DNA of 57,189 nt from an uncultured Actinomycetes bacterium. Its GTDB lineage: Bacteria > Actinomycetota > Actinomycetes > Nanopelagicales > Nanopelagicaceae. The notes beneath the pieces were generated by a model. It worked only from the letters and a program-made list of their open reading frames with translations. It was not told the origin of the DNA and searched no databases. The stretch covers positions 1 to 57,189 of the forward strand of contig CAIWWH010000031.1 in NCBI GenBank assembly GCA_903916385.1, given 5' to 3'. Of this stretch, positions 1-57,189 are shown one piece after another (the stretch's first letter is position 1; every line of letters starts with the position of its first letter). The position numbers and the translations under genes are program-made.

Positions 1-63
1 CTCGCAGATCGCGAGAAGGGCTTCGCCGATATCTCAACGGAGGTGCTACCCGGACTCTTTTAG
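1..63 (+). CDS. mraZ: MraZ, C-terminal fragment (gene runs off the 5' edge)
   Basis: Frame 1 reads ...LADREKGFADISTEVLPGLF then TAG at 61-63. An EVLPG(L/I)F tail is typical of actinobacterial MraZ, and the position directly upstream of rsmH fits. Confidence 0.6.
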   Translation, partial: LADREKGFADISTEVLPGLF

Positions 64-233
64 GCCGCACCGGATCTCTCTGGTTAGGCCATCGCCGACT
101 TCATATTAACGACGCCACTTCCCCGGCGCCGTTCCCCCCTAGATCCGTCGGTCGGCGGTGACCTAGTTAGAGAAGTCGATAACTACGAAGACCAAGCAGT
201 TGCACTCCAAAACGAACGAGAAAGGGGAAGCAG

Positions 234-1193
234 ATGACACACCAACATATACCTGTTGCGCTTGAGCGTTGCATCGAATTGCTGACCCCTGCTATCGAAC
301 ACTCGTTAAAGAACCAGTCAGCCACCTACGTTATTGATGCAACTTTGGGTCTCGGTGGACATACCCGAGCTCTCCTTGCGAAATTCCCAACTCTCCTCGT
401 GATCGGAATCGACCGCGACGAGAGCGCCATCGCAATCGCGCGTAAAAATGTGGCTCCCTTTGGAGACCGCTTGTTGATCTCGCATGCAACGTACGACCAG
501 ATCGATGAGATTCTCGCTACGCAAGGAATCTCTCACGTGGCCGGCGCTCTCTTCGATCTCGGAGTCTCTTCAATGCAACTCGATGATGGAGAGCGTGGAT
601 TCGCTTACTCGTATGACGCACCGCTGGATATGCGCATGGATCAGAGCAAAGGATTAACTGCCTTTGAAGTTCTGCAAAGCTACGAACACGGTGCGCTGGT
701 TCGCATTCTGCGCAATTATGGCGAAGAGAAGTTTGCGCCGCGTATCGCCGACTTTATTGTTGAAGCTAGAAAAGCGGGAACGCTCAACACAACAAAAGAT
801 TTGGCAGAGCTGGTCAAGAACGCAATTCCAGCGGCGGCGCGTCGCACAGGAGGAAATCCGGCGAAGCGCACTTTCCAAGCCTTGCGCATTGAAGTCAACC
901 AGGAACTCGCAATACTCGAGCGCGCAATTCCAGCGGCGCTTGCCGCTCTAAACGTGCATGGTCGCCTAGTCGTCATGGCTTATCAATCTCTTGAAGACAA
1001 AATCGTGAAGAGCGCCTTGAACGAGGTAACAGAGTCCAAAACTCCACGCGGCTTACCAGTAGACCTTCCTGATAGCGCAGCAAAGTATGCCCTCGTTATG
1101 CGGGGGAGTGAGGCCGCCTCCGATGCAGAGATAGTTCTCAATCCGCGGGCACAATCCATGCGCCTGCGCGCCGTTGAACGGTTGGCTGCATAA
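234..1193 (+). CDS. rsmH: 16S rRNA (cytosine1402-N4)-methyltransferase RsmH/MraW
   Basis: 319-aa ORF with SAM-methyltransferase motifs (IDATLGLGGHT, DLGVSSMQLD). It is the first full gene of the dcw cluster. SD AAAGGGGAAG lies just upstream of the ATG. Confidence 0.95.
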   Translation: MTHQHIPVALERCIELLTPAIEHSLKNQSATYVIDATLGLGGHTRALLAKFPTLLVIGIDRDESAIAIARKNVAPFGDRLLISHATYDQIDEILATQGISHVAGALFDLGVSSMQLDDGERGFAYSYDAPLDMRMDQSKGLTAFEVLQSYEHGALVRILRNYGEEKFAPRIADFIVEARKAGTLNTTKDLAELVKNAIPAAARRTGGNPAKRTFQALRIEVNQELAILERAIPAALAALNVHGRLVVMAYQSLEDKIVKSALNEVTESKTPRGLPVDLPDSAAKYALVMRGSEAASDAEIVLNPRAQSMRLRAVERLAA

Positions 1194-1606
1194 TGGCGAT
1201 CACACAATTTGAAGACTTCGCTCCGGAGCTTCCACAGCGTTCTCGCGTAAGAGAATTTGCTGATCAAACTCGAGCAGCGTTACGCCTCGTACCAGATTTA
1301 ACAGTCGATAACAGCCAAGCTGTCAGCAATCGCGCCTTCTTCGCCTTTCTTATCGGTGTTTTTACTGCTGGGCTCCTTCTCCTGCTCAGCATAAATACGG
1401 CGCTCACCTCTGGTGCGTTCACGCTAGAGAATATGAAGCTCCACCTCGCGGCCGTAAACGATCAACGCGATGCGGTGCTCAATCAAGTGGCAACATTTTC
1501 CTCTCCCGACAACTTGGCGATCAACGCCACCAAATTGGGGATGCTGCCGCAGACGGGGATCAATTTCCTCGATATAAATACCGCATCACCGGGACCCACT
1601 AAATGA
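1193..1606 (+). CDS. ftsL: FtsL-like septation membrane protein
   Basis: 137 aa with a single TM helix (FFAFLIGVFTAGLLLLLSI). It occupies the conserved slot between rsmH and ftsI. The start overlaps the rsmH stop (TAATG) and the stop overlaps the ftsI start. Confidence 0.6.
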   Translation: MAITQFEDFAPELPQRSRVREFADQTRAALRLVPDLTVDNSQAVSNRAFFAFLIGVFTAGLLLLLSINTALTSGAFTLENMKLHLAAVNDQRDAVLNQVATFSSPDNLAINATKLGMLPQTGINFLDINTASPGPTK

Positions 1607-3417
1607 TCTCGCAGGAAGCTTTCGGCAAGCGAATCCGCTATTTAGTCGTGGCATTTCTCTTTATCTTCCTTATCTTCGGAGTTCGGCTCATCGATGTGCA
1701 AGCAGTTCAAGCAAGTGGATACTCCAAACGCGCAGCCAATGAAATGGTAAGCAAATCCACTTGGCTCGCTCCGCGTGGCACGATTACTGATGTCAACGGG
1801 ATTGTTCTCGCGCGCAGCGAAGCAGCGAAGAACATCATCGTGGATCAGACGATGATCGCCGACCCTGCAACAACGGCTCAGGTAACAGCAGCCGCACTTG
1901 AAATGCCTGTCGACCAATTGCAACTTCTCTTGACTGGGACGAAGCGCTACCAAGTTATTGAAAATGGCGTTGCGCCGATCGTCTGGGATAACCTACAAAG
2001 TGCGCTGACTTCTTATAACGCAAAAGTTGAAGCCACTCCCGGTGGGCTATCGAAGCGTCTCGTGGGTTTCTTCAGCGAGAACGCGTATTCGCGAAATTAC
2101 CCAACCGGGACTCTGGCTGCCTCACTTGTTGGACTGACCAACGCCGCGAATCAAGGTGCGGCGGGTATCGAAGCGAGCATGAACACGCTCTTAACGGGAT
2201 CCAATGGCGAGTACGACTACGTTAATGGCAATGGTGCGATCATTCCCGGATCACAACAATTCACGACTCCCGCCAAGCCGGGTACTGACGTACGACTGAC
2301 GATTGAGCGAGACATTCAGTGGGTGGCGCAGGATGCAATTTCAACCGCGGTAAAGGACTCAAAAGCTCTCTCCGGCACTGTGATTGTCATGGATCCGAAG
2401 ACAGGGGCGATTCTTGCGCAAGCAAGTGCTCCCACTTTCGACCCTGCCAAGCGCAGCCAAGTGACGCTAGATGAAATCCGCAACCCAGCCGTTCAGGATG
2501 TGTACGAGCCCGGTTCAACAGGAAAAGTTATAACCGTTGCAGCCGCTCTCGAGCAAGGAACTACAACCCCAACAACTGTCTATACAATTCCAAATACATT
2601 GAAAGCTGGCGGTCGGGTTTTTCACGACGATAAGAACCACCCTACTGAGCACTTAACTACCTCAGGAGTTCTCGCAGTTTCAAGCAACATCGGCGCAATT
2701 CAGATCGGCGCGGCGCTTCCAAACAATACTTTTTTCCGTTACCTCCAAAAGTTTGGCATCGGCCAGAGCACTGGATCGAATCTTCCTGGCGAATCTGCCG
2801 GAATTTTGCACCCCGTATCAGCCTGGTCAGCCTCCTCTGCTCCAACAATCGCCTTCGGACAGGGCTACTCAGTAACCGCGATGCAGGCAACCGATGTCTT
2901 CGCGACCATCGCAAACAACGGTGTGCGAGTCACACCTAATGTAATTGCAGGTACCGTTGATGCGAGCGGCCACTACACCCCTTCAAAACCTGCGACTCAG
3001 GTGCAGGTAATTAGTGCCGCAACGGCGCAAGAGATTCGCACGATGTTGGAAGGCGTTGTCTCGAATGAGGGAACTGCTCCTGCCGCTGAAATACCCGGCT
3101 ATAAAGTGGCTGGTAAGACTGGCACTGCAATGCGCTCCGACGCACGGTGTGGTTGTTATCGCGGTTACACCGCATCATTTATCGGGATGGCACCCGCCGC
3201 AGCTCCTAAATATGTGGTGAGTGTTGTTATCCAAAATCCACAAGGTCAACACTTCGGCGGCGAGATTGCCGCTCCTGTATTTAAGAAGGTCATGAGTTTT
3301 GTGCTACAGACCAAGCAGGTTCAGCCAGTGCTTTCTATCCAGCCTGCGTATCCGCTCACACAAGCAGATTTGATGGCGGCAGTTAAAGCGGTTCCACAGC
3401 CGGCGGTAACACAATGA
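1603..3417 (+). CDS. ftsI: Division-specific class B penicillin-binding protein (peptidoglycan D,D-transpeptidase FtsI)
   Basis: 604 aa with an N-terminal TM anchor. Transpeptidase motifs STGK, SSN and KTGT are all present. dcw context. Confidence 0.93.
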   Translation: MISQEAFGKRIRYLVVAFLFIFLIFGVRLIDVQAVQASGYSKRAANEMVSKSTWLAPRGTITDVNGIVLARSEAAKNIIVDQTMIADPATTAQVTAAALEMPVDQLQLLLTGTKRYQVIENGVAPIVWDNLQSALTSYNAKVEATPGGLSKRLVGFFSENAYSRNYPTGTLAASLVGLTNAANQGAAGIEASMNTLLTGSNGEYDYVNGNGAIIPGSQQFTTPAKPGTDVRLTIERDIQWVAQDAISTAVKDSKALSGTVIVMDPKTGAILAQASAPTFDPAKRSQVTLDEIRNPAVQDVYEPGSTGKVITVAAALEQGTTTPTTVYTIPNTLKAGGRVFHDDKNHPTEHLTTSGVLAVSSNIGAIQIGAALPNNTFFRYLQKFGIGQSTGSNLPGESAGILHPVSAWSASSAPTIAFGQGYSVTAMQATDVFATIANNGVRVTPNVIAGTVDASGHYTPSKPATQVQVISAATAQEIRTMLEGVVSNEGTAPAAEIPGYKVAGKTGTAMRSDARCGCYRGYTASFIGMAPAAAPKYVVSVVIQNPQGQHFGGEIAAPVFKKVMSFVLQTKQVQPVLSIQPAYPLTQADLMAAVKAVPQPAVTQ

Positions 3418-4919
3418 GTACCCACAACTCACAGCTCACTCCCGTTGCAATATTTTCAAAGCAAGGAAGCGACCTCGCTGCATTCATAGGCATCGATGCG
3501 CCGTCAAAGGAGTTCTCCTTCTCTGGCGTCACTCTTGACTCTCGCGCTGTGGGTGCAGAGGACCTTTTCATCGCCCTTCCTGGCGCAAAGGTACACGGGG
3601 CCACTTTCGTTGATGATGTGATTGCCGCGGGAGCGGTAGCAATTTTGACTGATGCCGTAGGGGCGAAACTGGTCACAGCCGAGATTCCTGTCTTGGTCGT
3701 CGGCAATCCACGCAGTTGGGTAGGCGCGATCGCCTCCTGGTTTTATGGCAATCCATTCAGTGCCCTTGATGCCGTCGGAATAACTGGCACCAACGGTAAA
3801 ACAACTACCGCCTCCCTTGTTGATCAGATTTGGCGGCTCGATGGTCGTGCAACTGGGTTTATTGGAACTATCGGCATCAGTATCGATGGCGAAGAGTATG
3901 GAGCTAACTACACCACTCCTGAGGGCACAGACTTGCAGGCAGTTGTGGCGACGATGCGAGAGCAGCACGTTCGAAATCTTGTGATGGAGGTGAGCAGCCA
4001 CGCGCTCTCCATGGGCCGTGTTTCAGGAGCGCACTTTAGAGCGGTCGGCTTTACAAACCTGACACAGGATCATCTGGATTTTCATGGCGATATGGAGAGT
4101 TACTTCCTCGCCAAATCTCGGCTATTCACCAACGAATTAGCCGATACCGCGATCGTGAATATTGATAGTGAGTACGGTCAACGCCTCTTCGCAGAAGCGA
4201 CTATCCCAATGCTCACGGTCTCCCGTTCAAATCCGCGAGCCGATTGGCGCTACGAAAGTTTCATTGCTTTGCAGTCAGGCGTTGGCTACGAAGTTGCGAT
4301 CCGAGGGACTGGCGGAATCTTGATTGAGGGTCACCTTCCGCTCCTCGGATTGCACAATCTTGATAATGCAATTCTTGCGATTGCGCTGGCTGTTGAAAGT
4401 GGCGTTGATCCGATTGCGCTGGCGTACTACATGCGCAAACTCACCGCGCCTGTTGGTCGACTAGAGCCGGTCGAGGTGGGACAAAAGTTTTTAGCTTTGG
4501 TGGATTACGCGCATACTCCAGATGCTGTGAGTCGAGCACTTGCAACGGCACGCTCTCTCACCAGCGGCCGGGTAATTGCAATACTTGGCTGTGGGGGAGA
4601 CCGAGATAAGAGCAAGCGTCCCATCATGGGGCGTGCGCTGCGTGAAGGGTCAGATCTCGCGGTTTTCACCTCTGACAATCCGCGGAGCGAGGATCCGCTG
4701 CAGATTTTGTCGGAGATGCTGGCCGGGAGCGCAGATACTGATGAAATTATCGAGCCGGACCGTCGTAGCGCCATTGCGAGAGCGGTGTTGGAGGCTGAAC
4801 CTGGAGATTGCGTTATTGTTCTAGGCAAGGGTCATGAACGAGGCCAAGATATTAAGGGAGTTAAATATCCCTTTGATGATCGGATCGAACTGGCTCGTGC
4901 AATCGAGGAGTTGTCATGA
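3414..4919 (+). CDS. murE: UDP-N-acetylmuramoyl-L-alanyl-D-glutamate--2,6-diaminopimelate ligase
   Basis: Mur ligase P-loop GITGTNGKTTT. A C-terminal DNPR motif (TSDNPRSEDP) is typical of DAP-adding MurE. ATGA overlap with ftsI. Confidence 0.95.
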   Translation: MSTHNSQLTPVAIFSKQGSDLAAFIGIDAPSKEFSFSGVTLDSRAVGAEDLFIALPGAKVHGATFVDDVIAAGAVAILTDAVGAKLVTAEIPVLVVGNPRSWVGAIASWFYGNPFSALDAVGITGTNGKTTTASLVDQIWRLDGRATGFIGTIGISIDGEEYGANYTTPEGTDLQAVVATMREQHVRNLVMEVSSHALSMGRVSGAHFRAVGFTNLTQDHLDFHGDMESYFLAKSRLFTNELADTAIVNIDSEYGQRLFAEATIPMLTVSRSNPRADWRYESFIALQSGVGYEVAIRGTGGILIEGHLPLLGLHNLDNAILAIALAVESGVDPIALAYYMRKLTAPVGRLEPVEVGQKFLALVDYAHTPDAVSRALATARSLTSGRVIAILGCGGDRDKSKRPIMGRALREGSDLAVFTSDNPRSEDPLQILSEMLAGSADTDEIIEPDRRSAIARAVLEAEPGDCVIVLGKGHERGQDIKGVKYPFDDRIELARAIEELS

Positions 4920-6307
4920 TCGCTTTAACAGTCGCTGAAATCGCGCAGATCATCGACGCTGAGATAGTTGGACTTGATGCCGCTGCAGTCATTACCGAAT
5001 ACCCTGAGATTGATTCTCGGAAAATCACTACAGGGTCTTTCTTTGTCGCCCTTCCTGGTGAGCGAGTTGATGGCAATGATTACGCCAAAGAGGCGATTGC
5101 AAATGGCGCCCGCTTTGCCATCACAACATATAACTTAGGAATTCCATCGTTCGTCGTAACGGATGCGGCTAAAGCACTTGCTCAGTTAGCTACGGCGGTG
5201 CGGCTGCGAATGGAGCACTGCATATTCATCGGAATTACGGGTTCACATGGCAAGACGACTACAAAAGACTTGCTCGGTCATATCCTCTCCGTTCGCGGGG
5301 AATGTGTAGTTCCAAGCGGCTCTTTCAATAACGAGATCGGCGTTCCACTCACAATCTTGCACACGACAGATTCCACCCAATTCTGCGCCGTTGAGATGGG
5401 TGCGCGCCACATGGGCGACATCACCAGCCTCTGTGCCATCGCCAAACCACACATTGGAATCGTTCTTGTGGTGGGCAGCGCCCACCTCGGAGAGTTTGGA
5501 AGTCGCGAGGCAATTGCCTTGGCGAAATCAGAGTTGGTCAATGCTCTTCCGGAACATGGCGTGGCAATCCTCGGAAGTTACGATCCACTTACCCCTCATA
5601 TGGGCGAAGGAAGTTCGCGTAAGAGAATTACATTCGGCGAGAAGAGCAGTTGCAATGTTCGGGCGGCCGATCTCGAGTTTCGAGAGGGGATGGCGCACTT
5701 TGATCTTGTAAGCGAGTCAGGACGCGCTCCCGTTGCTCTGCGCCTGCTTGGTGCGCATCAGGTAGCAAATGCCCTAGCTGCTGCGGCTACCGCCCTTGAA
5801 GTCGGAATCTCCATCGAATCCGTGGCGGCCGCCCTTTCGACGGCAGAACCGCGGAGCAAGTGGCGGATGGAACTGCACGATGTAGATGAACTCCTGATTA
5901 TTAATGACTCCTACAACGCCAACCCGGAGAGCATGCAAGCTGCCCTGCGCACCTTGGTGCTTCTAACGCAGGAGCGCGGGGGATCTTCTTGGGCAATATT
6001 GGGGAAGATGCATGAACTCGGCGAGTCCGAGCGCGAAGAGCACCTGCACATTGGCAGACTCGCCTCTGAATTGGGGGTCGATCACTTGGTAGCCGTAGGA
6101 ACAGAGTTATATCTCGATGGACTTGAGCTAGATCCAGCGGCGGGCGATGAGATGCTGACCCATTACTTCCTCACCCAAGAAGAGGCGCTGCAGGCTTTAG
6201 ACCATATAGAGCGAGGGGATGTCCTTCTTATTAAGGCATCGCGAGCCGAGCATCTCGATGAACTCTCCGAAAAATTGTTGGCTAACTGGCAAGGAGAGCA
6301 AGAGTGA
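4916..6307 (+). CDS. murF: UDP-N-acetylmuramoyl-tripeptide--D-alanyl-D-alanine ligase
   Basis: Mur ligase P-loop [13 protein letters not shown], 463 aa, in the conserved position after murE. Confidence 0.95.
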
Positions 6308-7374
6308 AAGAGATTCTGCTAGCCGGTACCACATCAACACTTCTAAGTTTTCTATTGACCCCTATCTTTATTCGCTTCCTCGCGGCACGTGGCTACGGTC
6401 AGAATATTCGCGATGATGGCCCAACGAGCCACCATGTAAAACGTGGGACGCCCACGATGGGCGGCGTGGTTCTCATTACTGCGGCGATCGTCGGTTATTT
6501 CACATCACACCTAATTAATGGAGTACGCATCAGCGCCTCCGCCTTGCTGGTAATTGGGCTCGTGCTTGGTCTAGGGGCTGTTGGACTTCTCGATGATTGG
6601 CTCAAGATTGTTAAACAGCGCTCATTAGGTCTACGCGGCAAACAAAAGTTAGCAGGACAAGCGTTGGTGGCTGGTGGCTTTGCCTTTGCTGGTCTGCACT
6701 TTCGCGATACCTTTAAATTAACGCCGATCTCCTTCCACCTCTCGACGGTCCGCGATACCTCCTTGGCGCTCGGTACCGTCCTTGTCATTATTTGGGTCGT
6801 TTTTCTTGTACTGGGCACTAGTAATGGCGTAAACCTCACCGACGGGCTCGATGGTCTGGCGAGTGGAACTTCCATCATGACCTTGCTCGCCTTTGTACTC
6901 ATCGGCGTGTGGGAGTTTCGCCAGAGTTGTGGACTGGGTAGCAGCGAAGTTCTCACTTCCAAGTGTTACTACGTTCGAGATCCGCTCGACCTCGCCGTGC
7001 TGGCCGCGGCCTTTGCGGGTTCATGCGCAGGATTTTTATGGTGGAACACCTCACCAGCTCGTATTTTCATGGGAGATGTAGGTTCACTCGCACTGGGTGG
7101 AGCGCTCGCTGGCCTAGCAATCACTCTCCGTATCGAGATGCTCCTCGCCGTTCTCGGTGGACTATTCGTGATCATTACGATGTCTGTGATCATTCAAACT
7201 GGGTACTTCAAATTATCAGGCGGTAAACGAGTCTTCCGTATGGCTCCATTGCAGCATCACTTTGAGCTTCTAGGTTGGGCCGAAGTAACAATCGTTATTC
7301 GTTTCTGGATTATTGCTGGATTGAGCGTTGCTGCAGGCCTAGGACTCTTCTATGCACAGTGGGTGAGTTCCTAA
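6304..7374 (+). CDS. mraY: Phospho-N-acetylmuramoyl-pentapeptide transferase
   Basis: Polytopic membrane protein with MraY motifs ([29 protein letters not shown]). GTG start overlaps the murF stop (GTGA). Confidence 0.95.
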
Positions 7375-8724
7375 ATGTCATTTATTGCTGCGCTCGCCAC
7401 AAAGAAGATCGCCGTTGTGGGTGCTGGGGTCACTGGCAGCGCAGTAGTTGAGTTTCTGAAGAGCCGAGGTGTGAGCGCAGATGTATTGGATGAGAAAGCG
7501 GCAGGCGCGCTGCGTAGCGTGGAATCCACTTACGAGTTGGCCGTTATCTCACCTGGTTGGAGAATTGATCACCCAATCATTCTTGCTCTGCAATCAACCG
7601 GCTGTGAGATTTTAAGCGAGTTGGATTTCGCGTGGCTTGTAAAAGAAGAGATAGCACCGGAACAAAAATGGATCGCCTTAACGGGCACCAACGGCAAGAC
7701 CACCACCATTCAGATGGTGCAGTCGATCTTCGATTACAGCTCAAAGTCGGGAGTTGCCTGCGGAAATGTGGGAGATCCCGTAATTGGAATCCTTGGCTCG
7801 GGTCAGAACTATGACTTCCTCGCAATTGAACTCTCTTCCTTTCAATTGGAGTGGAGTGCACTGCCACGCTACGAAGCCGTTGCCCTACTCAACATTGCTC
7901 CGGACCATATAGATTGGCATGGCTCTTTCGACCAGTACGCTCTTGCAAAATTGAAGTTGCTCTCCGCGAGCCAGATCGCGATTATTAATGGAGAAGACAG
8001 TGAGAGCGTCTTGCGCGCCACCTCTTGGTCTGGCAGGAAGATCTTCTACTTTTTAGATACTCCGCAGGCGGGAGAGTTGGGGCTCGTTGAGAACCTGCTC
8101 GTCGACCGCGCCTTCACCGCTGATCCAAAGCAAGCCTTTGACTTTGCTGAGCTCTCGGATATCCATCCGACGGTTCCTCATAATGTTTCAAATGCGATGG
8201 CCGCTGCTGGCTTGGCCCTTGCCATTGGAATAACCCACGATGAGATTAGAGCGGGGCTGCAGAACTTCACACTTGATCGCCATCGCCTCGAATTGGTGCT
8301 GGAGCGCGATGGAATTTCGTGGGTAAATGATTCAAAGGCCACCAATCCTCATGCTGCAGCGGCGGCTCTTCTCTCACATATCTCTTCAATCTGGATTGCG
8401 GGTGGTCTGGCGAAGGGTGCCGCGATGGGACCACTCATCGAACGTTGCGCCCCGCGTATAAAGGCAGCTTTGCTTATTGGGCAAGATGCTCCGCTTATTG
8501 CAACGGCGCTCTCCAAACACGCGCCGCAGATCCCATACTTTATTCTTCCCTTTAACGGGGACTCCGCAGAGTTGATGCGTGAGGTTGTGGTCCGTGCCGC
8601 AGAGTTGGCCGCTCCAGGAGATACCGTCCTTTTAGCTCCAGCCTGCGCATCGATGGATCAATTCAAGGATTACGCCGATCGCGGAGAGAAGTTCAGCCTC
8701 GCGGTCCGTGAGTTGGTCGCCTGA
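7375..8724 (+). CDS. murD: UDP-N-acetylmuramoylalanine--D-glutamate ligase
   Basis: N-terminal Rossmann GAGVTGSA plus Mur ligase P-loop LTGTNGKTTT. dcw order. Confidence 0.95.
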   Translation: MSFIAALATKKIAVVGAGVTGSAVVEFLKSRGVSADVLDEKAAGALRSVESTYELAVISPGWRIDHPIILALQSTGCEILSELDFAWLVKEEIAPEQKWIALTGTNGKTTTIQMVQSIFDYSSKSGVACGNVGDPVIGILGSGQNYDFLAIELSSFQLEWSALPRYEAVALLNIAPDHIDWHGSFDQYALAKLKLLSASQIAIINGEDSESVLRATSWSGRKIFYFLDTPQAGELGLVENLLVDRAFTADPKQAFDFAELSDIHPTVPHNVSNAMAAAGLALAIGITHDEIRAGLQNFTLDRHRLELVLERDGISWVNDSKATNPHAAAAALLSHISSIWIAGGLAKGAAMGPLIERCAPRIKAALLIGQDAPLIATALSKHAPQIPYFILPFNGDSAELMREVVVRAAELAAPGDTVLLAPACASMDQFKDYADRGEKFSLAVRELVA

Positions 8725-9911
8725 TGAGCATTAAGCCCCCAACGCGACGCCAACGTTATTCCAATTATCTGCAACGTCCAGACGCTCCTTACTACATGAT
8801 CATCGGCGCACTTACCTTTTTATCTGGACTCGGCCTCGTCATGGTGCTCTCCGCCTCAAGCGTCGTCTCTTTGCAGCAATCTGGTTCAACATACGCCATT
8901 TTCTTTAAGCAGTTGATGTTCTTCGGAATTGCAATTTTTGCTCTCCTGATCGTCTCGCATTGGAAGAGTCACATCTGGGAGCAATTGACGCGATACTCCT
9001 TTGGTCTCTCCTTCCTCGCACTCTGCCTGCCGCTCGTACCAGGACTTAAATTGACGGTGAACGGAAATACAAACTGGATTCACTTTGGTTCATTCACGAT
9101 GCAGCCATCGGAGTTTGCGAAATTGGGATTGATTCTTTGGTGTGCAGGTCAATTGCGCAAATATGACGAGACTGTGCAGAATCGCTCTGCAATGCGGCAT
9201 GTTGCATTCGTTCTCTCTGGAACGCTCCCGCTGATTGTTTTGATTCTTAAAGGCGGCGACTTAGGAACTACCGTGATTGTCCTTGGCATTGTCTCCACGA
9301 TGCTCTTTGTGAGCGGACTACCGATTCGTCATTTCTTAGTTATGGGCGCACTGGCCGTAGCGGGAGTAGTAGGCATGGTTTCCATAGCGCCCTATCGCTT
9401 GCACCGCTTCACAGCCGTTCTCAATCCATTTGCTCCCTCTGTCTACAAACTCGCAGGTTGGCAACCTGCTCATTCCGTGATGGGTCTGGCGAGCGGGGGA
9501 CTATTTGGAGTCGGACTGGGGGCGAGCAGACAGAAGTGGGGCAATCTCTCGGAGGCGCACACGGACTTTATATTTGCCGTTATTGGAGAAGAGCTTGGCC
9601 TGCTCGGCACGCTTGCGGTGCTGATTCTTTATGCCGCGCTTATCTATGGAATTTTCAGAACCGCCATGCAGACTCGCGATCTCTTCTCGCGCTACGCCTG
9701 CGCTGGAGTCGGTGGGTGGTTAATGATGCAGGTGATCATCAATATCGGATCTGTAGTTGGAGTCCTACCAGTGGTAGGCGTAACTCTTCCCTTTATAAGT
9801 TACGGCGGCTCATCGTTGATCGCGAACTTCTTAGCAGTTGGCTATGTTCTCAATGTCGCGCGCCGGGATCCGCGAGTGCGTGGCGCCATCAACTCCCATA
9901 AGCGAGTTTGA
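8724..9911 (+). CDS. ftsW: SEDS-family peptidoglycan glycosyltransferase FtsW
   Basis: 395-aa polytopic membrane protein of the FtsW/RodA family (PSEFAKL, HTDFIFAVIGEELG, LPFISYGGSS). Lies between murD and murG. Confidence 0.93.
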   Translation: MSIKPPTRRQRYSNYLQRPDAPYYMIIGALTFLSGLGLVMVLSASSVVSLQQSGSTYAIFFKQLMFFGIAIFALLIVSHWKSHIWEQLTRYSFGLSFLALCLPLVPGLKLTVNGNTNWIHFGSFTMQPSEFAKLGLILWCAGQLRKYDETVQNRSAMRHVAFVLSGTLPLIVLILKGGDLGTTVIVLGIVSTMLFVSGLPIRHFLVMGALAVAGVVGMVSIAPYRLHRFTAVLNPFAPSVYKLAGWQPAHSVMGLASGGLFGVGLGASRQKWGNLSEAHTDFIFAVIGEELGLLGTLAVLILYAALIYGIFRTAMQTRDLFSRYACAGVGGWLMMQVIINIGSVVGVLPVVGVTLPFISYGGSSLIANFLAVGYVLNVARRDPRVRGAINSHKRV

Positions 9912-10984
9912 AGATGAGAAAAATCTTCTTCGCAGGAGCTGGAACTGCCGGACATGTTGAACCTGCCTTAGCGGTCGCGAACTATCTCCGCGAGCTTCAT
10001 CCTGAGATCTCCTGCCATTTTCTGGGAACGGCCTCTGGCATAGAAACCGCGCTCGTATCTAAGGCTGGTTTTCCGCTCCACTTGATAGAAAAGGTACCCT
10101 TCCCACGCCGAGCAAATCTTGCTGCGCTGAAATGGCCTCTACGATTTCGCCGGACGCTGCGCGAAGTGGAGGAGTTAGTTTCGGGATCAGATCTCATCAT
10201 TGGTTTTGGAGGCTACGTGGCCGCCCCGGCCTATCTCGCCGCACGCCGTTCCGGAATTCCAATAATTGCTCATGAAGCAAATGCGAAGATGGGGCTGGCT
10301 AATCGTCTGGCGCGCCGTTGCGGTGCGACGATGCTGGGCGCCTTCTCGAAGGATCCGTCGGTACAAGTTGGCATTCCACTTCGACCATCCATCGTTGAAC
10401 TTGCTGGGGCAGATCGTGAACAACGCTCACTCCTGAAAAAAGAGGCGCTACGGGCTATGAACCTTGACCCAGATGCACCCACGATCCTTATCTTCGGCGG
10501 CTCGCTCGGGTCCATTAAGTTCAACGAGACCATCCAGAGCTCTCAGAAGGAGTTAGCACGCTCGGGATTTCAAATGATTCACGCGGTAGGAGGTAAGAAC
10601 GAGGTTCCGCAGGCGCAAGCTGGTTACTTTCCTACCTCGTATATCGAGGATATGGCTCAGGCATATGCCGCGAGCGATCTTGTGATTTCACGTAGTGGAG
10701 CAGTAACGGTCACCGAGACAGGGGTGCTTGGAATTTATACTCTCTACGTTCCGCTCCCAATCGGCAATGGTGAGCAGGCGGAGAATGCCAAGGTCGTTAC
10801 TGAGAGTGGGGGAGGCGAGATCATTAAGAACGCTGCTTTTACCTCGCAGTGGTTGTTGGCTAATGCAGATCGTTTGATGCTGGCAGCCAAGAATTACGGG
10901 TCGCGTGGGGCGCGCTTGAATTTCCCTCTTGATGCAGGTTCGAAAATTGCCTCGCGAGCGCTGCAGGTAATCGACCATGAGTAG
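9908..10984 (+). CDS. murG: Lipid II synthase MurG (UDP-GlcNAc transferase)
   Basis: GT28 N-terminal motif FAGAGTAGHVEPALA. The TTG at 9908 overlaps the ftsW stop, and the ATG at 9914 is an equally plausible start. Confidence 0.93.
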   Translation: MKMRKIFFAGAGTAGHVEPALAVANYLRELHPEISCHFLGTASGIETALVSKAGFPLHLIEKVPFPRRANLAALKWPLRFRRTLREVEELVSGSDLIIGFGGYVAAPAYLAARRSGIPIIAHEANAKMGLANRLARRCGATMLGAFSKDPSVQVGIPLRPSIVELAGADREQRSLLKKEALRAMNLDPDAPTILIFGGSLGSIKFNETIQSSQKELARSGFQMIHAVGGKNEVPQAQAGYFPTSYIEDMAQAYAASDLVISRSGAVTVTETGVLGIYTLYVPLPIGNGEQAENAKVVTESGGGEIIKNAAFTSQWLLANADRLMLAAKNYGSRGARLNFPLDAGSKIASRALQVIDHE

Positions 10985-12368
10985 CGTCGAACGGCTCGCA
11001 GGCAGAAATATCCACTTTGTTGGGATCGGTGGCGCCGGAATGTCGGGTATTGCCCGGATCATGCTCTCTCAGGGACTCTCAATCAGCGGAAGCGACGTGA
11101 AGGATTCTTCCATCACTCAAGTACTTGCCAACCTGGGTGCGAAGATATTCATCGGACACGACGCTAAGAATGTTTCAAATGTCGATCTATTGATCACCTC
11201 AGGCGCAATCGCGGAGGGGAATCCTGAACTTGTAGCCGCCAAGGAGCGCGGCCTGGAAATATTGACGCGCGCGCAAGCTCTTGCCTTCTTGATGGAGGGA
11301 AAGCGCTCAATCGCCGTAGCGGGGACTCATGGTAAGACGACCACTACAGCGATGCTGACCGTGGCCTTGCAGAGTGCAGGACTAGACCCCTCATTCGCCA
11401 TCGGTGGTTTGATAAATAGTTCTGGAGTGAATGCCCACCTTGGTAGCGGCGACATCTTTGTCGCAGAAGCTGATGAGTCAGATGGCTCATTCACTGCGTA
11501 TCACCCACTCGGTGCGATCATCACAAATCTCGAACTCGATCATGTTGACCACTTTGCCAGCCTAGAAGATCTTTATGCAGTCTTCGTTGAATTTATTAAC
11601 ACGATTCAGAGCGGTGGCTTTGTAATTGCTTGTGGTGACGATCCAGGAGTCAAAGAACTCATAACACGAGTTGATCGCAATGATCTATCGATTATTAGCT
11701 ATGGAGCGGGGGAGGCAGATTTTCAGCTATCGCGAATTCAATTAGAGCCATCTTCTTCGCTCGCGCGAATCTCTAAGAATGGAAAGATCCTCCCCGAGTT
11801 ACACCTCACCATTCCAGGTTTGCACAATCTCTTTAATGCCACTGCTGCACTCGCTGCCGGTGAGAGACTGGGCGCAGGCGTTCCTGAATTACTGCGTGGG
11901 CTTGAAACATTCAGTGGATCGCGTCGCCGCTTTGAACACAAAGGAAAGGTCAACGGGATCGAAGTCATTGATGATTATGGCCATCACCCCACCGAAATTC
12001 GCGTAACTCTTGAGACGGCCAAAGCTTATGCCGCTCCTGGTCGTGTACTTGTCATATTTCAACCACACCGCTTCTCTCGAACGCAGGCTTTTGCTCCAGA
12101 GTTCGCTCGATCTCTCGAGCTGGCAGATCAGGCATTCGTCCTGGAGGTATATCCGGCCAGCGAAGCCCCAATCCCTGGGGTTACCTCGCAACTCATAACT
12201 CGTTCGAGCAACACAGGATCGATTATGTACCAACCATCCATGCTTGCCGTCGTACAAGAAGTGCTCGAAGTTGCACAACCCGGAGATGTGATCATGACCC
12301 TAGGTGCTGGCGATGTGAACTCGCTTGCGCCGGTATTGGTACAAGCTCTTGAAGAGAGATATGCCTAG
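10977..12368 (+). CDS. murC: UDP-N-acetylmuramate--L-alanine ligase
   Basis: VGIGGAGMSGIA plus Mur ligase P-loop AGTHGKTTTT, 463 aa. Confidence 0.95.
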   Translation: MSSVERLAGRNIHFVGIGGAGMSGIARIMLSQGLSISGSDVKDSSITQVLANLGAKIFIGHDAKNVSNVDLLITSGAIAEGNPELVAAKERGLEILTRAQALAFLMEGKRSIAVAGTHGKTTTTAMLTVALQSAGLDPSFAIGGLINSSGVNAHLGSGDIFVAEADESDGSFTAYHPLGAIITNLELDHVDHFASLEDLYAVFVEFINTIQSGGFVIACGDDPGVKELITRVDRNDLSIISYGAGEADFQLSRIQLEPSSSLARISKNGKILPELHLTIPGLHNLFNATAALAAGERLGAGVPELLRGLETFSGSRRRFEHKGKVNGIEVIDDYGHHPTEIRVTLETAKAYAAPGRVLVIFQPHRFSRTQAFAPEFARSLELADQAFVLEVYPASEAPIPGVTSQLITRSSNTGSIMYQPSMLAVVQEVLEVAQPGDVIMTLGAGDVNSLAPVLVQALEERYA

Positions 12369-13056
12369 GCGGCGTTTTCGCAGCGCTCCGGGATTATTTC
12401 TCGTCATTGTCTTGATCGGGATGCTCGGTTATCTCTTGGGGTGGTCTAAGGCTCTTGAGATTAAGACAATTGAGATCAAGGCTGCAGGCAATGAGGCGAT
12501 CGTGATGCCAGTATTGATTCCAAAAGATTTGCGGGTTGGACTTCCGATCGCTCGAGTAAGTCCACAACGCATCCGCAACGACCTTGCTCAATTCTCGTGG
12601 ATTCAGAAGATCACAATAAGGAGGCGTTGGCTAGCTCACGATGTAAGTGTCGATATATCTGAACGGCGCGCTATTGCGCAGTATGTCGATAGCAAAGGCG
12701 TCACAGAATATTTTGATGGATCTGGTTTCAATTTCATTGCACCCAATCCACCATCTGGTTTGCCAGTCATTGGTTTTGCCAATGAGAGTACGGCTGCACG
12801 AAGTGCAATCGCTACCTTCCTAGCCCAAACTCCCAGTGATTTAACTGCAAAGATGTCGAGCCTCTCCATTGATGGTCAGAATCAGATCGCTCTCACCACC
12901 GCACTTCCCGGTTATAGCGCTCTTAATATCAGTTGGGGGGTCGCCAGCGAGTTGACCCTTAAAGTGCAAGTGCTACGCCAGTTGTTAACTCTTCCTGAAA
13001 ATAAAAAGATTGTGAGTGTTGATCTCAGCAATCCACTTACCCCAGTTGTGAAGTAG
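12361..13056 (+). CDS. ftsQ: Cell division protein FtsQ
   Basis: Single TM helix (LFLVIVLIGMLGYLLGW) followed by a POTRA/FtsQ-type domain, in the slot between murC and ftsZ. I prefer ATG 12361 (MPRRRF...) over the track's TTG 12325, which lies deep inside murC. Confidence 0.8.
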   Translation: MPRRRFRSAPGLFLVIVLIGMLGYLLGWSKALEIKTIEIKAAGNEAIVMPVLIPKDLRVGLPIARVSPQRIRNDLAQFSWIQKITIRRRWLAHDVSVDISERRAIAQYVDSKGVTEYFDGSGFNFIAPNPPSGLPVIGFANESTAARSAIATFLAQTPSDLTAKMSSLSIDGQNQIALTTALPGYSALNISWGVASELTLKVQVLRQLLTLPENKKIVSVDLSNPLTPVVK

Positions 13057-13059
13057 ATA

Positions 13060-13080
13060 CTCTCAACACTGCATTGAGAG
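13060..13080 (+). terminator. Stem-loop directly after the ftsQ stop (CTCTCAA-7 nt-TTGAGAG)
   Basis: 7-bp perfect inverted repeat read from the sequence. There is no U-tract, so function as a terminator or attenuator is uncertain. Confidence 0.25.
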
Positions 13081-13206
13081 ATTGCTCCCTCTCGATATCG
13101 TGTCGGTATTTGCGTGCTCGATTCCCTCACCCTACTTTTACGGCATTAGATCATGGCTGTACTTTAAGTCTCGACTCGAGATTTAGAGTCTTAGGAGAGG
13201 TAAAAC

Positions 13207-14367
13207 GTGGCGACACCGCAGAACTATTTGGCCGTTATCAAAGTCGTTGGAATTGGTGGCGGAGGAGTTAATGCTGTCAATCGCATGATTGAAGCGGGCC
13301 TCAAGGGTGTCGAATTTATCGCGATCAATACCGATGCGCAGCAGTTGATCATGAGCGATGCAGATGTGAAGCTAGATATTGGTCGCAAGTCAACGCGTGG
13401 TCTCGGTGCAGGGGCTGCTCCTGAGGTAGGTCGCCAAGCAGCGCTTGATCACATTGAAGAGATTGAAGAAGTCCTTCGTGGCGCCGATATGGTCTTTGTA
13501 ACTGCAGGTGAAGGTGGAGGAACTGGAACCGGTGGCGCTCCCATCGTTGCAAAGGTGGCCCGTGACCTTGGTGCTCTCACCGTTGGGGTGGTCACGAAGC
13601 CGTTCTCCTTCGAAGCAAAGCATCGGACGATCCAGGCTGAAGAGGGAATCGAACTCTTGCGCGCTGAAGTCGACACACTGATCGTCATTCCGAACGATCG
13701 TCTACTTGCCATTTCAGATCGCTCTATCACGGCAGTTGAAGCATTCCGCAGCGCCGATCAAGTTCTCCTCTCTGGAGTCCAGGGGATCACCGATCTCATC
13801 ACGACTCCTGGCCTGATTAACCTCGACTTTGCCGATGTGAAGAGCGTCATGCAAGGTGCAGGTTCAGCTCTTATGGGAATTGGATCGGCTCGTGGTGAGG
13901 CTAGAGCTACACGCGCAGCTGAACTCGCTATTGCAAGTCCACTCCTAGAGGCTTCCATAGACGGCGCTCGTGGGGTTTTGCTCTCGATCGCAGGTGGATC
14001 AGACCTAGGTCTCTTCGAATTGAGCGAGGCTGCTGAGCTCGTTGCAAAGTCTGCCCACCCGGAAGCCAACATCATCTTTGGAACTGTGATTGATGATGCA
14101 CTCGGTGACGAAGTTCGCATTACTGTGATTGCAGCTGGCTTCGATGGTGGCGCTCCCAAGCGTGCACCTATGCCGACCATCACTGCGGCAGCGCTCAGCG
14201 GGCAGGCAGATCCGATTGCAGCTAACGATCCAATCGCAGTGGCCCTTGAGCTCTCAGGAATCGAAGATACGGCAGAGATTGCGCTCCCAGCTGCTCCACG
14301 CCGTCGCGTGACTTTTGAAGATCTTGTAAGTGAGGACGAGATAGACGTTCCCGACTTTATGAAGTAA
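13207..14367 (+). CDS. ftsZ: Cell division GTPase FtsZ
   Basis: [10 protein letters not shown] and tubulin signature [11 protein letters not shown]-terminal peptide [13 protein letters not shown] start with SD GGAGAGG upstream. Confidence 0.97.
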
Positions 14368-15006
14368 ATGTCTCGAACACTCTTCACCTCGCGCTTCGGT
14401 GGCGACTTAAAGGACCCGGCTCAGCGTGAGAAGTTGCGTGCCTCGCTCTCTCTCGGGACGCTGCACTTTATGCGACAAACTCATAGCGATCGAGTCATCG
14501 TGGTTGAAGAGGCTGTGGTTGAAGAGGCTGTGGTTGAAGAGGCTGGCGAAGAGCTCGGGTGCGATGCGCTTATTACCTCAAGTAAATCTGTGGGGATCGC
14601 CGCGTTAGCTGCCGACTGTATGCCGATCACCTTTAGCGCGGTTGGACTGGTCGGGGTTGCGCACGTGGGACGGGTTGGACTTGTGAATGGGATTGCACAA
14701 AAGGTTGTAGACCAGATGCGCGAGATGGGTGCTGCTGAGATCAAGGCGGTAATTGGTCCCAGTATCTGCGGTGACTGCTACGAGGTTTCTCCGACGATGT
14801 ATGAGGAAGTCATTGCACTCATGCCAGCCACAGCAACTTCCAGAGAGCGGCGCGCTCTCGATTTGCAGAGAGGTGTGACGGCTCAACTTCACGAGAGGGG
14901 CGTTGCAGTGCGAAATATTGGAATCTGCACCCTCGAAAGCCCAGCCTTCTTCTCCTTCCGTGGTGGAGACCTGCAGATGAGGCAGGCTGGTTTAATCTCG
15001 CTGTGA
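14368..15006 (+). CDS. pgeF: YfiH/PgeF (DUF152, laccase-domain, peptidoglycan editing factor) family protein (YlmD)
   Basis: Family motifs ADCMPI, HVGRVG and CTLESPAFFSFRG. Conserved position directly after ftsZ. Contains an in-frame 3x15-nt repeat. Confidence 0.88.
   Translation: MSRTLFTSRFGGDLKDPAQREKLRASLSLGTLHFMRQTHSDRVIVVEEAVVEEAVVEEAGEELGCDALITSSKSVGIAALAADCMPITFSAVGLVGVAHVGRVGLVNGIAQKVVDQMREMGAAEIKAVIGPSICGDCYEVSPTMYEEVIALMPATATSRERRALDLQRGVTAQLHERGVAVRNIGICTLESPAFFSFRGGDLQMRQAGLISL
14500..14544 (+). repeat. Perfect tandem repeat, 3 x 15 nt (GTGGTTGAAGAGGCT), in frame inside pgeF
   Basis: Three identical head-to-tail copies at 14500-14514, 14515-14529 and 14530-14544, encoding (VVEEA)x3. 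A degenerate partial copy (GGCGAAGAGCT) follows. Confidence 0.95.
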
Positions 15007-15689
15007 GTAGATACTCGGAGATTGCAGCCAACTTGGCATCTGTCCAGTCTCGCATCGGCGCCGCGGCCCTTGCTGTCGGTCGCACTCCGGAGGAGATCGC
15101 GCTCATAGCGGTTACAAAGAACTTTCCACTGAGCGATGTAGAGATTTTGCATGAGCTGGGAATTAGGAATTTCGGCGAGAATCGAGATCAAGAGGGCCTG
15201 GCAAAATCTGAGCAACTTTCGGGAGATTCTCGCTGGCACTTTCAGGGTCAGATTCAAAGCCGCAAGATTAAATCCATTGGTAGTTGGGCAGGGGTCATTC
15301 ACTCCCTTGATTCACTCGACCACGCCCGCAAATTTGCAACCTTGACTCAATTTCGCCAGCGAGAGTTCTTTGTGCAGGTCAATTTAGAACCAGCAAGGGT
15401 CGATCGCGGGGGAGTCGCTCTTGAATCCCTTGAGGACTTCATATCTGACCTTCATGCAGAGAGTGGAATCTCACCGATCGGTCTTATGACAGTAGCCCCT
15501 GTGGACTCTCCAGCCCAGGCGGCGTTCTCTGCCCTGAAGCAAGCGCAGCGCCGATTAATCCCTGACTTTCCATCCCTCACTCATTTATCAATGGGGATGA
15601 GCGGTGATTTTGAGGAGGCGATTTACGAGGGTGCGACACATATCCGCGTAGGGAGTTCAATCCTCGGTTCTCGTGGACTTCCCGCCTAA
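15003..15689 (+). CDS. yggS: YggS/YlmE family pyridoxal-phosphate homeostasis protein
   Basis: 228 aa with a family-typical N-terminus (VTKNFP...FGENRDQE). GTGA overlap with pgeF. Conserved ylmE slot. Confidence 0.9.
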   Translation: MSRYSEIAANLASVQSRIGAAALAVGRTPEEIALIAVTKNFPLSDVEILHELGIRNFGENRDQEGLAKSEQLSGDSRWHFQGQIQSRKIKSIGSWAGVIHSLDSLDHARKFATLTQFRQREFFVQVNLEPARVDRGGVALESLEDFISDLHAESGISPIGLMTVAPVDSPAQAAFSALKQAQRRLIPDFPSLTHLSMGMSGDFEEAIYEGATHIRVGSSILGSRGLPA

Positions 15690-15698
15690 AATAAGGCT

Positions 15699-16196
15699 AT
15701 GGCAAATGTATTTAAGAAGGCTGCAAATTATCTCGGTCTCGTTGACGATGAAGAAGAGCTGCACTCTGCCCCCCTTCGTGAAGAGCCACGCCGCGCAGTG
15801 CGTTCGGTGGCCCAGGAGCCACGTCCAACTTTTAACCCGATCCCAGCTCCGGTTCGTCGCGCGCCAGTCGAGGCAAGCGCACCCACATATGCCCCAACTC
15901 AGGATCAATTTCCCATGATGGATCAGATCTTCACTATCCACCCTCGTTTCTACAATGAGGCACGCACCGTAGGTGAGCGCTATCGCCTCGGCCAACCAGT
16001 TTTGATGAATCTTTCAGATATGGATGAATCAGAGCGCAAGCGTCTAGTGGACTTTGCATCAGGACTCGCTTTTGGTCTGCATGGCAGCATTGAGCGCGTT
16101 ACATCAAAAGTATTTCTTCTTACTCCTGCTAATGTCAGGGTCAGCACCGAGAACAAAACTGCGGCAACAGAGGCGAGTTTCTTTAACCAAAGTTGA
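15699..16196 (+). CDS. sepF: Cell division protein SepF
   Basis: 165 aa with a variable N-terminus and a conserved C-terminal SepF core (IHPRFYNEARTVGERYRLGQPVLMNL...VFLLTP). dcw-distal position. Confidence 0.92.
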   Translation: MANVFKKAANYLGLVDDEEELHSAPLREEPRRAVRSVAQEPRPTFNPIPAPVRRAPVEASAPTYAPTQDQFPMMDQIFTIHPRFYNEARTVGERYRLGQPVLMNLSDMDESERKRLVDFASGLAFGLHGSIERVTSKVFLLTPANVRVSTENKTAATEASFFNQS

Positions 16197-16225
16197 TTTA
16201 ACTTTTTCTGGAGTGGGGAATTGCG

Positions 16226-16513
16226 ATGAGTAGTCTGGGTAGCGTTATTGTCTTTGTGCTCAATATCTTTATCCTCTCGCTCTTCGGGAGAGTGATCCTC
16301 GATTACGTCAGAATCTTCTCCCCGTCATGGCGCCCTAAAGGCATCATCTTGGCAATTGCAGAATTGGTCTATGCAGTTACAGATCCTATTATGCGTTTTG
16401 TGCGGCGCTTTATTCCATCACTTCGCATCGGACCAGTCGCTGTTGATATCTCATTTCTCTTGGTCTTCTTTGTTACTGAGATTCTGATCTCTTTCGCGCG
16501 GCGTATTCATTAA
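16226..16513 (+). CDS. yggT: YggT/YlmG family membrane protein
   Basis: 95 aa with two hydrophobic helices, in the conserved slot after sepF. SD GGAGTGGGGA upstream. Confidence 0.85.
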   Translation: MSSLGSVIVFVLNIFILSLFGRVILDYVRIFSPSWRPKGIILAIAELVYAVTDPIMRFVRRFIPSLRIGPVAVDISFLLVFFVTEILISFARRIH

Positions 16514-16514
16514 C

Positions 16515-19500
16515 TCACGCTTTAGTAAGAGTTAGCCCCAAACCAATCTCATTCTCGTCGATACTTAGCTTCGCGTCCTTTGCAATAGAGAGTGCAAGAA
16601 CTTCCTCTGAAATTTGCACTGCGAATTCATTAATTGCCGCCTCAAGATCTGTGCCACCGTTCCAGAGGACGTGAATGCGATCACTGATCTCAAAGCCAGA
16701 ACTCTTCCGCTGCTCTTGAATTGTGCGAATAACTTCACGAGCCAATCCAGCTCGTACTAATGCGGGGGTGAGAGCCAAATCTAGTGCGAGGCTCTCTCCG
16801 GAGTGAGTAGCTACTGACCAACCCTCTTTGGGAGTTTCAGTGATAACGAGATCTTCTGCCGTCAGATCTGCGCTCTCCTCGCCATAACTCAATGAATAAG
16901 TTCCATCCTTGCGCAAGTGTTGAACGAGATGGGCGGCGTCAGCACCAGCGATGGCAGCAGCAATGGCTTGCACATCTGCGCCATAGCGGGCTCCGATGGA
17001 GCGGAAATTAGCCTTGATCGAAATGCTGACTAAGTCTTCACTCTCATCCGAGAGAAGATCTAACTGGAGGACATTTAGTTCATCCTTGATGTGTTCACGG
17101 ATTTCACTGTCCATCGCGTTCCAACCGGAAGCGGCGACAAGAGCGCGGGCCAGTGGTTGACGGATTTTAATCTTTGATTCGGCTCGGGCTGCGCGTCCCA
17201 ACTCAACGAGTCGGCGAGAGAGAGCCACTGCGGCAGAGAGATGTGTATCAATCACGGTGGTATCTGCAATGGGAAATGAGGAGAGATGGACTGATTCGGT
17301 GGCAGTGGGTTCTCCCACGCGGATCAAGGTCTGCCAGACATGTTCAGTGATGAATGGGACCATGGGTGACATCAGTTGAGTCAGGCTCTTGAGGCAGGCA
17401 AAGAGTGTGTTCAGCGCATCTAGGTCGCCATCCCAGAAGCGTCGGCGAGAGCGACGTACATACCAATTAGAGAGATCATCGATAAAGGTCGCAAGGAGTC
17501 GACCAACTTCTTGCGAATCAAATGCAGTATAAGCGGCATCAACCGCGACCACCAGAGAGTTGAGCTCGGAGATGATCCAACGATCCATCGTTACGCTCGA
17601 AGGGGTTGCAGACTCTGAAATGTGGAAATCTGTCGCACTTGCGTAGAGAGTGAAGAAGGAGACGGTATTCCAGTAGGTAAGCAGTGTTTTACGAACAACA
17701 TCAGAAAGCGCATCGTGGCCCACGCGACGCGCACTCCAAGGGGAGCCAGCGGCGAGCATGTACCAGCGCACGGCATCGGCCCCATGCTGATCCATCAAAG
17801 GAATTGGTTGAAGGACATTGCCTAAGTGCTTACTCATCTTGCGGCCATCTTTATCCAAGATATGTCCGAGACAGAGCACCGTCTTGTAAGAGGATTCATC
17901 GAAGACCAACGTTCCGATAGTCATCAACGTGTAGAACCAACCGCGGGTCTGGTCAATCGCTTCGGCGATGAAATCTGCAGGGTAGGCAGCGTTGAGCGCT
18001 TCGACTGAGCCCTCTTTGTGAGGATAGCCCCATTGCGCAAAGGGCATCGCACCGGAGTCATACCAACAGTCGATGACTTCGCTTACTCGATTCATAGTTT
18101 GCGAGCACTCTGCGCAAGGAAAGCTGATGTCATCGACGAAGGGGCGATGCGGATCGGTTGCGCTTACATCTTTTCCGGAGAGTTCAGAGAGTTCAGCCAA
18201 CGAACCCACACAATGCAAATGGCCTTCAGGGCAGCGCCACAATGGGAGGGGAGTGCCCCAGTAGCGATTGCGTGAAATTGCCCAGTCAATGTTGTTCTCG
18301 AGCCAATCTCCGAAGCGACCTGTCTTAATTGTTTCGGGGTGCCAATCGGTCTTGGCATTTTGTGCGAGCAGTTCATCTTTGATGGCAGTTGTACGGATGT
18401 ACCACGATGGCTGCGCGTAGTACATGAGAGGTGTGTGGCAGCGCCAGCAATGTGGATACGAGTGCTCGAATTGCAGTTGACGGAAGAGGACGCCGCGAGA
18501 TTTAAGCTCGCGGACCAAAGTTTTATCGGCCTCCTTAAAGAAGATTCCACCAACAAGTGGAACATCGGCTAAGAACTTTCCATCAGGAGCCATTGGATTT
18601 ACAACAGGAAGTCCATAGCGACGAGAGACTAAGAAGTCATCTGCGCCAAATGCAGGAGATTGGTGTACCAGACCCGTTCCGTCTTCGACCGTTACATAGT
18701 CAGCGAGGACGATGTAATGCGAATCGGGAATCTCGATGAGATCGAGAGGGCGTTGGTAAGTGGTCTTCTCGAGTTCCGTACCGAGGAAGGTTGCAACAAC
18801 TTTTCGTTCTTCTCCAAGGATATGTGCCAGATTGCTGGCGATGACCAAGCGTTCACTTCCGGCATCGGTCGGAATCTCGCAGACCTGATATTCGACCTTG
18901 GGATTGACGGCGATCGCGGTATTGGAAACTAAGGTCCATGGAGTCGTGGTCCATACCAAGAAGGATGCGCCAAGTTCGGCAATGACTCCCGATGTGGCAG
19001 GGAAGCGAATATAGACCGAGGGATCGACAACAGTTTCATATCCTTGTGCCAGTTCGTGGTCGGAGAGTCCAGTTCCGCAACGCGGGCAGTACGGGGCCAC
19101 GCGATGATCTTGAACTAGCAACCCCTTCTTCCAAATCTGCTGCAGTGACCACCAGACGCTTTCGACATACTCTGGAGACATCGTCCAGTAGGCCTCATCA
19201 AAATCCACCCAGAAGCCCATGCGGCGAGTCATCGCGGTGAACTCATCTACGTGGCGCTGGACTGATTCGCGACACTTTTCGTTGAAGGCGGCGATTCCAT
19301 ACTTCTCGATATCGCCCTTTCCAGAGAAGCCCAGCTCCTTCTCAACGGCAATCTCTACTGGCAGTCCGTGGCAATCCCAACCCGCCTTGCGAACTACCTG
19401 CATCCCCTTCATGGTCTGATAGCGGGGAAAGAGATCCTTAAAGGCGCGGGCTTCAATGTGGTGGGTACCAGGGGAGCCATTGGCAGTGGGTGGGCCCTCG

Positions 19501-19652
19501 TAGAAGGTCCACCCTGGAGCGCCATCGCGGGCCGAAACGCTCTTGGCGAATATCTCGTTCTGCTCCCAGAAATTCAGGATCTGATGCTCTGTTGCGGGGA
19601 GGTCGATCTGAGGTGGGAGGCTCTTAAATGGGCTGGAACCCTGCGCTGCCAT
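16515..19652 (-). CDS. ileS: Isoleucine--tRNA ligase (long, type 2 form common in Actinobacteria)
   Basis: About 1045 aa starting MAAQGSSPFKSLPP.... Class I synthetase motifs are present (TANGSPGTHH and KMSKHLGN). The start is placed at AUG 19652 because GAGGAG lies 5 nt upstream. The track's start at 19745 adds a repeat-derived extension with no SD. Confidence 0.93.
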   Translation of the reverse strand: MAAQGSSPFKSLPPQIDLPATEHQILNFWEQNEIFAKSVSARDGAPGWTFYEGPPTANGSPGTHHIEARAFKDLFPRYQTMKGMQVVRKAGWDCHGLPVEIAVEKELGFSGKGDIEKYGIAAFNEKCRESVQRHVDEFTAMTRRMGFWVDFDEAYWTMSPEYVESVWWSLQQIWKKGLLVQDHRVAPYCPRCGTGLSDHELAQGYETVVDPSVYIRFPATSGVIAELGASFLVWTTTPWTLVSNTAIAVNPKVEYQVCEIPTDAGSERLVIASNLAHILGEERKVVATFLGTELEKTTYQRPLDLIEIPDSHYIVLADYVTVEDGTGLVHQSPAFGADDFLVSRRYGLPVVNPMAPDGKFLADVPLVGGIFFKEADKTLVRELKSRGVLFRQLQFEHSYPHCWRCHTPLMYYAQPSWYIRTTAIKDELLAQNAKTDWHPETIKTGRFGDWLENNIDWAISRNRYWGTPLPLWRCPEGHLHCVGSLAELSELSGKDVSATDPHRPFVDDISFPCAECSQTMNRVSEVIDCWYDSGAMPFAQWGYPHKEGSVEALNAAYPADFIAEAIDQTRGWFYTLMTIGTLVFDESSYKTVLCLGHILDKDGRKMSKHLGNVLQPIPLMDQHGADAVRWYMLAAGSPWSARRVGHDALSDVVRKTLLTYWNTVSFFTLYASATDFHISESATPSSVTMDRWIISELNSLVVAVDAAYTAFDSQEVGRLLATFIDDLSNWYVRRSRRRFWDGDLDALNTLFACLKSLTQLMSPMVPFITEHVWQTLIRVGEPTATESVHLSSFPIADTTVIDTHLSAAVALSRRLVELGRAARAESKIKIRQPLARALVAASGWNAMDSEIREHIKDELNVLQLDLLSDESEDLVSISIKANFRSIGARYGADVQAIAAAIAGADAAHLVQHLRKDGTYSLSYGEESADLTAEDLVITETPKEGWSVATHSGESLALDLALTPALVRAGLAREVIRTIQEQRKSSGFEISDRIHVLWNGGTDLEAAINEFAVQISEEVLALSIAKDAKLSIDENEIGLGLTLTKA

Positions 19653-19680
19653 CTCAACTCCTCGCTCTCGCTGCTCTTTA

Positions 19681-19746
19681 CCCGTGACTGGACCCGTGCC
19701 TGGACCCGTGACTGGACCCGTGACTGGACCCGTGACTGGACCCATG
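19681..19746. repeat. Tandem repeat, 5 x 12 nt (plus strand CCCGTGACTGGA) plus a truncated sixth copy, in the ileS 5' leader
   Basis: Copies at 19681, 19693 (one A>C change), 19705, 19717 and 19729, then CCCATG. It is in frame with ileS, reading GPVT repeats in the ORF track. Confidence 0.95.
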
Positions 19747-19866
19747 AAAGGGGGAGTCTAGCGCGGCGGAGTTGGTAATTCCCCGCTCTTCGCTCTAGCC
19801 TTCTCGCTCGCAGGTAACTCACTCGGTGACCTCTCATGGTCTTCCTCAGGTGGGCTGAGTAGAGAA

Positions 19867-20784
19867 GTGACGATCGATATGACACCTACGGCAAAGAAGG
19901 CCCTTACTAAGAAGGCCCCGGCTAAAGCCGCAGTGGCCAAAAAGGCGCCTGCCAAGAAGGTGGCTGCCTCCAAGGTTGCCGTCAAGAAGAGCGTGGCGAA
20001 GAAAGCTCCGGCATCCAAGCCTGTAGCGAAGAAACTAGTGGCTAAGAAAGCAGTGAAATCCGTGCCAGTCAAAAAAGCTCCGGCCAAGCCGGTAGCAAGC
20101 GCCACCAAGAAGTCCGTTCCAGCCAAGAAGGTCGCTGAACGCTCGCCCAACATTGTTAAACCTACTTTGGCGAAGAAGCCCGTTGCGAAAAAGGGACCAG
20201 CCAAGCCCTTTCCTGCCAAGTTGCAGAGCACTACTACGGGAGATTCAACAACAATCACCGTGACACCTCGCGAAGTAAATTCTGGGCCAGAAGTTGTGAT
20301 TGAGGAGCGCCGCTTGGTTATGCCTCCTCCTCCTCGCCCCGTAAAGAGTGGCAAGCGTGCACATACCCTCAAGCCAATCAAGGGTGCACCCGCCCCTCTT
20401 GTAGTTAATGAAAGTGAAAACCCGTGGACCGCCGCGGAATTAAAGGCGATGCGCATGGAACTAGCTAAAGAGTTAGTACGGTTGAAATCCGAGCTGAGCG
20501 AAGCTGAAGGAGAGATGGAAGATCTCATCTCTGCAGCCGGAGTTGGTGCTGGCGATGATCAAGCCGACGCAGGTACAAAGACATTTGAGCGTGAGCATGA
20601 GATGTCTCTCGTGTACAACGCGCGCGACATGGTCTTGCAGACGGAGCGTGCCATTGAGCGCATCGACAAGAAGACCTATGGGCGTTGCGAAGAGTGTGGA
20701 AATGCAATCGGCAAGGCCCGACTACAGGTCTTCCCTCGCGCAACTTTGTGCATGTCCTGTAAGCAGAAAGAGGAACGGCGCTGA
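19867..20784 (+). CDS. Histone-H1-like (Lys/Ala/Pro-rich) N-terminal domain fused to a C-terminal DksA/TraR C4 zinc-finger domain (DdbA-like)
   Basis: The N-terminal ~105 aa are AKKA/PAKK-type repeats. The C-terminus has a coiled-coil plus CEEC-x17-CMSC. It lies between ileS and lspA. The start may be GTG 19867 or ATG 19879. Confidence 0.8.
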   Translation: MTIDMTPTAKKALTKKAPAKAAVAKKAPAKKVAASKVAVKKSVAKKAPASKPVAKKLVAKKAVKSVPVKKAPAKPVASATKKSVPAKKVAERSPNIVKPTLAKKPVAKKGPAKPFPAKLQSTTTGDSTTITVTPREVNSGPEVVIEERRLVMPPPPRPVKSGKRAHTLKPIKGAPAPLVVNESENPWTAAELKAMRMELAKELVRLKSELSEAEGEMEDLISAAGVGAGDDQADAGTKTFEREHEMSLVYNARDMVLQTERAIERIDKKTYGRCEECGNAIGKARLQVFPRATLCMSCKQKEERR

Positions 20785-21281
20785 GTAAATCAGCACCTCA
20801 TCGCAGAGCTGTTACCTTCTTAATCTCCGTTGCGCTCGCAGTAATTGCGATCGACAATGTTTCAAAAACGCTAGCCTTGAACAATCTTGGCCCCAAACCC
20901 AAGCAGATACTGGGCTCACTCTTGGAATTACAACTGGCGCGTAACTCCGGGGCTGCCTTTAATCTGGCACAGAGCGCGACGATCTTTCTCTCGCTCTTAT
21001 CATTCCTCGCGATTGCGGCGCTTGTCGTCTTCTCACGATCGCTTACCTCGCGCATTTGGGGAGTCGCACTCGGGTTCCTCATGGGTGGAATTGGCGGAAA
21101 TTTGGTGGATCGACTCTTCAGGCCTCCTTACCTTTTGCATGGTGAGGTGGTGGACTGGATTCGCCTGCCGCACTGGCCGATATTTAATCTTGCCGATACC
21201 TCTATTGTTATCTCTGCGATAACTATTGCGATTCTGCTTTTAAACGATGTGAAACCGAGGTCCCGTCATGACGTTTCCTGA
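20781..21281 (+). CDS. lspA: Lipoprotein signal peptidase II
   Basis: LspA motifs IDNVSK, NSGAAFN, GGIGGNLVDR and FNLADTSI. The reading frame is open and conserved from 20763, but the first canonical start is TTG 20877. The 5' end is provisionally set at CTG 20781, which overlaps the upstream stop. Confidence 0.8.
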   Translation: MSKSAPHRRAVTFLISVALAVIAIDNVSKTLALNNLGPKPKQILGSLLELQLARNSGAAFNLAQSATIFLSLLSFLAIAALVVFSRSLTSRIWGVALGFLMGGIGGNLVDRLFRPPYLLHGEVVDWIRLPHWPIFNLADTSIVISAITIAILLLNDVKPRSRHDVS

Positions 21282-22218
21282 ACGTGAGTTGAAGGTGATC
21301 TCGATACCTGAGGGACTCGACCAAGAGCGTGTAGACGCTGCTTTGGCACGAATGCTCGGGCTATCTCGCTCGACAGTTGTTTCTCTTATTGAAGATGAAG
21401 AGATTTCGCGTGGTGGTAAGCCGGTAACAAAATCTGACAAGGTTGCAACTGCAGATGTCCTTGAAATTTTGATGCCTGCCGCCAAGAGCGCGCCGCAACT
21501 TACACCCACCCCAGTCGAGGGGTTAGAAGTCATCTATAACGATGAGAACATCATTGTGATCAATAAGCCTGCAGGAGTAGCTGCGCACCCTAGCCCCGGG
21601 TGGCAAGGACCTACTGTTATCGGTGCCGTCATTGCTGCGGGATACAACGTCTCCACGAGCGGCGCCGCAGAGCGACAGGGCATTGTCCACCGTCTCGATG
21701 TGGGAACCACTGGGCTCATGGTGATTGCCAAAGATGAGGCCGCCTACTCTTCACTCAAAGACCAATTTAGAGAGCGCAGCGTGACCAAGGTCTATCACGC
21801 CATGGTCCAAGGGCATATGGATCCTTCGCAAGGAACTATCGACGCACCTATCGATCGCCATCCTCGGGAGGATTATCGTTTCGCAGTTGTGGCAGATGGA
21901 AAGCCATCGATCACGCATTACACCTCTCTCGAACTCTTTCCCGCCGTCTCACTTCTCGAGATTGAGTTGGAAACGGGGCGTACCCATCAGATCCGCGTTC
22001 ACTTCGCAGCGCTCCATCACCCGCTTGTTGGGGATCTCACATACGGCGCAGATCACACAATTGCCGACCGTTTAAATATCCATCGCCCGTGGCTCCACGC
22101 TCGTGAACTTAAATTTACCCACCCAATCACAGGGGAGCAGCTCGCCTTTGCCACCGATTACCCCGAAGACCTGACACGCTCATTGAACCAGCTTGAGCAA
22201 AACAGCCGTCAGATTTAG
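21268..22218 (+). CDS. rluD: RluA-family 23S rRNA pseudouridine synthase with N-terminal S4 domain (RluD-like)
   Basis: S4-like N-terminus and catalytic motif HRLDVGTTGLMV, plus HQIRVH. Conserved position after lspA. Confidence 0.88.
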   Translation: MTFPERELKVISIPEGLDQERVDAALARMLGLSRSTVVSLIEDEEISRGGKPVTKSDKVATADVLEILMPAAKSAPQLTPTPVEGLEVIYNDENIIVINKPAGVAAHPSPGWQGPTVIGAVIAAGYNVSTSGAAERQGIVHRLDVGTTGLMVIAKDEAAYSSLKDQFRERSVTKVYHAMVQGHMDPSQGTIDAPIDRHPREDYRFAVVADGKPSITHYTSLELFPAVSLLEIELETGRTHQIRVHFAALHHPLVGDLTYGADHTIADRLNIHRPWLHARELKFTHPITGEQLAFATDYPEDLTRSLNQLEQNSRQI

Positions 22219-22241
22219 CCACAGTAGTAATCTCGCTAACC

Positions 22242-25200
22242 GTGTCGCAGAATTCCAGTTTCGTTCATCTCCACGTCCACACCGAGTACTCGATGTTGGA
22301 TGGTGCGGCGCGCGTTGAAGAGCTAGTAAAAGAGGTAGCGCGCCAAGAGATGCCCGCCATCGCCATAACCGATCACGGCAATGTCTTTGGCGCATTTGAA
22401 TTTAATAAGCAGGCCCGGAAAGCAGGCGTAAAGCCGATTATCGGGATCGAGGCATACGTCGCCCCCGAAAGTCGCTTCGATAAGCGTCGCGTCAAGTGGG
22501 CGGAGGGTGGCGAAGATGATGTTTCGGGTGGTGGTGCTTATACCCACATGACTCTTTTGGCAGAAGACAACACTGGCCTGGCCAATCTCTTTAAATTGTC
22601 CTCTCTTGCCTCTCTCGAGGGCTTTTATTACAAACCTCGCATGGATCGCGAACTCCTTGCGCAGTATTCAAAGGGGATCATCGCTACAACAGGATGTCCC
22701 GGAGGTGAGATTCAAACTCGATTGCGCATGGGTGCTTACAAAGAGGCCATCACTGCAGCGAGCGAACTACGCGACATCTTTGGCCGCGAGAACTTCTACC
22801 TTGAAATCATGGATCACGGAATTGATGTTGAAACGCGAGTGAAGAAGGATCTCCTTAAACTTGGCAAAGATTTGGGGCTGCCACTGCTGGCTACCAATGA
22901 CCTCCACTACACAAAGAATGAAGATTCTGTTGCACACGAAGCGCTGCTCTGCGTCCAGTCGGGATCGACGATTGCCGATCCAAAGCGCTTTAAATTTGAT
23001 AATGATCAGTTCTACCTAAAGAGTGCACGGGAGATGCGTGAGCTCTTCAAGGAGTTCCCTGAATCTTGCGATAACACTCTGCTAATCGCAGAGCGCTGCA
23101 ATGTCTCCCTGCGCGAGGGCGAGAATCTCCTTCCGCAATTCTCTGTTCCCGAAGGCGAGAGCGAAGATTCGTGGCTGACGAAGTTGGCGCAGGCAGGTCT
23201 CTCGGAGCGTTTGAATGGCAGCATCCCGCCCACCTATCAAGAGCGCTTGGATTACGAACTCAGCGTGATGATCAAAATGGGATTTCCAGGTTATTTTCTG
23301 GTGGTCTCAGACCTCTGCGCACATGCGCGGGAAGTCGGCATTCGCGTTGGCCCCGGTCGAGGATCAGCTGCTGGCTCGCTCGTCTCCTATGCGTTAGGTA
23401 TTACTGCTCTCGATCCCATCAGGCACGGCCTACTCTTCGAGCGCTTCCTCAATCCTGAGCGCATCTCGATGCCAGATATTGACCTCGACTTTGATGAACG
23501 TCGTCGCTCCGAAATGATCGCTTACGCGACCAACAAGTATGGCGAAGATCGCGTGGCGCAGATTATTACCTACAGCAATATCAAATCTAAGCAAGCCCTT
23601 AAAGATGCCACGCGTGTTCTTGGGTATCCCTATGCAATCGGTGACAAGATCACGAAGGCTCTGCCTCCAACCATCATGGGCAAGGACATCACCCTCTCTG
23701 GAATCTTCGACCCGAAGAATGATCGTTACGGAGAGGCCGGAGAGTTCCGCTCGGTCTATGAAACCGATAGTGATGCCAAGCGGATCGTTGACACCGCCCG
23801 CGGTCTTGAAGGATTAAAGCGGCAGTGGGGTGTTCACGCAGCGGGAGTAATCCTTAGTAAGGAGCCGCTCCTTGAAGTGATCCCGATTCATCGTCGTGAA
23901 TCTGATGGTGCGATCATCACTCAATTCGATATGGGAGCTTGTGAGGCAACTGGACTCCTTAAAATGGATTTCCTGGGATTGCGCAATCTTTCAGTACTTG
24001 ATGACTGCCTCCTCAACATTAAGAAGAACCAGGGCATCGACGTTGACTTGGCGACGTTGGCACTCGATGATTCAAAGACCTACGAACTCCTCGGCAAAGG
24101 TGAAACCTTAGGAGTCTTCCAATTGGATGGCGGGCCGATGCGGGCCCTCCTGCGGCAGATGGCACCGGACTCCTTCGAAGACATTTCAGCTGTTATTGCG
24201 CTGTATCGCCCGGGCCCGATGGGGGTAAACGCTCACACGGATTACGCCGATCGCAAGAATCGCCGTAAGCCGGTCGAGCCGATCCATGAAGAGTTATCTG
24301 AACCACTCGCAGAGATCCTCGGCGACACGTACGGATTGATTGTGTATCAAGAGCAGGTTATGGCAATTGCACAGAAAGTTGCCGGATTCTCGCTTGGACG
24401 TGCAGATCTTTTGCGCAAGGCGATGGGTAAGAAGAACAAAGAGATTCTGGATAAGGAGTACGTGAACTTCGAAGAGGGAATGACCTCTGGAGGTTTTGGG
24501 AAAGCAGCTATTAAAAAGCTCTGGGACACCCTGATTCCATTCTCGGATTACGCATTTAACCGTGCGCACTCGGCAGGATACGGGTTGGTCTCGTATTGGA
24601 CCGCCTACTTAAAAGCTAACTATCCGACGGAATATATGGCAGCGCTTCTTACGAGTGTGCGCGATGATAAAGATAAGAGTGCGCTCTATCTCAATGAATG
24701 CCGTCGTATGGGCATCAAAGTTCTGCCCCCGGATGTCAATGAATCCTCATCCGATTACACACCTCTCGGTAGTGATATCCGTTTCGGACTCACTGCGATT
24801 CGCAATGTAGGAGAGAACGTTGTCGCTTCGATTGTCGCTAATCGCGAGAGTAAGGGTCGCTTCACATCCTTCGGAGATTTTCTGGCAAAGGTGGACCAGC
24901 AGGTCTGTAATAAGAAGACGATTGAGTCTTTGATAAAGGCGGGCGCCTTCGATTCATTGGGGGCTACTCGTCGTGGCTTGATGATGGTTTACCTGGAAGC
25001 AATTGACTCCGTGAGCGAGGCGAAGCGCGCAGAGGCGATCGGCCAATTTGATCTCTTTGGCAGCGCTCCCGCCGATACCGGATCGAATATCACCGGCGTC
25101 GAACTCGATATCCCAAGCGGGGAATGGGATAAGAACCTTCTGCTTAGTTACGAACGCGAGATGCTGGGACTCTATGTTTCCGATCACCCACTACTAGGTA

Positions 25201-25760
25201 TTGAGCATGTCTTGCGAGCAGCCGTAGATATGCCTCTCTCTCAAATTGCCGAAGATTCAGTCGGGCACGAACAGGTCGTCAATATCGGCGGGTTAATCAC
25301 CCAGATTCAACGCAAGGTTTCTAAACAGGGCAATTCGTGGGCGATCGTCTCGATTGAGGATCTTGAAGGAGCGGTGGATGTCCTCTTCTTCGCTGCGACA
25401 TACCAGGCTCATGCTCTCAATCTGGTTGAGGATCGAGTCATCGTCGTACGTGGGCGTATCGATAAGCGTGAAGAAGCGCCTCGAATCACTGCTCTTGATA
25501 TGACGATTCCGGATGTTTCGACCGCACCCACTGGCCCGTTGGTTATCACTATGGATGCCACTCGAGTTACCCCACCTGTCGTCGACCGGATGAAGGAGAT
25601 CCTCCGCTCCCACCCTGGCTCCCGCGAAGTGCACCTCAAGTTGGATGATGGAAATAAGGGATTGGTTATGAAGATCGATGACGATCTACGCGTAACAGCC
25701 TCTCCAAGTTTGAGCGCTGACCTGAAATCGGTGCTCGGCCCAGATTGCCTTGTGCTCTAG
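22242..25760 (+). CDS. dnaE: DNA polymerase III alpha subunit
   Basis: 1172 aa with PHP-domain N-terminus FVHLHVHTEYSMLDGA. Full-length DnaE1 architecture. GTG start. Confidence 0.96.
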   Translation: MSQNSSFVHLHVHTEYSMLDGAARVEELVKEVARQEMPAIAITDHGNVFGAFEFNKQARKAGVKPIIGIEAYVAPESRFDKRRVKWAEGGEDDVSGGGAYTHMTLLAEDNTGLANLFKLSSLASLEGFYYKPRMDRELLAQYSKGIIATTGCPGGEIQTRLRMGAYKEAITAASELRDIFGRENFYLEIMDHGIDVETRVKKDLLKLGKDLGLPLLATNDLHYTKNEDSVAHEALLCVQSGSTIADPKRFKFDNDQFYLKSAREMRELFKEFPESCDNTLLIAERCNVSLREGENLLPQFSVPEGESEDSWLTKLAQAGLSERLNGSIPPTYQERLDYELSVMIKMGFPGYFLVVSDLCAHAREVGIRVGPGRGSAAGSLVSYALGITALDPIRHGLLFERFLNPERISMPDIDLDFDERRRSEMIAYATNKYGEDRVAQIITYSNIKSKQALKDATRVLGYPYAIGDKITKALPPTIMGKDITLSGIFDPKNDRYGEAGEFRSVYETDSDAKRIVDTARGLEGLKRQWGVHAAGVILSKEPLLEVIPIHRRESDGAIITQFDMGACEATGLLKMDFLGLRNLSVLDDCLLNIKKNQGIDVDLATLALDDSKTYELLGKGETLGVFQLDGGPMRALLRQMAPDSFEDISAVIALYRPGPMGVNAHTDYADRKNRRKPVEPIHEELSEPLAEILGDTYGLIVYQEQVMAIAQKVAGFSLGRADLLRKAMGKKNKEILDKEYVNFEEGMTSGGFGKAAIKKLWDTLIPFSDYAFNRAHSAGYGLVSYWTAYLKANYPTEYMAALLTSVRDDKDKSALYLNECRRMGIKVLPPDVNESSSDYTPLGSDIRFGLTAIRNVGENVVASIVANRESKGRFTSFGDFLAKVDQQVCNKKTIESLIKAGAFDSLGATRRGLMMVYLEAIDSVSEAKRAEAIGQFDLFGSAPADTGSNITGVELDIPSGEWDKNLLLSYEREMLGLYVSDHPLLGIEHVLRAAVDMPLSQIAEDSVGHEQVVNIGGLITQIQRKVSKQGNSWAIVSIEDLEGAVDVLFFAATYQAHALNLVEDRVIVVRGRIDKREEAPRITALDMTIPDVSTAPTGPLVITMDATRVTPPVVDRMKEILRSHPGSREVHLKLDDGNKGLVMKIDDDLRVTASPSLSADLKSVLGPDCLVL

Positions 25761-25780
25761 GCGCTCCTGTCAGAGTTATT

Positions 25781-25797
25781 GGCGCACACCCTGCGCC
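25781..25797 (+). terminator. Stem-loop after dnaE (GGCGCA-CACCC-TGCGCC)
   Basis: 6-bp GC-rich inverted repeat 21 nt after the dnaE stop. No U-tract. Confidence 0.25.
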
Positions 25798-25806
25798 GCC
25801 ACGCTT

Positions 25807-25812
25807 TAGAAT
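25807..25812 (+). promoter_or_regulatory. Candidate -10 hexamer TAGAAT, 6 nt upstream of the hisD GTG (leaderless-type promoter)
   Basis: TAGAAT matches the actinobacterial -10 TANNNT. The spacing predicts a transcription start at or next to the start codon. No properly spaced SD. Confidence 0.4.
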
Positions 25813-25818
25813 AAGGAT

Positions 25819-27144
25819 GTGAACTCCGAGATCGCTATTCCGCTCATCGATCTGCGGGGTCAACGGCTCAGTCGAGCGCAGTACAAGCGAGCTATTCCGC
25901 GAGCAGGTTTGGATGTAGCTCACGCCATGGTTGCCATCGAGCCGATTTTGGATCGGGTAAAGCATGGCGATGAGGGAACTCTACGCACGCTCGCGAAGGA
26001 GTTTGATGGGGTCGAACCCGAACATATTCGAGTACCAGCCGCTGCAATCGATCAGGCGCTATCTGATCTAGATCCCGATGTACGTATCGCGTTAGAGACT
26101 TCCATAGGTCGAGTTCGCCTTTTTCATGAGGCCCAAGCCCGTGAAACCACGAACGTTGAAGTGGTTCCGGGTGCGAAGATTTCACAAAAGTGGATCCCCG
26201 TTGATCGCGTTGGGCTTTACGTACCTGGGGGCAAGGCGGTCTATCCCAGCTCTGTGATGATGAATGTCGTTCCAGCTCAAATCGCGCGCGTTCCAAGCAT
26301 TGCTATTGCGTCACCACCACAACGTGAGTTCGACGGACTGCCACACCCCACGATTTTGGCAACCTGCGCCCTCCTTGGGATTTACGAGGTGTATGCCGTC
26401 GGGGGAGCCCAGGCAGTTGCGATGTTTGCTTACGGAGTCGAAGGACTATGCGAACCAGTGGATCTGGTAACGGGCCCGGGGAATATTTATGTGGCCGCTG
26501 CCAAACGAGCGCTGCGCGGGTTGATCGCCATCGACTCTGAAGCGGGGCCGACGGAAATTGGGATACTCGCTGACGAGAGTGCGCTGGCTGGAGAAGTCGC
26601 GGCAGATCTAATTAGCCAGGCCGAGCACGACGTAAGCGCCGCTGCGGTCTTAGTCACGACCTCGGAATTGTTAGCGCAGGAGGTGCGCACTGAGTTAACC
26701 AAGCGCGTTCCACTTACGCGTCATTCTGAACGTATTGCTACTGCGCTCACGGGAGTTCAATCTGCGATCGTCTTGGTCGACTCCGTCGAGCAAGGTATTG
26801 ATGTGATGAATGGCTACGCAGCAGAGCACTTAGAGTTACACGTCAAAGAGCTAGAGGCTGTTGCATCGAAGATTCGCAACGCGGGAGCTGTCTTCATGGG
26901 GCGTTATGCACCCGTATCGCTTGGCGACTATTCAGCGGGTTCCAATCACGTTCTTCCGACTGGTGGATGCGCCTGCCATTCGAGTGGGTTATCGGTACAG
27001 ACCTTTCTTAAAGGGGTTAACTTCATCTCTTACGATGAAAGCGCATTTACAGATATCGCGGCCACCGTTATCACCCTTGCCAATGCCGAAGACTTGCCAG
27101 CCCATGGTGAAGCAATGAGCGCAAGATTTGAGGAGAAGAGTTAA
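25819..27144 (+). CDS. hisD: Histidinol dehydrogenase
   Basis: 441 aa with HisD family features throughout (SQAEHD, GDYSAGSNHVLPTGG). Confidence 0.95.
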   Translation: MNSEIAIPLIDLRGQRLSRAQYKRAIPRAGLDVAHAMVAIEPILDRVKHGDEGTLRTLAKEFDGVEPEHIRVPAAAIDQALSDLDPDVRIALETSIGRVRLFHEAQARETTNVEVVPGAKISQKWIPVDRVGLYVPGGKAVYPSSVMMNVVPAQIARVPSIAIASPPQREFDGLPHPTILATCALLGIYEVYAVGGAQAVAMFAYGVEGLCEPVDLVTGPGNIYVAAAKRALRGLIAIDSEAGPTEIGILADESALAGEVAADLISQAEHDVSAAAVLVTTSELLAQEVRTELTKRVPLTRHSERIATALTGVQSAIVLVDSVEQGIDVMNGYAAEHLELHVKELEAVASKIRNAGAVFMGRYAPVSLGDYSAGSNHVLPTGGCACHSSGLSVQTFLKGVNFISYDESAFTDIAATVITLANAEDLPAHGEAMSARFEEKS

Positions 27145-28247
27145 TGGTTCAATCACAATGGCCTTATTGGTTGCCGCTGCGTGGAGATCTCCGCAATATC
27201 TCACCTTACGGCGCACCTCAGATTGAGGGCGTGGTTGCGCTTAACACCAATGAGAATCCCTTCCCTCTTCCTAGTGAAGTCGTCGCGGCAATGAGTGAAA
27301 GGCTCACCGCTGTTATTGCAGATCTCAATCGTTACCCAGATCGCGATGCCACAACGCTACGTGCAAAATTGGCACATTACATCTCGCAGGGGACCGGTGT
27401 GCCGCTTGGAGTAGAAAATATTTGGGCCGCCAATGGCTCCAATGAAATCTTGCAAACGCTCTTCCTTGCTTGTGGCGGTGTCGAGGCGCTTGCACTTGGC
27501 TTTACACCTTCATACTCCGTGCATCCCCTCATTGCTCAGATCACGAAGACCCCATGGTTCGCTGGCAGTCGCGATGAGGAGTTCGGAATTAATGTCGCAA
27601 ATGCCAAGAAATTGATTCGTGAGAAGTCACCGCAATTGGTCTTCGTTACCACTCCAAATAATCCATCGGGCACTTCTACTTCAATCGCGGACCTTAAGGA
27701 GTTGGCAGAGGCAACCGGTTCGGTCGGGGGACTTTTGATCGTGGATGAGGCCTACGCTGAATTCTCTGATGTCCCTTCTGCCGTCACGCTACTTGCGGAT
27801 TTCCCCCATGTGGTTGTGGTTCGCACAATGAGTAAAGCCTTTGCCTTTGCCGGGGCACGCACTGGATATCTCGTTGGCAAGCCGGCCATTGTGAATGCGG
27901 CCCTGATTACACGCCTTCCCTACCACTTGAGCTCGCTTACTCAAGCTGCTGCCGAAGTCGCACTTGAGTTCACACCCGCCATGCAAGGAGAGATCGAGCT
28001 CTTGATCAGTGAGCGGGAGCGGGTCGCGTCGGCGATTGCAGAAGTTGGATACCGCACCCTGCCTAGCTCGGCAAACTTCCTGCTCTTTTCCGGCTTCGCG
28101 GGAGAGCCGAGCGTAATCTGGCAGGCCTTCCTAGACCGCGGGATCTTGATTCGTGACATTGGTTTGCGCGGATTTTTACGGGTAACAATCGGCACACCTG
28201 CCGAAAACGAGCAATTCATCGCAGCGCTCCGCGAAATTGCGGAATAA
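27144..28247 (+). CDS. hisC: Histidinol-phosphate aminotransferase
   Basis: 367 aa class II aminotransferase (NENPFPLP, PNNPSGT, RTMSKAFAFAGAR). TAATG overlap with hisD. Confidence 0.94.
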   Translation: MVQSQWPYWLPLRGDLRNISPYGAPQIEGVVALNTNENPFPLPSEVVAAMSERLTAVIADLNRYPDRDATTLRAKLAHYISQGTGVPLGVENIWAANGSNEILQTLFLACGGVEALALGFTPSYSVHPLIAQITKTPWFAGSRDEEFGINVANAKKLIREKSPQLVFVTTPNNPSGTSTSIADLKELAEATGSVGGLLIVDEAYAEFSDVPSAVTLLADFPHVVVVRTMSKAFAFAGARTGYLVGKPAIVNAALITRLPYHLSSLTQAAAEVALEFTPAMQGEIELLISERERVASAIAEVGYRTLPSSANFLLFSGFAGEPSVIWQAFLDRGILIRDIGLRGFLRVTIGTPAENEQFIAALREIAE

Positions 28248-28275
28248 TTCCCTCTCTAACAAAGGAAGATCACCA

Positions 28276-28869
28276 ATGAGTAATCCGCGCATTGCGACTG
28301 TTGCCCGAAAGACCAAAGAGTCTGATGTCTTCGTGCAGTTGAACCTGGATGGCTCCGGAGTTATCGATATCCAAACCGGGGTTCCATTCTTTGAACATAT
28401 GCTCTCGCAACTTGGTAAGCACGCTGGATTTGATCTGACCGTAAAGACAACGGGCGATGTAGATGTCGATTCACACCACACGGTCGAAGACACTTCGTTG
28501 GCATTTGGGCAGGCTCTGCGCGAGGCGTTGGGAGATAAGTCCGGTATTCGTCGCTTCGGAGATGCGATGGTTCCACTCGATGAAGTATTGGTACAAGCCG
28601 CTGTGGATCTTTCGGGTCGTCCATATCTTGTCCATCGTCAACCTGAAATTGTTGAACTTATCGGCACCTTTGATACAACTTTAGGTCGCCATATCTGGGA
28701 GTCGATCGTTGCCGAGGCTCGAATCGCCTTACATATCCGTGTTCTGGAAGGGCGCAATGCCCACCACGTTTTTGAAGCGCAATTTAAAGCTGTAGCGCGT
28801 GCGCTACGCGACGCCGTTGCGATTGATGGACGTACGACGGGGATTCCTTCTACAAAGGGCACTCTTTGA
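28276..28869 (+). CDS. hisB: Imidazoleglycerol-phosphate dehydratase
   Basis: Starts MSNPRIATVARKTKESDV and carries the HHTVED motif. ATG 28276 has SD AAAGGAAG upstream and is preferred over the track start at 28237. Confidence 0.94.
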   Translation: MSNPRIATVARKTKESDVFVQLNLDGSGVIDIQTGVPFFEHMLSQLGKHAGFDLTVKTTGDVDVDSHHTVEDTSLAFGQALREALGDKSGIRRFGDAMVPLDEVLVQAAVDLSGRPYLVHRQPEIVELIGTFDTTLGRHIWESIVAEARIALHIRVLEGRNAHHVFEAQFKAVARALRDAVAIDGRTTGIPSTKGTL

Positions 28870-29462
28870 TCGCAATTCTTGATTACGGATCTGGAAATTT
28901 ACGCTCCGCCCAGCGCGCCTTCGCTTTAACTGGTCACGAAACGATTGTTACCTCAGATCCTGAGATCTGTTTGGCGAGCGACGGTCTAGTTGTTCCAGGA
29001 GTGGGCGCTTATGGTGCTTGTATGGAGCAGTTGATTGCAGCTGGTGGGCGAGACGTTATTTTGAAGCGCGTCGCCGCAGGTGGACCGCTTCTCGGAATAT
29101 GTGTCGGTATGCAGATTCTTTTCACCGCTGGATCAGAAAAAGGGCCGCATTCAGGTGTCGGAATATTTACCGGTGAGGTAAGCGAGATCGCTGCGCCAAT
29201 CCTTCCCCACATCGGTTGGAATAATGTTCGCGCATCGGAAGAATCAACTTTATTTCGCGGGTTAAAGGACGAACGGTTCTACTTCGTCCACTCGTATGCT
29301 GCAAAAGAAGGAGTAGCCGAGGCAATCAACAGTTACTGCAATTATGGTGAAGATTTTCTCGCCGCCGTCGAGCGCGGCCCAGTGAGCACTGTGCAATTTC
29401 ATCCAGAAAAGAGCGGGGCTGTTGGAGCGCGCCTCATTTCAAATTGGGCGGAGACCCTATGA
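28866..29462 (+). CDS. hisH: Imidazole glycerol phosphate synthase, glutaminase subunit
   Basis: Class I glutamine amidotransferase ([14 protein letters not shown]), 198 aa. Confidence 0.94.
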
Positions 29463-30187
29463 ACAAAAAGTTAGAGCTACTTCCGGCGATCGATGTTAAA
29501 GATGGACTGGCTGTTCGATTAGTCCAAGGGGAACTTTCAGAGACCAGTAAGTATGGCCATCCTCTCGAAGTCGCGGCCGAGTTTGTTGAGGCCGGTGCTC
29601 AGTGGATTCACCTCGTTGATCTCGATGCGGCTTTTGGTCTGGGGAGCAATGCCGAACTTCTTGAGAGAGTGATTAAGAGTGTGGATTTGAAGGTCGAACT
29701 TTCGGGCGGGATTCGCGATGATGAATCCTTGCGTCGTGCCTTGGCTACGGGTTGCACACGAGTCAATCTCGGAACTGCGGCTCTTGAAAATCCCAAGTGG
29801 ACTGCAAAAGTGATCAGCGAATTCGGAGATCGCATCGCCGTTGGTCTTGATGTGCGCGGTCATACTTTAGCTGCCCGCGGTTGGACTCAAGAGGGCGGCA
29901 ATCTTTTCGAAACAATCGAACGCCTGGAACGAGATGGCTGCTCACGCTACATCGTCACCGATGTTGCAAAAGATGGCACGCTCAAAGGTCCAAATCTGGA
30001 ACTCCTTCGAGAAGTATGCGCTGTCACCAAGAAACCTGTCGTTGCAAGTGGAGGAGTTTCTAGCCTGGAAGATCTGATTGCCATTCGTGGACTGACCGAA
30101 ATTGGAGTTGAAGGGGCGATCGTTGGGAAGGCGCTTTACGCAGGAGCCTTCACCCTACCTGCGGCCCTTGAGGTCGCCGGTCGATGA
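29459..30187 (+). CDS. priA: ProFAR isomerase HisA; likely the bifunctional HisA/TrpF (PriA) of Actinobacteria
   Basis: (beta/alpha)8 HisA family ([10 protein letters not shown]...). ATG 29459 forms an ATGA overlap with the hisH stop. No trpF is present in the adjacent trp genes. Confidence 0.88.
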
Positions 30188-30945
30188 CTCTCGCCAAGCG
30201 CGTAATCCCTTGCTTGGACGTGGCTGCCGGGCGGGTGGTCAAGGGTGTTAATTTTATAAATCTGGTGGATGCCGGTGATCCCGTTGCCCTTGCTAAGATT
30301 TACGGTGAGGCTGGAGCAGATGAACTTACCTTTCTTGATATCTCAGCTTCGGTCGAAGAGCGCTCAACGACACTCGAAATGGTTTCTCGAACCGCGGAGC
30401 AAGTTTTCATCCCACTCACCGTCGGTGGCGGGATAAGAGAGGTCGGTGATGTCGATCGCTTGCTTCGCGCCGGTGCAGACAAGGTCTCAGTTAATACCGC
30501 CGCCATCTTGCGACCGCAATTGATCAACGAGATAGCTGATCGATTTGGAGACCAGGTCCTCGTCCTGTCAGTGGATGCTAGACGCGGGCAGACGCTCTCA
30601 GGTTATGAAGTAACCACTCACGGTGGACGCAAGGGCACGGGAATGGATGCCTTCGCATGGATTGCAGATGCGACCTCGCGAGGCGTTGGAGAAATTCTTC
30701 TGAATTCGATGGATGCTGATGGCACTCGCGCCGGGTATGACACTGAGATGATTGCTCAAGTTCGAGAGATAACTCACGTACCTTTGATAGCAAGTGGCGG
30801 AGCAGGTGCGCTGGAGGACTTCTCTGCAGCTCTCGCTGCGGGTGCCGATGCCCTCCTGGCTGCCAGCGTCTTTCATTTTCAGACATTTACTATCAGTCAA
30901 GTCAAGGAGCATCTTGCCCTCCACGGATATCCGGTACGCCTCTAG
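30184..30945 (+). CDS. hisF: Imidazole glycerol phosphate synthase, cyclase subunit
   Basis: RVIPCLDV...VVKG N-terminus and 253 aa, typical of HisF. Confidence 0.95.
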
Positions 30946-30969
30946 TACCGCTTAAGGCAGAATACGGGG

Positions 30970-31314
30970 GTGAATATCCCCGCAGATGTGGCCGCTCGCT
31001 TTATCGAGGGAACCTTGGTAGCCGCGATTGCCCAGGATCCCAAAGATGGTCGAGTGCTCATGATGGCTTGGATGAATCAAGAGGCTTTAGAGAAGACCCT
31101 TGAAAGCGGTCACGTAACGTATTGGAGTCGCAGTAGAAATCAACTCTGGACCAAGGGCGAGAGCTCCGGGCATACCCAGAAGTTGATCAGCGTGAGTTAC
31201 GACTGCGATGGAGATGCCTTACTGCTGCAAGTTGAGCAAGCGGGGGCTGCTTGTCATACCGGTGAGCGCAGTTGCTTCTTCCGGGGGATTGATTTTCAGC
31301 AGGGCGATCAATGA
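30970..31314 (+). CDS. hisI: Phosphoribosyl-AMP cyclohydrolase (monofunctional HisI)
   Basis: 114 aa with HisI motifs ([36 protein letters not shown]). GTG start. Confidence 0.93.
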
Positions 31315-32810
31315 CTCCGACCCAGATGACTGTCGAGGAGTTTCGGGCCTTCGCTGCAGAATTTAATGTCATCCCGGTCTCGCGCCGCTACTTGGCAGAT
31401 AGCCAGACTCCGCTCTCCCTTTACTCCCGGCTGGCAGAGAACCGTGCAGGCACCTTTCTCTTAGAGTCCGCCGAGCACGGGGGAGTCTGGTCGCGCTACT
31501 CCTTTATTGGTATCAACAGCGTCGCAACGTTGACCGAGCGAGATGGCGTAGCGGTCTGGGATGGAATTGCCCCCGCTGGCGCACCTACCGGGATTGATCC
31601 ACTGGAGGCACTTAAACTGACCTCGAACCATCTGCGCTCGCCTCATCTCGCGCATCTGCCCCCACTGACCGGAGGTCTCGTGGGCTATGCGAGTTATGAG
31701 ATCGTAAGACGCCTGGAGAAAATCCCCTCTCTTGCGGATGCAGATCTTCCACTCCCTGAAATCGCATTTATGTTGACCTCAGATCTCGCGGTATTTGATC
31801 ATTACGACGGCACCCTGACCCTCATCGCCAACGCGATCAATTGGGATGGAAGTTCTGAACGCGTTGATGACGCGTACCAAGATGCCAGCGCCCGATTAGA
31901 TGCACTCGAATTGAAATTAAAAGGAGCTCAGAGCGATGCAATCAATCTCCCACTAGTGCGGAGCAAACCCGAGTACCACCGCGACATGAGTTCGGCTGAT
32001 TATCAAGCGAAGGTTGAAATTCTCAAGGAGGAGATTCGCGCCGGCGAAGCTTTCCAAGTGGTGCTCTCGCAGCGTTTTGTGATGGATGCAGTTGCCGAGC
32101 CCTTCGACATATATCGTGCGTTACGCGCATCGAACCCCAGCCCCTACATGTACCTCTTCCGGTTTGCTGATGGTCTCTCCATCGTCGGCTCTAGTCCGGA
32201 AGCGTTGGTGAAAATCAATGGCAATGATGTGATGCTCCATCCGATCGCGGGTACCCGTCCAAGATCTGCAGATCCTGAGATTGATCAACGACATGGTGAA
32301 GAGTTGTTGGCGGATCCTAAAGAACGTGCAGAGCATTTGATGTTGGTAGATCTCGGTCGCAACGATTTAGGAAGAGTCTGTGCCCCAGGAAGCGTCGAGG
32401 TTGTTGAGTTTATGCAAGTCGAACGCTTCTCTCATGTGATGCACATTGTTTCTACTGTCACGGGCAAACTCTCGGAAGATTCCACCCCAGTCGATGCACT
32501 CTTGGCCGTATTCCCAGCTGGGACACTCTCCGGCGCTCCTAAACCGCGTGCCATGGAGATTATCGAGGAGAATGAACCGACGCGTCGCGGAATATACGCC
32601 GGCACTATTGGCTACTTAGATTTTCGCGGAAATATCGATACTTGTATCGCTATTCGTACCGCCGTTATCAAAGATGGAAAGGCTTACGTACAAGCCGGAG
32701 CCGGAATTGTTGCTGACTCAGTCCCTCTAACAGAAGATCAAGAGTGTGAAAATAAAGCTGCGGCCGTGCTCGGCGCCATCGCTACGGCCAATGGAATGCA
32801 GAGGCTCTAA
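31311..32810 (+). CDS. trpE: Anthranilate synthase component I
   Basis: 499 aa chorismate-binding enzyme ([27 protein letters not shown]). The start overlaps the hisI stop (ATGA). Confidence 0.94.
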
Positions 32811-32966
32811 TTGCTTATTGTTAAGTTGATCATTGTCGCTGCGCTCTTTGTGCTATTTCTCTTTCTCTCGATTCGATTGGCAAGGCGCGGTATCTCAAAG
32901 CGCTACGAGCCACGCGCTAAGACGCCTTGGAACTCCTTGAACGAAGGGGAGGATCCGACACTGTGA
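32811..32966 (+). CDS. Small single-pass membrane protein embedded in the trp genes (hypothetical; not in the ORF track)
   Basis: Open frame starting at TTG, immediately after the trpE stop: (M)[54 protein letters not shown] lies 6 nt upstream. Its TGA overlaps the GTG of trpC (GTGA). Confidence 0.5.
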   Translation: MLIVKLIIVAALFVLFLFLSIRLARRGISKRYEPRAKTPWNSLNEGEDPTL

Positions 32967-33736
32967 GTACCGTTCTCGATTCGATCGTTGCAGGTGTGCT
33001 TGAGGATGTGAAGAGCCGTGAAATTCCACTTGCGGAGCTTCGGGCACAGTTAGATTTAGCACCACAGGTGCGAGACGCATATGGCGCACTAGCGGCTCCA
33101 GGCATGCAGATTATTGCTGAAGTAAAGCGTTCTTCTCCGAGCAAGGGCGTTCTTGCCCCCATTGGAGATCCGGCTGCTCTAGCCCACTCTTATGAGTTGG
33201 CAGGAGCTGCTGTTATTAGTGTTCTGACAGAGGGTCGGCGCTTTTTAGGCACCCCGGGTGATCTGATAGCAGTCCGCTCACGAGTAGCGATCCCAGTCCT
33301 TCGCAAAGATTTCATCGTTACCGAATACCAAGTAATCGAAAGTCGCGTCCTCGGTGCAGATCTGATGCTACTCATAGTCGCAGCTCTTACCGATAACCAA
33401 CTACGGGACTATCAAGCGCTAGCGCATGAACTTGGCATGAGCGTTCTGGTTGAAGTCCATGATGTCGAAGAACTACAACGTGCTCTCGAAATGAAAGCTC
33501 GCATCATCGGTGTGAATTCGCGAAACTTGAAGACCTTAGAGATTAATGAAGCAGCATTCTCTGAACTTCTTCCACTTATTCCAAGCGATCTTGTGAAGGT
33601 AGCCGAGTCCGGGATTGCCACTCGCGAACAAGTCATTGCGGCGGAGTTGTTGGGAGCAAAGGCGATTCTTGTGGGAGAGTCCCTCGTCCGCGCGGGTGAT
33701 CGAGCACTCGCGATTAAGAACCTCCTCGGAAGATAG
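32963..33736 (+). CDS. trpC: Indole-3-glycerol phosphate synthase
   Basis: [13 protein letters not shown] and PVLRKDFI motifs. GTG 32963 has SD GGGGAGGA about 9 nt upstream and gives the usual N-terminus VSTVLDSI.... The track's ATG 32927 is less likely. Confidence 0.92.
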
Positions 33737-33756
33737 TTGGCTGGTACGGTTCAGCA

Positions 33757-34956
33757 ATGAGTACAACGTTGGATTCACAGATACTTGGGCACTTCGGTCC
33801 TTATGGAGGGCGCTTTGTTCCAGAGGCTCTGATCGGGGCTCTTGACGAGTTGGCCCTCGCACACGAAGTTGCCCTCGCTGATCCGATCTTTCAAGCTGAA
33901 CTCGCTGAGCTCCACAAGACGTATACAGGACGCCCGAGCATCATCACCGAAGTGAAGAGATTTGCCGACCATGCTGGGGGAGCCCGCATTTTCCTCAAGC
34001 GCGAAGATCTCAATCACACAGGTAGCCACAAGATAAACAACGTTCTGGGTCAAGCACTTCTGACCAAGCGCATGGGTAAGAAGCGGATCATCGCCGAAAC
34101 CGGCGCTGGGCAGCATGGCGTTGCTTCGGCCACCGCAGCCGCCCTCATGGGACTCGAATGTGTCGTATACATGGGCGAAGAGGACACCAAGCGACAATCT
34201 CTCAATGTTGCGCGTATGAAATTGCTCGGTGCAGAAGTTATTCCGGTAACTCAAGGGAGTCGCACGCTCAAGGACGCTATCAACGAGGCGATGCGCGACT
34301 GGGTCACCAATGTTGACACCACACATTATTTACTAGGAACCGTTGCTGGTCCCCATCCCTTTCCTACGATGGTGCGTGATTTCCATCGGATCATTGGCGT
34401 AGAGGCTCGTGGGCAGATGCTAGAACTTTTGGGTCGTTTGCCTGATGTGATCCTCGCATGTGTGGGAGGAGGCTCAAATGCAATCGGAATCTTCCACCCA
34501 TTTATCGACGATAAAGAGGTTCGCCTGGTTGGCTTAGAAGCTGGTGGTTCTGGAGTCGAAACCGGGTTGCATGCAGCGACGATTAGCGGCGGATCGCCTG
34601 GAGTGCTGCACGGCACTCGCTCCTACGTTCTGCAAGATGCAAATGGTCAGACGATCGAATCTCATTCCATCTCGGCAGGGTTGGACTATCCGGGAGTTGG
34701 ACCAGAGCACGCTTATCTACACGATATTGGTCGCGCGGAGTACCGCCCCATCACTGATGCTCAGGCGATGGAGGCATTTGGTTTAATGTCTCGCACCGAA
34801 GGAATCATCCCCGCAATCGAAACTGCTCACGCCCTTGCTGGTGCCATGCAGATCGGCCGCGAACTCGGTCCTGAGGCAGTGCTGTTAGTAAATTTCTCTG
34901 GACGCGGCGACAAAGATGTGCAGACGGCAGCGCAGTACTTCGGAATTCCCCTATAA
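33757..34956 (+). CDS. trpB: Tryptophan synthase beta chain
   Basis: 399 aa with the PLP-lysine motif [11 protein letters not shown] and GGGSNAIG. Confidence 0.96.
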
Positions 34957-35754
34957 ATGAGTACTCCTCTCGAACTGCTCTTTGCAAAGACTCGATCTGA
35001 AAATCGCGCTGCGCTCATCGGGTATCTTCCTGCGGGCTTTCCAACCCAACAGGGGTGTATTGCTGCCTTGACTGCCATGGTTGAAGGAGGCGTTGACGCC
35101 ATAGAGATTGGGTATCCGTACAGCGATCCTGTGATGGATGGACCAGTCATTCAAGCTGCCGCTGAAACTTCGCTGAAGAACGGAACCGGAGCCCATGAGG
35201 TGATGGAGACCCTTTCAGCGATCTCCAAGATCGCTCCCAGCGTCGTGATGACCTACTGGAATCCCATCGAAAGATACGGCGTCGACCGATTCCTTGCAGA
35301 TTTGAAGAGCAACGGTGGATCTGGAGTAATCACGCCCGATCTCACGGTCGAAGAGTCCGCCACCTGGTTGACCTCCTCTTTGGTGCATGAGACCAATCGG
35401 ATTTATGTGGTTGCTCCAAGTACCTCTGCGGAACGTCTTCGCCTTGTGACGAGCGCGACCTCCGGATTCGTATATGCCGCCTCACTCATGGGCGTCACTG
35501 GTACTCGGACCTCTATTTCGAGCAGTGCGCAGGAGTTGGTTGGACGTCTTCGCGAGGTGACGGAGCTCCCCATCGCGGTCGGATTGGGAGTTTCTACACC
35601 AGATCAGGCCCGCGAGGTGGCTCAGTACGCGGACGGCGTCATAGTTGGTTCAGCCTTTATACGCTTGTTGCAGGAGAGCGCCACGCTATCTGAGGGAGTT
35701 GAGAAAGTCCGAGCACTTGCTCAGCAACTTTCTAGCGGTCTGCAACGCTCATAA
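34957..35754 (+). CDS. trpA: Tryptophan synthase alpha chain
   Basis: 265 aa with a TrpA family N-terminus (LIGYLPAGFP...EIGYPYSDPVMDGPVIQ). Starts directly after the trpB stop. Confidence 0.95.
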   Translation: MSTPLELLFAKTRSENRAALIGYLPAGFPTQQGCIAALTAMVEGGVDAIEIGYPYSDPVMDGPVIQAAAETSLKNGTGAHEVMETLSAISKIAPSVVMTYWNPIERYGVDRFLADLKSNGGSGVITPDLTVEESATWLTSSLVHETNRIYVVAPSTSAERLRLVTSATSGFVYAASLMGVTGTRTSISSSAQELVGRLREVTELPIAVGLGVSTPDQAREVAQYADGVIVGSAFIRLLQESATLSEGVEKVRALAQQLSSGLQRS

Positions 35755-35820
35755 CCCTCGCACGTGCAATAGAGTTCTGTTAAACACTTGCAATAAATAT
35801 CTAGAACTTAGGGGAGAAGA

Positions 35821-36531
35821 ATGGCCGATAAGAAGCCCGCCAAGCACCAGCCGCCAAAGAAAGAGGGCGATAAGTTCACGCGCTACCTCGTCTTTGGAAT
35901 GATCGCATTCGTTTTAATCGCTGGCTTTGGCGCTTATTTCGCCAAGAAGAGCTCGAATTCCCACGTTGCGCTTCCTTCCACGGTATCCAAGGCGAACGGC
36001 TACGGAATCACCTTCAATCCAACCGCTAAGGTGCGTGTGGATATGTATGAAGATTTCCGCTGCCCTAACTGTCGTAACTTTGAGGCTGTCAATAACACCT
36101 ATGTCGATGGTCTGGTTCGTGCGGGCAAGATCGAAGCGGTTTACCACCCAATGCACTTCATCGCCTCGGATTCTCGCCTAGCAGCGGCAGCTGCCGCTTG
36201 CGCCGCAGATCAAGGAAAGTACCTCGAAATGCATACAGCGCTCTACGTCAACCAGCCATCTTCATCGACGATCGCCGAGAATTCACCGTATTGGACTAAT
36301 GCACAATTGATTCTGCTTGGTAATTCAATAGGTATTACCTCGAAGGATTACGCAACCTGCATTAACAATGGCAAGTATTTGAATTGGGCGGATCAGATTA
36401 ACAATGATGCTGCTTCGAAGAATATCAATGCGACCCCAACTGTGATTGTTAATGGCAAGACCCTTCCCCTTGCGACTGATTACAGCGCAACCGCCTTCAA
36501 GAAGGTTCTTACAAACCTCGGCGTAAAGTAG
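35821..36531 (+). CDS. Membrane-anchored DsbA-like thioredoxin-fold oxidoreductase
   Basis: N-terminal TM helix and a CPNC active-site motif (DFRCPNCRNFE). SD GGGGAG upstream. Confidence 0.82.
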   Translation: MADKKPAKHQPPKKEGDKFTRYLVFGMIAFVLIAGFGAYFAKKSSNSHVALPSTVSKANGYGITFNPTAKVRVDMYEDFRCPNCRNFEAVNNTYVDGLVRAGKIEAVYHPMHFIASDSRLAAAAAACAADQGKYLEMHTALYVNQPSSSTIAENSPYWTNAQLILLGNSIGITSKDYATCINNGKYLNWADQINNDAASKNINATPTVIVNGKTLPLATDYSATAFKKVLTNLGVK

Positions 36532-36539
36532 AAGCGCGC

Positions 36540-37376
36540 TTGTTTGATCGCTTTCTCCCAACTCCTTCGAGCAATTCGATTGAGTTGGGGGCGATCACTC
36601 TGCACTATTACGCGCTCTGCATACTTCTTGGAATCATCGTCGCTCTGGCAATCGGCTCAGTACGCTGGCGAAAGAGTGGCGGTGTTACGAGCGAACTTTA
36701 TGATCTTGCAATCTATGTAATACCTGCAGGGATTATTGGTGGTCGTCTCTATCACGTGATTACAACCCCCGAGCTATATTTTGGTGCAACGGGCCATCTC
36801 TCAGATGCCTTTAAAATTTGGGAAGGTGGGATGGGAATCTGGGGCGCGGTTGCGCTTGGAACTCTCGCCGCCTACATCTACTTTCGCAGAGGTAACAGAA
36901 CTATCACCTTCGTGCAAGCCCTGGATGCACTTGCTCCCGGCGTTCTGCTTGCGCAAGCGATTGGGCGATGGGGGAATTGGTTCAACCACGAACTCTTCGG
37001 CTCTCCCTCCACTCTCCCATGGGCACTTAAAGTTCCCTTGATTGACCGACCATCTGGATATGAATCTTTCACCACGTTCCACCCCACTTTTCTATATGAA
37101 TCGATCTGGTGCCTGCTCTGCGCACTCGTGCTCCTCTATCTACCTCAAGTGAGGCGATTGGTCCCAGGAAATACCTTTCTGCTCTACATCTCCCTGTACT
37201 GCCTAGGTCGAATCTGGATTGAAGCGCTTCGCATTGATCGAGCACATGTGATCTTGGGGATGCGTCTCAATGTTTGGGTTGCCGCGCTCTGCGGGTTAAT
37301 TTCCCTGCTATTCATAATCAAGCGGCAGAAGTTCGCAGGGAGTGATCATGCAGCATTGGGTACAATCCGCGCATGA
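36540..37376 (+). CDS. lgt: Prolipoprotein diacylglyceryl transferase
   Basis: 278-aa polytopic protein with Lgt motifs (GRLYHV, GGMGIWG, GRWGNWFNHELFG). Follows trpA as in M. tuberculosis (Rv1613-Rv1614). TTG start. Confidence 0.92.
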   Translation: MFDRFLPTPSSNSIELGAITLHYYALCILLGIIVALAIGSVRWRKSGGVTSELYDLAIYVIPAGIIGGRLYHVITTPELYFGATGHLSDAFKIWEGGMGIWGAVALGTLAAYIYFRRGNRTITFVQALDALAPGVLLAQAIGRWGNWFNHELFGSPSTLPWALKVPLIDRPSGYESFTTFHPTFLYESIWCLLCALVLLYLPQVRRLVPGNTFLLYISLYCLGRIWIEALRIDRAHVILGMRLNVWVAALCGLISLLFIIKRQKFAGSDHAALGTIRA

Positions 37377-38071
37377 GTATCGAAGCGGTTTATCAGAGAA
37401 ATGAGCACCATCGTGGAAGCAAGTCAGGATGGTTGCGCGCCGCAGTCCTCGGAGCAAATGATGGATTGGTCTCCAACGCCTCGCTCTTGATAGGCATTGC
37501 GGCCGCGGGCCGTGTCAGTTTTCTCCCAGTAGCGGGACTTGCAGGGATCGCCGCTGGTTCGATGTCGATGGCGGTGGGCGAGTACATCTCCGTGCAATCC
37601 CAAGCAGATATAGAGGCATCAGATCGCCAGATGGAGATTGACCACCTCGCGATCGATCCGATAGGCGAGTTGGAGGAGTTAACCCAGATCTACCAGGAGC
37701 GTGGACTCTCGCGTGAATTGGCCGAGCAGGTTGCCAACACCCTGACGGAGAAAGACGCGCTCTCGGCCCACCTACGCGATGAGTTGGGGCATAGCGAAAC
37801 CAATAAAGCTCAACCCGCTCTGGCAGCCGTTGCTTCGGCTATCAGTTTCGCGCTCGGAGCTACCGTCCCTCTCATTGGGGCTCTCATCGGAGGCACCTCT
37901 ACGAAGGTAACTCTGATCGTCCTATTTGCCATGCTTGGCCTCTTCTCGACCGGGGCCATCTCTTCTCGCTTGGCGGGATCTCCCTTTATTAAGACCGTCC
38001 TGCGAGTACTCATTGGTGGCGGTATCGGCATGGCGATCACCGCTGGAATTGGCGCTCTCGTCCACATTTAA
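37373..38071 (+). CDS. VIT1/CCC1-family (iron/manganese) transporter
   Basis: 232 aa with family signature LRAAVLGANDGLVSNASL and C-terminal TM helices. ATGA overlap with lgt. Confidence 0.85.
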   Translation: MSIEAVYQRNEHHRGSKSGWLRAAVLGANDGLVSNASLLIGIAAAGRVSFLPVAGLAGIAAGSMSMAVGEYISVQSQADIEASDRQMEIDHLAIDPIGELEELTQIYQERGLSRELAEQVANTLTEKDALSAHLRDELGHSETNKAQPALAAVASAISFALGATVPLIGALIGGTSTKVTLIVLFAMLGLFSTGAISSRLAGSPFIKTVLRVLIGGGIGMAITAGIGALVHI

Positions 38072-38179
38072 AGTGGCGCGGGTCCTGCCCGCAAGTTGAT
38101 AGTCTTTCCCATTGCTCGGGCTTGCCGCGGGCGCAATTCGTTGGGCCATCGTCGTCCCGACCGTTCTCTAGGAGCGTTC

Positions 38180-41100
38180 GTGACACTTTTTTCCTCTCTG
38201 CCATCTGCCCAGGGCCTCTACAACCCGGCCGATGAACACGATGCATGTGGTGTTGCGATGGTTGCTACCCTTAAAAAAGAGCCAACTCACGAGATCGTCT
38301 CCCAAGCTCTAACCGCCTTGCGCAATATGGAGCACCGTGGTGCCTCGGGAGCTGAACCAGATAGTGGCGATGGCGCCGGAATCTTGATCCGCATCCCGGA
38401 TGAGTTCTACCGCAGCGTCGTCGAATTCGATCTCCCTCCAGTGGGTTCCTATGCGACGGGTATTGCATTTATAGATAAGGAATTTGATGATCTTCCCGGG
38501 ATTGTGAAGATCGCTGATGAAGAGAACCTCACGATTCTCGGTTGGCGCGAACTTCCAACCGATGATTCATCTTTGGGCACAACAGCTCTCTCTGTTATGC
38601 CGCGCTTTGTTCAACTCTTTATCGCTGGCCAGGGCGGCGAGAGCGATCTCGAGCTCGATCGTCTGGCGTTCTGCTTCCGCAAGCGGGTAGAACATGGTCT
38701 GCCAATTTATTTTCCTTCGCTCTCCGCGCGAACCATCGTGTATAAAGGGATGCTCACGACTGGGCAATTAGAGGATTTCTTCCCCGATCTCTCCAACGAA
38801 CTCGTCAAATCTCCGTTAGCTCTTGTGCACTCACGTTTCTCGACAAATACCTTTCCTTCTTGGCCGCTGGCTCACCCTTACCGCTACATCGCACACAATG
38901 GTGAGATCAATACCGTCCGGGGAAATCGCAACTGGATGCGCGCCCGTGAAGCGCTGCTTTCAAGCCCGCTCATTCCTGGTGACATCTCTCGTCTCTTCCC
39001 GATCGTAGACACTCATGGCAGTGACTCTGCATCCTTTGATGAAGTTCTAGAACTCTTGTACCTCACGGGGCGATCATTGCCGCACTCCATCTTGATGATG
39101 ATTCCCGAAGCGTGGGAGAACAGCACGACCATGTCGCAGGAGCAACGCGACTTCTATGCCTTCCATGCATCTCTGATGGAGCCATGGGATGGTCCGGCCT
39201 GCGTGACCTTTACTGATGGTTCTCAGGTAGGCGCGGTGCTCGATCGCAATGGACTACGCCCTTCGCGTTTTTGGGTAACCGACGGTGGCTTGGTAATTCT
39301 CGCCTCCGAAGTTGGGGTTCTCGATATAGATCCAACGAAAGTTGTCCGTAAAGGTCGCTTGCAACCTGGACGGATGTTCCTTGTTGATATCGCCGAAGGG
39401 CGCATCATCGAAGATAGCGAGATAAAGAGCGCGCTCGCTAGCGCAGAACCTTATGGGGAGTGGTTGGCCGAAGGAATCGTTCGCCTTGCTGACCTTCCTT
39501 CTCGTGAACACATTATTTATCCGCACTCTTCTGTCATTCGTCGCCAGCGCGCCTTTGGATATACCGAAGAGGAGTTGCGAGTCATAATCGCACCAATGGC
39601 TAAGAATGGTGCCGAACCTCTTGGGTCCATGGGTACCGATACCCCTATCGCCGCTCTCTCCGAGAAGCCACGTTTACTCTTTGATTACTTCGCACAGCTA
39701 TTCGCTCAAGTAACGAACCCACCGCTCGATGCGATTCGCGAAGAGATGGTTACGAGTCTGGGACAGACAATCGGTGCGGAGTCCAACCTGCTTAGTCCAT
39801 CAGCCGACTCTTGCCGCCAGATCTCCCTTGATTTCCCTGTGATCGACAATGATGAACTCGCCAAGATCATTCACGTAAATGCCGACGGCGAGCATCCAGA
39901 TTTTGATGCCCACGTAGTTCGCGGACTCTTCCCAGCGCTCGGCGGGGGAGATGCGCTTCGTGATCGAATCGAAGAGATCCGCGCCGAAGTTTCTGAGGCA
40001 ATTAAAAACGGTGCGCGCATCGTCGTTCTCTCTGATCGTGACGGAGATAGCGAAGAGGCTCCGATTCCCTCACTTCTTCTCACTGCTGCAGTGCATCACC
40101 ACTTGATTCGCGAAAAAACACGTACTCGTGTCAGCCTCGTTATTGAGAGCGGCGAAGTTCGCGAGGTCCACCATGTTGCTCTTCTTGTTGGCTTTGGTGC
40201 CTCCGCAGTCAACCCATACCTCGCTATGGAGAGCGCTGAAGATCTCGTGCGACAAGGCGTCATCACTGGAATCACCCCGGAGAAGGCTGTCGCCAATCTG
40301 ATCAAGTCCCTTGGTAAGGGCGTCTTGAAGGTCATGTCAAAGATGGGAATCTCAACCATCGCCTCCTATCACGGAGCACAAGTCTTTGAAGCTATTGGAC
40401 TCTCATCCGAGGTAGTCGATGAGTACTTCACTGGGTTAACTTCACGTCTCGGCGGAGTCTCACTCGATATTTTGGCGCAAGAGACCATAAAGCGTCATCA
40501 CATCGCATACCCACCAATGGGCGAAATTCCAGGAACCAAGAAGTTGCCTATCGGCGGCGAGTACCAGTGGCGTCGCGAAGGGGAGCCGCATCTCTTCAAT
40601 CCTGAAACTGTATTTAAGTTGCAGCATGCCACTCGCGCCAAGCGCTACGACATCTTCAAGCAGTACACCACCCTTGTAGATAATCAAGCAAAGAACCTGA
40701 TGACACTGCGCGGGCTCTTCACCTTTAAAGAGGGTGCACGTAAACCGGTTCCGCTGGATGAAGTGGAATCCGCCAGCTCCATCATTAGCCGATTCGCAAC
40801 GGGCGCAATGTCCTATGGATCTATTTCACAAGAGGCACACGAGACTCTTGCCATTGCGATGAATCGCATCGGAGGAAAATCAAATACAGGTGAGGGTGGT
40901 GAAGATCCTGCTCGCAACATCGTCGATGCAAATGGGGACTCACGCCGCTCTGCAATCAAGCAAGTTGCCTCCGGTCGATTCGGCGTTACAAGCGAGTACC
41001 TCGTCAACTCCGATGATATTCAGATCAAGATGGCACAGGGCGCAAAGCCGGGCGAAGGCGGACAACTTCCTGGCAACAAGGTCTATCCCTGGATCGCTCA

Positions 41101-42694
41101 AGTCCGTTACTCCACGCCTGGTGTGGGTCTGATTTCACCTCCACCTCACCACGATATTTACTCCATTGAAGATCTGGCACAACTGATTCACGATCTAAAG
41201 AACGCCAATAAGAACGCCCGCGTTCACGTCAAACTTGTCGCAGAAGTGGGAGTCGGAACTGTCGCTGCTGGCGTATCTAAGGCACATGCAGATGTCGTCT
41301 TGATCTCGGGTCACGATGGCGGAACAGGGGCATCGCCATTGACCTCTCTCAAGCATGCAGGTGCACCGTGGGAACTTGGTCTTGCTGAAACGCAGCAGAC
41401 ATTAATGCTCAACGGCTTGCGCGATCGCATCGTCGTTCAAGTTGACGGTCAGATGAAGACCGGGCGCGATGTCGTGATTGCAGCCCTGCTGGGCGCGGAG
41501 GAGTTTGGTTTTGCCACAGCGCCGCTCGTCGTATCGGGTTGCGTCATGATGCGTGTCTGTCACCTCGACACCTGTCCAGTTGGAGTTGCAACCCAAAATC
41601 CAGAGTTGCGTAAGCGCTTCTCTGGAAAGCCTGAATTCGTCGAGACCTTCTTTGAGTACATTGCGGAAGAGGTACGTGAGTGGTTAGCAAAACTCGGCTT
41701 CCGTTCCATCGAAGAGGCGGTCGGCCAAGTTGAGCTTCTCGACACGCGCGATGCAATTGATCACTGGAAGGCCAGTGGCCTCGACCTTGCTCCGCTACTT
41801 AAAGCGCCACTTTTCGCTGGCTCTCGTAAGAACACCGGAGAGCAGGATCACGGATTGGCTGCCGCATTGGACAATACCCTGATTGAGCTTGCTCAACCTG
41901 CGTTAGTTGACGGCGAGATCACTCGCCTTCAGATGCCAGTGCGAAATGTAAATCGAACTGTGGGAACAATGCTCGGTGCAGAGATCACTCGTCGCTATGG
42001 CGGAGCAGGGTTACCCGAAGACACCATTGATATCTCTTTGCATGGTTCGGCAGGTCAATCCTTAGGTGCCTTTATCCCGCGCGGCCTGACCATTCGTCTC
42101 TACGGAGATGCTAATGACTATGTCGGTAAGGGTCTGTCTGGGGGTCGCGTGATTGTGCGCCCTGATGAGGGAGCGACTTTCCAGTCCGAGAAGAATGTCA
42201 TTGCAGGAAATGTCATCGGATACGGAGCGACGAGCGGAGAAATTTTCATCCGCGGCATCGTCGGAGAGCGCTTCTGCGTGCGAAACTCAGGTGCCACTGC
42301 GATCGTCGAAGGAGTCGGCGATCACGGCTGCGAATACATGACTGGTGGAGTAGCCGTTGTTCTCGGGGCAACGGGGAGAAACTTCGGAGCTGGAATGTCG
42401 GGCGGAGTCGCTTTTGTTCTCGACCTCGATCCGCGCTTGGTAAATCCAGATATGGTCGACGTCCTGACGTTGACTCCTTCGCGCTCCAAGCAACTGCATG
42501 ACCTCATCTCAAAGTACTACGCCGAGACTGGATCGCACGTTGCCGATTCTCTACTCAAAGGTTGGAGCACAGAAAGCTCGCGCATCTCCATGGTTATGCC
42601 ACGCGACTACGCAAAGGTACTGGCGGCAATGGAACGCGCTGAGCGTGAAGGACTTAACGTTGACGAGGCAGTAATGGAGGCGACACGTGGCTGA
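38180..42694 (+). CDS. gltB: Glutamate synthase large subunit
   Basis: About 1500 aa with an Ntn amidotransferase N-terminus (...[11 protein letters not shown]), FMN and GXGXG domains. GTG 38180 has AGGAG 5 nt upstream and is preferred over the track's TTG 38096. Confidence 0.95.
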
Positions 42695-44144
42695 TCCAAA
42701 GGGATTCCTGACTACGCAACGACAGACACCTACCCGTCGTCCTGTCGATGTGCGCATTAAAGATTGGAAGGAAGTTTACGAAGAGCAACCTTTCGCCGAT
42801 CTGCAGAAGCAAGCCGGTCGTTGTATGGATTGCGGTATTCCGTTTTGCCATCAAGGTTGCCCTCTCGGCAATCTGATTCCGGAGTGGAACGATCTCATTT
42901 GGCGCGGTGAGCGGCGCGAAGCAATCGATCGATTACACGCCACAAATAATTTCCCAGAGTTCACAGGTCGCCTCTGTCCTGCTCCCTGCGAAAGCGCATG
43001 TGTCGTCGCTATCAACGCCGATGCAGTAACCATTAAGCAGGTAGAGCTGCGGACGATCGAAGAGGCCTTTAGTGGTGGACTCGTCGTACCACTTCCACCA
43101 GATCGCCTGACGGGCAAGACGGTTGCGGTTGTCGGTTCGGGCCCCGCTGGGCTTGCTGCCGCACAACAGTTGACGCGAGCTGGTCACACTGTCGCGGTAT
43201 ACGAGCGTGCCGATCGCATCGGCGGCTTGCTGCGCTACGGAATTCCAGAATTCAAGATGGAGAAGTCCATCGTTGACCGTCGTATTGCTCAGATGGAGGC
43301 CGAGGGAACTCGCTTCCGTGCTGGTGTAAATGTGGGTGTAGATATCACCGGAGATGAACTTCGTACTAGATATGACGCCGTCGTACTCGCAATGGGAGCG
43401 ACGAACTGGCGTGATATCGCAGTGCCCGGGCGCGAGAACAAAGGGATCTATCAGGCGATGGAGTACCTGCCTTGGGGTAACAAGCAGGGCCTCGGTGAAC
43501 TTTCGACTGAACCGCCTATTAATGCTCATGGTAAGCACGTTGTAATTTTGGGTGGCGGAGATACAGGCGCTGACTGTCTTGGCACCGCGATTCGTCAAGG
43601 AGCTGCAAGTGTGACTCAACTCGAGATCATGCCGCGCCCTACCGAGGAGCGTCCCACAAATCAGCCATGGCCAACGTATCCAATGATCTATCGGGTAAGT
43701 AGCGCCCATGAAGAGGCTGGAGAGCGCCTCTATGCCGTCTCAACCGAGGAGTTCATCGGCGATGGGAGTGGAAACCTCAAAGCTTTGAAAATGGTTGAAA
43801 CGCAGTTCATTAATGGAAAGTTTGAGAAGGTCGAGGGCTCTGAACGCGAGATTCCTGCTGACCTTGTCTTCCTTGCCATGGGATTCCTTGGCCCTGAGAA
43901 GTCCGAGCTCATCTCACAACTCGAGGTGGCGCTGGATGAGCGGGGAAATGTTAAGCGAGATGAGAATTTTGCGACGAGCGAGGAGGGAATCTTCGTCTGT
44001 GGCGATGCAGGGCGCGGACAATCGCTGATTGTTTGGGCGATCGCCGAAGGGCGAAGCGCGGCCGCTGCGGTAGATGAATATTTAGTGGGGGAGACTGGCC
44101 TACCAGCGCCAATCCTGCCCACCGATAGGTCGCTGACCGTTTAG
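42687..44144 (+). CDS. gltD: Glutamate synthase small subunit (NADPH)
   Basis: 485 aa with Fe-S cysteine clusters and two dinucleotide folds ([23 protein letters not shown]). Overlaps the gltB stop. Confidence 0.95.
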
Positions 44145-44202
44145 TCGGCAACTTACCGATAAAATCCCGCACGAATAAGGTAACTGTTCACCACCATAAA
44201 CT

Positions 44203-44220
44203 GGAATCCACTCGGATTCC
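44203..44220 (+). terminator. Stem-loop between gltD and pyk (GGAATCC-ACTC-GGATTCC)
   Basis: Perfect 7-bp inverted repeat with no U-tract. It could be a terminator or an operator. Confidence 0.25.
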
Positions 44221-44234
44221 CCGAAGAGATGGCT

Positions 44235-44240
44235 TAGGCT
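44235..44240 (+). promoter_or_regulatory. Candidate -10 hexamer TAGGCT, 6 nt upstream of the pyk ATG (leaderless-type)
   Basis: Matches TANNNT. No SD lies between it and the ATG. Confidence 0.35.
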
Positions 44241-44246
44241 GACGAT

Positions 44247-45689
44247 ATGCGAAGAGCGAAAATTGTATGCACGATGGGTCCTGCCGTTGAATCCCCCGAG
44301 AAGGTTGCGGAGTTAATTGCCGCGGGCATGAATATGGCCCGACTCAACCTCTCCCATGGAGGCTATGACGAGCACCAGAACCGTCTCGACTTAGTTCGCG
44401 CCGCCGCTGCCGCGGCAGACCGTCCGGTTGCCATCTTGGTAGATCTACAAGGTCCAAAGATTCGCCTGGCTCGCTTCAAAGATGGTCCCCACGAGCTAGC
44501 CCGCGGAGATATCTTCACAATTACTACGGATGAGGTAGAAGGTACAAAAGAGAAGTGCGGAACCACCTATAAGGGCCTAGCAGGGGACTGCAAACCCGGA
44601 GATCGAATATTGATTGATGATGGCAAAGTTACCGTGGAAGTCGTCGAAGTAAATGGAAATGATGTTGTCACCAAGGTGATTCAGCCTGGATTTGTCAGCA
44701 ATAACAAGGGAATCAACCTTCCCGGTGTCGCTGTATCTGTGCCTGCGCTCTCCGAGAAAGATATGGATGATCTCCGTTGGGGTCTGCGGGCAGGCGCCGA
44801 CTTTATTGCGCTCTCCTTCGTACGCAACGCCAAGGATATTGATGACGTGCATCGCATTATGGATGAAGAGGGAATTCGCCGTCCGGTGATCGCAAAGATC
44901 GAGAAGCCGCAAGCCGTTGATAATTTGGAAGAGATCGTCGCTGCATTTGACGGCATCATGGTTGCACGTGGTGACCTTGGCGTCGAGATGCCTATCGAAG
45001 AGGTCCCGATTGTTCAAAAGCGCTGCATAGCACTTTCACGCGCGGCGGCTAAGCCAGTCATCGTGGCCACCCAGATGCTCGATTCGATGATCGTAAATTC
45101 CAGTCCTACGCGCGCCGAGGCCACTGACTGCGCAAATGCAGTTCTCGATGGTGCAGATGCCTTGATGCTCAGCGGAGAGACTTCGGTCGGAGCCTTCGCA
45201 ATTGAAGCCGTTGCGACCATGGCCCGCATCATCGCGCGCACCGAAGAGGCGATGCTTGATCAGATCGCCCCTCTAGGTCACAACCCAGTCACCAAAGGCG
45301 GGGCTATTACAAAGGCCGCGAAGGAGGTTGGTGAGATCGTCGGGGCTAAGTACCTCGTTGCCTTCACGCAGAGCGGCGATTCTGCTCGTCGCATCTCGCG
45401 TTTACGCTCTGCAATTCCAATCCTTGCGCTGACCCCAGAGGTGCCTGTTTACAACCAACTAGCTCTCTCATGGGGCGTTGAATCGCTCATCATCCCTATC
45501 GTCAGCCACACCGACGAGATGGTGAAGCAGGTAGATGCCCTTCTTATCGAGTCCGGCCGAGTTGCCAAGGGTGAGCCTGTCGTAATCATTGCCGGCGCCC
45601 CTCCAGGAATTCCAGGCTCTACAAATGCGCTCCGTGTTCATATTGTTGGAGATGCCATCAACGGAGTCGCTCCCGCTTATCGGAGCTAA
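44247..45689 (+). CDS. pyk: Pyruvate kinase
   Basis: 480 aa starting MRRAKIVCTMGPA, with MVARGDLGVE. Confidence 0.96.
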   Translation: MRRAKIVCTMGPAVESPEKVAELIAAGMNMARLNLSHGGYDEHQNRLDLVRAAAAAADRPVAILVDLQGPKIRLARFKDGPHELARGDIFTITTDEVEGTKEKCGTTYKGLAGDCKPGDRILIDDGKVTVEVVEVNGNDVVTKVIQPGFVSNNKGINLPGVAVSVPALSEKDMDDLRWGLRAGADFIALSFVRNAKDIDDVHRIMDEEGIRRPVIAKIEKPQAVDNLEEIVAAFDGIMVARGDLGVEMPIEEVPIVQKRCIALSRAAAKPVIVATQMLDSMIVNSSPTRAEATDCANAVLDGADALMLSGETSVGAFAIEAVATMARIIARTEEAMLDQIAPLGHNPVTKGGAITKAAKEVGEIVGAKYLVAFTQSGDSARRISRLRSAIPILALTPEVPVYNQLALSWGVESLIIPIVSHTDEMVKQVDALLIESGRVAKGEPVVIIAGAPPGIPGSTNALRVHIVGDAINGVAPAYRS

Positions 45690-45700
45690 TTTCCTACCGT

Positions 45701-45706
45701 TATACT
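45701..45706 (+). promoter_or_regulatory. Candidate -10 hexamer TATACT upstream of the tRNA/pdtaR unit
   Basis: A TANNNT match 12 nt after the pyk stop and about 37 nt upstream of the tRNA 5' end. A GCGCTC-12 nt-GAGCGC stem (45721-45744) lies between them. Confidence 0.3.
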
Positions 45707-45742
45707 CAGAACTTCCCGGCGCGCTCGCGTAGTCGGGAGAGC

Positions 45743-45815
45743 GCCTCGGTACTCCAACGGTAGAGAGGGCGGACTCAAAATCCGCACAGTGTCGGTTCAA
45801 ATCCGACTCGAGGCA
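45743..45815 (+). tRNA. tRNA with anticodon CAA (Leu by anticodon) but class-I architecture (5-nt variable loop); no encoded CCA
   Basis: Hand-folded cloverleaf. Acceptor 45743-49/45808-14 (7 bp, one G-U). U8. D stem 45752-54/45765-67 with loop AACGGUAG. Anticodon stem 45769-73/45781-85 with loop CUCAAAA. Variable loop ACAGU. T stem 45791-95/45803-07 with loop UUCAAAU. Discriminator A at 45815. Confidence 0.85.
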
Positions 45816-45816
45816 C

Positions 45817-46428
45817 ATGACAAAGTCTGAAAGCAAAGGCGCCGCACCCAGCGCTCCCTTGCGCATCCTCGTCGCCGAGGACGAGGCGATTATTCGCCTT
45901 GACCTCGTAGAGATGCTCACCGAAGCTGGCTACCAGGTAGTTGCTGAGGCAACCAATGGCGTGGAGGCGATCGCCTTTGCCAAGGAGCACCTGCCGGATA
46001 TCGCCATCCTCGACGTCAAGATGCCAGAGCTCGATGGAATCTCGGCCGCCGAGCAGATTATTGAGATCTCTCCGGTCCTGATGCTTACCGCATTTAGCCA
46101 GCGCGAGTTGGTAGAGCGCGCTCGCGACGCTGGGGCGATGGCCTATGTCGTCAAACCTTTCAGCATCTCGGATCTCGTTCCTGCGATCGAGATCGCTGTA
46201 AGTCGCCACCGTGAGCAGAAGGCCCTCCAAAATGAGGTCTCAGATCTCCAGGAGAGGCTAGAAACCCGGAAGATTATTGATCGCGCTAAGGGGATCTTGA
46301 TGAAGACCCTGAACCTTTCGGAGCCTGAATCCTTTAGCTGGATTCAGCGCACCGCCATGGATCGTCGTATTTCAATGAAAGATGTCGCCCTGGCTGTCAT
46401 CTCTCCAGATGCCGTCCCAGATAAGTAA
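45817..46428 (+). CDS. pdtaR: Orphan response regulator with ANTAR RNA-binding output domain (PdtaR orthologue)
   Basis: 203 aa with a receiver domain (ILVAEDEAIIRLDL, DVKMP, LTAFSQRELVERARDAGAMAYVVKPF) plus ANTAR (RKIIDRAKGILM...AMDRR). From memory it closely resembles M. tuberculosis Rv1626. Confidence 0.92.
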   Translation: MTKSESKGAAPSAPLRILVAEDEAIIRLDLVEMLTEAGYQVVAEATNGVEAIAFAKEHLPDIAILDVKMPELDGISAAEQIIEISPVLMLTAFSQRELVERARDAGAMAYVVKPFSISDLVPAIEIAVSRHREQKALQNEVSDLQERLETRKIIDRAKGILMKTLNLSEPESFSWIQRTAMDRRISMKDVALAVISPDAVPDK

Positions 46429-46494
46429 TACACGATTTAGACTCTTTGTAACAATAAAGTGATGCCCGTTTTGTGGCGATAAGTCTTGATCAAG

Positions 46495-46526
46495 AGGGAA
46501 GTGGAAGGTAGCCTTCACTCCTCCCT
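46495..46526 (+). promoter_or_regulatory. Imperfect 13-bp hairpin in the leader of the binding-protein gene, containing anti-SD-like CCUUC/CUCC tracts
   Basis: AGGGA-AGU(G)GAAGG-UAG-CCUUCACU(CC)UCCCU. The inner arm CCUUC (46512-16) can pair either with GAAGG at 46504-08 or with the SD GAAGG at 46548-52. Confidence 0.35.
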
Positions 46527-46557
46527 GTCCCGGGACAAAGAAAACAGGAAGGTAACA

Positions 46558-47832
46558 ATGACAAAACTCACTCGCGTAGTTAGTGTCGTTGCAGCCGCTT
46601 CCATGGTCGCGACTGCATTTGTTGCAGCAGCAGTTCCATCACAAGCAGCAGCAACTAAGACACTTGTAATCGCAACTGACGTTCCTCTTCAAGGTTCTTC
46701 ATTCGATTCAAATGACTCAACCAACAAGGCGATCGCTCTGTACCTCAAGTCGATCGGCGGCAAGGTTGGCAAGTATTCAATCACGCTTAAGTACTACGAC
46801 GATGCAACAGCAACTGCTGGAGCATGGGATGCTGGACAGTGTGCCCAGAACGCCCAAGCTCACGTAGCTAACAAGGCAGAAATCGCCGTTATCGGTACAT
46901 ATAACTCAGGTTGCGCCAAGATTGAGGTTCCAATTCTGAACCAAGATCCTAAGGGCCCAATGTTGATGGTTTCACAGGCAAACACCAACCCAGGACTTAC
47001 AAAGTCTTGGAACCCAGGTGAGCCAGATGTTTACTATCCAACAGGCGTTCGCAACTATGCACGTGTCTGCACAACAGACGACAACCAAGGTTCAGCTGCT
47101 GCTCAATTCGCTAAGTCAATTGGCGTCAAGAGCGTTTATGTCTTGAACGATACTCAGACCTACGGTCAAGGTGTTGCCCAGGCATTCACAACTGAGGCTA
47201 AGAAGGATGGACTTAACGTCCTTTCTAGCGGTCCTGCAGGTCAGGGCTGGGATGCAACACAGAGCGATTACACCGCTCTCTTCCAGAAGATCGCTCCATT
47301 GAACCCAGATATGGTCTACTTCGGCGGAATCTACGACAACAACGGTGGCCAGCTCCTCAAGGATAAGGTTGCAGTTCTCGGAGATAACACCAAGGTTAAG
47401 TTGATGGCTCCAGATGGATTCACTGGATACCCACAATTCAACTCAGATCCAAACGCTGCTGGTGCATACCTCACCTTCGCTGGTCTCTCTAACGAGCTCC
47501 TCGTCGCCAACAACCCTACGGGTGCTGGCGCTAAGTTCTTGGCTTCATACAAGAAGACCTACGGCAAGGCTCCAGTTGGCTCTTACCCAATCTACGGTGT
47601 AGCTGCTCTCCAAGTTATCTTGGCAGCAATTGCAAAGTCAGATGGAACTCGTAAGGGTGTAACAGAGGCTGTCTTCAGCGGAACTGGCGTAACAATTCCA
47701 GCTGCTCAGTCAGTACTTGGCAAGGCTCTCCACATCAGCACGCTGACCGGAGACACCACCGCTAAGGACATCACCGTCGAGCAAATCGTTGGTGGACAAG
47801 AGACAACACTGAAGGCCTGGACAGTTAAGTAG
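46558..47832 (+). CDS. Branched-chain amino-acid (HAAT family) ABC transporter substrate-binding protein
   Basis: Starts MTKLTRVV... with a signal peptide ending SQAAA, followed by a type I periplasmic binding fold. ATG 46558 has GGAAGG 5 nt upstream, and the track's TTG 46486 extension is rejected. Followed by livHMGF-type genes. Confidence 0.88.
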   Translation: MTKLTRVVSVVAAASMVATAFVAAAVPSQAAATKTLVIATDVPLQGSSFDSNDSTNKAIALYLKSIGGKVGKYSITLKYYDDATATAGAWDAGQCAQNAQAHVANKAEIAVIGTYNSGCAKIEVPILNQDPKGPMLMVSQANTNPGLTKSWNPGEPDVYYPTGVRNYARVCTTDDNQGSAAAQFAKSIGVKSVYVLNDTQTYGQGVAQAFTTEAKKDGLNVLSSGPAGQGWDATQSDYTALFQKIAPLNPDMVYFGGIYDNNGGQLLKDKVAVLGDNTKVKLMAPDGFTGYPQFNSDPNAAGAYLTFAGLSNELLVANNPTGAGAKFLASYKKTYGKAPVGSYPIYGVAALQVILAAIAKSDGTRKGVTEAVFSGTGVTIPAAQSVLGKALHISTLTGDTTAKDITVEQIVGGQETTLKAWTVK

Positions 47833-47871
47833 TAGATTCGTTCTATTAACTAATTAGTTCAACAGTTTAGA

Positions 47872-47907
47872 AATTAGATGGGGCTTGTTTACAAGCCCCA
47901 TCTAATT
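47872..47907 (+). terminator. 16-bp perfect stem-loop between the binding-protein gene and the permease genes
   Basis: AATTAGATGGGGCTTG-TTTA-CAAGCCCCATCTAATT. It begins 40 nt after the stop codon. Likely an intra-operon attenuator or mRNA-stabilising hairpin. Confidence 0.55.
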
Positions 47908-47942
47908 CTGTAAGAACCCGTATCCATCTAGAGGAGAACCAC

Positions 47943-48977
47943 GTGGCAGGCGTTACATATAAAACTCGCCAATTGCGCAGGCGGAATATTGAGAGATCTC
48001 TCGCGACGTTAGCGATTGCCGGCGCTTTATTCTGGCTATTAGAGAATTTTATTAAGTCTCCCACCCAGTTTACCGAGGTGACATTCACTGGCCTCAGTAA
48101 TGGAATCCTGTATGCGCTGATCGCGCTCGGATATACCTTGGTTTACGGAATTATTGAGCTGATCAACTTCGCTCACGGAGATCTCTTTATGCTCGGCGGA
48201 CTATTCTCGGCCCACTTCATCACCCTCTGGTTTGGAGAGCGCCACTCTTCAGGTAAGGGCTGGGGGGTTCTTCTTCTAGCTCTCATCTCGGTAATGATTT
48301 TTTGCGCGGTTATCAACATCACGATTGAGAGATTCGCGTATCGTCGCCTCCGTCGCGCACCGAAGCTAGCGCCACTTATTACCGCAGTTGGCATGTCATT
48401 CATTCTGCAGTTTGTTGGTTTGCGTTGGAATGGATCTGGTCAGAAGACTTGGCCCAGCCTTCTGCCTGCCGGAAATCTCGTTATCTTTAAAGTGAAGTTG
48501 CCTTACACAACCTTGATCTCATTCGCAGTAACCATTCCAGTTCTCCTTGCACTCAGTTACATCGTCACTCGTACCAAGCAAGGGAAGGCAATGCGCGCTA
48601 CTGCGCAAGATCAAGATGCCTCGCGCTTGATGGGCATTAACGTCAACCGAACCATCTCATTCACCTTCGCACTGGGTGGTGCACTTGCTGGAGCCGCCGG
48701 TCTGCTCTTTGAACAGACGCGTGGCCTAACCTCCTACAACCTCGGTTTCCAACTCGGACTCATCGCTTTCACCGCCGCAGTTATGGGCGGAATCGGAAAT
48801 CTGCAGGGCGCTGTACTTGGAGCCGTAATCATTGGTCTGATTCAGGGCTGGAACGATGGGTTACCGATTGGACTCGGACAACAGTGGTCCAACACCGTGG
48901 TCTTCTCGATCCTGATCCTTTTAATGGTCTTTAAACCTACTGGCCTGCTTGGCAAGCCAACGACAGAGAAGGTGTAA
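47943..48977 (+). CDS. livH: Branched-chain amino-acid ABC transporter permease (LivH type)
   Basis: 344-aa polytopic protein (LSNGILYALIALGYTLVYG). GTG start with GAGGAG 6 nt upstream. Confidence 0.88.
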   Translation: MAGVTYKTRQLRRRNIERSLATLAIAGALFWLLENFIKSPTQFTEVTFTGLSNGILYALIALGYTLVYGIIELINFAHGDLFMLGGLFSAHFITLWFGERHSSGKGWGVLLLALISVMIFCAVINITIERFAYRRLRRAPKLAPLITAVGMSFILQFVGLRWNGSGQKTWPSLLPAGNLVIFKVKLPYTTLISFAVTIPVLLALSYIVTRTKQGKAMRATAQDQDASRLMGINVNRTISFTFALGGALAGAAGLLFEQTRGLTSYNLGFQLGLIAFTAAVMGGIGNLQGAVLGAVIIGLIQGWNDGLPIGLGQQWSNTVVFSILILLMVFKPTGLLGKPTTEKV

Positions 48978-48981
48978 ATCG

Positions 48982-50187
48982 ATGTCAATCATTACTCGAA
49001 AGAAGAGCGGAAAGAAGCAGAGAGCTCCACTCTCGCAGCGGACTTGGTCAATCGGCTTTCTGAGCCTGGCCGTAGTCATCTACATCTTCTACACCTACAT
49101 CGTTCCGCACACCTCAGATGGATTCCAGAGTCAGATCCAGACCTGGTTCCCGCCATCAGCTCTCAATGAAGCGCTGGTCTGGGTGATTGCAGCCCTAGGT
49201 CTCAATATTGTGGTCGGCTATGCCGGGTTACTTGACCTTGGTTTCGTGGCCTTCTGGGCGATTGGTGGCTACACCGCCGGTTGGTTGATGTCAGGATTCT
49301 TCAATCAGTGGAATATCCACTTTGGCTCAGAGAGCGCAAAGGTAATCCCTGGTATCCACCTCTCCTTCTGGTTAGTTCTCATCCTTGGCGCGTTGCTCTG
49401 CGCCTTCTTTGGAATTGTCATCGGAGCACCAACGCTGCGTTTGAAGAGTGATTACTTAGCCATCGTGACTCTCGGCTTTGGAGAGATCATTCCTCAGATC
49501 TTTGTGAATGGTGAAAATATCCATGGATTTAATCTTTCGAATGGAACCAAAGGAATTTCCCCGGTGGATTCCATTGGAATCTTCGGCAAGCGCCTTGGGC
49601 CATTCGATCTGAACTACAAGTACATGATCTTCGTATTCATGGCTGCGCTCATGGTCTTTATCTCACTGCGCCTTCGCAGTGGACGTCTTGGTCGAGCCTG
49701 GCTCGCAATTCGCGAAGATGAACTTGCCGCCAGCATGATGGGCGTTCCGCTGATGAAGACGAAGCTTGCTGCTTACGCAGTGGGTGCGATCTCTGGTGGT
49801 CTCGCCGGTGTTGCTTACGCGACGCACGTTAACGGTATCTTTGCTGAGCGTTTTCAATTCTCCATCTCCATCATCCTTCTCGCCATGGTAGTTCTCGGCG
49901 GCATGGGTAATGTCTGGGGCGTTATGGTCGGAGCGCTGTTAATCGCGTGGGTTAACTCGACGGGTCTGCCTGCTCTTGGAAATGAGATCAATAGCACCTT
50001 CAAGACAAATATCAACTTCCCGTCATACACCTTCCTGATCTTCGGAGCGCTGCTCATCTTGATGATGCTCTTCCGTCGTGAGGGGTTGCTACCTGAATCA
50101 CGACTGAAGTTGATGCTGCACGAGAGCGATGCCGAAGAGGGCAATGAGGCGCCGCACGATCAAATTAGCGAAGAGGGGGCCATGTAA
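48982..50187 (+). CDS. livM: Branched-chain amino-acid ABC transporter permease (LivM type)
   Basis: About 400-aa polytopic protein (GYAGLLDLGFVAFWAIGGY). ATG 48982, just after the livH stop, is preferred. ATG 48949 remains possible. Confidence 0.86.
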   Translation: MSIITRKKSGKKQRAPLSQRTWSIGFLSLAVVIYIFYTYIVPHTSDGFQSQIQTWFPPSALNEALVWVIAALGLNIVVGYAGLLDLGFVAFWAIGGYTAGWLMSGFFNQWNIHFGSESAKVIPGIHLSFWLVLILGALLCAFFGIVIGAPTLRLKSDYLAIVTLGFGEIIPQIFVNGENIHGFNLSNGTKGISPVDSIGIFGKRLGPFDLNYKYMIFVFMAALMVFISLRLRSGRLGRAWLAIREDELAASMMGVPLMKTKLAAYAVGAISGGLAGVAYATHVNGIFAERFQFSISIILLAMVVLGGMGNVWGVMVGALLIAWVNSTGLPALGNEINSTFKTNINFPSYTFLIFGALLILMMLFRREGLLPESRLKLMLHESDAEEGNEAPHDQISEEGAM

Positions 50188-50978
50188 TGGCGCTAGATTC
50201 TGCTCCAGTTCTTGAAGCGAAGAACATCTCCGTTGAGTTCGGTGGGTTGAAGGCGGTAGATGATGTCTCCTTTGACATCCCCGACCGCAGCGTCGTCAGC
50301 CTCATCGGACCCAACGGTGCCGGTAAGACCACTTTCTTCAACGTCCTAACCGGTCTCTACAAGCCAACATCTGGCTTCGTCGTCTACAACGGCGAAGATA
50401 TCACCGGTGTAGTCCCACACAAGATCGCCGAGAAGGGAGTTGCTCGTACCTTCCAGAACATTCGCCTTTTCGGTCTTATGACTGCAGAAGAGAATGTCAT
50501 GGTCGCGATGCACTCGCACCTCAAGGCAGGAATCGTCGGAACCATTATCGGCACTCCACAGCAACGACGTGAAGAGCGCGAAGCACGCGAGGAAGCACAG
50601 GCTCTTCTCAACTTCGTTGGAATCGGAAAGACAGCAAAGGAGTTCGCGCGCAATCTCTCCTACGGCGATCAGCGTCGCCTCGAGGTTGCTCGCGCGCTAG
50701 CGCTTCGTCCTAAAGTTCTCTTGCTCGATGAGCCAACTGCAGGAATGAACCCCCAAGAATCGGCTGTCTTTGTCGACTTCGTCTATAAGGTGCGCGATGA
50801 GAAAGAGATTGCAATCCTCTTGATCGAACACGATATGTCAGTGGTCATGAAGGTCTCAGAGCGCATCACCGTTCTCGATCGTGGAACAAAGATCGCTGAA
50901 GGTTCACCAGCCGACATTAAATCCAACCCTCGCGTAATCGAGGCCTATCTCGGTAAGTCTGCGGAGGTTAATCACTAA
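50187..50978 (+). CDS. livG: Branched-chain amino-acid ABC transporter ATP-binding protein (LivG type)
   Basis: Walker A GPNGAGKTT, signature LSYGDQRRLE and Walker B LLLDEP. Confidence 0.92.
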   Translation: MALDSAPVLEAKNISVEFGGLKAVDDVSFDIPDRSVVSLIGPNGAGKTTFFNVLTGLYKPTSGFVVYNGEDITGVVPHKIAEKGVARTFQNIRLFGLMTAEENVMVAMHSHLKAGIVGTIIGTPQQRREEREAREEAQALLNFVGIGKTAKEFARNLSYGDQRRLEVARALALRPKVLLLDEPTAGMNPQESAVFVDFVYKVRDEKEIAILLIEHDMSVVMKVSERITVLDRGTKIAEGSPADIKSNPRVIEAYLGKSAEVNH

Positions 50979-51682
50979 TGCTTAAAGTAGATAAGCTCGA
51001 AGTTGCCTACGGAAATATCAAGGCAATTAAAGGAATCTCTCTTGAAGTAAATAAGGGCGAGATCGTTACCCTCATTGGCTCGAATGGTGCAGGCAAGTCA
51101 ACAACCTTGCGCGCCATCTCAGGTCTTCTTAAGCCTAAAAGTGGAACGATCTCCTTCGAAGGTGATCGCATCGATGGCAAAGAGGGACATGAGATCGTCG
51201 CCAAGGGAATTTGCCAATCACCCGAAGGTCGTCGCATCTTCCCTCGCATGAGCGTCTCCGAGAATCTAGATCTCGGTGCCTTCTTACGTAATGATCGTGA
51301 AGGGGTTGCTGCTGATCGTGAGCGAGTTCTCGAACTCTTCCCACGCCTCGCAGAACGTATTAATCAGAAGGCGGGAACGATGAGTGGTGGAGAGCAGCAG
51401 ATGCTCGCCGTTGGTCGCGCCCTCATGGGTAGCCCATCTTTGCTCTTGCTCGACGAGCCTTCAATGGGTCTGGCTCCAGTTCTCGTAGATATGATCTTCG
51501 AGACTATTACTAAGATCAATGAACAAGGCACGACCATCTTGCTGGTGGAACAAAATGCTCTGGCGGCACTTAATGTGGCTCACCGCGCTTATGTTCTTGA
51601 GTCGGGAAACATCAAATTAAGCGGCAAGGCCAAGGACCTTATCTCTGATCCAGAGGTTACAAAGGCCTACCTCGGAGGCTAA
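50978..51682 (+). CDS. livF: Branched-chain amino-acid ABC transporter ATP-binding protein (LivF type)
   Basis: Walker A GSNGAGKST, signature MSGGEQQML and Walker B LLLDEP. Confidence 0.92.
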   Translation: MLKVDKLEVAYGNIKAIKGISLEVNKGEIVTLIGSNGAGKSTTLRAISGLLKPKSGTISFEGDRIDGKEGHEIVAKGICQSPEGRRIFPRMSVSENLDLGAFLRNDREGVAADRERVLELFPRLAERINQKAGTMSGGEQQMLAVGRALMGSPSLLLLDEPSMGLAPVLVDMIFETITKINEQGTTILLVEQNALAALNVAHRAYVLESGNIKLSGKAKDLISDPEVTKAYLGG

Positions 51683-51688
51683 GAGCTA

Positions 51689-52090
51689 CTACTCGCTTAG
51701 GATGAGGCTGGTGATGCGCGCCGTACAGGTTCGCTCGCCGGCCTCATTTGTTATTACGATCTCATAGCAGGCGAGGGTGCGACCCCGCGAAACTGGGGTC
51801 GCCACTCCTGTGACTAGCCCTTCGCGGGCGGGCTTGTGGTGGGTCGCATTGATATCGACCCCAACCGTTCGTTTGGAACCGCCAGCATGCATCCATGCCC
51901 CGAGTGAACCGAGCAGCTCCGCCAAAACCACATTAGCGCCACCGTGCAGCAATCCGAAGGCCTGGGTATTTCCCTCCACGGGCATCGTGGCCACGACGCG
52001 CTCGGGGGAGGCTTCAATAATCTTTATGCCCATCTTGTGGTCGAGGGCTCCGATGCCACGCTCTTCAATCTTTTTTAGGTAATCGGTCAT
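51689..52090 (-). CDS. PaaI-family hotdog-fold thioesterase
   Basis: 133 aa with the family pattern LHGGANVVLAE...GVDINATHH. Confidence 0.82.
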   Translation of the reverse strand: MTDYLKKIEERGIGALDHKMGIKIIEASPERVVATMPVEGNTQAFGLLHGGANVVLAELLGSLGAWMHAGGSKRTVGVDINATHHKPAREGLVTGVATPVSRGRTLACYEIVITNEAGERTCTARITSLILSE

Positions 52091-52096
52091 GGCCCA

Positions 52097-52102
52097 ATCG
52101 TA
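52097..52102 (-). promoter_or_regulatory. Candidate -10 hexamer TACGAT (minus strand), 6 nt upstream of the thioesterase ATG
   Basis: The minus strand reads TACGAT-TGGGCC-ATG. Matches TANNNT, with no SD. Confidence 0.35.
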
Positions 52103-52125
52103 ACGCCCGTGTCACCAATCCACTC

Positions 52126-52131
52126 TAGAAT
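52126..52131 (+). promoter_or_regulatory. Candidate -10 hexamer TAGAAT, 7 nt upstream of the polA ATG (leaderless-type)
   Basis: TAGAAT-CCTATGA-ATG. No SD. Confidence 0.4.
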
Positions 52132-52138
52132 CCTATGA

Positions 52139-54703
52139 ATGAAAAGGTTACTGCTGATTGATGGCCACTCAATGGCTTATCGCGCCTTCTACGCGCTACC
52201 CGTTGAAAACTTTCGCAGCAGTAAAGGTCAGCCCACCAATGCGATCTACGGCTTTGGCTCTATGCTCGTCAATCTGATCAGCAGCGAGAAGCCGACGCAC
52301 TTGGCGGTTGCATTCGATGTCTCGCGAAAGACCTTTCGCACTGAGATGTTCCCGGAGTACAAGGCAACTCGTGCGGCGACCCCCGATGAATTTCGATCGC
52401 AGATGTCTTATATAAATGAGCTCGTCGATGCTCTTGGTATTCAACGATTTGCCATCGAGGGATTTGAAGCCGATGACATTCTGGCAACTCTCTCTTCGCG
52501 AGCGGTGCTCGATGGATTTGAAGTACTTATTTGTACCGGCGATCGAGACTCGTTCCAATTGGTGACTCCCGAAATAACCGTCTTATACCCAAAAAAGGGT
52601 GTCACCGAGATGAGCCGCATGACTCCGGATGCGGTCTTTGAAAAGTATGGCTTGACTCCATTGCAGTATCCCGATTTTGCCGCGTTGCGCGGGGACCCCA
52701 GCGATAATCTACCTTCGGTTCCAGGTGTCGGTGAAAAGACAGCAACAAAGTGGATCGCAGATTTTGGATCCTTACAGAAACTAACCGATGCGATTGAAAC
52801 AATTCCTGGCAAGGTGGGGGAGTCACTCAGGGCAAATATTGGTCTTGTTCAACTTAATCGGGAGTTAACTGCCCTCCGCCACGACCTCGACATAGATACC
52901 AGCATCGCCGATCTAGAGTGGAAGGGTCCTGATTTCGCAGTTGCAGAACCTCTCCTAGATTCTCTTGAGATAAAAGCGCTGAAGGATCGGATACGCACCC
53001 TCGGAGGCAGCTCACCTAAAGTGGAAGAGGTTCGCGAGAAGGTAGATATCCCTACCATTTCAGATCAGGAGCTGGTTCGTAAGTTGAAAGGGCGCGTGGA
53101 ACCGATCGCCCTCTACACCGATGGCCTTTTTAGCGAGGGAAATTTCGCAGTTGCTCTTTCGGCGGATGAGGTCTACCGAGTTGAAGGCCCTGCAGGCGAG
53201 TGGATTTTGGATATCTCCCTTCCCAAGTGGCTGCATAACGCAAAGCGCTCACTGCGCGTACAAGAAATTGCTGGCGTCGCCTTTGATACCGAACTTGCTG
53301 CATACTTAATAAACCCCGGAGGTCGAAACTTAGAGATTGCAGATCTCACCCAACGTTTTTTAGAGATTTCGATTCCTGATGCCGCCGACGATCTCTTTGC
53401 GACCTACAACCCTCACCTCGCAGGAGCGATCTTTGCCCTCGTTCCTGTCCTGTGGCGCGAGATGGAAGATCGCAAATTAACGGATCTCTTTAATGATCTC
53501 GAAATGCCCACCCTCCTCGAACTTGCTGAGATGGAGCGCCTCGGGATCGCTGTGGATCGCAAGAAACTAGAAGCCCTGCGCTCCTTCTTCCTTGGTGAAG
53601 TAGAGCGAGAGACCAAAGCCGCACATGCAGTTGCAGGACATGAATTCAATATTGGTTCGCCAAAGCAACTTCAAGTCGTGCTCTTCGATGAGTTAAAGCT
53701 TCCTAAGACCAAAAAAATTAAGACGGGGTATACGACAGATGCCGAGAGTTTGGAAGGGTTGGCTGTTAAGACGGGTCATCCCATCTTGGCTCACCTCTTG
53801 CGGATCCGCGAAACCAGCAAGTTGCTGACGACTGTCGATGGACTTCTTGCGGCTACAACAAGCGATGGCAGAATTCACACCACATTTCAACAGACGGTCG
53901 CTGCGACCGGTCGCCTATCTTCCACCGATCCAAATTTGCAGAACATCCCGGTGCGTACCGAGGAAGGGCGTCAGATCCGAGATTGTTTCATCGCCGCTAC
54001 ACCCTATAAAAACTTGTTGACCGCCGATTACAGTCAGATTGAGATGCGGATTATGGCCCATCTCTCGCAAGATGCCGGGCTGATCGCCGCATTTAAGAGT
54101 GGGGAGGATCTGCATAGCACTGTGGGTTCTCAGGTTTTTGGAGTAGATGTAAAGAGCGTCACGCCCGAGATGCGCCGTCAGATTAAGGCGATGTCCTACG
54201 GGCTGGCATACGGACTCTCTGCCTTTGGGTTAGCGCAACAATTAAACCTCTCTCCGGGCGATGCCCAGGCTTTAATGCACCAGTACTTCCAACGCTTCGG
54301 CGGAATTCAGGATTACCTTAAAACTGTTGTCGATGAAGCTCGGACAAAGGGATATACCGAGACCATTCTCGGGCGCAGGCGTTATCTCCCTGATCTTTCC
54401 AGTGATAATCGGCAGCGGCGAGAAGTTGCCGAGCGCATGGCTCTTAACGCTCCGATCCAAGGATCTGCCGCAGATATCATCAAAGTTGCGATGCTCAACG
54501 TCTCGCATCTGATGAAGCAGAGAGATTTAAAGTCAAGACTTTTGCTGCAGGTGCATGACGAATTGATATTTGAAATTGCCGGTGCTGAAGAGGAAGAGCT
54601 CTCAACCTTGGTTCGTCAGGAGATGGAGTCCGCAGTGACTCTCTCGCTCCCTCTCTCGGTCAATATTGGGGTCGGAGCAAGTTGGGATCTAGCGGCGCAT
54701 TAA
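52139..54703 (+). CDS. polA: DNA polymerase I
   Basis: 854 aa with a 5'-nuclease N-terminus (LLLIDGHSMAYRAFYA) and family A polymerase motifs (DYSQIEMRI, RRQIKAMSYGLAYG, QVHDEL). Confidence 0.96.
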   Translation: MKRLLLIDGHSMAYRAFYALPVENFRSSKGQPTNAIYGFGSMLVNLISSEKPTHLAVAFDVSRKTFRTEMFPEYKATRAATPDEFRSQMSYINELVDALGIQRFAIEGFEADDILATLSSRAVLDGFEVLICTGDRDSFQLVTPEITVLYPKKGVTEMSRMTPDAVFEKYGLTPLQYPDFAALRGDPSDNLPSVPGVGEKTATKWIADFGSLQKLTDAIETIPGKVGESLRANIGLVQLNRELTALRHDLDIDTSIADLEWKGPDFAVAEPLLDSLEIKALKDRIRTLGGSSPKVEEVREKVDIPTISDQELVRKLKGRVEPIALYTDGLFSEGNFAVALSADEVYRVEGPAGEWILDISLPKWLHNAKRSLRVQEIAGVAFDTELAAYLINPGGRNLEIADLTQRFLEISIPDAADDLFATYNPHLAGAIFALVPVLWREMEDRKLTDLFNDLEMPTLLELAEMERLGIAVDRKKLEALRSFFLGEVERETKAAHAVAGHEFNIGSPKQLQVVLFDELKLPKTKKIKTGYTTDAESLEGLAVKTGHPILAHLLRIRETSKLLTTVDGLLAATTSDGRIHTTFQQTVAATGRLSSTDPNLQNIPVRTEEGRQIRDCFIAATPYKNLLTADYSQIEMRIMAHLSQDAGLIAAFKSGEDLHSTVGSQVFGVDVKSVTPEMRRQIKAMSYGLAYGLSAFGLAQQLNLSPGDAQALMHQYFQRFGGIQDYLKTVVDEARTKGYTETILGRRRYLPDLSSDNRQRREVAERMALNAPIQGSAADIIKVAMLNVSHLMKQRDLKSRLLLQVHDELIFEIAGAEEEELSTLVRQEMESAVTLSLPLSVNIGVGASWDLAAH

Positions 54704-55884
54704 TCCGTCGCGCGCTCTCGATCAAAGGGTTTGAGCCAACGTTGCCCGACCATGATCAGCACAAATCCCAGCGCAAAAGTTGCACCTGTGATTGCAAAGC
54801 AGAAGTGCGGTGAAAAGTGCTGCGAGAAGAAGCCTCCGGTTGATTGACCGATTGCCGCAAAGGAACCTTCGACAGTCCAGATCCAGCCGATTGCAGCAGC
54901 GGCGCTGCCTTGCGGCCTGATTACTTCAAGTTGCTCGAGGTAGAAGACCTGCTCCGCACCTCCTATGAATCCGAAGAGAGCAAGGACGAGCAGGAAGGCC
55001 CAGCCAGGATTTACAAAAGCCATTGGCACAGTGGAGAGGAACCAGAAAGCGTAGATCGCTCTAAATCCAGCGACCGGGGCTATCTGACGACCCAGCGAGC
55101 CAGCTACCAGGCTTCCCAAAATTGAAAGAGCTGCAGTTGTGCCGAAGGCGAGACCCGCAAAGCGCGGTTCGTTATGTAGTGAGCTGATCGCAGGAATTCC
55201 GATTTGGAAATTCCCCGTCCCGTAACCGATCAGAACTCCTTCAGCGAGTAATAGACGAAAGCCTGCGGTGCGAAAGAGAGTCTGCCCACCAGCCTCGCGC
55301 TGCTCGGGGCGCCACTGCTTGGTGAATTTCAACGAGGAGAGTGCGATACCTCCGATCAGGATCAATATTGCAGTGGTAAGCAAGCCGCTCGCGGGGTGGC
55401 CAGAGAGGGCCAAGGTGGTTGCCAGCGCCGGCCCAAGAACGACACCTAAATTCATGGATGCCGTATCGATAGCGATCGCAGTCCGGTATTGCTCTTCTGG
55501 GACGGCGGTGCGCCACATTGGTCGGACGGAGAGGTTGATGGGAGGTGCCGTAAGCCCCAAGAGAGCGGAGAATATGATCAACAATCGCGCCCCATGGCAG
55601 AGATCCAGCGAGGCAAGCGCCACCGCATAAGCAGGAACGAAGACCCGAAGCGGGATCTTGAGCCCCAATCGGTCGATCACTGCCGCTCTCATCCCGGTGC
55701 TCAGGGAGCCCACAATTCCACTGGCGCCTGCTGCTAAACCGGCGATCGTGATGGAGTGGGTGTCATCTTTCACCTTGAAGAAGATGTCCAGACTGACCAT
55801 CCCATAAGCGAGGCGAGCGGGGAAGGCGGCTAGCATCATCGCCAGCGCCCTCGGATTCTTCAAAATTACCCAATAAGCCCGCAC
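54700..55884 (-). CDS. MFS transporter
   Basis: 394 aa with about 12 predicted hydrophobic helices. GTG start. Its stop codon overlaps the polA stop on the opposite strand (TTAA). Confidence 0.8.
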   Translation of the reverse strand: MRAYWVILKNPRALAMMLAAFPARLAYGMVSLDIFFKVKDDTHSITIAGLAAGASGIVGSLSTGMRAAVIDRLGLKIPLRVFVPAYAVALASLDLCHGARLLIIFSALLGLTAPPINLSVRPMWRTAVPEEQYRTAIAIDTASMNLGVVLGPALATTLALSGHPASGLLTTAILILIGGIALSSLKFTKQWRPEQREAGGQTLFRTAGFRLLLAEGVLIGYGTGNFQIGIPAISSLHNEPRFAGLAFGTTAALSILGSLVAGSLGRQIAPVAGFRAIYAFWFLSTVPMAFVNPGWAFLLVLALFGFIGGAEQVFYLEQLEVIRPQGSAAAAIGWIWTVEGSFAAIGQSTGGFFSQHFSPHFCFAITGATFALGFVLIMVGQRWLKPFDRERATD

Positions 55885-55891
55885 AGAGTGC

Positions 55892-55897
55892 AGTCTA
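55892..55897 (-). promoter_or_regulatory. Candidate -10 hexamer TAGACT (minus strand), 7 nt upstream of the MFS GTG
   Basis: The minus strand reads TAGACT-GCACTCT-GTG. Matches TANNNT, with no SD. Confidence 0.35.
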
Positions 55898-56008
55898 GAC
55901 CCTGCATAACAAAGTCAGTTTGACCCTCATACCGCGCCTGCGTACCCTTAGCCTTTCGCACGCCGTGCGAGATTTACGAACGACTATTTTCTATTCCTAC
56001 GGAGCAAC

Positions 56009-57189
56009 TTGAGCACTATTCACGCAGTAAATGACATTGGCAGCGCAGAAGATTTTCTAGCCGCAATCGAAGGCACAATAAAGAATTTCAATGATGGAGA
56101 TCTAGTCTCTGGAATCGTCGTCCAGATAGATCGCGAAGAGGTACTCCTCGATATTGGATATAAGACCGAAGGTGTAATTCCCTCTCGTGAGCTCTCCATT
56201 CGCCACGACATCGATCCATCAGAGATCGTAAAGCTCGGCGATCGCGTAGAAGCCTTGGTCCTCCAGAAGGAAGATAAAGAAGGTCGCCTCATCCTCTCCA
56301 AGAAGCGCGCTCAATACGAGCGTGCCTGGGGCGAGATTGAGGGCAAGAAGGAGCGCGACGAGGTCGTCACTGGTTTGGTCATTGAAGTTGTCAAGGGTGG
56401 CTTGATCGTTGATATTGGACTCCGCGGATTCCTACCTGCATCTCTCGTTGAGATGCGTCGCGTCCGTGATCTCACTCCTTACATCGGCAAGGAAGTTGAA
56501 TGCCGCATCATCGAGCTTGATAAGAACCGCAACAATGTTGTTCTCTCTCGCCGTGCCTACCTTGAGCAGACACAATCTGAATCGCGCACCACATTCCTCA
56601 ACCAGCTCACCAAGGGTCAAGTACGTACCGGCGTCGTTTCATCGATCGTAAACTTCGGAGCCTTCGTAGATCTCGGTGGAGTAGATGGCTTGGTTCACGT
56701 CTCCGAACTCTCTTGGAAGCACATTGATCACCCAAGTGAAGTTGTTGAAGTGGGAGATGAAGTCACTGTTGAAGTTCTCGAAGTTGACTTCGAGCGCGAG
56801 CGCGTCTCGCTCTCTCTCAAGGCAACTCAAGAAGATCCTTGGCAGGCCTTTGCTCGTACCCACACCATCAACCAAGTTGTTCCTGGTGAGGTCACAAAGT
56901 TGGTTCCATTCGGCGCATTTATCCGCGTCTTTGAAGGAATCGAAGGCCTGGTACATATCTCTGAGTTGGCCGAGCGCCACGTTGAGATTCCAGAGCAGGT
57001 TGTCCAGGTTGGCGATGAGCTCTTCGTAAAGATCATCGATATTGATCTTGAGCGCCGTCGTATCTCACTCTCCCTCAAGCAGGCTAACGAGGGTCACGAA
57101 GTAGAGATCGAAGCTTTCGATCCATCGCAATATGGAATGCCAGCTCGCTACGATGCTGAAGGAAACTTCATCTACCCAGAGGGCTTTGA
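56009..57189 (+). CDS. rpsA: 30S ribosomal protein S1, N-terminal ~393 codons (runs off the 3' edge; absent from the ORF track)
   Basis: TTG 56009 has GGAG 4 nt upstream. The translation (M)STIHAVNDIGSAEDFLAAIEGTIKNFNDGDLVSG...GVIPSRELS...FGAFVDLGGVDGLVHVSELSW...IYPEGF shows repeated S1 domains and tracks mycobacterial RpsA closely. No stop before the window end. Confidence 0.93.
   Translation, partial: MSTIHAVNDIGSAEDFLAAIEGTIKNFNDGDLVSGIVVQIDREEVLLDIGYKTEGVIPSRELSIRHDIDPSEIVKLGDRVEALVLQKEDKEGRLILSKKRAQYERAWGEIEGKKERDEVVTGLVIEVVKGGLIVDIGLRGFLPASLVEMRRVRDLTPYIGKEVECRIIELDKNRNNVVLSRRAYLEQTQSESRTTFLNQLTKGQVRTGVVSSIVNFGAFVDLGGVDGLVHVSELSWKHIDHPSEVVEVGDEVTVEVLEVDFERERVSLSLKATQEDPWQAFARTHTINQVVPGEVTKLVPFGAFIRVFEGIEGLVHISELAERHVEIPEQVVQVGDELFVKIIDIDLERRRISLSLKQANEGHEVEIEAFDPSQYGMPARYDAEGNFIYPEGF

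Follow-up and report, generated by a model that had tools for sequence, protein, structure and literature searches.

A type-I tRNALeu(CAA) gene abutting pdtaR in an uncultured actinobacterium and the distribution of its relatives in Actinomycetota

A 73-nt tRNA gene in DNA from an uncultured freshwater, Nanopelagicales-like actinobacterium carries the anticodon CAA, which corresponds to the leucine codon UUG, on a class-I cloverleaf with a short variable loop. Canonical tRNALeu is class II, with a variable arm of 13 to 17 nt, compared with 5 nt here. The gene thus raises the question of which amino acid such a tRNA carries and whether it serves translation at all. A preliminary description of this DNA had offered three answers: an atypical leucine isoacceptor, a tRNA of another isotype with a mismatched anticodon, or a tRNA used outside translation. 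We analyzed the gene within a stretch of 57,189 nt (the window; G+C content, about 53%) and conclude, with a probability of roughly 90%, that its product is the type-I tRNALeu(CAA) of Actinobacteria, an ordinary elongator without the long variable arm.

A class-I cloverleaf with the anticodon CAA

The gene was detected in two ways. ARAGORN called tRNA-Leu(caa) at 45743-45816, which was its sole tRNA call in the window, and the general tRNA model of Rfam (RF00005) matched end to end over 45743-45815 with a score of 55.7 bits (gathering score, 29; E = 2.5e-9), as the only Rfam match in the window. The ARAGORN run had been proposed in the preliminary description as a check on its fold by hand, and the two agree on the anticodon. 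The positions of this and the other features discussed are collected in Table 1.

Table 1. Features of the window, in order of position
Feature	Position	Strand	Evidence or remark
Co-directional overlapping ORFs	1603-12368
IleRS-like class-I synthetase with DUF5915 tail	16515-19745
1172-aa ORF	22242-25760
gltB	38096-42694
gltD	42687-44144
Pyruvate kinase gene (pyk)	44247-45689	+	Pfam PK (2.4e-117) and PK_C; stop codon 53 nt before the tRNA
TATACT, candidate -10 hexamer for a tRNA(-pdtaR) transcript	45701-45706	+	Hand reading, weak
Type-I tRNALeu(CAA) gene, tRNA positions 1-73	45743-45815	+	ARAGORN, Rfam, family covariance model, covariation
Junction C-ATG: 1 nt after discriminator A73, then the pdtaR start codon	45816-45819	+	Conserved in relatives
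pdtaR-like response regulator gene, receiver and ANTAR RNA-binding domains, 203 aa	45817-46428	+	Pfam Response_reg (7.6e-26) and ANTAR (1.9e-22)
Two overlapping terminator-like hairpins with T runs, inside the pdtaR 5' end	45837-45854	-	Terminator scan
Branched-chain amino-acid ABC transporter set (binding protein, two permeases, more genes)	46486-50978
DNA polymerase I	52139-54703

The tRNA reads GCCUCGG-UA-CUCC-AACGGUAGA-GAG-G-GCGGA-CUCAAAA-UCCGC-ACAGU-GUCGG-UUCAAAU-CCGAC-UCGAGGC-A. Its acceptor stem has 7 bp (GCCUCGG/UCGAGGC), G7-U66 included, and U8, A14, A15, G18G19, and U48 are all present in the core. The anticodon stem of 5 bp (GCGGA/UCCGC) closes the 7-nt loop CUCAAAA, which places U33, the anticodon CAA, and A37. 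The T stem (GUCGG/CCGAC) includes G53-C61 and is followed through the T loop UUCAAAU to the discriminator A73. Between the anticodon and T stems lies the stemless loop ACAGU, which includes nucleotide 48; at 5 nt, it takes the place of the long variable arm of canonical class-II tRNALeu (>10 nt, with a stem), which is absent at 45743-45815. On rereading the sequence we recovered each of the cloverleaf elements that had been described before, as well as the CAA anticodon and the 5-nt ACAGU loop. The earlier account had passed over the D stem, which has just three standard pairs (CUC/GAG) and then a C13.A22 mismatch. The gene does not encode CCA; the genome reads C-A-U-G after A73. A different register of the anticodon loop, which would give UCA (an opal suppressor), was considered and rejected, because it would need a loop of 9 nt, whereas the family conserves a 5-bp stem and a 7-nt loop.

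Folded as a single sequence, the tRNA was modestly better than its shuffles (z = -2.53). This value is too weak to carry the structure alone, and the case for the structure therefore rests on covariation among relatives.

A family at a conserved locus in Actinomycetota

Relatives were sought with a pattern scan of 185,579 species genomes for short-arm CAA tRNAs, in which at least 120 loci matched. Because the scan itself fixed U33-CAA-A37-A38, class-I spacing to G52G53, a T loop, C61C62, and A73, their conservation does not count as independent evidence. The pattern placed no constraint on the stems, the D arm, U8, A14, or the 15:48 pair. ARAGORN called a short tRNA-Leu(caa) at 74 of the 120 listed loci, and these represent 58 distinct sequences, the one in the window included. 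The remaining matches, about 46 of those listed, were not called as short tRNA-Leu(caa) and come from sources such as Streptococcus, Maribacter, and archaeal metagenome-assembled genomes (MAGs); most are presumably chance hits to a degenerate pattern or other tRNA-like sequences.

The 58 distinct sequences (alignment A1) support the cloverleaf. Standard pairs filled 96.9% of the paired cells, and compensatory changes on both sides were found in 18 of the 20 pairs (222 cells). None of 500 shuffles reached the observed values, and no slid register came close. U8 and A14 were invariant (58/58). The tertiary Levitt pair 15:48 covaried perfectly, being A:U in 56 sequences and G:C in 2, both from Streptomyces, in agreement with the C48 reported for S. 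coelicolor. The variable loop was 5 nt long in all 57 distinct relatives of the window tRNA as well; ACAGU, the loop in the window, was the commonest (15/58), and ACAGC occurred in two Streptomyces. The C13.A22 mismatch was near-invariant (55/58), and the 31:39 pair that closes the anticodon loop (A1 columns 35 and 43) was nonstandard, A.C or C.U, in 34 of the 58, including most Streptomyces, compared with a standard A-U pair in the window.

These data also bear on a trivial explanation, that the gene is a class-II tRNALeu(CAA) whose variable arm was lost through an assembly or sequencing error. The one point in favor of such an artifact is that short-arm tRNALeu is rare among textbook bacteria. 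The identical 73 nt recur on metagenome contigs from three independent assemblies and in the species-level genomes of four other GTDB species, namely, an uncultured actinobacterium, Actinobacteria bacterium UBA3028, Candidatus Nanopelagicales bacterium, and Actinobacteria bacterium ZE-3nov15-139. Metatranscriptome contigs carry no variant in the tRNA, and the 5-nt loop recurs in every distinct relative. We regard the chance of an artifact as negligible, and the earlier suggestion that this copy might differ from a conventional tRNA by an assembly error is contradicted by the independent assemblies.

Most of the short tRNA-Leu(caa) loci among the matches listed belong to Actinomycetota and span many orders. 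They include numerous Streptomyces as well as Streptacidiphilus, Nonomuraea, Streptosporangium, Actinomadura, Mycobacterium, Corynebacterium, Bifidobacterium, Aeriscardovia, Pseudonocardiales, Micromonosporaceae, Glycomyces, Nanopelagicales, and Acidimicrobiales. The Streptomyces members of A1 are about 73 to 78% identical to the window tRNA.

The gene order in the window is gltB, gltD, pyk, the tRNA, pdtaR, and then branched-chain amino-acid ABC transporter genes. We assessed synteny by tblastn of the Pyk, PdtaR, GltD, and binding protein sequences of the window against all listed loci. Among the matches listed, pdtaR adjoins the tRNA in about 46 actinobacterial loci, at least 12 Streptomyces included, and in many of these pyk lies on the other side of the tRNA. 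The sharing of pyk - tRNA - pdtaR across actinobacterial loci indicates that this gene order is old. The exact PdtaR protein of the window was also found on many metagenome contigs. While the order of the three genes is kept, the tRNA alone is inverted between lineages. In most of them (Streptomyces, Mycobacterium, Nonomuraea, and others) it lies on the opposite strand, divergent from pdtaR and convergent with pyk; it is co-directional with pdtaR in the lineage of the window and in two Bifidobacteriaceae (L042 and L109).

Family membership was assessed with a covariance model (R1) built from 31 distinct pdtaR-linked sequences, from which the window, its identical relatives, and its lineage were left out. 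R1 scored the window tRNA at 87.5 bits (E = 2.8e-20), the only match in the 57 kb. On 26 other tRNA-rich loci, the next-best tRNAs with anticodons other than CAA were short-arm tRNALeu (57 to 73 bits). Other isotypes mostly reached 58 bits or less, with one tRNA-Cys at 67.4 bits, and class-II tRNALeu scored 21 to 25 bits. Judged by its sequence, structure, and synteny, the window tRNA is the orthologue of the type-I tRNALeu(CAA) of S. coelicolor.

That tRNA is already known and biochemically characterized in Streptomyces, and the window gene adds a member of its family from another actinobacterial order. The new element relative to the literature that we found is the breadth of the family in Actinomycetota, which is far wider than one biochemical paper implies. 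The short form appears to be the usual form of tRNALeu(CAA) across the phylum and, among the matches listed, already covers most major orders at the conserved locus. Our literature search on its wider distribution found an explicit treatment of bacterial type-I tRNALeu in one paper, Fan et al. 2019 (PMC6614811), which places it in some Streptomyces and calls its recognition mechanism rare. The S. coelicolor case is not mentioned in a 2023 review of tRNA identity, and a survey of cyanobacteria mentions 5-nt variable loops of tRNALeu only in passing. The preliminary description had objected that a CAA tRNA with a short arm departs from the normal leucine isotype; this holds for bacteria in general, but in Actinomycetota such tRNAs are widespread.

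Outside Actinomycetota, the short-arm tRNALeu(CAA) matches are housed in long tRNA gene arrays of the kind described by Tran et al. 2015 (PMC4758250) and Santamaria-Gomez et al. 2021 (PMC8421152). The window gene is unlike these, being a single, stand-alone gene in a conserved core-gene neighborhood. Thirteen listed loci were dense arrays with up to 30 tRNA genes in 8 kb, and their hosts were Acidobacteriota, Cyanobacteria, Verrucomicrobiota, Chloroflexota, Bacteroidota, and one actinobacterial MAG. The arrays carry short-arm tRNALeu with the anticodons UAA, CAG, GAG, and UAG in addition to CAA, which makes near-complete armless leucine sets. In two of them, L038 and L050, class-II tRNALeu genes lie within the same locus as the short-arm ones.

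Leucine identity and the decoding of UUG

The orthologue in S. coelicolor shows how an armless tRNALeu can be charged. This species has five tRNALeu isoacceptors, of which four are class II and the CAA isoacceptor alone is type I, with the 5-nt variable loop A44-C45-A46-G47-C48 (Fan et al. 2019, PMC6614811). Its single LeuRS (ScoLeuRS) leucylates the type-I tRNA with a Km of 0.16 uM and a kcat of 1.0 s-1, at an efficiency a little under half that for the class-II UAA isoacceptor. ScoLeuRS requires a 5-nt loop that includes nucleotide 48, 5 nt being the shortest loop with relatively high aminoacylation; which bases occupy the loop is not critical. U8-A14 is an identity element common to both types of S. 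coelicolor tRNALeu; C74 matters to the enzyme, and A73 is not an identity element (PMC6614811). The Streptomyces enzyme's leucine-specific domain (LSD), which is short and ends in Leu-Gly before KMSKS, tolerates the armless tRNA. In the same study, E. coli LeuRS was unable to charge the Streptomyces type-I tRNA and human mitochondrial LeuRS could charge it, while ScoLeuRS did not charge human mitochondrial tRNALeu(UUR). An attempted knockout of the type-I gene failed (PMC6614811), and according to the account of Pettersson and Kirsebom 2011 given in that paper, the type-I body with a UAA anticodon can replace bldA in vivo.

The window tRNA shares with the S. coelicolor type-I tRNA the CAA anticodon, the stemless 5-nt loop (ACAGU in the window, ACAGC in S. 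coelicolor), U8-A14, A73, and the layout of the D arm, and the fetched Streptomyces genomes share the pyk - tRNA - pdtaR neighborhood. There are also differences. Streptomyces belongs to another order; its 15:48 pair is G:C in S. coelicolor and A:U in the window; 31:39 is A.C or C.U in many relatives and A-U in the window; and the Streptomyces tRNA lies opposite to pdtaR, whereas that of the window is co-directional and abuts the pdtaR start codon.

The preliminary description had pointed to E. coli LeuRS identity features. A73, A15, and U48 are indeed present in the window tRNA, but the E. coli rules do not transfer: the Streptomyces type-I tRNA cannot be charged by E. coli LeuRS, and ScoLeuRS does not use A73 as an identity element. 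The D arm of the window tRNA reads CUC-C-AACGGUAGA-GAG, and those of the class-II tRNALeu in L038 and L050 read GUG-G-AAUGGCAGA-CAC and GCG-G-AAUUGGCAGA-CGC, respectively. All three follow one plan: a 3-bp stem, unpaired 13.22, A14, A15, G18G19, and a loop that ends in AGA. The likeness to canonical class-II tRNALeu (E. coli, L038, and L050) thus extends over the 3-bp D stem, the purine-rich D loop ending in AGA, A73, U8-A14, and A15:U48, and the amino acid is presumably the same; the variable arm sets the two apart.

This comparison bears directly on the possibility that the gene is the body of another class-I isotype (Met, Phe, Trp, or Cys) whose anticodon mutated to CAA, with the result that UUG would be mistranslated. 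The anticodon loop is one substitution from Met, Phe, and Trp loops, isotype-mismatched or anticodon-shifted CAA tRNAs likewise lack the long arm, and one tRNA-Cys scored 67.4 bits on R1. Against this stands the D arm, whose 3-bp stem, N13.A22, and AAyyGGyAGA loop give the layout of the class-II tRNALeu in L038 and L050. In addition, CAA and the body are conserved together over many actinobacterial orders at one syntenic position; the closest scorers on R1 are class-I tRNALeu of other anticodons, and Met, Phe, and Lys tRNAs do not exceed 58 bits compared with 87.5 bits for the window. Mismatched tRNAs are recent, lineage-restricted derivatives of another isotype, whereas the window gene is ancient and phylum-wide, and the S. 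coelicolor member of its family is charged with leucine by LeuRS (PMC6614811). The vicinity of the tRNA holds no spare synthetase gene; the IleRS-like one is 26 kb off. An isotype/anticodon mismatch, one of the three readings proposed earlier, is therefore highly unlikely; the tRNA falls instead into the type-I tRNALeu(CAA) family, of which the S. coelicolor member is leucylated, which bears out the reading of an atypical leucine isoacceptor.

A role outside translation was the third reading. Here the tRNA might be an aminoacyl donor in cell-wall or peptide synthesis, an RNA sensed by the ANTAR regulator, a processing signal for pdtaR, or a decaying pseudogene. The tight and ancient linkage to a regulator with an RNA-binding ANTAR domain would fit such a role, as would the way in which the tRNA abuts the pdtaR start codon in the lineage of the window. 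All decoding elements are intact, however, and the stems have been kept by compensatory changes across the phylum. UUG codons are common in the window; in S. coelicolor, deletion of the CAA isoacceptor was attempted without success and the body decodes in vivo (PMC6614811). A processing or punctuation role would moreover be an addition to decoding rather than an alternative to it. We found no support for a purely non-translational role and consider it very unlikely.

Decoding of UUG by a type-I tRNALeu(CAA) agrees with codon usage. In 31 ORFs of the window, UUG accounts for 270 of 1,564 leucine codons (17%), core genes included, so a decoder of UUG is needed. The gene would be transcribed from its own promoter 3' of pyk or by read-through from pyk. 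RNase P would trim the 5' end, and a 3' nuclease would trim after A73; since the genome reads A73-C-A-U-G, CCA would have to be added posttranscriptionally. The single LeuRS of the organism would then charge the tRNA with leucine, recognizing its overall L-shape, in place of a long arm, through U8-A14, a variable loop of exactly 5 nt that includes nucleotide 48, and the CCA end, and the charged tRNA would decode UUG. Such a LeuRS would require an LSD tolerant of armless tRNALeu, like that of S. coelicolor. We infer that the tRNA is charged with leucine in this organism, as its orthologue is in S. coelicolor, and that it is probably the organism's only CAA isoacceptor. No leuS was found in the 57-kb window, where the only class-I synthetase is the IleRS-like one (Table 1).

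Human mitochondrial type-I tRNALeu(UUR) is another tRNALeu with a short variable loop. It differs in being organellar, with a fragile, reduced structure, and its likeness to the window tRNA comes without a sign of common descent.

When an actinobacterial genome contains a CAA tRNA with a short arm, this is the expected tRNALeu and not a recoding device, which removes a false alarm. The breadth of the family has consequences for the rules of tRNA annotation, for how coevolution of LeuRS and tRNALeu is modeled, and for LeuRS/tRNALeu orthogonal pairs.

Transcription and the junction with pdtaR

The tRNA itself is largely ordinary, and the most novel aspect of the locus is its junction with pdtaR. 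CATG directly follows A73 in five species, namely, that of the window and those of L009, L023, L025, and L028, in which the 5' flank of the tRNA has fully diverged. The ATG of the junction opens the pdtaR frame in all five, and their N-terminal tails differ by whole codons. No in-frame pdtaR start was found further upstream in the five species, and in L023 and L028 the junction ATG is the sole ATG, GTG, or TTG before the conserved receiver motif RILVAEDE. These observations indicate that pdtaR starts one nucleotide after the tRNA.

The A73-C-ATG layout suggests a tRNA-mRNA co-transcript, from which cleavage may release a pdtaR message with almost no leader. Such cleavage, to an mRNA with a 1-nt leader, is plausible because Actinobacteria commonly have leaderless mRNAs. 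Alternatively, initiation could take place on the uncut precursor by way of GAGG in the 3' strand of the acceptor stem, but this motif is just 3 nt away from the ATG and is normally base-paired, two points against such initiation. A fuller proposal is that in this lineage the tRNA turned to face the same way as pdtaR and became fused to it, and that RNase Z or a similar nuclease cuts the co-transcript at the 3' end of the tRNA to leave a pdtaR mRNA with a 1-nt leader. We put this forward tentatively, as a possibility with rather less than an even chance of holding in all its parts. Cleavage of this kind, if real, would resemble mitochondrial tRNA punctuation and would couple synthesis of the PdtaR regulator to the transcription and processing of tRNALeu. 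The fusion would then be a clean natural case of tRNA processing that makes a leaderless bacterial mRNA.

The candidate -10 hexamer TATACT aligns with TAAAGT in L023, L025, and L028, just 3' of the pyk stop codon. A scan with the sigma-70 consensus found no convincing promoter in the 53-nt spacer between pyk and the tRNA and did not call TATACT; a weak site was found inside pyk only. A terminator scan around the tRNA found none on the + strand. The terminator-like hairpins on the - strand (Table 1) are probably due to chance, their number being near the shuffle expectation.

Metatranscriptome contigs over the window came from two freshwater runs; the RNA runs with the locus are labeled freshwater and freshwater-sediment metagenomes. 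One contig, about 96% identical, covers 45405-45842 and thus runs from the end of pyk through the spacer and the tRNA into the start of pdtaR. Another spans 45579-45814 and ends one nucleotide before A73, although contig ends are not the ends of molecules. In the sister species L023, two runs gave contigs that are continuous over pdtaR, the tRNA, and pyk at similar (flat) depth. Such contigs fit read-through or a co-transcript; being assembled, open to DNA carry-over, and silent on the mature tRNA and its processing, they are weak evidence of transcription.

The rest of the window resembles a core actinobacterial chromosome (Table 1), with no sign of a mobile element around the tRNA. A gene related to that of the transporter binding protein 3' of pdtaR occupies the same side of pdtaR in several other orders (L040, L051, L073, L110, L112, and L119). 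A leucine tRNA, a regulator with an ANTAR RNA-binding domain, and a Leu/Ile/Val-type transporter are thus neighbors, and any functional link among them is putative.
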